Assembly: GCF_023055435.1 (NCBI RefSeq)
Contig: NW_025963813.1
Span: forward strand, 27,590,001 to 27,654,000
Length of the DNA stretch: 64,000 nucleotides
Reading direction: 5' to 3'
Source of the DNA: Haliotis rufescens
Lineage: Eukaryota
In this document: positions 1-64,000 of the stretch, in pieces
How the letters are laid out: the number at the start of each line of letters is the position of its first letter
Position numbering within the stretch: position 1 is the stretch's first letter
Notes under the pieces: model-generated
What the model saw: the letters and a program-made list of their open reading frames with translations, nothing else
The model's database searches: none
Told to the model about the DNA's origin: nothing
Program-made: the position numbers and the translations under genes

Positions 1-1339
1 ACACGTTTAAAACATCGTAAATATTTTACAATATTTGCATATTAGATATCAGTAAACAGAGATTATATATGACACAATAGATTTACTCCGTCTAAACATC
101 ATAGATAGAGGAGCAGCCAGGAATTTTACAATGTCATTAAGAAGTTCAACTGTTCAGCAGGTGCGAGGTGCAGAAAATTACGATAAACTTTAGTTACAGA
201 TTTCCATTCGTTAAATATATATAGATGACATAAATAGAAGAATGAATAGTATTACCAGTATCTAATATGTGAAGGAAGCATTTTATAATTAAATTTAACA
301 ATTCTTCTTTTGAAACATTTTTCCTGACTTAAAAGTAAATGTAAGAACACAATCGCGCGCAAAACAATGTATAATTCTGGTCCACTTTTATATGACTACA
401 TAGCATACAATAAGCTTTCGGATCCCGTATGGATCGGTTTGGGTGGCAGCCTAGATATCAATAGAATTGACACTTGTCTGTCTCTAAGCCCCTGAAACAT
501 ATCATTTTCCCTTTCGCTTAGCCTTTCTATAATACAAAGGCCCTATATGAAGCAAGTTAGATTTTCCCCAGGTTCATCTCTGATTCTCAAATCTCACTGG
601 GGCTCCTCTTCAATTTGAATGGAGTTATTTGGAGTTATATGGAGTTGTATATTTTTAGAGACTAAGCATCAGTCTAAAAAGGCATCACCAGTTTGGAATT
701 GGACATTAATTTGTTTACAATAGCAAAACATTGTCGCCTACATTATAACATTAAGAATATCACTGTATTAAGTGCCATGTGCAAATGAGAAAGTAGACGA
801 ACCTTTATATTATAAATAAACATAGTTTCCTTAATTCCAAGCAATATCGAAAAAATATATATGCATATAAATACACACCAAGATCAGCGTCTACAAAAAA
901 TAAATGATTAAGGTTGATATTAGTTTGCGTATTTGACGATTATATAACTTGTTAAAGTATTAATCGTTTTCCAATACCCGATCAAGTACGTGCCATGAAT
1001 TTAAGCGACATTGTACGATTTCGACCTTATCATGAGAATGTGTTTATGTATCACTGTCAAATAGTGGTGTCACTAAATCCAAAGAAACATTTCGCAATTT
1101 GGACAAGGCATTAAATAATACGCAGAACGATTGAACTCAGCACTTACGCTAAGTGCTACGAGTACAGCGTCAAACTCGGGCCTGTAATCTAACACGCGAG
1201 AACTGACCAATGAAAATCTGAGAAGTAGAAATACCGATAGAAGCTGTTGCTTGATTGACAATGTCAATGTCAATCAAGTGAAGGGGAGCTTGATGATATC
1301 GCTCTCTCTGTCTCTCTCTCTCAGTAACTTCCGATGTAA

Positions 1340-1993
1340 ATAACGCCGTCATTTGGACGGAAACACGATGGTTTGAAAGCGTTCAAAAACGTCGTTTTCC
1401 CGTCCAGTGACCATATACGAAAAAACGACGTTTTCGTGTTTGCAGTGTTATCGTCGTCGAAATGAGCGTTTTACCCCACATTGTGTACGTGAATTCGACA
1501 ATTTCGGTGGCGGTAGTGTCATGGTGTGGGGGACCATATCCTACACCACGAGGTCTGACTTGGTTGTGGTTCAGGGAAATTTGAAAGCAAATCGCTTCAT
1601 GAATCGCAAAATAAAATTCTTCAAACTCACCTTTTACCAATAATTGACCGCCAGAGGGAGCTGTTTCAACAGGACAACACTCCACCGCACACAGCTCGTG
1701 TCACGGTAGACTACCTTCACAATGCCAACATCAACGACTTGCCCTTGCAGTCGAGATCTCCAGATCTCAACCCAATCGAACAGCTCTGGGATGAACTCGA
1801 TCGACGTGTACGTCAACGTCAGAAGACGTCGCAGACACTCCCACAAGGGGTCAACGCGTTACAAGCAGAATGGCGCAGAATTCCGCAGGACAGAATTCCT
1901 ACACTTATCCAGTCAGTGCCGAGGAGATGCAGAGCCGTGATTGCTGCCCGGAGCAGTCACAAGATATACGCGCAACTTTGTGGCCTAATATGA
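1340..1993 (+). mobile_element. Tc1/mariner transposase relic (frameshifted)
   Basis: Motifs spread over frames: GGGSVMVWGTIS, FQQDNTPPHTAR (1663-1698), SRSPDLNPIEQLWDEL, typical of the DD34E domain. Confidence 0.85.
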
Positions 1994-2224
1994 CATGACA
2001 ATGAACAGGTTTCAATGCCTTTGCACAACGACAACATGTGACTATCGAGCTTCAAAATGTCATATTCGTATCTATGATATTAAATTAAATATATCGACTT
2101 TATTAGGCAAAATAAATTTGCTAGAAATGTATGTATATTTTCATTTAGAAATGCTGACACCAAATTGGAGGTGAGGTGAAATTGGGTTTTAGGTCGCGTT
2201 CAAGGTAATTGCACAGTACTAGTA

Positions 2225-2523
2225 CATAGTGACGTGCGTGCGCGCGTGTGTGTGTGTGTGTGTGTGTGCACCTGTCCGGACTAATGCCAGTTTTTTAGAG
2301 CTAGCCCACTAAGAAATGCCCCATTTTAACATGGATACCCCTGTCATACACAATATATTGACTCCGATCCGAGAAGTCCTTGTTTTAGCCCCTTAATGCC
2401 GAGCGCCAGGCAGGGTAACAACAAGTATAATCTTTTATCGCCTTTGGTTTGACGCTTCTGGGGATCGAACTCCTGACCTTTTGCACTCCGGGCACAGGGT
2501 CTACCCACTAGACCACGGAGGCG
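2225..2523 (-). mobile_element. tRNA-derived SINE, family A (MetaSINE-like), ending in a (CA)n tract
   Basis: Minus-strand B box GTTCGATCCC (2461-2470) followed by a ...CCTGGCGCTCGGCATTAAGGGG... core. Related pieces at ~7305-7490 (+), 13265-13420 (+), 28500-28700 (-). The MetaSINE label is from memory of the family. Confidence 0.6.
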
Positions 2524-2949
2524 ATCACATCAAATTGGAGATTGGGTGGCCTGGGTCATCAGGCATAATTCGCTGTACAATTAATCATTTTACCAAGTTG
2601 CCCTAGCGTCATATCAACTCTATCAAGACGTCAAAAGCATAGCTATTTTATTATACATGAAAGCATTCCTAATTTTGGGATATCATTAACATTGTAATTA
2701 TGATCACCGTGGTACCTTGATCTGAGGTTATTTTTTTCCTCAACTTTCACGATCAAACTATCATCCATAAAAGCCTGTGTGTTGATTTCCCCTCCCCCCA
2801 ATCTCATCCGCGTGCTTCTCTCATAAAGTGGCCCTCGTCTCTTTACGTGCCGCCCGAAAGAAATTTGATTACTCTGAGCAAACAGCGGACTACTTTCCAC
2901 TGCGGAATGTGATTGTTGGAAGTGGGTGTAAAGCGATGATGAAAAGGTT

Positions 2950-3102
2950 GTGTTAAAGCGTTTGCTCGTCACGCCGAAGACCCGGGTTCGATTCCCGACA
3001 TGGGTACAATAAGTGAAGCCAATTTCTGGTGTCCCCCGCCGTGATATGGCTGGAATATTGCTAAAAGCGGCGTAAAACCATACTCACTCACGCACTCACT
3101 CA
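2950..3102 (+). mobile_element. tRNA-derived SINE, family B (~160 bp, (ACTC)n tail)
   Basis: GTTAAAGCG..GCTCGTCACGCCGAAGACCCGGGTTCGATTCCC head with B box; tail GCTGGAATATTGCTAAAAGCGGCGTAAAACC-(ACTC)n; at least six further copies in the window. Confidence 0.85.
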
Positions 3103-3134
3103 ATATGTATTAAAATATGGATCGAGTGTCGAAC

Positions 3135-3640
3135 AACAGAACCTATCTACTCTTGATCTGTTTGGGGTGTTGTACAATTGAACCTGTTTACTATTAATCT
3201 ACAAAGGGTGTTGTACACTGGAACCTATTTGCTATTGATCTACACAGAATATATTTGCTATTGATCAATATAATGTGTTGTACTATTGAACATAATTATT
3301 CACTATTGATCTGTATAGGGTAATGTACAATTAAACCAGTTGACTTTTGGTCTATATAAGGTGTTGTACAATTGAACCTATTTGCTATCAATCTATATAG
3401 GGTGTTGTACAATTGAACCTATTTGCTATCAATCTATATAGGGTGTTGTACAATTGAACCTATTTGCTATCAATCTATACATGTTTTTGTACAAGTGAAC
3501 CTATTTACTATTGATTTATACATGTTTTTGTACAATTGAACGTATTTTCTATTGATCTGTATGAGGTGTTGTACAATTGAACCTATTTACTATTAATCTA
3601 TACGTATTTTCTATTGATCTGTATGGAGTGTTGTAATGTT
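3135..3640. repeat. 41-bp minisatellite, about 12 diverged units
   Basis: Unit GTGTTGTACAATTGAACCTATTTGCTATCAATCTATATAGG with period 41 (3361, 3402, 3443). Confidence 0.9.
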
Positions 3641-4877
3641 AAAGGTATTTATTCAACATCTGTTTCTCACTGTAGTGGACAGCATCAAACACACAGCGAT
3701 GAATTAGGATTCCATACACTACACAGAGATCATTTATGTATTTACTTATTTACAATATTCAAAATATATGCCTGCCACATAAGATAGAATAAGTACCTAC
3801 CTTGCCAGTGAAGTCGATCTGGAATATATGTGACGTGACTGTTTCAGCAGCTTGTACATCCAGGAGAATATGACTCATAAGATTTACAAACTGTCATTTC
3901 CTTCATCGTTCGAAATAAAAGCATATCCTATTGCGCGGTAAACATGTCACCGACCCCCTTCTTTTGCACCTCTCGCGCGTTCAAAGTGACTGACGCTCCG
4001 TCATGCGTACCCAGAACCAGTCGCGAAGATACGCAGTCGCTGCCGCTACAAGGGGGTTTATCAGTGTCCGTTGTGTTTGTTTGGTGGAGTTGCATAGGAC
4101 GGAACACTGGGTTATACTGTTATATATGAACGCCTTTGTGTGGTATTCAAAACGACGAATAATATATTACATTTTATGTGATATTGTGAATTGAAAGCGT
4201 TGTATATTCTGTGGATGTTTATTCTACCCAGTCAGTCCCTCTTCCGCACCCCGCTAGTCCACTCCATCAACTGCCCCCCCCCCCCCCCCCCCCCCCCCCT
4301 GGCTTGTGACTCATATTAGGCATGTCAAATATTTGTTTTGAATATGAGAAAGGTACTTTTAAAGTAATTGCCATTAATTCATCAACCATGTGCGTTCGTG
4401 AATACAGTGATTCATCAATAAACCAGATAACTTCAGATTAACGAATAAAAGCTACCAAGTAAACAGGTCAGATACAGAGACTCCAAATTAAATATGTTAA
4501 AAGCGAAACATTCTAATGGCTGTATTACTTCATTAATACACTGGTTAATATTTGAGGTTTATTCGTGAAGTTTGCTTTGATCGAACAAAGTCTTTCCCAA
4601 GCTCACTAAATCATCCTTTGTGCAAACAACATATGCACATACGCTATCCTCCGTTGTTTCTAGAACGTGCATCTCTCCTTTGTCTGCTCTGTCTCCATCC
4701 CTCGTTCAGACTTACTTTCTCTCCTCCCGAGGAAATGGTTGGTCCTGTGGTCTGGAGCACTGAACGTTGCATCACACTTTCATACACATATACACATGGC
4801 TATTGTTGTTAATGTTAATGCCAAATTGAATGGTGAATGTTGGCCTTGGGAGGCCCAACGGTCCATCGTCGTGTTAG

Positions 4878-5186
4878 TTCTCTCTCTCTATCTCCCCCTC
4901 TCCTTCTCTCTTTCTCGCTCTCTCCACTCTATCTCCCCCTCTCTCTCTTTCGCCCTCTCTCTCGCTCTCCCCATTCCCTAACTCCCTTCTCTCTCTCTCC
5001 TCTCACTCTCACTCGCTATTTCAATTATCTATCTCCCTTCTCTCTTTCTCTCTCTATCCTCTCGCTCTCCACCCTCTATATGTCCCTTCTCTCTCTCCCG
5101 CTCTCTTTCCTCTCGCTCTCTTTCGCGCTGTCCACTCTCTCTCCCCTTTAATAGCTCTCTTCTCGCTTTCACATGCTCTCTATCTC

Positions 5187-5228
<42 letters not shown>

Positions 5229-5412
5229 CAAATGACTTAGTTCTCTTCGGTAACATGATCTGTCTCTCTCCACTCTCTATACCCCCTTCTCTCCCCTCTT
5301 TCGCCCTCTCTTTCTCTCTCTATTTCTCTCTCTTTCTCCTCACGCTCTCTCTCTCTTCCCTCTCCACCCTCCATCTCCCTTATATCTCTCTCGCTCTCCT
5401 TACACTCGCTCT
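4878..5412. repeat. Pyrimidine-rich (CT)n low-complexity tract
   Basis: Almost pure C/T on the + strand; an expanded homologue lies at 9962-11234. Confidence 0.95.
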
Positions 5413-5490
5413 AGACGTTATCATTTCGTACGTATGCAGACATGTGTCCTACTTTTTGTTCGGCACAAGACAATCCTATATCGTGACAAG

Positions 5491-5500
5491 GTATATAAGG
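5491..5500 (+). promoter_or_regulatory. Candidate TATA box of sulfatase copy 1
   Basis: GTATATAAG about 75 bp upstream of the ATG; conserved upstream of copy 2 (~11503-11511). Confidence 0.4.
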
Positions 5501-5570
5501 TGGTCTTGTTTGACTGTAACCTTAAACCTGTCACACAATTAAGTCGTCCAACGACAGAAAAGACGCAAAC

Positions 5571-7091
5571 ATGGAGCTTGGAATATATGTCGTCTGCTTC
5601 ATCTCCTGCGTCAGCGCCCGGATGAACGTCTTGTTCCTGGTCGCCGATGACCTGCGTCCAGAGCTGCCCATGTACAATGGCTTCTTCCTTCCATCTCAAG
5701 TTCATCCACTAATCCACGTCCCGAATCTAGAAGGCCTGGCCAGTAAAAGCATGGTCTTCAAGAGGGCATATACCCAGCAGGCTCTATGCTCCCCGAGCCG
5801 TACCTCCCTGCTGACTGGGCGCCGTCCTGACACCACCCACGTGTATGACATTAACACCTACTTTAGAGACTCTGCCGGCAACTTCACGACCATTCCCCAG
5901 TTCTTCAAGAACCACGGCTACCACAGCATTGGAGCTGGTAAAATATTCCACCCGGGCAAGGCTTCAGGAGGAAATGATCCTCTATCGTGGTCTGAGACAT
6001 ATTATGATGACTATCAACCCAGTAATTACGGGTCAAGTTGGGAAGCAGTACCGGATAATCTTTTGGACAGCCACAATGCCCTGCAGGACACGATGCTAGC
6101 CGACCACGCAGTGCAAGTCATTAAGGACATCGCCCAAAAGGCGAACAATGGCGAGAATTTCTTCCTGGCAGTTGGGTTCCACAAGCCCCATTTGCCTTTC
6201 CAATTCCCAGCTCGCTTTCTGGATTATTACCCAGAAGACTCCATCGATCTTCCACCCAACCCACACGCTCCTGACGGCATGCCTAATATTGCCTGGAGTT
6301 CATATAGTGAACTTAGGGAGTACGCTGACATAGCCCGACTGAATGCATCCGGCAACCCAAACACGACCTTGCCTGACCAGGTGGTTAAACAACTACGCAG
6401 AGCCTACTACAGCGCTGTAAGCTTCATGGACTTTGAACTCGGGAGGGTTCTAGATGAACTGGAGAATCAGGGTCTAGCTGACAACACGATAGTGTCATTT
6501 TGTGGCGATCATGGCTGGCAGTTGGGAGAACATGGGGAATGGTGCAAACAGACCAATTTTGACATCGCCACCCACTCGCCTCTTATGATCCGCGTCCCAG
6601 GGATGACGGACCATGGGATGAGCACAACAAAGCTGACAGAGTTTGTAGACCTGTTCCCAACTCTAGTAGAAGCAGCAGGTCTTCCCACACTGCCTACGTG
6701 TCAAGTAGACTCGTCCTCAACTCACGCCTGCACAGAAGGAAGGAGTCTAGTTCCTCTGCTGCAGCACCCAAATCTGCCCTCGTGGAAAACCGCAGCCTTC
6801 TCGCAGTACCCACGAGTGTATAACAACACGTCAGCCATGGGCTACACGATCACCACGGCCAGGTATCGCTACACTGAATGGGTGACGTTCCTCAGCAAGC
6901 CCCACTACATGCCTCAGTGGGACCAGCTTCATGGAGTGGAGCTGTACGACCATCTGGCTGATCCTGAGGAGAATCACAACCTCGCGCACAATGCTGCCCA
7001 ACAAGGACTTCGCAGCCGGTTGAGTGGGCAACTACATGCTGGATGGAGAGCCGAGATGACGGATGGTCATGGCAGACCCATCGTAGGTTGA
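5571..7091 (+). CDS. IDS: Iduronate-2-sulfatase-like formylglycine-dependent sulfatase, intronless, secreted (copy 1, 506 aa)
   Basis: Signal-peptide-like N-terminus; NVLFLVADDLRP, CSPSRTSLLTGRRPD (CxPxR), GKIFH, GFHKPHLP, GDHGWQLGEHGEWCK, ELYD..DP.E..N; uninterrupted ORF; ATTAAA just after the stop. Symbol means IDS-like, orthology not shown. Confidence 0.93.
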   Translation: MELGIYVVCFISCVSARMNVLFLVADDLRPELPMYNGFFLPSQVHPLIHVPNLEGLASKSMVFKRAYTQQALCSPSRTSLLTGRRPDTTHVYDINTYFRDSAGNFTTIPQFFKNHGYHSIGAGKIFHPGKASGGNDPLSWSETYYDDYQPSNYGSSWEAVPDNLLDSHNALQDTMLADHAVQVIKDIAQKANNGENFFLAVGFHKPHLPFQFPARFLDYYPEDSIDLPPNPHAPDGMPNIAWSSYSELREYADIARLNASGNPNTTLPDQVVKQLRRAYYSAVSFMDFELGRVLDELENQGLADNTIVSFCGDHGWQLGEHGEWCKQTNFDIATHSPLMIRVPGMTDHGMSTTKLTEFVDLFPTLVEAAGLPTLPTCQVDSSSTHACTEGRSLVPLLQHPNLPSWKTAAFSQYPRVYNNTSAMGYTITTARYRYTEWVTFLSKPHYMPQWDQLHGVELYDHLADPEENHNLAHNAAQQGLRSRLSGQLHAGWRAEMTDGHGRPIVG

Positions 7092-7212
7092 ACGGTATTG
7101 TATTAAATCTGTTCATTTTAGAAATCACTTATTTTTGACATCACTGACATCGAAAATGTAATTTCGAGCATGGTTATTACAAAACTATCTGAATCTCGAA
7201 TCTCGAATCAGC

Positions 7213-7222
7213 GTGTGTGTGC

Positions 7223-7295
<73 letters not shown>

Positions 7296-7300
7296 TGTGT
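7213..7300. repeat. (GT)n microsatellite
   Basis: About 40 GT units; much shorter and interrupted in unit B (13217-13262). Confidence 0.95.
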
Positions 7301-7548
7301 CCCTGCCACGTCATACCAAAAAACGTTATAATGTGTCTAAATGGGATATCCATGTTAAACTGTGGCATGGTGTCTCAGTGGGCAAGCGCTATAAAACCTG
7401 CATAAGTCCGGACTGGTTCAAGTAGCAACAGACACGTGCATGCACGTCCCTATGTTAGTGTAACACTATTGAACACGACGTTTAACACCACACCTCATTT
7501 ATTACTGCCAGCACCATACCTGTGCTCGTGGATTTCACTCAAGTTATG

Positions 7549-7713
7549 GGGCAGACGGGTAGCCTAGTGGTTAAAGCATTCGCTCGTCACGTCCGGGACC
7601 CGGGTTCGATTCCTGACAAAGGTGCAATGTGTCAACCCCATTTCTGGTGTACCCCGCCGTGGTACTGCTGGAATATTGCTAAAAGCGCGGAAAACCCAAC
7701 TGACTCACTCACT
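7549..7713 (+). mobile_element. SINE family B copy
   Basis: GGGCAGACGGGTAGCCTAGTGGTTAAAGC...GGTTCGATTCC...ACTCACTCAC; duplicated at ~13480-13645. Confidence 0.85.
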
Positions 7714-7915
7714 TAATCAATCAAGTGTTACATGACAAAGACTTGCATCACTTCGGGTCTCCCACATCAAAATGTCACATCATGATATAACTTAACTACT
7801 GTTCAAAGCCCCATCAATCCAAATTCACTCACTCACTTCTTTCAATGGCATCACTCACTCACTCACGCATGTCCTTCTACTACTAATATAGAAAAACTGT
7901 GAAACCAGTTTCAGT

Positions 7916-8059
7916 TATTTATTACTCGAAAGTTACCCAATAATAGACGGTACATGTTGAGTGGTCAATTCATGCCTCCATCCTGCGTGAAGACGATGGC
8001 TGAGCTTGACCACCAGGTCTTTGTGGGCAGGGTCATGAACCAAGTTGATGTTCTCTTGT
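7916..8059 (-). pseudogene. C-terminal fragment of a convergent sulfatase paralogue
   Basis: Encodes QENINLVHDPAHKDLVVKLSHRLHAGWRHEL... and matches 13816-13960. About 0.9 kb present in unit B (13961-14896) is missing here. Confidence 0.8.
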
Positions 8060-8221
8060 GGCGTTGATAAAAGCGTATCTTGTATTTTATGAAACTAATG
8101 TGTGTTTATAACCAAGAATTAGGTTCACTCATTGTACTAATGTGGAGATTCGAACTCGGATCTTGAGCATGACGAGCCAACGATTTAAGCCATAGTAAAA
8201 ACAGAAATAATTTAAGATCGC

Positions 8222-8803
8222 TGCAATCTCATTTAAATAAAATCTTTGTTAACGCTATCGCTAAACAAAGATCTGAGGACATCACGGGTCACGGGTCACG
8301 TCAGGACGATCTTTCATCCGACAAATCAAAGCGTCGCTTATCAGATGAAAGTGACGTTTGGAAAACGTTTTCTTATCATGCAACCTCGAAAACGTGAACA
8401 CCGGGGATTCCGAAGGACAGTAACGGTCCGTACGACTGATTCCTTCAAACATTTGAATAGAGGAGGCGTTGCACAGTACCTGGGATTCACTGCCATACAA
8501 TCTCAACCATATATTTGACATTTCGGAATGTTCGTTTGTTCAGTTTTCCAAATTTTAATTGAAAACTGTGTCAACATATTTTTCAAGCGAAGTGCGAAAT
8601 GCAAGTCGCCAGGTTGAAGCGAGTGCCGTAAAGCTCGAGAAACCTGCTTTCTAATTGGCTGATGTTGACTTCTTGTTTGTCATTTCAGTGGTTGGTCAAA
8701 GTTCGCGAAAGGTCATTCTGACGTGACCCGTAATGGGATGACCTCAGATCTTTGTTAAGTGGCAGCGAGAACTTAGATCTGAATTTCATGAGATTTAGAT
8801 TGC
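8222..8803. mobile_element. MITE-like element with ~80-bp imperfect TIRs
   Basis: Left GCAATCTCA...AACAAAGATCTGAGG...GGGTCACGTCAG is inverted relative to right CTGACGTGACCC...CCTCAGATCTTTGTT...GAGATTTAGATTGC. Copy at 15092-20930 is split by the Harbinger; a TIR fragment lies at 55775-55816. Confidence 0.7.
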
Positions 8804-9769
8804 TGTAATAATTTCTGATCGTTTTATATATCAGTTGTATGGCATAATGAGTCAGCAACTACTAAAGTCAGCACGACGGTCAAGCGGCACGACAACATGG
8901 CGGCGTATCTTGGCCAATGGTTTGCAATATCACAGTCTCTGTGGTCTTGGAAAGTGATAAGATGTACAGTTAAATACAGTATATACTGTCACGCGAGGCT
9001 GGTCTCGTTTCTTGCAGCGTTGGAACCATTATCTATAGGGTATCTGGATCAGGTATAGTTTTTAACAATAATGGTAGACATGTAATAAAGTGTGACTTTG
9101 TTGCGAATATCGACAAATTCAGAGAGAGAAAAATTCCTAACATTCGTAGGAAGTAATGCCCAGGTGAGGAGTCCTGGTGAGGTGGGTGAGTCTCGGAACA
9201 CACCAAGGTCAGGCCTTGAACACAACAAGGACCACAACCTGTTCTCAACTGTATAGTCACACATTTGCGTTTCTTCTTTAGCTTATATGTTGTGACATAC
9301 AAATGTAACATATCGCAAACTGCTCTATGACCACTTTGCCTGAGCGTCCCGGCTTACTTCAGTTATATCACTGCACCCTGTCTAAGGGACGTAACTCAGC
9401 ACATCGAATATAAATTACCATTTTGTCTATGCTTCTATTTTGCAATGTAAAAGTACTACATACGGAAAGAAAAGATGCTTATGAACAGTATTAAGGTGTT
9501 TGGAATTTCTAGGATATATTTAAATTATAATGTCAACAATTTAAGGCTTGTCACCTTCTTATCTCTACCACAAAAGAACAGGTACATTCAAAATACCCTA
9601 CACTTACCCTCTAACATTTCAACCTTGATGCACGGTGTTGTTTGCAATTAGGCATGCAAAGCTCCTGCATCCATGGTCAAGTTCATGGTTTACTACAGCA
9701 GTAAGATATAGTGTTCTATTGCTGTAATCTATATTGCAAGTTTAGCAGTTCGAGTGAACAAGGTTTGGG

Positions 9770-9908
9770 AGTGAGTAACTTTTAGCAATATTCCAGCAAG
9801 ATTCATGACCGTGGACACCAGAAAAGGGCTCCACACAGTGTACTGTGGGAAATCGAACCAGGGTTTTTAGTATGACGAGCGTACGCTTTAACCACTAGGC
9901 TACCCCCT
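9770..9908 (-). mobile_element. SINE family B copy (duplicate at ~21890-22050)
   Basis: Reverse complement of head GGTAGCCTAGTGGTTAAAGCG...GGTTCGATTTCC and of the GCTGGAATATTGCTAAAAG tail. Confidence 0.8.
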
Positions 9909-10914
9909 TTTTGACTGTTAAAATACCCATGACCACATTGTGAAACCAAATGTCGTGTTAGTTTTCTCTCTCTATCTCCCCCTCTCCTTCTCTCTCTCTC
10001 CACTCTCTCTCCCCCTCTCTCTCTATCACCCTCTCTCTCGCTCTCCCCATTCCCTAACTCCCTTCTCTCTCTCGCTCTCTCTCCTCTCACTCTCACTCGC
10101 TATTTCAATTATCTATCTCCCTTCTCTTTCTCTCTCACACACCTCTCGCCCTCTCTTGCTCTCCACCCTATATCTCCCTTTTCTCTCTCTCCACACACAC
10201 ACTCTCTCTCGCTCTCTCCACTCTCTCTCCCCCTCTCTCTCTATCTCCCCCCTCTCCTTCTCTCTTTCTCGCTCTCTCCACTCTCTCTCCCCCTCTCTCT
10301 CTATCACCCTCTCTCTCGCCCTCCCCATTCCCTAACTCCCTTCTCTCTCTCGCTCTCTCTCCTCTCACTCTCACTCGCTATTTCAATTATCTATCTCCCT
10401 TCTCTTTCTCTCTCACACACCTCTCGCCCTCTCTCGCTCTCCACCCTATATCTCCCTTTTCTCTCTCTCCACACACACACTCTCTCTCGCTCTCTCCACT
10501 CTCTTTCTCCAAATCTCTCTCTTTCTCTCTCCCCTCTCTCTCACTCTCACTTTATCTCCTTCATTCTCTATCGCTCTCTCTCGCTCTCCTCATTCTCTAA
10601 CTCCCTTCTCTCCCTCGCTCTCTCTCCTCTCACTCTCTCTCGCACTATTTCCATTCTCTATCTCCCTTCTCTCTTTCTCTCTCTCCTCTCGCTCTCTCGC
10701 TCTCCACCCTCTATATGTCCCTTCTCTCTCTCCCGCTATTTCCATTCTCTATCTCCCTTCTCTCTTTCTCTCTCTCTCCTCTCGCTGACTCGCTCTCCAC
10801 CCTCTATATGTCCCTTCTCTCTCTCCAGCTCTATTTCCTCTCGCTCTCTTTCGCGCTGTCCACTCTGTCTCCCCTTCAATAGCTCTCTTCTCGCTTTCAC
10901 ACGCTCTCTATCTC

Positions 10915-10948
<34 letters not shown>

Positions 10949-11192
10949 CAAATGACTTAGTTCTCTTCGGTAACAGGATCTGTCTCTCTCCCTTCTCTCT
11001 CTCCACTCTCTATCCCCTTCTCTCCCCTCTTTCGCCCTCTCTTTCTCTCTCTATTTCTCTCTCTTTCTCCTCACGCTCTCTCTCTCTACCTCTCCACCCT
11101 CCATCTCCCTTATATCTCTCTCGCTCTCCTTCCACTCGCTCTATTTCGCGCTCTCCACTCTTTCAGCCCCTTTTATCTGTTCCTTCTCGCTC

Positions 11193-11238
<46 letters not shown>

Positions 11239-11562
11239 GACTTCTTGGTTGGGAGCATTTGAAGCGAACTATATAAAACAATCAGTCAATTATCATTGCA
11301 AAACAATAATATATTTTAGTTTGAGCTCATCAAAGTTAGTCAAATAAGATAATATCTGAGGAATCAAACATATTCTAAATAATCTCCTAACCTAATAACT
11401 GACTTAAATGACCTTATAACTGAAGACGTTATCATTTCGTACGTATGCAGACATGTGTCCTACGTTTTTGTTCGGCACAAGACAATCCTATATCGTGACA
11501 AGGTATATAAGATGGTCTTGTTTGACTGAAACACAAGTTGTAACGACAGAAAAGACGCAAAC

Positions 11563-13083
11563 ATGGAGCTTGGAATATATGTCGTCTGCTTCATCTCCTG
11601 CGTCAGCGCCCGAATGAACGTCTTGTTCCTGTGCGCCGATGACCTGCGTCCAGAACTGCCCATGTATAATGGCTTCTACCGTCCATCTCAAGTCCATCCA
11701 CCAATCCACGTCCCGAATCTAGAAGGCCTCGCCAGTAAAAGCATGGTCTTCAAGAGGGCATATACCCAGCAGGCTCTATGCTCCCCGAGCCGTACCTCCC
11801 TGCTGACTGGGCGCCGTCCCGACACCACCCACGTGTATGACCTTCGCACCTACTTTAGAGACTCTGCCGGCAACTTCACGACCATTCCCCAGTTCTTCAA
11901 GAACCACGGCTACCACAGCATTGGAGCTGGTAAAATATTCCACCCGGGCGTGGGTTCAGGAGGAAATGATCCTGTATCGTGGTCTGAGACATATTATGAT
12001 GACTATCAACCATATGATTACAGGACAAGTTGGGAAGCAGTACCGGATAATCTTTTGGACAGCCACAATGCCCTGCAGGACACGATGCTAGCCGACCACG
12101 CAGTGCAAGTCATTAAGGACATCGCCCAAAAGGCAAAGAATGGCGAGAATTTCTTCCTGGCAGTTGGGTTCCACAGGCCCCATTTGCCTTTCCAATTTCC
12201 AGCTCGCTTTCTGGATTATTACCCAGAAGACTCCATCGATCTTCCACCCAACCCACAAGCTCCTGACGGCATGCCTGAAATTGCCTGGTATTCATATAAT
12301 GAACTTAGGAGCTACGCTGACATAGCCCGACTGAATGCATCCGGCAACCCAAACACGACCTTGCCTGACCAGGTGGTTAAACAACTACGCAGAGCTTACT
12401 ACAGCGCTGTTAGCTTCATGGACTTTGAACTCGGGAGGGTTCTAGATGAACTGGAGAATCAGGGTCTAGCTGACAACACGATAGTGTCATTTTTCGGCGA
12501 TCATGGCTGGCAGTTGGGAGAACATGGGGAATGGGGCAAACAGACCAATTTTGACATTGCCACCCACTCGCCTCTTATGATCCGCGTCCCAGGGATGACG
12601 GACCATGGGATGAGCACAACAAAGCTGACAGAGTTTGTAGACCTGTTCCCAACTCTAGTAGAAGCAGCAGGTCTTCCCACACTGCCTACGTGTCAAGTAG
12701 ACTCGTCCTCAACTCACGCCTGCACAGAAGGAAGGAGTCTAGTTCCTCTGCTGCAGCACCCAAATCTGCCCTCGTGGAAGACCGCAGCCTTCTCGCAGTA
12801 CCCACGAGTGTATAACAACACGTCAGCCATGGGCTACGCGATCACCACGTGGAGGTATCGCTACACTGAATGGGTGACGTTCCTCAGCATGCCCCACTAC
12901 ATGCCTCAGTGGGACCAGCTTCATGGAGTGGAGCTGTACGACCATCTGGCTGATCCTGAGGAGAATCACAACCTCGCGCTCAATGCTGCCCAACAAGGAC
13001 TTCGCAGCCGGTTGAGTGGGCAACTACATGCTGGATGGAGAGCCGAGATGACGGATGGTCATGGCAGACCCATCGTAGGTTGA
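11563..13083 (+). CDS. IDS: Iduronate-2-sulfatase-like sulfatase, intronless, secreted (copy 2, 506 aa)
   Basis: Same motifs as copy 1 (DD, CSPSR, GKIFH, FHRPH, GDHG, WGK); about 26 amino-acid differences counted by eye. Confidence 0.93.
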   Translation: MELGIYVVCFISCVSARMNVLFLCADDLRPELPMYNGFYRPSQVHPPIHVPNLEGLASKSMVFKRAYTQQALCSPSRTSLLTGRRPDTTHVYDLRTYFRDSAGNFTTIPQFFKNHGYHSIGAGKIFHPGVGSGGNDPVSWSETYYDDYQPYDYRTSWEAVPDNLLDSHNALQDTMLADHAVQVIKDIAQKAKNGENFFLAVGFHRPHLPFQFPARFLDYYPEDSIDLPPNPQAPDGMPEIAWYSYNELRSYADIARLNASGNPNTTLPDQVVKQLRRAYYSAVSFMDFELGRVLDELENQGLADNTIVSFFGDHGWQLGEHGEWGKQTNFDIATHSPLMIRVPGMTDHGMSTTKLTEFVDLFPTLVEAAGLPTLPTCQVDSSSTHACTEGRSLVPLLQHPNLPSWKTAAFSQYPRVYNNTSAMGYAITTWRYRYTEWVTFLSMPHYMPQWDQLHGVELYDHLADPEENHNLALNAAQQGLRSRLSGQLHAGWRAEMTDGHGRPIVG

Positions 13084-13815
13084 ACGGTATTGTATTAAAT
13101 CTGTTCATTTGAGAAATCCCTTATTTTTGTGTTATTATTATTTCATCACTGACATTGAAAATGTAATTTCGAGCATGGTTATTACAAAACTATCTGAATC
13201 TACAATCTCGAATCAGCGTGTGTGTGCTTGTGTGTGCTTGTGTGTGCTTGTGTGTGCTTGTCTACGTGGGATATCCATGTTAAACTGTGGCATGGTGTCT
13301 CATGATCAGTTGGCAAGCGCTATAAAACCTGCATAAGTCCGGACTGATTCAAGTAGCAACAGACACGTACATGCACGTCCCTATGTTAGTGTAACACTAT
13401 TGAATACGACGTTTAACACCTCACCTCATTTATTACTGCCAGCATCATACCTGTGCTCGTGGATTTCACTCAAGGTATGGGGCGGACGGGTAGCCTAGTG
13501 ATTAAAGCATTCGCTTGTCACGCCGCGGACCCGGGTTCGATTCCTGACAAAGGTACAATGTGTCAACCCCATTTCTGGTGTACCCCGCCGTGGTACTGCT
13601 GGAGTATTGCTAAAAGCGCGGAAAACCCAACTGACTCACTCACTCAATCAATCAAGTGTTTCACGACAAAGACCTGCATCACTTCGGGTCTCCCATATCA
13701 AAATGTCACACCATGATATAACTTAACTACTGTTCAAAGCGCCATTAATCCAAACTTACTCACTCACGCATGTCTTTCTACTACTAATATAGAAAAACTG
13801 TGAAACCAGTTTCAG

Positions 13816-14445
13816 TTATTTATTACTCGAACGTTTCCCAATAATAGACGGTACATGTTGAGTGGTCAATTCATGCCTCCATCCTGCGTGAAGACGATGG
13901 CTGAGCTTGACCACCAGGTCTTTGTGGGCAGGGTCATGAACCAAGTTGATGTTCTCTTGTGGATCCTGATAATGGTCGTACAGCTCCGCACCAGAAGACA
14001 CTGACCACTTGGGTTTGTAATGAGTAGCATCAAGTCCAACTCACTCGGTGTAGCGATAAAGACTGGTCGTCATCGAGTAACCCATCAGCTTGTGGCGACC
14101 ACCGGAGTGTCTTGGATATTGGAAAAAAGGCAGCCTTCTTCCAATTATCAGTTTTGGGCTGCTTGATCAAAGGGAGGAAGCTCTGTCCTTCTGTGCACAC
14201 GTCCACCTTGGAGGAATCTTCAGGACAGACGTGAAGAGACGGCAGACCAGCTGCCTCAACCAGTGTAGGGAACAGGTCCACAAACTCCACAAGCTCTTCT
14301 GTCGGTATTCCTTGGTCGGTGAGTCCGGGAATATGTATCATCATAGGGGCATGGGTAGCTATGTCGAAGTTGGTGTGTTTGGTCCACAACCCGTGTTCAC
14401 CTAACTGCCATCCATGGTCCCCAAAGAAGGATATGATTGTGTCAC
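13816..14445 (-). pseudogene. 3' ~40% of a divergent IDS-like paralogue, frameshifted
   Basis: TIISFFGDHGWQLGEHGLWTKHTNFDIATHAP...WKKAAF, frameshift in the A-run at ~14123-14128, then ELYDHYQDPQENINL...IIGKRSSNK*. Confidence 0.88.
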
Positions 14446-15825
14446 ATCTGCCACAAGAAATAATACATTTTTCCTTTTGCAATGGACGTGTGCACTTACT
14501 AGACTCAGCACAACCGTCAAGCGGTGCCACAACATGGCTGCCTTTTTTGGTGAATATTTTTCACTATCACAGACGTGGTGGACTGGGAAGGAGATAAGAC
14601 ATACATCTGTACTATGTCACCATGTCAACCTAGTTTCTTGCAGCCTTGGAACCATTATCTATAGTATATATAGATCATGTATATTTTGTACAATATGTAT
14701 GATAGATATGAAATATAATGCAACACTATTTTATATGAGCGAATACTCGGGAAGAGATTTACACTGCTTTAAGCAATAATCCTGTCACATCAAGGCGTGG
14801 GGCACCAAGAATGAGCTTGACGCATTATCCAAAGTCTTTTGCATGACGAGGAATCCCTTTTTACAAGGCAACCAACGTCTTGTATTATATATGAAGGCGT
14901 TGATAAAAGCGTATGTTATAATTTATGAAACTAATGCGTGTATATGACAGATTTTGGCAACATGCAAGCAAGTGAGATAACCAAGAATTAGGTTCACTCA
15001 TTGTACTAATGTGGAGATTCGAACTCGGATCTTGAGCATGACGAGCTAACGATTTAAGCCATAGTAAAAACAGAAATAATTTAAGATCGCTGCAATCTCA
15101 TTAAAATCAGATCTTTGTTCACGCTATCGCTAAACAAAGATCTGAGGACATCCCATCACGGGTCACGTCAGGACGATCTTTCATCCGACAAATCAAAGCG
15201 TTGCTGATCAGATGAAAGTGACGTTTGGAAAGCGTTTTCTTATCATGCAACCTCGGAAACGTGAACACCGGGGATTCCGAAGGACAGTTACGGTCCGTAC
15301 GACTGATTTCTTCAAACATTTGAATAGAGGAGGCGTTGCACAGTACCTGGGATTCACTGCCCTACAATCTCAACCATATACTTGACATCTCGGAATGTTC
15401 GTTTGTTCAGTTTTCCAAATTTTAATTGAAAACTGTGTCAACATATTTTTCAAGCGAAGTGTGAAATGCAAGTCGCCAGGTTGAAGCGAGTGCCGTAAAG
15501 CTCGAGAAACCTGCTTTCTAATTGGCTGATGTTGACTTCTTGTTTGTCATTTCAGTGGTTGGTCAAAGTTCGCGAAAGGTCATTCCGACGTGACCCGTAA
15601 TGGGATGACCTCAGGGGCGGTATTCACAAAGCTTCTTAGAATTTTCTTAAGCCTTAAGAATTCTTAAATCCACAAAGAATTCTTAGTTTCCCTAACAACC
15701 AACTTAAGTTTTAAGAAATTCCTTAAGTCATATTCACAGACCTTATCAGTGCTTAGTTCTTTGCTTAAGTTTAAGATACTTCATGAGCTTACTTAGTCCT
15801 TAAGAATTTTCTTAAGACATCTAAT

Positions 15826-17474
15826 ATGGCTGCCATAGGTATTGTACAAACCACCGCTAGACGAGATGTACTGCAAATATATTCTGACAAAGAACTAATC
15901 AGAAGATACAGGTTAAACAAAAGTGGTATTGAATATGTGACTGGGTTAATTGCTGATAAAATATGTCCTAGCACCTCTCGTTCTCATGCCATGACAGGAA
16001 CTGAAAAGGTTGTAGCAACGCTACGTTATTTCGCTACAGGCAAAATGCAATTATGCAACGGGGATGACTTGGGTCTTTCCCAATCGTCGGTCAGTCGGGC
16101 GATAGAGCAGACAGTGTCAGTTTTGTCCGACGCCGAGATGGCATCCCAGTTCATTCATTTTCCGACAACACAGGGTTGCATTCGTCGGAATCAAGCGGCA
16201 TTTTACAACATCGCTCACTTCCCTGGCGTTGTTGGAGTGATTGATGGATCGCATGTGCAGATTATTGCTCCATCTGTCGACGAACCCTCATATGTAAATC
16301 GTAAACAGTACCACAGTATAAACACACAGATTGTTTTCGATCCAAACAATATGATAATTGACCTTGTTGCGAAGTGGCCAGGCTCGACACACGACTCGAG
16401 AATACTCACCGAAAGCGGGCTTCATATTTTATTTGAACGACACATCGACACATCGTGCCAACCGGATGTCACCTACTTGGAGATAGTGGCTACCCCTGCA
16501 GAAACTGGCTGCTTACGCCGTACCTGAGACCAAATCCTGGCTCACAGACATCCTACAATCGGTAATATTCTCCTACATTCGTGAACACGCAATCGTAATG
16601 AGAGTTATCCCCCTTCAAAATTACAAAAGTGAGAATTGGTTGTTGTGAAAAGTTTAAGTGTTCAAATGTGAAAAGATATTTGGTTGTGCATATATATATC
16701 GAAAGTGAACATTAAGAAATTACCCATATAAAAATATGAAATATATTTAATGACAGATAAGCAAGAAAAACATTTATGTTTAAAAAAACATAAAAAATAT
16801 TCTAAAAATATATAGGTCAATGTGAATCACTTTTTACAAAGTATAAAAAAGCCTAAATATTTTAGTCATTACATCAAGTGACTAAAACATCTGTCCATTC
16901 ACTTAACAGACTGGATAATCGTTATTGGAGTTCAAAAGGGCTTAGACACTTCACAATAATTATTGACTACTCATGTTCAATCACTGAGTGATGAAATAGA
17001 GCATAATAATGTTTGGATTTCATTATTATTATAAATAAAATGGACAGATTCATACTCAATTTGTAAGATAACTGAAACAAATTTGTGGAAATTCATTATG
17101 GAACACACTGACTGTAATACACACATATCTGTAAATTGTTGTGTGTGTGTGTGTGTATTAGACGGGTTCTGAACTTGTTTTCCAGAGCACATAAAAGGAC
17201 CCGGAGTGTTGTGGAAAGAGGTATAGGCCAGCTCAAGAGACGGTTCCATGTCTTACATGGAGAGATTCGCCTTTCTCCAATTAAGGCATGTAAAATCATA
17301 ACATGTTGTGGAATTCTGCATAACATCTGCAAGATAAGGAATATCCCATTACCTGACAGTGAGTCCAATGATCCGGATGAAGACATGACAGCCCCCTACA
17401 GAGAGAGAGATATTCCTGGCCACAACTTGACCTTCAGGAATCACTTTGCAAACACTCACTTTCAGTGTGAGTGA
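15826..17474 (+). pseudogene. Harbinger (HARBI1-like) DDE transposase, 2 exons (15826-16561, 17186-17474), one frameshift
   Basis: GVIDGSHV, NRKQYHSINTQ, WPGSTHDSRI, LLGDSGY (shifted frame), RSVVERGIGQLKRRF; GT..AG intron 16562-17185; 8-bp duplication at 16438-16453. Confidence 0.9.
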
Positions 17475-18738
17475 TAATTCTTCTTTTAATTGAGTAAAAC
17501 CACTATTTAATGAATTATATTCAACAACAAAAAATTTCAGTAAAAAAACAGTTTATTTTAACAAATAAGAGTACAGAAAAAGAATCAGTTGATAAGGTTT
17601 ACCTTTTTCAAAAATAATTCACAAACAATTTATTACAACTGGTTAATGAATTTAATATTGTTACTATAATTGTTAAATATTATATATAATTTGTGAATCT
17701 CAAGGATTCTTTAAAAAATGCTCAAGGGTTCAATTGCAATGCATTTTCCCAGTTTACTTACCTGGTATATGAAAATACATTTATCTTCTTGTAAGAAACA
17801 TCTTATGACAGACAGATTTTATTGTAGTAAATTCAAAAGAACGATAGTACATAAAGTCTTCAATACATAATCATTGTTGAAAGTTAAACACGTTTAAATT
17901 CTTCCTGCATTTCTTATACATATTTCAGAAATTTAGCAAATACATGTTGTAATACATATCACAATTTCTTGGAGTAACTGGCCCTGTTTGTCATATCAAA
18001 TGCAGTGACACAGAATAAGATATTCATCCTCACTGGCCACTGGCCATAGATAACAATACTGTTTAGCACTGATAAACATACCTGTCATGTGATAGTCTCA
18101 ACAGACGGAGCAAGTACTTTCTACAATTAGTGACAGGCACCCCATAATGGACATCTTCCAGTTTCGCGATAAGTAACACAATATGATGACTAGTACCCTA
18201 TTCCTAAAATAGATTAACAAAATCTTTTGTGGATCATTTTGACATTATCCTGAACTGTTTGCCTCCTTGTTGTGGGAACAATATTCTTATAAAAATATGA
18301 AAGGCATTCAACACAGATACACAATACTGTTCAATGAAATACTTAACTGGAAAAAGTGTGTTACAAGCTTAGTCAGCTAAGGTCTTACATTTTATTGATT
18401 TTATCCATATCATTGGCACCCAAATACGAAGATTTTGAACCCTGAAATGCAATGTTGCTGTAAGCAGAAGTAAAACATGAGAATATGGTTGAATCAAAAC
18501 ACATTCAAATTATGACATGTTATCAATGTATCTATTGATAGAAATGACATTTCACACACTGTAACCTCACACATTAACCAATATTATATTATTGAAGATA
18601 AATTTAAACTGAAAAGGAGCATGGTTCTGTCAAAATAGGTTTCAAATCTTTCTCTTCAAAGAATACATTACATTTTGAAAACATGGTAAACTCTCTGGCC
18701 TTAAAAAGTGATATGCATACATGGTATAGATATAAATT

Positions 18739-20520
18739 TTATTCATTCTGCAGTTTTTGAAGTTGAATTTCCATAATTTTCTTCTTAAGACTTAAACAAT
18801 CAGTTTCAAGTTTAAGTTTCTTGTAGAGTAGCTCATCATAGCTTTCCCCCAACAGGAAAGTTTGTCGCGAGGACTTTGGCTCCTGGACTGTGCTCCATCC
18901 TGCTGGTCTCTTCATGGATCCCTGTGCTGAGGAGGCGGTGTCTGGCACTGATGGTTCCGGCTGTAAAGGCACAGACACTGTTGATGCAGTAGGGACAGCT
19001 CCTCCCATGGCCTGGAGTGTCTGCAAGTCAAGTGCTGCCATGTCACTGTATTCACTGTATATAAATGGACAGAAAATGTTTTAGTCATTGTTGTTTTTGA
19101 GTATCTATGTATCTGAATAGGGATACAAATATGAGGTAATAATCAGTTTCAAACACATGGAGTATCAATAATTTTTAGTGATCCCTTCAAATACTTTTCA
19201 CAACAATCTTGCACTTTGCAGGATTTGTTTAGGAAGATAATCAAGATTGGTTATTCTCTGTTATTGATGTGTTATATAATTTAATATGGATGCTTTTATA
19301 GTAATGTGTATGACCACTTATACACAGGAGGTACTTTGCTAACATAATAGTTTTTCATAGCAAATCATTTAAGTAGAGTTATGCTATATGAATGATTATA
19401 CTCACTACAAGGGCAAGGGAATACATCAGTAGAATTACCTTGCATTAACTGTGTCAGAAAGGCTGACCACCTGTAGGAGGGATGTGTCCATGGCTGATGG
19501 GATTCCAGATATGGATACATTATCCTGCCCCAGAATATCCCACACTACCTCGGATGTGGCACTCAAAGTAGGGCATGGTGATGGACCACCACCTGTCGAA
19601 GTGAAAATTATTTTTACTTACATCAGAAAAATTGAGAATCAATGTGTTAAATAATACTAAAGTAACAATTGAAGACAGCCTAAGAATTGTATATACATAT
19701 GTAAATTCAAACTTTTAAGAATTGATTATACACTGTATGGGACACCAAAATGTACTTAAAGACACCAAATACAAATATTTTTACTTGAAAGCTAGAATAA
19801 ACAATAATTGTAACACATTAAGATTAAATGTATCTCAGATCTGGTGATTTATGCACTGTAAAACTACTATTACAGTTCAGTGTTGCAAAATGTGAACTAC
19901 AATAATTACCTGTGCTGATAACACCTTGCTTGTACCTTGCAATTTCTCCCCTGGCTTTACTTTGGATGTTATGCCATTTCTTTTCCACCTCCTCGGGGGC
20001 TCTGATGCATCCTATGATTTACATAAAAATATTCAATTCTCAACTGTGTAATGTAAATTTCAGAAATAAACGAATAGGTACTGGATGTGACACTGTAATA
20101 TAACTGATAACCTGTACAATAACATTTATTTTTTTCTTTCCCTGAAAATAAATTTTATGTTAAATAAAATATAGATCTTATACAATACAATCTAGTTCTA
20201 TCCAAAAAAATCCTTCCGATTTTATGTGCGTTGCTGCTGTGAAAATTTGCAAAATACTAAAATCTTGAATAACAATAGAATTTTGAACATTATTTGAATC
20301 TTAATATATTTCAATACCAAAAACTATCTTTATGGTCTGCCGTACCTGGAAAGGCTGCGTTGATCGTGTGGGTCAACTCCACCCACTTTTCCTTTTTCTT
20401 TTGAGCTGTCACGCCTGCCCCGAACTTTCCTAATAAAACCGCTTTGTTTTCGTCAACAAGTTTCGTCAGGAGCAGGTTTTGGTCCTCAGACCAGTTGGGT
20501 TTTCGCTTTTTGTCAGTCAT
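18739..20520 (-). CDS. Harbinger Myb/SANT-like DNA-binding protein, probably 4 exons (~20520-20346, ~20010-19910, ~19592-19439, ~19055-18739)
   Basis: RKPNWSEDQNLLL...KKKEKWVELTHTINA / RAPEEVEKKWHNIQSKAR..TG / GGPSP.. / C-terminal coiled coil; GT-AG boundaries plausible; convergent with the transposase. Confidence 0.82.
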
Positions 20521-22179
20521 GTTCGCTGGCTGCCGTCGATATTCCCGCCGATCGAAAATAGGTCGACTGCCAAAACTTTTTACTTTCGCGTTTTCAACAC
20601 TGAAGAGTCGTGTTTTGTTGCTATTTATAGATAAGGGAATGTCCAAAACGTCACTCGAAAGGTGTTAAGAATATTCTTAGTCAAAACTTTACATCCCAAG
20701 ATGCAACGGGGTAGACTAAGAAAACTCTTAGATATTATACTAATACTTTGCTAAGAATCATGCTTAGACTGTTTGTGAATTGATACTTAAGATTTTTTCT
20801 TAGCTAAGAATTTTTTAGAAAACTTAAGTCAATTTCTAAGAAAATTCTAAGAAGCTTTGTGAATACCGCCCCAGATCTTTGTTAAGTGGCAGCGAGAACT
20901 TAGATCTGAATTTCATGAGATTTAGATTGCTGTAATAATTTCTGATCGTTTTATATATCAGTTGTATGGCATAATGAGTCAGCAACTACTAGAGTCAGCA
21001 CGACGGTCAAGCGGCACGACAACATGGCGGCGTATCTTGGCCAATGGTTTGCAATATCACAGTCTCTGTGGTCTTGGAAAGTGATAAGATGTACAGTTAA
21101 ATACAGTATATACTGTCACGCGAGGCTGGTCTCGTTTCTTGCAGCGTTGGAACCATTATCTATAGGGTATCTGGATCAGGTATAGTTTTTAACAATAATG
21201 GTAGACATGTTATAAAGTGTGACTTTGTTGCGAATATCAACAAATTCAGAGAGAGAAAAGTTCCTAACATTCGTAGGAAGTAATGCCCAGGTGAGGAGTC
21301 CTGGTGAGGTGGGTGAGTCTCGGAACACACCAAGGTCAGGCCTTGAACACAACAAGGACCACAACCTGTTCTCAACTGTATAGTCACACATTTGCGTTTC
21401 TTCTTTAGATTATCTGTTGTGACATATATATATAACATATCGCAAACTGCTCTATGACCACTTTGCCTGAGCGTCCCGGGTTACTTCAGTTATATCACTG
21501 CACCCTGTCTAAGGGACGTAACTCGGCACATCGAATATAAATTACCATTTTGTCTATGCTTCTATTTTGCAATGTAAAAGTACTACATACGGAAAGAAAA
21601 GATGCTTATGAACAGTATTAAGGTGTTTGGAATTTCTAGGATATATTTAAATTATAATGTCAACACTTTAAGGCTTGTCACCTTATCTCTACCACAAAAG
21701 AACAGGTACATTCAAAATACCCTACACTTACCCTCTAACATTTCAACCTTGATGCACGGTGTTGTTTGCAATTAGGCATGCAAAGCTCCTGCATCCAAGG
21801 TCAAGTTCATGGCTTACTACAGCAGTCAGATATAGTGTTCTATTGCTGTAATCTATATTGCAAGTTTAGCAGTTCGAGTGAACATGGTTTGGGAGTGAGT
21901 AACTATACTGGTTTTCCGCCACTTTTAGCAATATTCCAGCAAGAGTCATGACCGTGGACACCAGAAAAGGGCTCCACACAGTGTACTGTAGGAAATCGAA
22001 CCAGGGTGTTTGGTATGACGAGCGTACGCTTTAACCACTAGGCTACCCACTTTTTGACTGTTAAAATACCCATGACCACACAGCGAAACCAATTGTCCTC
22101 TTCAGTTACAAATTCAAAAGTTCAGAATACACCTTTTAGCTAAACAGTCGCATATCTATGGTAGGACAAGCGAAATTCC

Positions 22180-22690
22180 ATGTAGGGCAGGATTTGCTCA
22201 CCCTTGAGGCGAACATTTTGGTATCATTACTTTTCAGTGATCCCTTCATGTAGTTTCCTCTGCTATTCGGCTTTTCCAACCAATTAAATCTGTTTCGATA
22301 ATCCAGATAATCTGCCGTATATTTCTTGAAAACCGTAAATACATTTCACAGACTATCAAAATGGACAGTGTGTTAGGACCAAGCCCTACACCATGTGGTC
22401 TATTTTGCCCGATAAGAAAGGTTTCCATGCCATGATGTAACGATAAGCAGACAGGTGTATGTTCCCAAACGTTTGTAAAACATAATTTTTTCAACAATTC
22501 TTTAGTTGATATTACTGGCATCAACGCTCATTCAGGAATGAGTTGCCTTTGGTGTCAGGTTTTCATCCTCCGATGTATTCACCCAACCTTGACGTCCTGG
22601 CTCGGTGGGGTCTTCTGTTAAAGCTGGACTTCTTATTGAGCCATAAGATGTATTTTATGTTTTTTCCAACATGAACATAACAGACATACC
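22180..22690 (+). repeat. Diverged duplicate of the region upstream of sulfatase copy 3 (25350-25915), containing a sulfatase 5' relic
   Basis: Shared blocks such as ATCAAAATGGACAG.GTGTTAGGACCA and GAAAGGTTTCCATGCCATGA; 22564-22623 resembles coding 26240-26299 (HPPIHSPNLDALA). Confidence 0.7.
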
Positions 22691-22719
22691 ATGTTTACTC
22701 TGGCCAGTCTCATGCTCCC

Positions 22720-23470
22720 AATAAGTGTCTGGATGGTTGCCAAGAGAATATTTTTCTATTCTTCAATAACAGCATTACCGAATTCCTGTAGAGTTGTCGG
22801 ATGGTTGGCGATCTGCAGCTCGTCCCTCATGTGTTTGATGGGGTTGAGGTCTGGTGACCAGGATGGCCAAGCCATGGGGACAATAATCTCCTTCCAAGAA
22901 GGCATCAAGGCACGATGTGGGCATGGATTATCATCCATGAGAATGAAGTCCGGGCCGATTGCACCAGCAGCCGTCTCAAGTACCTGTCATCGTACCCTGC
23001 TGTAGGACAAGGAGATCGGTTCTTCCAGTTCTACTGATCCTACCCCAAATCATGATTGAGCCTCCTCAACAGCGGTCATGTTCGGCTACGTTGGAATCCT
23101 GAGATATTTTGTCTAAGCCACACTCGCGCACGATTATCTGTGAAGTCGAGAGAGTATCTCGATTCCTCAGTGAAAAGTACTGCAGCGTAGTCCTGGTCTA
23201 TTCAATTGTTTTTATCTTCAGCCCAATTCAAACGTGCCTGCCTGTGATGTGGATTTTTGCGAAGCGAATGCATGCTCTCCATTACCGGAGACCAGCCTCG
23301 AGGAGACGCTCACACACGATTATGCCACTGGCATTCCTCAAGTCATTTCTGAGTGTTGTGACAGGTCACGAAGTGATGACGTTTTTCTGCAATCAGGAGA
23401 AAACTGTCTTCCCGTTGTGTTGTTGAATGCTGCCGACGACCTGTATGTTGCTAGATAGCTGATCCAAACA
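22720..23470 (-). mobile_element. Tc1/mariner transposase relic
   Basis: FTEESR, GGSIMIWG, MDDNPCPHRA, WPSWSPDLNPIKH motifs on the minus strand. Confidence 0.82.
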
Positions 23471-24403
23471 TCTGGTTTCGATTCCATGCGCTGATCACAC
23501 TTTGGCTGACACCAAAGACGTTTGAGGTCCTATTTGGGTTACCAAATCATTGTGGACCCGGATATTTCAATCTTGGATTAATATATATGTTGGATACTAT
23601 AATAATTGTTGGAATTTATTTTAATATCATTCGTCAATGTGTAGTATATATATATACCCTTGATATTTGGACACATACTTATCTAATGCATGTATTTCAA
23701 AATTTTAAAATGTATCAACCATGTTTCTTTGCCCAAGAACATTCGCATAATTAAATTCCCTTGTAAAGTTAGAAGGAAGTCGGTAATTTCAGTACCTATT
23801 ACAACTGAAAGAAATGCATGTGATACAATATTTATTGGGGTCTCAACTTTGAATTTATGCTTCGAAATGTCTGAAATTCGGTCATAGCATTCATGACAAT
23901 GTGCATACGACTTGTGCATAGGACAATAAATGATGATCATATGTTTTAAAGGTGTAGTTTAGGATGAATTTCACGCCCCAAGTAAGTTCTTATCAGAAGC
24001 ATACATAAATGTTATCGCATGCTTTTTCAATTGTATTTGCGGTTATTTCAATTGTGTTCAAGGCTTTTGGTCCTGTGTCAGGCATACCATCTGTATAGCA
24101 CATCGACCATGTGCTCATTAACCACACTATTTTTTTTAAGAGCACTTATAGCAAAGCGTATCGGAAAATAAGCTTGAAGAGGGTTAATTATCTAACTTTC
24201 GACCAGTCAGAAGATTCGTACATTTCAAGTTGAAAGAAATAAAATAATATCTGCATTTTTACCAAACGGTGCACTGTCAAGGTGTCTTCATAGAGTTTGG
24301 AGTCAGAAAATATACTGAAAGAAACCCATTAGAACGATGCTTACATTTCGTTGCCATGGTATCAAACACCAATGTGGTTTGAGTTTTGCGTCTTTTCTTA
24401 ATA

Positions 24404-24569
24404 GGGGCGGTCGGGTAGCTTAGTGGTTAAAGCGTTCGCTCGTCATGCTGAAGACCCGGGTGCGATTCCCGACATGGGTACAATGTGTGAAGCCCATTTC
24501 TGGTGTCCCCCGCCGTGATATTGCTGGAATATTGCTAAAAGCGGCGTAAAACCGTACTCACTCACTCAC
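24404..24569 (+). mobile_element. SINE family B, full length with near-perfect TSD
   Basis: GGGGCGGTCGGGTAGCTTAGTGGTTAAAGCG...(ACTC)n flanked by CTTTTCTTAATA / CTTTTCTTATTA. Confidence 0.9.
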
Positions 24570-24755
24570 TTTTCTTATTATCTTTGAACGAAATCGTACA
24601 ACATCTTACTTTCGACAATTATTTGCCTCTGTTATGTTACCATGGTAACCTTTTCGGTTGAGTCCTGATATATATTGTACCTAAATACCACATGTGAACG
24701 AAATCTCTAAATATCGGCCACTCAGCTCTGCAGAGGCAGCTTTTACGTTGCCATG

Positions 24756-25046
24756 GAGTGAGTGAGTAAGTGAGTAAGTGAGTTTAACGCCACTTTTAAG
24801 AGTATTCTAGTTATATCACGGCGTGTCACCTTAAGGTGAGAGGAAAGACCCAAGTGATGCAGGTCTCAGACGTTTACCACTTCATTGAAACCCACGAACA
24901 CGGGTATGGTGCTGACAAACCTAGAACCATAATCGGGGCGAACCGGGATTCGAACCCGTAATCATAGGTTTCTGGCGTGCTCAAGGGACGCAAATCTGCA
25001 CAGCGAATCGCGGCGCCTTAGACGACTGGGCCACCCGTACCCACCG
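24756..25046 (-). mobile_element. tRNA-derived SINE, family C (~290 bp)
   Basis: Reverse-complement homologue of 57863-58117; flanked by the direct repeat CGTTGCCATG; (ACTC)n tail. Confidence 0.82.
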
Positions 25047-25701
25047 CGTTGCCATGAAAGAAAGGTGGAAACTTTATCATATTCTATTGTGTCCAAAGAG
25101 ACGTTGTTGAGAGGTATCAGTAATGAGAAGGTGCAGTGCACTTACACAAGTTCCATGGCTCTTCTACATGTCGTTTCTTAGAAAACGTACAAAGTACAAC
25201 ATACTTTTACATCAAGGGGAGATATATATGATATTAACCCTTTATTTAAGAAAAAACCCATTTAGGACAGTTTTTACATTATTAGTTTACATGTAATCCT
25301 TAATGTAAAACCTATTACATTGAGTGTACTTTATAAATTACAATTTTATGTAGGGCAGGACGTGCTTAATCTTTTCGCAAACACTGATTTTCAGTGATCC
25401 ATTTATATAATTTCCACTGCTATATTTTGCTTTAACGCACAATGGAATCTGGATAATCGAGACTGCTCAATTCAATAGCGTAGATGTTTCACATTAGTTG
25501 AAAATCGTAAATACATTCCATGGACAATCAAAATGGACAGAGTGTTAGGACCACGCATTACACAATCTGGCCTGTTGTCTGACATGAAAGGTTTCCATGC
25601 CATGAAGTAACGATAAGGAGACAGGTGCAAGTTCCCAGACATTTGTACAATTTTGTTCATGTCAAAGTCTGAATTCTTTCAGCCAATCTTTAGATGACCT
25701 C

Positions 25702-25845
25702 AATGTCTGGAAAGCCGATGTCTTTCTTACTGGCATCGACTGCCATTCAGGCTTAGAGAAATGTGTCGCTTTTGGTGTCAGATATCCATCCGATGCGTTC
25801 ACCCAACATTGACGACCTTGCTCGGAGGTGTAGTCTGTGAAAGCT
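25702..25845 (+). pseudogene. Highly decayed sulfatase 5' relic
   Basis: AATGTGTCGCTTTTGGTGTCAGAT and CCGATGCGTTCACCCAACATTGACG align with 26162-26185 and 26246-26270. Confidence 0.55.
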
Positions 25846-26104
25846 GTGGACTGTGTTTAGGGTCAAAGAATGTATTTGATATTTTTTCTAACATGGACAT
25901 AACACACATACCAACTGATAAGAATCGGCTGCTATGTTCACAGCCCAGAAGATAACAATTTTCCATTGTCAGCACTATAAGTCTAAAAGGGTACCGTGTA
26001 CATAAGTCACATACCAACTGATAAGACTCTGCTGCTACGTTCACAGGCCAGAAGATACATAAATCCCTTCTTGTCAGCTGGAACCAAGTGTAATTTTAGA
26101 AGTT

Positions 26105-27626
26105 ATGATGTTGAGGGTGACTCTTCTGCTGATGGCGGTGACTGCCGCCCTGGCTCGCATGAATGTGCTGTTTTTGGTGTCAGATGACATGAGACCTGAA
26201 CTCTCCATTTTTAAAGGAAAAGACTTCCCGAGTCCTGTCCATCCTCCGATACATTCACCCAACCTTGACGCCCTGGCACGAAGGAGTCTTCTGTTAAAGA
26301 GAGCCCATGTTCAGCAGGCTGTGTGTTCCCCGAGCAGATCATCTCTCCTCACAGGACGAAGACCGGATACTACCCATGTGTATGATTTGCAAGCTTATTG
26401 GAGAGTTGTGGGAGGGAACTTCACCACCATCCCTCAGTACTTTAAGGAGAACGGCTACAGAACCATTGGTTCCGGTAAGATATTTCACCCCGGACATGCC
26501 TCCAATTACAACGACCCCATATCCTGGACAGACCCATATTTTGAAGCAGGGGGACCGGCAAACGATTTTGTATACAAGGAACATGTGAGCTGGATGAATG
26601 TGCCAATGGATCTTCTAAAGAACAACTCCCTTCAAGACACCCAGAATGCTGACTTTGCCATTAAAATGATCAGAGAGGCTGCTCCCCAAGCCAGATCTGG
26701 AGAACGTCCTTTCTTCATTGCACAAGGTTTCCATAAGCCCCATCTTCCCTTTGTGGCAACAATGAGGTTCTTTGACATGTACCCCGAGTCGTCTATCAGT
26801 CTCCCAGCCAACCCATACGCTCCTGATAAGATGCCAGAAATATGCATGGTCTAATTACAATATGACAGAGCTTGGAAGATACGTTGACATTGCAAACTTA
26901 AATGCTTCTGGAGACATTAACTCCACACTCCCTAACGATGTTATCCTCAAATTGAGGAGAGCCTACTACAGCGCCCTCAGCTACACCGACTACGAGCTGG
27001 GACGAGTGGTCAAGGAACTGGAGAACCAAGGACTGGCCAACAACACAATCATCTCCTTCTGGGGCGATCACGGCTGGCAGCTTGGTGAACACGGTGAGTG
27101 GTGCAAACACACTGACTTTGAAATCGCCACCCACGCCCCTATGATGGTACATGTGCCGGGTCTCACTGACAACGGTATCATGACGGAAGAACTCACCGAG
27201 TTTGTGGATATGTTTCCTACTCTAGTAGAAGCTGCAGGTCTTCCTGCTCTTGACCTGTGTCCAGAAAACTCTACCAATGTCCTTCTTTGCACCGAAGGCA
27301 ATAGTTTGATACCTCTAATAACAAACCCAGCAAGTCCCAACTGGAAGAAGGCTGTGTTCTCCCAGTACCCTAGGAATGAAAGCAACGGTGATCAAATGGG
27401 CTACAGCATGACCACCGATCACTACAGATACACAGAGTGGGTCAAATTCAACTCACAACCCCTGTACAGGCCAGACTGGACCCAAGTGTTCGGTGTGGAG
27501 CTGTATGACCATTATCAGGATCCTGAGGAAAACAAGAACCTGGCGTATGATTCCGCCTACAGCGCCTTGGTGGCTCAACTCAGCAAACAGCTACATGCTG
27601 GCTGGAGGGCAGCTAGACCGAAGTAG
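26105..27626 (+). pseudogene. IDS: IDS-like sulfatase copy 3, full length with one +1 frameshift (~26841)
   Basis: ORFs 26105-26854 and 26772-27626 join into a complete sulfatase; CCAGAAATATGCATGG here vs CCAGAAATTGCATGG in copy 4; all catalytic motifs intact; AATAAA at ~27685. Confidence 0.88.
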
Positions 27627-28296
27627 GAAGGACAACAAGGGGTGGAAGATATGTCCACCAATGTTGCAATCAGAGGACCTGTGTAATAAATCAATTTTTT
27701 TTTGTTTAACGCCGCAATCGGCAATATTAAATCTATCCAAACAAGGCAGTTTTATATCATTTTATATGCACATACTTCTTTATGCAATCTGTGTAAGTGG
27801 TAGGTGCAACCGGTAGGTCAGTACATGCTTACCCTTTTCGCGAACACCTGATGTTATCACTAATTTTAGTGGTCAATTCATATAATTTCCACTGCTGTTT
27901 TGCCTCTTATCCCCAGTGGAATCCATTTCTTCGAATAATCGAGACTGGCTATTCTCTGTCATTGACGTTTTATATAATTATATAATAATTAACTAATTTG
28001 GAATATGGAGTCTCAGTGAAATGAAATGTCACGATAGTCTGATGGTGTTGGAGTAAGATTTCAATGCCCGTCAGCAGATTGCGTCCTTCAGATGAACCAG
28101 AATCTACGTTTATAGGATCAAATCTGTTATCAGTGCAATAAACATGCTCATTGGATTCACCATTCTGAAAACGTCTAAGTCGTGTTTTCCATTTTGTGAA
28201 TACCTCCCATGTATCATGAAACGCACGAGTTACGCTTACTAAAACGTGTTCAAAGTTGAACTTGTCTTTAAATCAAACTATTCAAAGATAATATGA

Positions 28297-28403
28297 TTAT
28301 AATGCACATTGGTAGTGATTAAAATGCATATTGGTAGTGATTATAATGCATATCGGTAGTGATTATAATGCACATTGGTAGTGATTATAATGCATATTGG
28401 AAG
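28297..28403. repeat. 22-bp tandem repeat, about 5 units
   Basis: TTATAATGCA(C/T)ATTGGTAGTGA units. Confidence 0.9.
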
Positions 28404-29454
28404 TATTAAAGCTGCGTCCAGTAGAATGAAGTGAAATTCTTTAACCTTTGGTACAAGATCATATTCATTAATATAGCGACGTCCATGCACGTGTGTATGT
28501 GGCTGATTGTAATTGTCCTGACTTTTGTCGGTTTAATACTTCCAACCCACTGATATACCATGCCGTAGTTTAACATGGATACCCTAGATACACAAACAGT
28601 CTTTGTTTTTCCCCCTTAATGCCGAGCACACGGTAACATCAAGTGCCTCATTTTAACGTCATCTTTCTTTGACACGGCCGGGGACTGAACCACCCACCTT
28701 ACAGTCTCCGTTACAGATGCAGTGTTGCATTAAGCTTTCTTTTTAGGAACAGTCAGCTATTTGTCAATTATTTTGTACTGTGTTGTCCCTTTTGTTTCAT
28801 TTATCGTTTCCAATCATCCGAACCCCGTGGAGATTCTAGGTCCGAATAGATAGTTTCGGACCACTTGACAGACAAACGGCCAAATAGTACAGAGAAACTG
28901 TGTCTATAGATCGGCACAGGATACGGTAGAATACACACAAGCTCTATCAATCAGCACGCCAAAATTCGGGTTGTCTATCGCCGAATAGATACCCAATCCG
29001 TCATGTCATCGAGTGTTCAAGCAGCGTAGATGACCTGAGTCAATGGTCTGTCTGTCCCGGCATAGATTACATGTATATATAGTGATATAACTGGAATATA
29101 TCTCACTCCGTCATAAGACACTCACACTCTCCGATTTCCTGAAACAATGCTGCTTGTTTAGACACGGAAATATGTTTTGAATCTATTTTATGTTAGTTCA
29201 CGTGACTGAATCAGTTTGATTTAATACCGTTTCGAGCCTCGCTTCAGTTTATAGAGACACAGGATACATGGATTTAACTTCTATATCTGGAGCATTGCTG
29301 TGTGTGTCATTAAACAGCAAACAAACCAATAAATAAACCAATAAAAAAGTTCTGTATACATTATACATCGGCCTTTCCTCCGACATTAAACTGACAGGCA
29401 TTGATATTGCTGCATTACTGCGTTAAACCAAACACACTGACACTTACACACAAT

Positions 29455-29908
29455 AACGTCTTTGATAGGCATTTAGAAGTTGGAGTACTAAGTAAGGATA
29501 AGAATTTATGGATGAACAACTGCTTTATTATAATTAGGATGAGGAAAACTACAAGAAGCCATCAACATCAAAAGACTTCAGCCGTCAATCAACCGGCGTA
29601 CCAACAACTCATCAAAGACCCCAATCAGCCATAATCCCGTTGTTTATATTACTGGCTTCATCCTTTGTTTATGTCACTGACTTCAACGATGATTGTCATC
29701 ACTACCCGTGTGTGTACATAACAGGCTTCTCTACTCCAGTATAACAATATCTACTCTACTGTATAAACATTGCCTCCTACTTGTATATATACTTGCCAAC
29801 CACACTCTATAAATCACTTGCTTGATAACGGTGTTAGAACCTACACCGAAACTTCGTTCTTAATTGTAATAAAGAAGTTGTTCATCCATAAATTCTTATC
29901 CTTACTTA
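29455..29908. mobile_element. Non-autonomous Penelope-like element with inverted pLTR-like segment and hammerhead-like motif
   Basis: Flanking direct repeat CTTACACACAAT (29443-54, 29905-16); 42-bp inverted repeat 29489-29530 / 29867-29908; CTTGATAAC-stem-GAAAC motif at 29821-29852. Confidence 0.6.
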
Positions 29909-30144
29909 CACACAATGTTTCGAGGCTACATCTTGTCCCTTCATCAGGTGAAAACTCATTTCAGTCATATAACTGCATCTCAGCTGAATGTCAAAGAAAG
30001 TGGCGTGGACCTGATCATGAGCCCTGGTTTGAAAACAAACTCCACATTTTTACCAAAGGGGTGAGCGACTACGAGCTTTATCGCTGCGACTGGAGTACAA
30101 CCTTTTTTTAATCGCTTTCACAATCAACATCAGTCATCCACAGT

Positions 30145-32136
30145 AAGGAGATGAGCAAAGGAGAGAGTGAGTGATAACCAGGGAAGGGAGAGAGTGTGTG
30201 GGTGAGCAAGGGAGAGAGTGTGTGGATGAGCAAGCGAGAGAGTGTGTGGATGAGCAAGGGAGAGAGTGTGTGGATGAGCAAGGGAGAGAGGGGGTGATAT
30301 GATGAGCAAGGGAGAGAGTGTGTGGATGAGCAAGGGAGAGAGTGTGTGGATGAGCAAGGGAGAGAGTGTGTGGATGAGGAAGGGAGAGAGGAGGTGATAT
30401 GATGAGCAAGGGAGAGAGGGGTGATATGATGAGCAAGGGAGAGAGGGGTGATATGGTGAGCAAGGGAGAGAGGGGGTGATTGGATAAATACGGGAGAGAG
30501 GGAGTGATATGGTGAGCAAGGGAGAGAGGGGGTGATGTGGTGAGCAAGGGAGAGAGGAGGTGATAGAATGAGCAAGGGGGAAAGGAGGTGATATGGTGAG
30601 CAAGGGAGAGAGGGAAAGATGGGGGTGATATGGCGAGCAAGGGAGAGAGAAGGTGATAGGATGAGCAAGGGAGAGAGGGGGTGATATGGTGAGCAAGGGA
30701 GAGAGGAGGTGATAGAATGAGCAAGGGAGAGAGGGGGTGATATGGTGAGCAAGGGAGATAGGAGGTGATATGGTGAGTAAGGGGAAGAGGAAGTGATATG
30801 GTGAGCAAGGGAGAGAGGGGGTGATTGGATAAATACGGGGGAGAGGGGGTGATATGGTGAGCAAGGGACAGAGGAGGTGATGTGGCGAGCAAGGAAGAGA
30901 CGAGTGACAGGATGAGCAAGGGAGGGAGGGGGTGATGTGGTGAGCAAGGGAGAGAGTGTGTGGATGAGCAAGGGAGAGAGGGAGTGAAAGGATGAGCAAG
31001 GGAGAGACGGATTGATTGGATGAGCAAGGGAGAGGAGGTGATAGGATGAGCAAGGGAGAGAGGGGGCGATGTGGTGAGCAAGGGAGAGAGGAGGTGATAT
31101 GGTGAGCAAGGGAGAGAGGGAGTGAAAGGATGAGCAAGGGAGAGAGTGGGTGATGTGGCGAGCAATGGAGAGAGGAGGAGTAGTATAAGTAATGGTGATT
31201 CTGGCTCACATCAACTGGAGCCAGATTTATATACCTATACCACCACTACAGGGGGGATTTTTTGTGCAAAAATGATGATGCCATTCAACGATCGTCATAT
31301 ATGCATGAGATTAAACTAAATTGTAATGAAAATATTCTCTATTATTTTTATTCATATGTATACCATTATTTTTAAGGGGTGATATGATGAGCAAGGGAGA
31401 GAGGGGTGATATGGTGAGCAAGGGAGAGAGGGGGTGATTGGATAAATACGGGAGAGAGGGAGTGATATGGTGAGCAAGGGAGAGAGGGGGTGATGTGGTG
31501 AGCAAGGGAGAGAGGAGGTGATAGAATGAGCAAGGGGGAAAGGAGGTGATATGGTGAGCAAGGGAGAGAGGGAAAGATGGGGGTGATATGGCGAGCAAGG
31601 GAGAGAGAAGGTGATAGGATGAGCAAGGGAGAGAGGGGGTGATATGGTGAGCAAGGGAGAGAGGAGGTGATAGAATGAGCAAGGGAGAGAGGGGGTGATA
31701 TGGTGAGCAAGGGAGATAGGAGGTGATATGGTGAGTAAGGGGAAGAGGAAGTGATATGGTGAGCAAGGGAGAGAGGGGGTGATTGGATAAATACGGGGGA
31801 GAGGGGGTGATATGGTGAGCAAGGGACAGAGGAGGTGATGTGGCGAGCAAGGAAGAGACGAGTGACAGGATGAGCAAGGGAGGGAGGGGGTGATGTGGTG
31901 AGCAAGGGAGAGAGTGTGTGGATGAGCAAGGGAGAGAGGGAGTGAAAGGATGAGCAAGGGAGAGACGGATTGATTGGATGAGCAAGGGAGAGGAGGTGAT
32001 AGGATGAGCAAGGGAGAGAGGGGGCGATGTGGTGAGCAAGGGAGAGAGGAGGTGATATGGTGAGCAAGGGAGAGAGGGAGTGAAAGGATGAGCAAGGGAG
32101 AGAGTGGGTGATGTGGCGAGCAATGGAGAGAGGAGG
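30145..32136. repeat. GA-rich ~23-28-bp minisatellite, the Polinton target site, including a 958-bp tandem duplication
   Basis: Units GAGCAAGGGAGAGAG(G/A)GGTGATATGGT; array resumes at 49121-49260; ~30417-31374 is repeated at ~31375-32332. Confidence 0.92.
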
Positions 32137-32268
32137 AGTAGTATAAGTAATGGTGATTCTGGCTCACATCAACTGGAGCCAGATTTATATACCTATACCA
32201 CCACTACAGGGGGGATTTTTTGTGCAAAAATGATGATGCCATTCAACGATCGTCATATATGCATGAGA

Positions 32269-32523
32269 TTAAACTAAATTGTAATGAAAATATTCTCTAT
32301 TATTTTTATTCATATGTATACCATTATTTTTAACAAAGTGATACTCAACATTTTTACGAAGTTCTTCGTTCATTTGACTAGGAGACGAGACTATATACTC
32401 TTCTTGGTAATTGGAAAGAAACAATTGATGGCCGTATTTGGTTGGTTTGATATCACTGATATAATATATACCTTGTGGTAATTCTTTCCATTTGATAATT
32501 TTGTCCCTGAGCATAAATTCCAT
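32269..32523 (-). CDS. Small Polinton ORF of unknown function (~84 aa)
   Basis: MEFMLRDKIIKWKELPQGIYYISDIKPTKYG...YFHYNLV; preceded by AATATATAATA-ATG; mostly deleted in copy 2. Confidence 0.5.
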   Translation of the reverse strand: MEFMLRDKIIKWKELPQGIYYISDIKPTKYGHQLFLSNYQEEYIVSSPSQMNEELRKNVEYHFVKNNGIHMNKNNREYFHYNLV

Positions 32524-32602
32524 TATTATATATTTATGGAAGCATTCTTCTAAATGTTGGTTTTGGCACGGAATAATTGACACGCTTGTTGTCTTCCCTG
32601 TT

Positions 32603-33097
32603 CTATGAGCTTTTTTCCTCGTCTTCGCTACTAATACCACTGGTCTTTGATGGAATCTCCTGCTTCATTGCGTTGTATTTGGTGAGTTCTGACAACACTA
32701 AACGAAACTCCTTCTCGGATATCTTACAATCAGCCATTGCTGTTGAAATATGATCCTCAATGCTGTTCAACTTTGCTTCGGCGAGTATACGAATATTATC
32801 ATGTTTTAATGCTTTCTTTTGCAACTTATGAGAAATGAAACTTATCGCGATTCCTGCCAGTCCTGAGACTCCGGCGGCTATTTGCATACCAAGTATGATA
32901 GGCGCGGCAATTATAGTTGATAGTAAACCAACACCGGCTACACCGAGTCCCATGCCAGCTGTTACAAGCGCGGTGTCAACTCCGTCAAGAGCATTGACGG
33001 CTCTGCAATACTTTTTATACAATCCAAGTCTCAACTCCCTACCCTTCTCTATTCGATGTTTTATGTCGCTTATTTTGATGTAATCGAAATCCATCAA
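32603..33097 (-). CDS. Polinton protein with Gly/Ala-rich hydrophobic hairpin (membrane-associated, function unknown)
   Basis: GVDTALVTAGMGLGVAGVGLLSTIIAAPIILGMQIAAGVSGLAGIAI; conserved in copy 2 (59233-59850). Confidence 0.75.
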   Translation of the reverse strand: MMDFDYIKISDIKHRIEKGRELRLGLYKKYCRAVNALDGVDTALVTAGMGLGVAGVGLLSTIIAAPIILGMQIAAGVSGLAGIAISFISHKLQKKALKHDNIRILAEAKLNSIEDHISTAMADCKISEKEFRLVLSELTKYNAMKQEIPSKTSGISSEDEEKSS

Positions 33098-33117
33098 CTA
33101 GTGTATATTATTATTAT

Positions 33118-33925
33118 ATCATATAATAGTCTTTAATTGGTCTTGCTTAAATGTTTTGAGAGTATACATCAACCTTATCAATTGTATATTCTATGGCATG
33201 AATATCTTAGTAAGAGAAATGCTGTCACTTTTAATAATTTGGACCCCCTCAAGGGTTGCAACGGGTGATGCTCCCATATAAATAATACTGCAACGTTGAC
33301 GTTGGTGTTTCTTTAGCTATTTAATTGATAGGCCTGGTAATATTTCGAAGGCATCTTCTGGTGCATGGCCGAACAAGACTTCAATAATAAGCGTAGAAAG
33401 ATTAGGTATTGCACTCAATTTCTCTTTAATGTAATTGAATTCAGTAACCAAATTTAAACTAACATTTTTTACTGCCGGACGACTAAATAACATATAACCT
33501 TGGTTTTCTGGCAGGGGAGAGACTAACACACTTTTTCGTTTTGATGGGATATAAGCCCCGAGTACGACCCAACTATTTATTATCTTAGTTAAATAATGTG
33601 CCTTACCCGTCATCACATACAATGGGGTAATGACGATATTCAATAGCCACTCGATTTTTACTTCGATCATAGTCCATTTATTATAATCGTTGCGAGTAAG
33701 ATTATACGAAGTGTTTTTATTGAGTCTACTAACGTCAACATTGGTTAAAACTCCTAGATTACCTGTGAATGCAACTTATTTCCGCTTGTATACATTATGT
33801 TGGAAGTGTAAAGCTTATAACTTACCATCGGTACTGGGTTTACCGAATCCTTCTGTGTCTCCGAGATTGGAAAGCGCAATTGTATTGGATTGTCTGAGCG
33901 TTCCAGGGCCTGATGAATCAACCAT
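33118..33925 (-). pseudogene. Polinton ORF of unknown function downstream of the minor capsid gene
   Basis: Stop-interrupted homologue of ORF 59865-60665. Confidence 0.7.
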
Positions 33926-34500
33926 TATTTGATTGTTACTCTCAAGTATCCTATATGTACAGGTTGATGTTTTACATCTAATGCAGAAATTTTGAGGTCT
34001 GAAATAATACCACGCCTTAATTTTTTATATTGTAATGATAAGAAAGATTCCGTTCTACCGCTATTGTATTTTTCATCTTTGACTGGAACAGCTCTGACTA
34101 GAGTTGAAGGACCTTCATGTCATGATTACTGTTATATCTCCTCTTCATCCAAGTGTAATTCCTAAGTTCATGAAATGCTTTACACCCTTTTCTCCAGCGT
34201 TTAAATTCAGTATCCCATTCGACTCATTTTGTGTGAGACTAATTCCATTAGGCTTAAAAATTTCATCATTGAGTGAGCATACACTGTAATACCCACCAGG
34301 TATAATAAGGTATTTGTCAATAACATCGTTTTCACCTTATATATATATCTGATTATTACCTTTTGTAGCACTTATATTGGTCCACCGCGGGTAATACGTT
34401 ACATCGCATAGGGCGACTTCAAGTTGTCCATCCGAGTTATCGATAGTAAGAAGCAGTTCAATAGACTGACAATTTGCTATTCCCTAGAGTGTAACATACA
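33918..34500 (-). pseudogene. Probable minor capsid (penton) protein, copy 1
   Basis: Disrupted homologue of 60662-61348 (LEVALCDVTYYP.WTNI, IP.GYYSV). Confidence 0.72.
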
Positions 34501-34512
34501 TATTATATATAC

Positions 34513-35834
34513 AATGGTACTATATCATAACTTAAATATGAAATAAACTTAGGTTACTAATCAGTCGATTTAAGTAAGTGCCTCTGGTGCTAATTTTTTT
34601 GTTAACTTCCCTGATATCTTTGAAAAATACTGGGTCACGGTAAAATGGTGCACGGTTGGTCACACAATCCAATGCAATTTTGGCAGAACCAGTTAAACTT
34701 TGCCATATGCTGTGCCACAACAGGATTTGGTGTATCTCTTTATGCCCCAGGATTTGAACTAAATACGTCTGTTTTATCATTTCACGTGTACTATCAGATA
34801 AGACGTATACGTAAAGAAATTAGTGCTCCATTACCGCAGGATCGAGCATGGAATTCCACAGATAATCCGTATGATAAGAGGGCCTTCGAATGTATTTGTA
34901 ATGAATTTAATGTTTCTATGAGTAAAGATTGGCGTATTAAAGGAATTAACCATGGTTGAGGCGTTCCTTACACAGGGAAAATAACCGTAAAAGAAGAAAG
35001 CAATGATTTATTTAAAGAAGTTAACAAAGGTCCATTTAATGCATTTAAGTTGTTGCATTACCAGCAAACTTTACATAAGAATGTATGATTATTTTCTAAA
35101 AACCCATCATTGGTATAAAGACTGGGAACTTTTGAGTAACGATTGGAGAGGAGATATTATGAGTTTTAAGAGTGGTTTAATTTATATTGTTACAAAATTT
35201 GTACAACTGAATGATACCGCAAACGCTTGGAATGAATATCTTAATGATAAAACAGAAAATAAATTTACTAACCCAGGAGTTGTAAGAGTTAATGAATCAA
35301 TAAGAACTTATGTATGGGCAATTCTTGGTACACTATCTCAAACACGAACGGGAATAATCGGTTCTGGGACGGCGCTCGATGCACAAAAACAGTTTGTTAC
35401 AAACGTGGAGGATGCTATTAATTCACCAGTTGACATACCATCTTCTATAAAACGTTATCAAGATGTATTACAGTACGCTCAATCCAAAGTACACTACGTT
35501 TATGCGCCGGGACTATACATGTCTCCGAGTAATATGGAACTTAAGATCGGTGTAGTGATTGGTTATAATAATAAAATTGTTATTGCTACCGATCAACAAA
35601 AAAACAGGTATAAATTCAGATATTAACACCGAATTAATAACGAAAACAAACACAGGCGAAACGGGAATAGTCAAGCCACAGATATCTACTAATGCTCAAC
35701 CATCTACTAACGCACAACCACAAGTGCCACCACATATTGCAGCTAAAAATCAACAACATATCGATGAAAAAACATCCCTTATAGTAGGTGGAGTCGCGGC
35801 TGGTTTACTCATGATTTGGTTAAATAGTCTTTAG
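34513..35834 (+). pseudogene. Polinton ~430-aa protein with C-terminal membrane anchor, function unknown
   Basis: FWQNQLNFA..CATTG.GVS, FHVYYQIRRI, C-terminal LIVGGVAAGLLMIWL; frameshifted; homologue at 61361-62686. Confidence 0.75.
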
Positions 35835-48109: not shown

Positions 48110-48965
48110 TAAAGAATAGGCTCTCCTTCTTTCAAAACCAAACGACTAATGTTATATGTCTTAAGAGACCAAATCGGATCGGTTGCGCGACGTAGGCCTC
48201 CTTCGAGTTCACCGGGTTGGTATAAATATCTTACACTTACTCTATCCGGAAGTTTTTGTTCTTTGCCTCTCCTCGGTGCTGAATATTAGGAAGTCACGGA
48301 TTTCATTTTAATCGCATCGGATGGTTTCTTCCCGATTAATCTTGTTACTTCACTATTCAGCGCTGATACAACAGCTGATAAACGTGTCACCCATTCGGTT
48401 GATCTCAATCGCTCCGATTTCATTTTGATCCCATACTGATAGCCAAACAAACGTTCCGCTAATATCCGGTTAAATCTTTCAACGATAGCTTGACTACGGT
48501 GGGCCTCTTTTTCACCATGCCTGATTTTGACAGTTTAGTTATTGATCCCATAAACTCACGACCAGGATCTACTTGAAATAGCTTAGGCCATTTTAGTGGT
48601 CCACGTTTATATATGCGACTCAGTGCATTAGCTACTTCTGTTGAATCTTTCGAGGTTAATGGCTCAGCCTCTTTGTATCGACTAGCCACACCCACTACGG
48701 TTAAAGCGTATTTATATGTTTTGTGTCTTATCTTATCATGGGGAAGAAACAAGAGATCAGCCTGATGAACTTCATTTGTTGTAAAAATATCAAACTTCTT
48801 TTTTCGGTATATAACGAGGTGCCGGTAAGTATATTTGCCACATCGCTTGTTTCTTTAACCAATCCTTGGCCACATCTTTAGATACCTTAGCTGCGGTGGC
48901 TAATTTTTTTAATGCTCCTATACCTTTCCAATATCCTCCTGGTCTCTAGTAAATTTTATCAATTA
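48028..48965 (-). pseudogene. Retroviral-like (rve) integrase of the Polinton
   Basis: HQADLLFL, YKYALTVV(D>G)VASRYK, QVDPGREF, QAIVERFNR; convergent with polB, next to the right TIR. Confidence 0.92.
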
Positions 48966-49599
48966 TTAATTAATATTGATGTTTCTTTTAATACGACTCA
49001 TGACGATCGTTGAATCGCATCATCATTTTTGCATAAAAAAAATCCCTCTATAGTGGTGGTATAGGTATATAAATCTGGCTCCAGTTGAAGTGAGCCAGAA
49101 TCACCATTACCTATACTACTGGAAGTGATAGGACGAGCAAGGGAGAGAGGGGGTGATATGGTGAGCAAGGGAGAGAGGGGGTGATATGGTGAGCAAGGGA
49201 GAGAGGGGGTGATATGGTGAGCAAGGGAGAGAGGGGGTACTAGGATGGGCAAGAGAGCGGGAGAGGAAGTTACTTTGAATAATCAGCTTACCATGGCGTG
49301 CCTGCTTGATGTGGAAGTACTCTCGAAATGATACAGATCTAAGACTTTTAGCAATTAAGTGGAACTCACGGGTTAGATGTTGACAAACCTTGAATATTGT
49401 TCAGGGCAAAATACCAACTGTACACAGCGAGTTAATACCCTCAAACAACTGGATCTACATTGTGTTTAGGCGACTATTCACGTCCTAGTTTTGATAACGT
49501 TTGTGATTATTTTATCAAATCAAGGTGCTGAGTGTTTCTCGTTTAATAAGGCTATGCAAAGCGATCCATAGGGCGAAAAAAAGGTATTTCACAACTCTT

Positions 49600-49910
49600 T
49601 CTAACCACGACACAGGATCGTTGTTTTCACAAGTCTCGTCATCAGAGAGATCTTCATGAAGCCTGCTTCTAATACTGAGGTATCGTCGTGCAGTTCCCTG
49701 GCTCTTTCAGGCAGTGGGCATGGAGGCCGTAGACATTTGACTTGTGTGGCCTTTGTCCTGTGACCAAGGGAGCAAATAACTTGATGGACATTTCCTGGCA
49801 ATTCCTAGCTAGGGTGTTCAGATTAGATGCATTAATCTGAGTTTCAGTACACATCTACACTTGTAGGTCAGGTCTCATGTAATCAGTAGCAAGAAATAGT
49901 TCTTCCTGCA
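49600..49910 (-). pseudogene. Ancient sulfatase 5' relic, head-to-head with copy 4
   Basis: Across frames: TDYMRPDL, INASNLNTLAR, VHQVICS, LVTGQRP..NVYGL, GNCTTIPQY, NDPVSW, colinear with the N-terminal third of the intact genes. Confidence 0.75.
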
Positions 49911-50097
49911 GTGACATTGTACAGTCAGTTGTATATCAACTGTAGTGTAGCACATTTGTGTGTCTTTATAGCGAATATGTTTTGTCATTAGCACATAACA
50001 TGCATACCAACTGATAAGACTCTGCTGCGACGTTCACAGGCCAGAAGATACATAAAACCCTTCTTGTCAGCTTGAACCCAGTGTAATTTTAGATGTT

Positions 50098-51482
50098 ATG
50101 ATGTTGAGGGTGACTCTCCTGCTGCTGGCAGTGACTGCCGCCCTGGCGTGCATGAATGTGCTGTTTTTGGTGTCAGAAGACATGAGGCCTGAACTCTGTT
50201 TAATATGGAAAAGACTTCCCGAGTCCTGTCCATCCTCCGATACATTCACCCAACCTTGACGCCCTGGCACAAAGGAGTCTTCTGTTAAAGAGAGCCCATG
50301 TTCAGCAGGCTGTGTGTTCCCCAAGCAGATCATCTCTCCTCACAGTGTATGATTTGCAGGTTTACTGGAGAGTTGTGGGAGGGAACTTCACCACCATCCC
50401 TCAGTACTTTAAGGAGAACGGCTACAGAACCATTGGTTCCGGTAAGATATTTCACCCCGGACATGCCTCCAATTACAATGACCCCATATCCTGGACAGAC
50501 CCATATTTTGAGTCCGGAAAAGAAGAACAACTCACTTCGAGACACCCAGAATGCTGACTTTGCAATTAGAGAGGCTGCCCCTCAAGCAAGATCTGGAGAA
50601 CGTCCTTTCTTCATCGCCCAAGGACTCCATAAGCCCCATCTTCCCTTTGTGGCAACAATGAGGTTCTTTGACATGTACCCCGAGTCGTCTATCAGTCCCC
50701 CAGCTAACCCATATGCTCCTGATAAGATGCCAGAAATTGCATGGTATATTTATACAGAGCTCGGAAAATACGATGACATTGAGAAATTACATGTTTCTGG
50801 AGACATTAACTCCACCCTCCCTAACGATGTTATTCTCAGCATGAGAAGAGCCTACTACAGTGCCCTCAGCTACACCGACTACGAGCTGGGACGAGTGGTC
50901 AAGGAACTGGAGAACCAAGGACTAGCCAACAACACAATCATCTCCTTCTGGGGCGATCACGGCTGGCAGCTTGGTGAACACGGTGAGTGGTGCAAACACA
51001 CAGACTTTGAAATCTCCACCCACGCCCCTATGATGGTACATGTGCCGGGTCTCACTGACAATGGCATCGTGACGGAAGAACTCACTGAGTTTGTGGATAT
51101 GTTTTCAACTCTAGTAGAAGCTGCAGGTCTTCCTGCGCTTGTCCTGTGCCCAGAAAACTCTTCCAACGTTCTAGTCTGTTCCGAAGGCAACAGCTTGGTT
51201 CCTCTGATGAAAGATCCAGCAAGTCCTAACTGGAAGAAAACAGTCTTCTCACAGTACCCAAGGACCACAGCTAAATACAGATACACCGAGTGGGTGAAGT
51301 TCGACATGAAACCTCTCTATAAGCCGGACTGGAACAAGGTTTATTGTGTTGAGCTGTACGATCATATTAAGGACCCTGAGGAAAACTATAACCTGGCTTA
51401 TAATTCTGCTGAAAAGAAACTTGTATCTGAACTACGGAAAGAGCTGCATGCTGGATGGAGGGCTGCCAGACCAAGGACATGA
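50098..51482 (+). pseudogene. IDS-like sulfatase copy 4 (deletions and frameshifts)
   Basis: 5' part and upstream flank match copy 3; lacks GRRPDTTH and the segment after YPR; several frameshifts. Confidence 0.92.
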
Positions 51483-51899
51483 TAGTATTGGGTGAAATAT
51501 TTATTGATTAAGAGTTTCCATCTTTAAAGACCTTGGTTTCACCACGAACCCAAATTTTATTTAAAGTATTTTTACTTCCCGACAGGTGTTTAACTTTTTC
51601 TATAATGACCAAATACCATTTTGAATAAACTGCCGTGCAAAAAAAAGTATTCACCCATGTTTTATGGTGGCTAAAAATGAACCAAACAAGAAATGGTTAT
51701 TCGATGGTGATGTTTTTGATACGGGGACTTTACGTTGGTAATGGTTCGGCGACTGTTCTAAGCCGAGTAAGGTTTTGATAACGTTTGGTCTTTTCTGAGA
51801 CGTCCCCTTACATCGTTTGAGGTACAATCGAGTATCGTTCTAAGGATTAATCGATTGTATTACAGCGTTGTTTGATCAGGGTTACATCATAAGAGTTCA

Positions 51900-51990
51900 A
51901 TGAGTGAGTGAGTGAGTATCCATTTGGGGAATCGAATCCGGGTCTTCGGCATGCCGAGTGAACACTTTAACCACTAGGATATCCCACCGC
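51900..51990 (-). mobile_element. Truncated SINE family B
   Basis: Reverse complement of CCTAGTGGTTAAAGTGTTCACTCG..GAAGACCCGGATTCGATTCCCC joined to (ACTC)n. Confidence 0.7.
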
Positions 51991-52399
51991 CTCCGGGCAA
52001 ATATTGTGAACATCCTTCGTTCATTTAGACGGCTCAAACGACAAGCATGGCTTGGGACCAACACGGACCTGGAATGCCCGCAGTGAGTGGATGTAATACA
52101 GGTCTCATTCGTCACAATGTGGTTGTCAATCCGAAAGGGTGCGAAAAGCTGCAGCATTGCTGATGCAGCCTTAAATAATGACATCCCACGTCTTGCATGG
52201 CACATTGTTGTACCGAGTGTTCTAAGAGGGGTTTAAAACTCAATCACTCGTTCACTGTATTGGCACTATAAAACTGGATAAAGTCCGGACGAGTACAAGC
52301 ACGTCGCTATGTAAGTGCAATGATCTTGAATGCGACGCTTAACCCCATTTAATCTCGACTGGACGCATTTTCATTTCAAACGATGTACATTATTATTTT

Positions 52400-52700
52400 A
52401 TTATCATTGAAGAGATTTGCGTCATACGACTCTTGTTCATAAGCTGTTTGATCAAGGTTTCAATATTCAAGGCCTCAGTAAAGCACTCAAATGGTTTTAT
52501 TGTATACACGTGGATGACATTTCCAAATTTGACTCATCTCATCATTATTCCCCTTTTGACCGTATGTTCCCATGTATTTTCTTCCCGTGTATTTTCTTCC
52601 CGTGAATAATTGACTTGGGTTTGCATGTGTTTGTGATGGGTGCCACCAACGGGGCAGGATACGCTCACCTTTTCGCGAACACTTGGTATCATCACAATTT
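52400..52700 (+). mobile_element. Possible 3' relic of a Penelope-like retroelement
   Basis: LRHTTLVHKLFDQGF..LSKALKWFY resembles PLE RT C-termini as I recall them; downstream GCAGGA..GCTCACC.TT..CGAACAC block also occurs at ~22187, 25356, 27820. Confidence 0.4.
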
Positions 52701-53461
52701 GAAGTGATACATAAACACATACTCATGGTATAGTCGGGGGCGTTCATTTGAACACTTTTTAGTTACTGATTCTCGCGCGTGTCGGGTAAATATGGTAGGT
52801 ATGCACAAAACAGCATAAAGGACAAAGGCGTTTCAACTAGAATGAAACTAGGGAGCAAATGTAAGTGTCTGACAGTGTCTGACAGGAGATTCGAATAATA
52901 AATTCTGGTTCGCCTAACGTACTGTAGCTTCAAAGATAGGTGCTGACAGACAAAGTCAGAGAATCCTGGACAAGCTAAGGGACGCAACACTGCACATTGA
53001 CTTGCTCCTACACCACCATAAGCTATCTGTGCCCTCTCGCCATACTGTAACAAATAGCAATTTCATTTGCCCGAGACTCGATATTCCAAACAAGATATTT
53101 TTTATACACGAAACGTTAACGCAAGAGAAAAAAAACCAGTATAGATTATCTGATGAAAAAGACTCCATTGGGCGCAAAAGGCCACAAAGTGGCGAAAATT
53201 ATATGAATGGATCACTGAAAATCAGTGATGACACCAGGTGTCCACGAAAAAAGAAAGCATGTCCTTCCCTACCGGTAACACCCACAATAATTTTAATAAA
53301 AAAAGTACGTGCATACAGAAATCTATAGAAAAACTGGATTGTCGGGATAGCTTTAATATAACCGAGAGTGGCGTTGAATAACAAACAATTGATTTATAAC
53401 ACACATCACCAGGTAGTCAGATTGAAGCATTGGTGGATATACCATCTTTTTGTTGCCCTTC

Positions 53462-54031
53462 CTACTTGGGTCTAGCTGCCCTCCAGCCACCATGTAGTTG
53501 TTTGCTGAGTCGAGCCACTAGGGCGCTGTAGGCGGAATCATAAGCCAGGTTCTTGTTTTCTTGAGGATCCTGATAATGGTCATACAGTTCCACACCGAAC
53601 ACTTTGGTCCAGTCTGGCCTGTACAGGGGTTGTGGGTTGAATTTGACCCACTCTGTGTATCTGTAGTGATCGGTGGTCAGCTGTAACCCATTTGATCACC
53701 GTTGCTTTCATTCCTAGGGTACTGGGAGAACACAGCCTTCTTTCAGTTGGGACTTGCTGGGTTTGTTATTAGAGGTATCAAACTTTTGCCTTCGGTGCAA
53801 AGAAGGGCATTGGTAGAGTTTTCTGGACACAGGTCAAGCGCAGGAAGACCTGCAGCTTCTACTAGAGTTGGAAACATATCCACAAACTCGGTGAGGTCTT
53901 CCGTCATGATACCGTTGTCAGTGAGACCCGGCACATGTACCATCATAGGGGCGTGGGTGGCGATTTCAAAGTCCGTATGTTTGCACCACTCACCGTGTTC
54001 ACCAAGCTGCCAGCTGTGATCGCCCCAGAAG
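53462..54031 (-). pseudogene. Inverted 3' fragment of a copy-3-type sulfatase
   Basis: Close match to 27057-27626 plus 3' flank; nonsense change in NW>N*; 5' part missing. Confidence 0.92.
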
Positions 54032-54499
54032 ATGCATAGTATTTTGTGTCACTAAAAGGTAGTGAATTTTATTAGGTTAATTCATTTATAATGTCATTAT
54101 TATTATTTGCATTTATGCACCATTCGATCAAAATAGTTATTATTTTATATTTATTTGTATTTCAGTCAATCTGAAAATAACTAGATTCTAGTTAAGAAAA
54201 GAAAGACATTTATCTAAAAGGATAAGAAAAGAATGTAAAGAAAAGAAAGAATGCAAAACAGGAAAGAATAAAGAAATCAAAACTAGAAAGAAAGACTTCA
54301 AGTTATTACAGAGTTTGATGAACTGTAAAAGACCCCCAAGATGTTGATGCAATTGATACTGTGTATTCAATTCACTTGTTGTCTATCATGGAAAATGTCA
54401 AATGCATACAGTCATAAATGGCTGTCAGTGTATATGACTGGGGGTACCAAGAGTAAGTTTTAGTGACATAGGCTGTGGCCACTAAGTTGGTAGAAACAT

Positions 54500-55745
54500 C
54501 AGCGAACACTAAGGTGGCATTGGGGCGACGTCATCAATACCGCGGATGACCTGCCCTGGTAAGGATGCACGCCTCAAAGCACAGTCTCATGGAAGACGTC
54601 AAACGTCTGATGTTGCCAGACATCCTGAAAGGTCCTGTAAGTTGTTTGGATGGTTGGGTCGTCTCCTTAGCTCCCTACCCAGATGATCCCACAATTGCAA
54701 GTGCTCGACGCAGGACGTGTATGGGGAATGTAAAGAAAGTCCTGCGTGAACCGGGATGTGTGTGGTCGGGCATTGTCCTTGTGCAGCAGGATCCCTCTTG
54801 GTTGTTGCTGCAGAAATGGCACCGCTACTCGTCTCAGGACTTCGTCAGCGTACTGTTGTGCATTGAGGTTGTCATGGATAACAGCGAGCGGTGTCTTCTG
54901 GTCGTCACAGCCCCCTACACCATGAGACCATGAGACCACGACCTCCATGGGCACGGACATCTTGTACACAACCAGGAGCCATTCTTTTCCCCCTACGGCG
55001 ATACATACGGACCCTCCCGTCTGCATTGAATAGGTTGAACCTGCTCTTATCGGTGAACAAGACCCGTTGCCATTTGCGCTGTTGCCAAAGTGGTACACGT
55101 CGTACACGCCGAGCCCACCGTTGTTTGTCTTGGGGATGTTGTGGACAACACACCATCCCATGGAGTGATCTGTATGCCCTGATGCCAACAGCATGCAGTC
55201 ATCTTCTCACTGTGTGGCGGATGACACGGTGACCCAACGCCGTTGCTGTCGATTCCATGACTGTCAGGAAAGGTTGCGTAGATGCAAGGTTCGCAGATAT
55301 CTATTTTCTGATGGGGTGAACTGCCGCTGGAATATTGCTGAGTGCGGCGTTAAACAACTAACGATCAAACAATCTAATTGAGTGGTTACACGTGGTCTGC
55401 CATTCCAAGGCCTGTCGGTGGTGTCGAGTCCCCACCATGACCATACCAATGGCCCTCTCTCTCTTTTCTGCATTGGAACGTGGCATTGTTCGGTAAGTTT
55501 TTGGTTCATGTGATTGTGAATTTTATACATGTACCTGCACAGATGCAGCACCGAAAAACCTGTTTACAGTAATTTTTGTCACAGCACGTGCATCGACACC
55601 TGCATGGTCTTGGTTCTTCGGAAACGAGTGTGCTGCGTTTAGGGCAATTGTTTGTAGCATGTTACAAAGATTTGAACGCATGCATTGTTTATATTATTCA
55701 AAATGTTAAAATGTAAATTTTCTTTTGATCTTCAGTTTATGTATA
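54500..55745 (-). mobile_element. Tc1/mariner relic
   Basis: WQRVLFTDKSRFNL..DGRVRMYRR, GGRGLMV, HKDNARPHT; TIR-like end AAACTGAAGATCAAAAGAAA on the minus strand at ~55718-55737. Confidence 0.85.
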
Positions 55746-55822
55746 AACTTGGAATTTTTGAATTGGTTAAGAGAGCAATCTCATTAAAATCAGATCGAAG
55801 TTCTCGCTGCCGCTAATAAAAA

Positions 55823-56291
55823 ATGCAGCTCTTTCCGTAGTTCAGATACAAGTTTCTTTTCAGCAGAATTATAAGCCAGGTTATAGTTTTCCTCAGGGTC
55901 CTTAATATGATCGTACAGCTCAACACAATAAACCTTGTTCCAATCCGGCTTATAGAGAGGTTTCATGTCGAACTTCACCCACTCGGTGTATCTGTATTTA
56001 GCTGTGGTCATGCTATAGCCCATCTGGTGACCGTTATCGGCAGACCTTGGGTACTGTGAGAAGACTGTTTTCTTCCAGTTAGGACTTGCTGGATCTTTCA
56101 TCAGAGGAACCAAGCTGTTGCCTTCGGAACAGACTAGAACGTTGGTAGAGTTTTCTGGACACAGGTCAAGAACAGGAAGACCTGCAGCTTCTACTAGAGT
56201 TGGAAACATATCCACAAACTCAGTGAGTTCTTCCGTCACGATGCCGTTGTCAATGAGACCCAGCACATGTACCATCATAGGGGCGTGGGTG
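55823..56291 (-). pseudogene. Inverted 3' fragment of a copy-4-type sulfatase
   Basis: THAPMMVHV...YPRSADNGHQMGYSMTTAKYRYTEW...KELH; retains the segment deleted in copy 4; truncated at both ends. Confidence 0.92.
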
Positions 56292-57352
56292 GAGGAAAAG
56301 AGGAAGGGGAAAAACCAGGGGGCGAGGGAAGAGAGATCCAGGGGAAGAGGATGGGAGAGATCCAGGGGAAGAGGGAGGGAGAGAACCAGGGGGCGAGGGA
56401 AGAGAGATCAAGAGGAAGAGGGAGGGAGAGAACTAGTGGGCGAGGGAAGAGAGATCCAGGGGGCGAAGGAGGGAGAGATCCAGGGGAAGAGGGAGGCAGA
56501 GATCCAGGGGAAGAGGGAAGGAGAGATTCAGGGAAAGAGGGAGGGAGAGATCTAGGGGTACAAGGAGGGAGAGATCCAGGGCAAGAGGGAGGGAGACATC
56601 CAGGGTGCGAGGCAGGGTGAGATCCAGGGGAAGAGGGAGGGAGAGATCCAGGGTGCGAGGCAGGGTGAGATCCAGGGGGCGAGGGTAGGACAGATCCAGG
56701 GGGCGAGGGAAGGACAGATCCAGGGTGCGAGGCAGGGTGAGATTCAGGTGGCGAGGGAGGAGAGATCCAGGGAAAGAGGGAGGAGGGATCCAGGGGAAGA
56801 GGGAAGGAGAGATCCAGGGGAAGAAGGAAGGGAGGGAGAGATCCAGGGTGCGAGGCAGGGTGAGATCCAGGGGGCAAGGGTAGGACAGATCCAGGGTGCA
56901 ATGGAGGAGAGATCCAGGTGGCGAGAGAGGAGAGATCCAGGGGGCGAGGGAGGAGAGATCCAGGTGGCGAGAGAGGAGAGATCCAGGGGAAGAGGGAGGA
57001 GGGATCCAGGGGAAGAGGGAAGGAGAGATCCAGGGGGCGAGGCAGGGTGAGATCCAGGTGAAGAGGGAGGAAGAGATCCAGGGGCGAGGGAGGGAAAGAT
57101 CCAGGGAAAGAGGGAGAGATCCAAGGGGCGAGGGAAGGAGAGATCCAGGGGAAGAGGGAAGGCCAGATCCAGGGGGCGAGGGAGGAGAGATCCAGGGGAA
57201 CAGGGAAGGAAGGAGAGATCCAGGGGGCGAGGGGCGTTAGATCCAGGGGTCAAAGGAGGGAGAGGTCCAGGAGAAGAGGGAGGAAAGATCCAGGGGTCAA
57301 AGGAGGGAGAGATCAAGGAAAAGAGGGAGGGAGAGATCCAGGGGGCGGGGGA
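56292..57352. repeat. GA-rich ~22-24-bp minisatellite
   Basis: Units GAGATCCAGGGG(A/GC)GAGGG(A)GG. Confidence 0.95.
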
Positions 57353-57499
57353 GGACGCTAACAAAACAGTATCATCTTGAAATAGGAATGCGAACAAAAC
57401 AACGTAGAGATATTACAGACCATTAAGTGACTAAGATTGAATAAAACACTTGGGCAGTTTTGAGAAAATAAAAAAATGTTCCAGATCATTTAGAAACAA

Positions 57500-58720
57500 C
57501 GAAAACAACATTGGAGACAAATTTTCTCATTGGCGGAGAGCAATAAGACAAGGGGGTTGTTCTGAATATGAACCTTTTGTACACACATATGATTTAATGC
57601 ACTCGTACCTATTGACAATAATACGAATAACTTTCCCATCAATATCTTGTGCTAATATTATTTTCCATAAACCTATACGGCAATCATTGTCAAAAGCATT
57701 TTTAAAATCAACGAAACCATAAAACATTTCTTTCTTTCTATTTTTTAGTAAAAATGTAAAAATATGATCATTTGAAGAGTAGCCATGTCTTAAACCCGCT
57801 TTTGATTCTGACAGAATGGTATTACTTTCAGCATAATCATTTAATCTTTTATTAAGAACTGAGGGGGACGGGTGGCCCAGTCGTTTAAGGCGCCGCGATT
57901 CGCTTTGCAGAGTTGCGTCCCTTGGGCACGCCAGAAACCTATGATTGTGAGTTCGAATCCCGGTTCGCCCCGGTTATGTTTCTCGGTTTGTCAGGACCAT
58001 AGCCGTGCTCGTGAGTTTCACCGAAGTGGAAAAGACTTCGGGCTTTCCTTCCACATGAAGCTGACACGCAGTGATATAACTGGAATACTATTAAAAGCGG
58101 TGTTAAACCCAACTCACTATTAAGAACTGAGGTAAACAATAAGATTTAGGGGCCGGAAGTTTCCAGTGTCATCAGTACTGGAAGTGTCAACGGACGGATA
58201 ATTCCGTTTAACCATTGTTCGGGTAACACCCCTGTAGCAAATATTTGATTACATAGTCTGGTTATACAAGGGTAAAAATGTTGGCACTACTGATTTTATA
58301 TATTCATTGCCTTGTTATTCTTTAGTAGTTTAATGGCGCATTCAATTTCTTGTTCGCTTAAATCAGTGTTAGAAAATATCGTTACAAATATTGACGTCAA
58401 AATTAACATTAAGATCAGTCAAATCATCAGGGATAGAGTCTACGTTATCTGCATTTTTTTTTTTTTTTTATAACAGTCAAAAAGTTTATCGATGGGTGGC
58501 AAATTTGCGTGATTATCTTTCTGATGAAGCATTTTCCAAAATGAGCGGGTGTCATTTATATGTAAATTAGAAATATTGTTTTGCATTTTGAAGTGATAAC
58601 TGTTTTTTTTATGACGTCAACTACTGTTTAATAGTTACGTTTTGTTTTGCAAATTTTTATGTTTATTAAAATCCCGTTTTGCCTGGTGATACCATCCCCT
58701 ACTGATCTTAATTTATACAG
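57500..58720 (-). mobile_element. Non-LTR retrotransposon reverse transcriptase relic
   Basis: EIECAIKLLKNNKA, PLYNQ, QKAGLRHGYSSNDHIF, FVDFKNAFD motifs; interrupted by a SINE. Confidence 0.75.
57863..58117 (+). mobile_element. SINE family C with 15-bp TSD
   Basis: TATTAAGAACTGAGG on both sides (57850-64, 58118-32); A box GGTGGCCCAGTCG, B box AGTTCGAATCC; tail shared with family B. Confidence 0.88.
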
Positions 58721-59232
58721 TGGCATCCGAACCAGGTTTTAAATCTATTACATCCGGGTGTACGCCGGCGGATACCATGATTGACACGCGCCAGGCCAAA
58801 TGCTGATTATTCTGTGAGTAGGATAATGTTGTTAATATTATGTACAATAAGGTTTACATAGTAATTACAAATATCACCAGGCACCAAGGAATCACTGTGA
58901 GGCATCATACAAGAAATGTCACTGTTTTTAATTGATTGTAAAAAATCGTCAGCGTGCCTCTTATCCCAGCGTCTCGGGATGCACGGGGAGTCACTGTTTT
59001 CAATTTCATAGTCTGACTGACAGATGTCTGTTGTTGAATGGGTTTGACCTGTGATATTGTTTACATTTGTTGATTCACATTTTAAAAGCAGTAGTATAGG
59101 TAATGATGGTTCTGGACCACTTCCACTGGAGCCAGATTCATATACCTATACTGCTATTACAGGGGAATTTTTATGCCAAAATGATTATGCGATTCAACGA
59201 TAGTCATGATATTAAGTTAAATTGGCTCTAGC

Positions 59233-59850
59233 TCACCAATACCTGGGGCCAATCATTGCTTTAGATGAGTCTAAATGGTAATAAAAATATTCTTTATTAT
59301 TTTTATCAATAAAGCGATATTCAAGTTCTTCGTCTTTCTCGTCTTCGCTAATACCACTGGTCTTATGAGATTTTGATTGAATCTCCTGCTTCATTGCGTT
59401 GTATTTGGTGAGTTCCGACAGCACTAAACGAAACTCATCCTCGGATATCTTACAATCGACTATTGCTGTTGAAATATGATCCTCAATGCTGTTCAACTTT
59501 GCTTCGGCGAGTATCCAAATACTATCGTGTTTTAATGCTTTCTTTTGTAACCTACGAGAAATGAATTTTATCGCTATTCCTGCCAGTCCCAAGACTCCAG
59601 CGGCTATTTCCATGCCGAGCACGATAGGCGCGGCGATTTTAGTTACACCGATTCGCATGCCAGCTGCTACAAGCGCGGTGTCAACTCCGTCCAGAGCATT
59701 CATGGCTCTGCGATACTTTTTATACAATCCAAGTCTCAACTCCCTATCCTTCTCTATTCGATGTTTTATGTCGCTTATTTGATGTAATCGAAATCCATCA
59801 ACAGGTTCCATCTTTTCAATTGCTTCATCGAGCGCTGGATATAAACCCAT
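59233..59850 (-). CDS. Hydrophobic-hairpin Polinton protein, copy 2 (fused by deletion to the tail of the next ORF)
   Basis: Homologue of 32603-33097; starts MGLYPAL. Confidence 0.7.
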   Translation of the reverse strand: MGLYPALDEAIEKMEPVDGFRLHQISDIKHRIEKDRELRLGLYKKYRRAMNALDGVDTALVAAGMRIGVTKIAAPIVLGMEIAAGVLGLAGIAIKFISRRLQKKALKHDSIWILAEAKLNSIEDHISTAIVDCKISEDEFRLVLSELTKYNAMKQEIQSKSHKTSGISEDEKDEELEYRFIDKNNKEYFYYHLDSSKAMIGPRYW

Positions 59851-59864
59851 AGTCTATATTACGA

Positions 59865-60668
59865 TCATATAATAGTCTTTAATTGGTCTTGCTTAAATGT
59901 TTTGAGAGTATACATCAACCTTATTAAATGTATATTAAACGGCAAGAATATCTTAGTAAGAGAAATACTACCACTTTTAATAATTTGGACCCCCTCGAGG
60001 GTTGCAATGGGCGATGCTCCGATATGAATAATACTGCAACGTTGACGCTCATGTTTCTTGAGCCATTTAATTGATAGACCTGGAAATATTTCGAAGGCAT
60101 CTACCGGTACGTCTCCGAACAAGACTTCAATAATAAGCGTAGAAATATTAGGTATTGCACTCAGGTTAACTTTAATATCATCGAATTCAGTAACCAAATT
60201 TAAACTAACATTTTTAACTGCCGGACGACTATATAACATATGACCTGGGTCTTCTGGCAGAAAAGTGACGAACACACTTTTTCGTTTTGATGGGATATAA
60301 GCCGCGAGTACGATGCCACTATTTATTATCTTAGTTAAATTATGTCCCTTACCCATCATCACATAAGGTGGGGTAATGACGATATTCAGTAGGCACTCGA
60401 TGTTTGCGTCGACCATAGTCCATTTATTATCGTCGTTGCGAGTAATACTATACGAAGTGTTTTTAATGAGTCTCCTAACATCGACATCGCTTAAATCTTC
60501 TAGATTACCTGTGAATGTAACTTCTTTCCGCTTGTATACATTATCGTGTAAGTGTAAAGTGTATAACTTACCATTGGTACCGGGTTTATCGAATCCTTCT
60601 GTGTCTCCGAGATCGGAAAGCGCAATTGTATTACATTGTCTGAGTTCCAGGGCCTGATGAATCAACCA
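59865..60668 (-). CDS. Polinton ORF of unknown function (~266 aa)
   Basis: Open frame; homologue of 33118-33925; 5' end possibly frameshifted. Confidence 0.65.
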   Translation of the reverse strand, partial: WLIHQALELRQCNTIALSDLGDTEGFDKPGTNGKLYTLHLHDNVYKRKEVTFTGNLEDLSDVDVRRLIKNTSYSITRNDDNKWTMVDANIECLLNIVITPPYVMMGKGHNLTKIINSGIVLAAYIPSKRKSVFVTFLPEDPGHMLYSRPAVKNVSLNLVTEFDDIKVNLSAIPNISTLIIEVLFGDVPVDAFEIFPGLSIKWLKKHERQRCSIIHIGASPIATLEGVQIIKSGSISLTKIFLPFNIHLIRLMYTLKTFKQDQLKTII

Positions 60669-61348
60669 TTATTTATAATATGGAGTGTTACACTTAAGTA
60701 TCCTATATGTACAGGTTGGTGTTTTACATCTAATACAGAAATTTTGAGGTCTGAAATAATACCCCGCTTTAATTTTTTATATTTTAATGTTGAGAAAGAT
60801 TCTGTTCTACCGCTATTATATTTTTCGTTTTTCACTGGAACACTTCTGAGCAGAGTTGAAGGACTTTCGAGTTGAATATTATCCGTCGTGCTTATTTGAT
60901 CAAGATGGATGCACAACTCTTTATAGGGAACTAAATCGGGTAAATCACGTCCCTGATTTGATGCAACGATTACTGGCATTTCTTTCAATCCAAGTGTAAT
61001 TGCTAAGTTATTGTAAAGAATTACACCTCTTCCTACAAAGTCTAATTTCAGTATCCCATTCGACTCATTTTGTGTGAGACTAAATCCATTAGGCTTAAAA
61101 ATTTCATCATTGAGTGAGCATACGCTGTAATACCCATCAGGTATAATTATGTGAGTATCAAGAACATTGTAGTCGTTTTCATCTAATATATATATCTCAT
61201 TATTACCTGTCGCAGCATTTATATTGGTCCACAGCGGGTAATACGTTACATCGCATAGAGCTACTTCGAGTTGTCCATCCGAGTTATCGATAGTATGAAG
61301 CAGTTCAATAGACTGACCATTTGTTATTCCCGGGAGTGTAACATACAT
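60662..61348 (-). CDS. Probable minor capsid (penton, single jelly-roll) protein, intact 228 aa
   Basis: LEVAL..V..Y..W.NI, IPDGYYS, ELCIHLD, LLRSVP, F..LKYKKL...ISDLKISVLD...P....VTLHI pattern as in Polinton mCPs. Confidence 0.78.
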   Translation of the reverse strand: MYVTLPGITNGQSIELLHTIDNSDGQLEVALCDVTYYPLWTNINAATGNNEIYILDENDYNVLDTHIIIPDGYYSVCSLNDEIFKPNGFSLTQNESNGILKLDFVGRGVILYNNLAITLGLKEMPVIVASNQGRDLPDLVPYKELCIHLDQISTTDNIQLESPSTLLRSVPVKNEKYNSGRTESFSTLKYKKLKRGIISDLKISVLDVKHQPVHIGYLSVTLHIINNG

Positions 61349-61360
61349 ATTAAATATACA

Positions 61361-62686
61361 ATGATACTATATCATAACTTTAATATGAAATCAACTTACA
61401 TTACTAATCAATCGATTATAGTAACTGCCTCTGGTGCTGAATTTTTAGTTAAATTCCCCGATATCTTTAAAAATTACAGGGTCACGGCAACTAGCGATAA
61501 AATGGTGCACGATTGGTTTCACAATCCAATGCAATTTTGGCAGAATCAGTTAAACTTTGCCGTATGGTGTGCCACAACGGGATGTGGTGTATCTGTTAAT
61601 GCACCAGGATTTAAACTATATAAGTCTGTTATATTATTTCACGTGTACTATCAGATTAGACGTATACTTAAAGAAATTAGTGCTCCGTTACCGCATGATC
61701 AAGCGTGGAATTCCACAAATAATCCGTACAATAGGTCCGCGTATGAGCATATTTGTCAGGAATTTAATGTTTCTACGAGTAAAGATTGGCGTATTAAAGG
61801 AGCAAACCATGGTCTAGGTGTTCCTTACACAGAGGAAAAAATAACCATCAAAGAAGAAAGCGATTATGTATATAAAGAACTTAATAAATTTCCAGTTGAT
61901 TTTCCTAAGTTGTTGCGTACCAGCAAACTTTACTCAAGAATATATGATCATTATAAAAAAAACAGTCATTGGTATAAAGGCTGGGAACTTTATAGTAACG
62001 ATTGGAGAGGGGATATTATGAGTTTTAAGAGTGGGTCTATTTATATTGTTAAAAAATTTATACAACTGAACGATAACGCTTGGAATGAATTTCTTACTGA
62101 TAAAACGGAAAATAATTTTACTAACCCAGGATTTGTAAGATTTAATAAATCGATAAGAACTTATGTATAGGCAATTCTCGGAGCACAATCGCAAACATGA
62201 ACGTCCATTATCGGTACTGGGACGGCGTTCGATGCACAAAAACAGTTTGTCGCAAACCTGGAGGACGCCATTTATTCACCAGTTGACATACTATCGTCTA
62301 TAAAGCGTTTTCAAGATGTATTACAGTATGCTCAATCCAAAAGGGACTTCGTCTATGCGCCGGGATTATACATGTCTCCGAGTAATATGGAACTTAAGAT
62401 CGGCCAAGTGATAGGCTATAATAATAATAAAATTGTTATTGCTACCGATCAACAAAAACCAGGTATTAATTCAGATATTAACGTCGAATTAATAACGAAA
62501 ACAATCACAGGCGAAAAGGGAATAGTCAAGCCGCAAACACCAACTATCGCTCAACCATCTACTAACGCACAAACACAAGTGCCACCACATATTGCGGCTA
62601 AAAATCAACAACATATCAATGAAAAAACAGCGCTTGTATTAGGTGGAGTCGCGGCTGGTTTACTCATGATTTGGTTAGCGAACTGA
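61361..62686 (+). pseudogene. Membrane-anchored ~430-aa Polinton protein, copy 2 (two nonsense codons)
   Basis: Homologue of 34513-35834; stops at 62168-70 and 62198-200. Confidence 0.78.
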
Positions 62687-63842
62687 TTCGGTTAAATAGT
62701 TCTTAGCGGATACGTACAACAGCCCTGCAATTGCTACGATCAACCCCCACAAGGTTTGACTAAGCCAAGTGGTGGTCTTAGCTAATAAATTCAAGAGCCA
62801 GGAAACTAAACTCCCTATTATACCGGGAAGTGCAGACGCGGCTTTCTCAGCGAGCTTTTCCAGTGCTGAACCTAATGCTTTTAAATGCTTTTTTATCCAC
62901 TCTTTTATACCATCCGACGTAGGCGGTGATCCGCCACCACCTGTACCACCTGTGCCACCGGTTAACGCGAGAGTCAAAATTGATATAATAAATCCCAACG
63001 CGGTTAAAATACTGGCAATTGTTATTCCCTGTTCTCTGAACAATGTTTTAACTCCATCGATAGTTTCTCGAATTTCGACTGATTTGCGAATGAAGTGCCT
63101 CTCTATTAGTAGGAGCAGCCTCGAGGTGGGCCGATATTTCCTCTTCTAAGTTACACAATCTTTCCGCTACGCGGCGTCTACTGAACTCATCGCCCACCTG
63201 TTCAAGTTTTGTTTTCTCGTAAACCATATGCTTGTCGATTTCGGATATCTTGGCCATATTATTGATGAGTTCTCCCCGCATTGTTCGCATTGCCTTATCA
63301 GGACCTCGTAATTCCCTAATACTGAACTCCGAATATGGTGATACACTGACCGTGGAATTATCAGAGTAGGTACCCAAGATTTCTTCGAGTCCGTCCGAGG
63401 CCACCTTTGAGGAAGCTTCCAAATTATCTGTGTTACTGAGTTCAGTACGCACAGTCCTAAGAACCTTAGTAGTCTTCGCGGAAAGTCGTGAGTAGTCTAC
63501 AAAACCTAATTCATCACGAACAGTGCTGATACCGTGTTTACCGGCTATCGTAGACAAGGCTAGGGGCTTACGAATACGAGAATGCATAAGGTCAATATCC
63601 GGAGAGACACGCAGTCGCAATATTCCTTAACTATCTATTGTAAACATTGAATACTCACGACCAATAGGACTATCATCTTTAAAGGTATCGTAATAATCAT
63701 CAACGGTTGATTGTAAAAGTTTTTCACCACCGGTTGCTTGTGAAAGTTCATCCATAAGATTCGTGCCACTAAAGCTGGTTTCATTAGTACCCTCTTCGAT
63801 TGGATTCGGGTAATCTAAATAATCCAGATCAAAATCAGTCAT
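62675..63842 (-). pseudogene. Coiled-coil plus membrane-helix protein, copy 2
   Basis: ORFs 63627-63947, 63048-63620 and 62675-63043 join into a homologue of 35809-36969. Confidence 0.78.
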
Positions 63843-63882
63843 TTTTATATTAAACATATGGTTATATAATTTCAATATAACA

Positions 63883-64000
63883 TTGTCTTCGCAATACGGA
63901 CGCAAGTTAAACCTGCAACGTAGACTTCGAGATCCATTAGGGGTCAAAGCAATTTGTCAGTCTGTAACTATAACTAATAACCCTAGTAACATCGATCAGA
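63883..64000 (+). pseudogene. Start of the probable major capsid gene, copy 2
   Basis: SSQYGRKLNLQRRLRDPLGVKAI matches 37010 onward; ATG is changed to TTG. Confidence 0.7.

Follow-up and report, generated by a model that had tools for sequence, protein, structure and literature searches.

The solved sulfatase structures closest to the tandem genes of Haliotis rufescens described here include human iduronate 2-sulfatase (IDS; subfamily S1_7; PDB 5FQL, 6IOZ), which is the best match both in sequence (E 1e-102) and in fold to the abalone model (TM 0.84, identity 37-38%), and whose ten catalytic and metal residues are all common to the abalone genes. The IDS residues that bind the uronate in docking (R273, Y348, N167 and K479; PMC5472762), however, align to Y251, Q327, P150 and a shorter loop in the abalone proteins. 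IDS-type sequences also form a clade of their own, with the abalone genes outside it. Furthermore, IDS is single-copy and conserved, whereas the abalone genes are intronless, arranged in tandem and apparently diversifying. The third-best fold match (TM 0.77) is P18_S1_7 of Formosa agariphila (FA22070; PDB 6HHM), an endo-xylose-2-sulfate sulfatase acting on ulvan, and another S1_7 enzyme is the kappa-carrageenan 4-sulfatase cgsB of Zobellia. P18_S1_7 shares E247, Y251 and C325 with the abalone genes, and H327 with most of the abalone clade, although it is only 30% identical to the abalone protein. According to PMC9825549 and PMC9096561, the substrates of the characterised non-IDS S1_7 enzymes are ulvan and kappa-carrageenan; the remark in the original prediction that the IDS subfamily includes bacterial algal-glycan sulfatases is correct on the account given in PMC9825549, where the mixed specificities of S1_7 are described, for SulfAtlas, as hard to rationalise.

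Duplicated sulfatases have been described on other branches of the family. In the herbivore Plutella xylostella, the clustered duplicates GSS1-3 are reported to have distinct substrate spectra under positive selection (PMC6501874). These enzymes descend from the ARSB branch of the S1 family (PMC5066984), whereas the abalone genes are S1_7-like, and they act on small defence metabolites with biochemical proof, whereas the abalone sulfatases are predicted from sequence. In molluscs, the arylsulfatase B expansions of scallop and Aplysia have been proposed to adapt to diverse algae, with four scallop ARSB proteins in the hepatopancreas proteome (PMC5159873); they are, however, old duplicates of another subfamily (ARSB, S1_2), and section 5 of PMC5159873 treats them without a selection test. 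Tandem enzyme copies with positive selection on the binding site are already known, herbivore sulfatases included, and what is new here, as far as the literature searches go, is the subfamily; these searches returned no paper on the abalone genes themselves.

Tandem copies in a birth-and-death sulfatase cluster

The window analysed is a 64,000-nt stretch of contig NW_025963813.1 (positions 27,590,001 to 27,654,000), and all coordinates refer to it. The span put forward in the original prediction, 5571..13083, begins and ends exactly with two open reading frames on the forward strand, 5571-7091 (copy 1) and 11563-13083 (copy 2). Both are intact and intronless S1 sulfatase genes of family A encoding 506 aa, with a protein identity of 94.9%. 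They are young tandem paralogues that originated by duplication of a 5-kb unit. Unit 1 (4868..9963, limits approximate) contains, in order, a CT-rich repeat, the gene, a SINE-like copy, an antisense sulfatase relic and intergenic DNA. Unit 2 (9952..22107) has the same order and is longer through a longer antisense relic and an inserted element of 5.2 kb. The antisense relic is a 3′ fragment of a further sulfatase paralogue (13830..14450, reverse strand), of which unit 1 retains a short remnant (7936-8070). Non-coding divergence between the units is 2.1-4.5%, and gene dS is 3.6-4.2%. A TATA-like box, putatively functional, precedes the start codon of copy 1 by 79 nt (5492..5499, forward strand) and has a counterpart at copy 2 (11504-11511, forward strand), and each gene is followed on the same strand by a polyadenylation-signal-like hexamer (7102..7107 and 13094-13099). 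Downstream of the first hexamer, at 7127, a poly(A) loose end occurs in run X19, which, like X15, is an RNA run by guess, none being recorded as RNA. Both copies are probably transcribed, as they appear in such RNA-type assemblies: copy 1 is covered by X15 and X19, and the listed letters and difference counts of X15 contigs fit copy 2. In run X24, which belongs with X15 to one study, the gene's words are almost entirely missing.

The surrounding locus is a birth-and-death cluster of intronless S1_7-like sulfatases. It includes copy 3, a family-B gene in two frames (26105..27626, forward strand; frameshift near 26843), a family-B relic with deletions, frameshifts and an altered metal-ligand codon (50110..51482, forward strand), and two 3′ fragments of family-B genes on the reverse strand within 53450..56300 (53450-54060 and 55800-56300). 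Copy 3 had been cited as differing at the same loops as copies 1 and 2. Being a frameshifted relic with 61% DNA identity to copy 1 along its whole length, it is uninformative on loop differences and lends the claim no corroboration.

Both copies carry the CSPSR formylglycine motif (C73-R77, at 5787..5801 of the forward strand in copy 1; C84 and R88 in human IDS), with identical residues, in agreement with the (C/S)xPxR signature described for S1 sulfatases in PMC5066984. The metal ligands and the catalytic Lys and His are all present (D26, D27, R77, K124, H127, H207, D313, H314 and K326, corresponding to D45, D46, R88, K135, H138, H229, D334, H335 and K347 in human IDS). PF00884 and PF16347 both score above cut-off (PF00884 at E 1e-46 for copy 1 in the profile search), the AlphaFold2 model (pLDDT 92.5) has the sulfatase fold with its C-terminal beta-sheet subdomain, and the N-terminal hydrophobic helix 2-14 of copy 1 is a putative signal peptide. 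In a comparison against the PDB, the three best matches in sequence and in fold are S1_7 members (219-348 bits versus 112 for the next subfamily); in the ESM Atlas, the IDS and arylsulfatase K clusters tie in score.

The cleft signature E247/Y251/C325/H-Q327 is that of bacterial S1_7 (13 loci and 6HHM), where IDS has D269/R273/A346/Y348; residue 327 is H in most of the abalone-containing clade and Q in copies 1 and 2. At the positions of the IDS cleft residues D269, R273, Y348 and N167 the abalone proteins have E247, Y251, Q327 and P150, and K479 has no clear equivalent. In a tree that does not contain human IDS itself, nine sequences, several of them with the human IDS motifs, group together with a support of 0.994 and exclude the abalone genes, and the abalone genes fall in a separate sponge-to-mollusc clade. 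This placement, together with the bacterial S1_7 cleft signature, indicates that the abalone genes are probably not IDS orthologues. The best bacterial relatives, among the 80 listed of 591 confirmed loci, are 35-46% identical, and in a tree with 13 of those 80 loci the branch is long, so a recent bacterial transfer was rejected. The cleft residues common to abalone and bacterial S1_7 are ancestral and therefore do not name the substrate.

Replacements and their likely position around the substrate groove

Copies 1 and 2 differ by 50 nt in 39 codons, comprising 26 replacement and 13 silent changes. The replacement count is the one predicted, whereas the silent count had been put too low, at about 11. 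The seven multi-base codon changes quoted beforehand are all present, as are the eight motif changes (LVADD>LCADD, YDIN>YDLR, HPGKA>HPGVG, PSNYGS>PYDYRT, HKPH>HRPH, WSSYSELRE>WYSYNELRS, FCGDH>FFGDH and WCK>WGK), and the ten catalytic and metal residues are, as stated, the same in both copies (10/10). Nine codons have multiple hits where 1.6 are expected (0/20,000 shuffles). Replacements adjoin another replacement in 10 of 26 cases (2.5 expected, p=0.003), and the clustering is weaker at distance 3 (p=0.061) and distance 5 (p=0.044). The changes are distributed symmetrically, with 10 on the branch of copy 1, 10 on that of copy 2, two split and four on both. Gene-wide dN/dS is 0.74-0.92, that is, below 1, so that raw replacement and silent counts prove nothing, and the 26:13 ratio was rejected as proof of selection.

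The variable stretches, all on the forward strand, are mainly short loops. Loop 38-47 (5682..5711) is a clade-specific insertion of which codons 38 and 40 are frequently assigned to the fast class in the four-paralogue models described below. The pair 94-95 (5850..5855; copy 2, 11842-11847) aligns to IDS F105 and N106, which we take to be cleft residues and which were left out of the tested cleft set. Loop 130-138 (5958..5984; copy 2, 11950-11976) follows the catalytic K124/H127, and loop 150-155 (6018..6035; copy 2, 12010-12027) adjoins the equivalent of IDS N167 and has a 3-residue insertion in another paralogue. The most variable segment, 239-250 (6285..6320; copy 2, 12277-12312), flanks the IDS D269/R273 equivalents E247 and Y251. 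Its four replacement codons hold nine nt differences, and the eight codons between them hold none.

Cleft location was gauged by distance along the sequence from the catalytic and cleft residues of human IDS. Within four residues of the ten catalytic residues lie 6 of the 26 replacements (p=0.11 under a uniform null, p=0.002 under a family-variability null), so that the original wording, "mainly next to catalytic residues", was too strong. Nearness holds once cleft residues are added: 12 of 26 lie within four residues of the 17 catalytic and cleft residues (uniform p=0.002; family-variability p=0.0001), which leaves 14 near no named residue in sequence. The strongest signal appears to come from cleft-rim loops rather than from beside the catalytic residues, a location supported by this proximity in sequence. 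The difference between replacements and silent changes in nearness to the 17-residue set was not significant (Fisher p=0.06-0.21). Three positions are not obviously in the cleft, 24 and 311 belonging to core beta strands and 430 to a hairpin. Among ten groups, cleft enrichment of variable sites reached p<0.05 in three (family A, Patella and one Gigantopelta-type group); neither the H. rubra paralogues (p=0.18) nor a three-species orthologue set (p=0.86) showed it. The parts of PMC13265633 and PMC7907806 consulted named no further cleft residues.

Probable diversifying selection and its alternatives

Site models were run with our own scripts, without PAML, and assume one tree. For the pair, comparison of M1a with M2a gives a likelihood-ratio statistic (LRT) of 34.3, with omega of about 32 on 4.6% of codons. 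The four-paralogue models take copies 1 and 2 as DNA and two other family-A copies as protein sequences written with ambiguous codons (one of them with loop 148-155 masked), and they give LRTs of 41-48 in all three topologies, or 22-28 at a multi-hit rate of 0.03. Across the site models, the fast class makes up roughly 3-5% of the codons, and its omega is in the region of 16-32. Sites 138, 243 and 250 exceed 0.95 in six of six four-paralogue M2a runs, and at positions 138, 239, 243 and 250 the four copies have four different residues. In two further paralogues, third residues are concentrated at the copy 1/2-difference sites: 5/26 such sites versus 10/480 others in P0126 (Fisher p=0.0005; variability-weighted p=0.006), and 8/22 versus 41/476 in P0123. 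Among six family-B paralogues of H. rubra, three of the five sites with at least four residues (130, 154 and 250) coincide with copy 1/2 sites, a post hoc comparison with p=0.008-0.022 against weighted nulls. For nine other groups, overlap of variable sites with the copy 1/2 sites exceeded the variability-weighted null in 1 of 36 tests. A class with omega above 1, as originally predicted, is present. It persists when multi-nucleotide mutation, hot codons or conversion out of older copies is allowed for, with a modest margin against the most permissive nulls.

We consider it likely that copies 1 and 2 have been under diversifying selection for substrate specificity. The few-site selection in that prediction is backed by the site models, and its placement in the cleft by sequence proximity only; few fast positions, many of them apparently on the rim of the substrate groove, suggest selection for new sulfated-sugar substrates. 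Each gene would encode a formylglycine/Ca2+ sulfatase with a signal peptide and the IDS fold. Selection would repeatedly swap residues on the loops around a wide groove (94-95, 130-138, 150-155 and 239-250) and so adjust which sulfated sugar chain the groove accepts, with the chemistry unchanged. In a few percent of codons the rate of change does far exceed that at silent sites, to the same extent on both branches. An occasional short conversion could carry a patch between young copies (130-131). The substrates would most likely be non-self sulfated glycans from food, not iduronate-2-sulfate.

The alternative that survives best makes the same selection claim and differs only in substrate. The driver could be host mucus or matrix remodelling, stripping of sulfated glycans from microbial surfaces or evasion of inhibitors by the variable loops instead of diet, and the copies may be balanced haplotype variants; we regard this as possible, though not the reading to prefer. 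The vent worm Alvinella is reported to have 35 genes of the PANTHER IDS family (PMC12403961), and clusters are also present in Gigantopelta, a snail of vents, as well as in sponges, annelids and bivalves. In run X1, the codon 138 letters of copies 1 and 2 are both absent among the listed contigs, which show presence, not absence. In favour of diet are the ulvan and kappa-carrageenan substrates of known non-IDS S1_7 enzymes (PMC9825549, PMC9096561) and the fucoidan-sulfatase activity reported for abalone hepatopancreas, limpet and scallop (cited in PMC6315715).

Relaxed constraint is an unlikely source of the pattern. Redundant copies would drift at tolerant surface loops, with multi-base changes as single multi-nucleotide events or local hot spots, as would fit the gene-wide omega, the many decayed sulfatase relatives nearby, the variability of the changed sites across the family (mean entropy 2.18 versus 1.23) and the 37-39% of sites that M2a places at omega 1 in five of six four-taxon runs. 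The pairwise LRT also falls to 9.0 (p=0.011) once the multi-hit rate is set free, and the gain is only 3.4 log units over a null that has hot codons and caps omega at 1. The relaxed-constraint null, however, requires multiple hits at a rate close to 0.10, which we calculate as about 30% of mutations, whereas the flanks show four adjacent pairs in 72 differences (about two expected by chance) and about 2.2 multi-hit pseudo-codons per 506 versus nine in the gene. Moreover, codon positions 1-2 account for 7 of the 11 adjacent pairs (p=0.039), and the four sites at which every one of the four copies has its own residue, with the out-of-sample P0126 and P0123 result, require repeated independent hits.

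Slightly less probable still is gene conversion, whether as patches from older paralogues or as homogenisation of old copies except at protected loops. Copies 1 and 2 share an identical tract of 221 nt (p=0.016), 10 of 13 silent changes lie within 10 codons of a replacement (p=0.064), and one X19 contig is mixed, being copy 1-like at 94, 138 and 148 and P0126-like at 188. At residues 130-131 copy 2 groups with P0123, whereas five other informative sites group copies 1 and 2. This cluster looks like a short conversion between young paralogues; tracts from older copies were not seen, which, together with the presence of sites with omega above 1, means that two of the three refuting outcomes listed with the original prediction did not occur. 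For the window's five family-B copies, shared tracts reach at most 9 nt at copy 2 differences and 17 nt at one silent copy 1 site, and third positions stay family-A; conversion from those five copies was thus rejected. Silent changes within three codons of the nine multi-hit codons number 1 in 34.7 silent sites, which rejects donors with a dS of 0.15 if the tracts span ±3 codons (p=0.04) or ±5 codons (p=0.004), but not ±1 or 2. Also against conversion, the divergence of the non-coding flanks agrees with dS, and conversion among young copies is unable to create four residues in four copies.

An assembly artefact setting two alleles of one locus in tandem is very improbable. In its favour, flanks that diverge by 2-4% and carry indels could be alleles in abalone, the assembly may have slipped locally, as an exact tandem of 959 bp (30417-32333) suggests, and no contig bridges both units among those aligned to copy 1 only. 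However, the four distinct full-length and three partial types on record for a contig of matching length (41.2 Mb) exceed what two alleles can supply. Under a second species label there are both a piece identical to copy 1 (0 differences in 193 nt) and another with 10 differences, equal to the copy 2 count, and the site pattern would need selection even between alleles.

Candidate substrates and meaning for the family

With selection on specificity as the preferred reading, an algal substrate has a little under an even chance, microbial or host mucus glycans taking the remainder. PMC6315715 (2018) describes invertebrate fucoidan-sulfatase specificity for one semi-purified scallop preparation, stating that sequences were not known. 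A wider proposal is tentative: the abalone genes might represent an animal S1_7 clade mislabelled 'iduronate 2-sulfatase-like' that kept a bacterial-type cleft, marine-invertebrate endo-sulfatases for algal polysaccharides behind the fucoidan-desulfating activity of abalone, limpet and scallop digestive glands (reported since 1967), their copies forming a specificity series selected in step with seaweed glycan diversity.

Many invertebrate 'IDS-like' genes are likely to be mis-annotated. If the proposal is true, the series formed by the abalone copies would be a natural one, with members 5% apart that may be polymorphic among individuals. The two enzymes are set apart by 26 known positions, of which four are hypervariable, and would offer a handle on host desulfation of seaweed glycans and a test of which residues set S1_7 specificity.

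The duplicated sulfatase genes and their setting

Copy 1 (5571–7091, + strand) and copy 2 (11563–13083, + strand) are uninterrupted ORFs of 506 codons, and both match Pfam Sulfatase and SGSH_C above cut-off. Their 90% cluster, which we named family A, has seven members, five of them named, all as Haliotis rufescens 'iduronate 2-sulfatase-like', and all seven are on record from a 41.2-Mb contig. Comparison of the window with itself revealed a unit of about 5 kb duplicated in tandem. Unit 2 was lengthened later by a 5.2-kb element (15611–20875) with 39-bp terminal inverted repeats and a DDE_Tnp_4 ORF (15826–16527), which we take to be PIF/Harbinger-like; its empty site lies in unit 1 at about 8742–8747. 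Away from gaps, 72 of 2583 aligned non-coding sites differ between the units (2.8%; 2.1–4.5% by segment), close to the dS of 3.6–4.2% between the two genes. The pair is therefore young.

Contigs of sequencing runs X15 and X19, which we guess to be RNA and which show presence rather than tissue or level, extend across the coding region and only slightly into the flanks; in X19 a poly(A) loose end (7127) closely follows a signal-like hexamer (7102). Some X15 pieces match copy 1 exactly. Another (6321–7051) differs from it at 13 positions, the number that copy 2 has there, and a further one (5855–6265) has all 14 copy 2 differences and two more that are silent. In X19, which carries a second species label, one piece is identical to copy 1 over 193 nt and a second has 10 differences, the copy 2 count, four of which are listed and all match. 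These sequences indicate a real, young paralogue pair, expressed to judge from the contigs guessed to be RNA. The X1 contigs listed (5952–6072 and 5633–5761) represent paralogues of other types; one has 9 nt inserted behind 6027. At codon 138 the letters of copy 1 and of copy 2 are both missing from them, which hints that individuals may differ in the copies they carry, although contigs cannot prove absence.

The surrounding DNA is animal and repeat-rich. It holds five other sulfatase relics, about 60% identical to copy 1 and frameshifted or partial, and a dispersed repeat of about 150 bp (2952–3104, 7548–7721, 9779–9905, 13479–13652, 21893–22048, 24404–24571 and 51916–51991; copies 75–93% alike), presumably an abalone SINE. 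An exact head-to-tail duplication of 959 bp within a purine-rich repeat (30417–32333) suggests, by its 100% identity, an assembly slip. The region 35000–46500, AT-rich with many + strand ORFs, contains a Pox_A32 packaging-ATPase match (38200–38715, E 1e-7) and a weak, below-cut-off DNA polymerase B2 match (45674–46426), and is probably a decayed Maverick/Polinton-like element. Five ORFs tested from a run at 59233–63947 (100–300 aa, both strands) gave no Pfam match.

Differences between the copies and codon models

The two genes differ at 50 nt; 26 codons change the amino acid and 13 are silent. All the codon and motif changes cited in the original prediction are present. Replacement sites are about three times more numerous than silent ones, so that this ratio is not the excess it had been taken for; gene-wide omega is 0.74–0.92. 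Copy 3, a family B gene cited as corroboration for differing at the same loops, is uninformative: its differences extend throughout and it has a frameshift. Between copies 1 and 2, nine codons have more than one difference (two or three) versus 1.6 expected (0 of 20,000 shuffles), and replacements adjacent to another are in excess (p=0.003). At distances of 1–5 codons silent changes did not cluster with replacements (p=0.30–0.68); at 10 codons they tended weakly to do so (p=0.064).

In codon models run with our own Python scripts rather than PAML, M2a was favoured over M1a for the pair (LRT 34.3), with 4.6% of codons at omega ~32; that is, the sites with dN/dS above 1 on which the selection claim hinged were found. 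A hot-codon null, in which some codons mutate 26 times faster and omega is at most 1, was 3.4 log units worse than omega >1, a modest margin and the weakest point of the two-sequence case. Multi-nucleotide mutation is a known source of false positives in such tests. With the relative multi-hit rate set to 0.01, 0.03 or left free, the LRT was 24.4, 13.4 and 9.0 (p=0.011 for the free rate), the null of the free model requiring a rate near 0.10. The flanks do not support such a rate: adjacent difference pairs number 4 among 72 differences there versus 11 among 50 in the gene, and multi-hit pseudo-codons about 2.2 per 506 versus nine codons. Seven of the 11 adjacent pairs in the gene sit on codon positions 1–2 (p=0.039).

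The extra family-A copies strengthen the case for selection. The four full-length proteins are 88–95% identical and carry four residues each at positions 138 (L/V/S/A), 239 (N/E/H/D), 243 (S/Y/T/R) and 250 (E/S/H/G). With the two further copies (P0123 and P0126) entered as codon-ambiguous tips, the LRT was 41–48 in all three topologies (22–28 with a multi-hit rate of 0.03), and sites 138, 243 and 250 were above 0.95 in all six M2a runs. Scoring third residues at the copy 1/copy 2 difference sites gives an out-of-sample test that avoids circularity. P0126 has a third residue at 5 of 26 such sites versus 10 of 480 others (p=0.0005; p=0.006 when weighted by family variability), and P0123 at 8 of 22 versus 41 of 476, with the indel loop masked.

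Short conversion among young family-A copies probably also occurs, to judge from patch 130–131, which groups copy 2 with P0123 while five other informative sites disagree; such exchange redistributes variants and cannot give each of four copies a residue of its own. Conversion from older paralogues is not seen: at the changed codons there is no tract in common with any of the window's five older copies, and adjoining third positions are still family-A. Within three codons of the nine multi-hit codons there is one silent change in 34.7 silent sites, which rejects donors of greater age, or protected peaks that are old, at dS 0.15 for ±3-codon tracts (p=0.04); few-base tracts are not rejected. 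The changes are spread evenly over the branches (10 on copy 1, 10 on copy 2, two split, four both), which is not the picture of one copy decaying.

Position of the changes on the enzyme

For human iduronate-2-sulfatase (IDS), PMC5472762 names ten catalytic or metal residues together with N167, H226, D269, R273, W337, Y348 and K479, which we mapped onto the copies by HMMER alignment (K479 approximately only). Of the 26 changes, six are no more than four residues from a catalytic residue (p=0.11 against a uniform null, p=0.002 when weighted by variability). Counting all 17 named residues raises this to 12 (p=0.002 and 0.0001); the other 14 are near none in sequence. The replacement versus silent contrast in this proximity was not significant (p=0.06–0.21). 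'Mainly next to catalytic residues' was thus too strong; that the changes often fall on loops around the cleft appears to be the most that the data allow. The AlphaFold2 model (pLDDT 92.5) matches IDS best (TM 0.84), then the ulvan sulfatase 6HHM (0.77). Positions 24 and 311 are on core strands. Cysteine content differs at codons 24, 311 and 325, copy 1 having C311 and C325 and copy 2 only C24; positions 24 and 311, on two strands ending in metal ligands, may repack together.

Evidence of replication in other groups is mixed. Of 36 tests in nine such groups, one showed an overlap between their variable sites and those of family A beyond the weighted null. In six H. rubra family-B paralogues, five sites have at least four residues, and three of these (130, 154 and 250) are copy 1/copy 2 sites, a post hoc overlap (p=0.008–0.022) in which 150–154 falls within an indel region. 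Overall, positive selection on a small class of codons, with a bias towards cleft loops, is credible in this pair.

Relatives, substrate and novelty

Among the best 120 of 7449 matches, all apart from copy 2 are 54–62% identical, and those with a name belong to molluscs, annelids and sponges. The highest bacterial identity among the matches listed (80 loci) is 46%. A tree of 148 sequences places abalone family A as sister to family B (0.91), with Gigantopelta adjoining; limpets and bivalves form lineage-specific clusters. A second tree took in 157 of 160 sequences, with 108 of 150 representatives (those of 440–700 aa) entering the alignment; human IDS itself is absent from it. There the abalone genes stand separate from a clade of nine unnamed sequences (0.994), several of which have human IDS motifs. 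The cleft of 131 other non-bacterial clade members has mostly E247, Y/F251, C325 and H/Q327, a set shared by 13 bacterial relatives and 6HHM, whereas IDS has D269, R273, A346 and Y348. The copies would thus work like S1_7 sulfatases, yet do not come out as IDS orthologues, and the animal clade holding them appears to be non-IDS and uncharacterised. These residues argue against iduronate-2-sulfate without naming the true substrate, because they are ancestral.

The family A stem (P0121, P0001, P0122–P0126) is long in the tree of 148 (0.47 versus 0.29 for family B). H. rubra, H. asinina and H. cracherodii have family-B genes and no match above 62% among the best 120 of 7449; the second species label does carry family A (X19 contigs). 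Loss, an annotation gap or fast evolution are candidate explanations. H. rubra family B (P0003, P0131–P0135) shows its own burst of six copies, 90–97% identical and all recorded from a 1.01-Mb contig; position 130 has five different residues among them.

Apart from IDS, characterised S1_7 sulfatases act on ulvan and kappa-carrageenan (PMC9825549, PMC9096561). Reports of fucoidan-sulfatase activity, none giving sequences, concern abalone hepatopancreas, limpet and scallop (as cited in PMC6315715); for mollusc ARSB duplicates, diet adaptation has been proposed (PMC5159873). The vent worm Alvinella has 35 PANTHER IDS family genes, and the authors of that work connect them with thermal environment or symbiosis (PMC12403961); several copies are present in the vent snail Gigantopelta. 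With clade membership of the Alvinella genes putative, both would speak against a purely algal reading. Algal glycans are a possible substrate, to which we give slightly less than even credence. In largely open-access literature, no paper turned up that deals with these abalone genes or with selection in the clade. The pattern itself is already proven in Plutella glucosinolate sulfatases (PMC6501874); here it is met in an uncharacterised, non-IDS animal clade.
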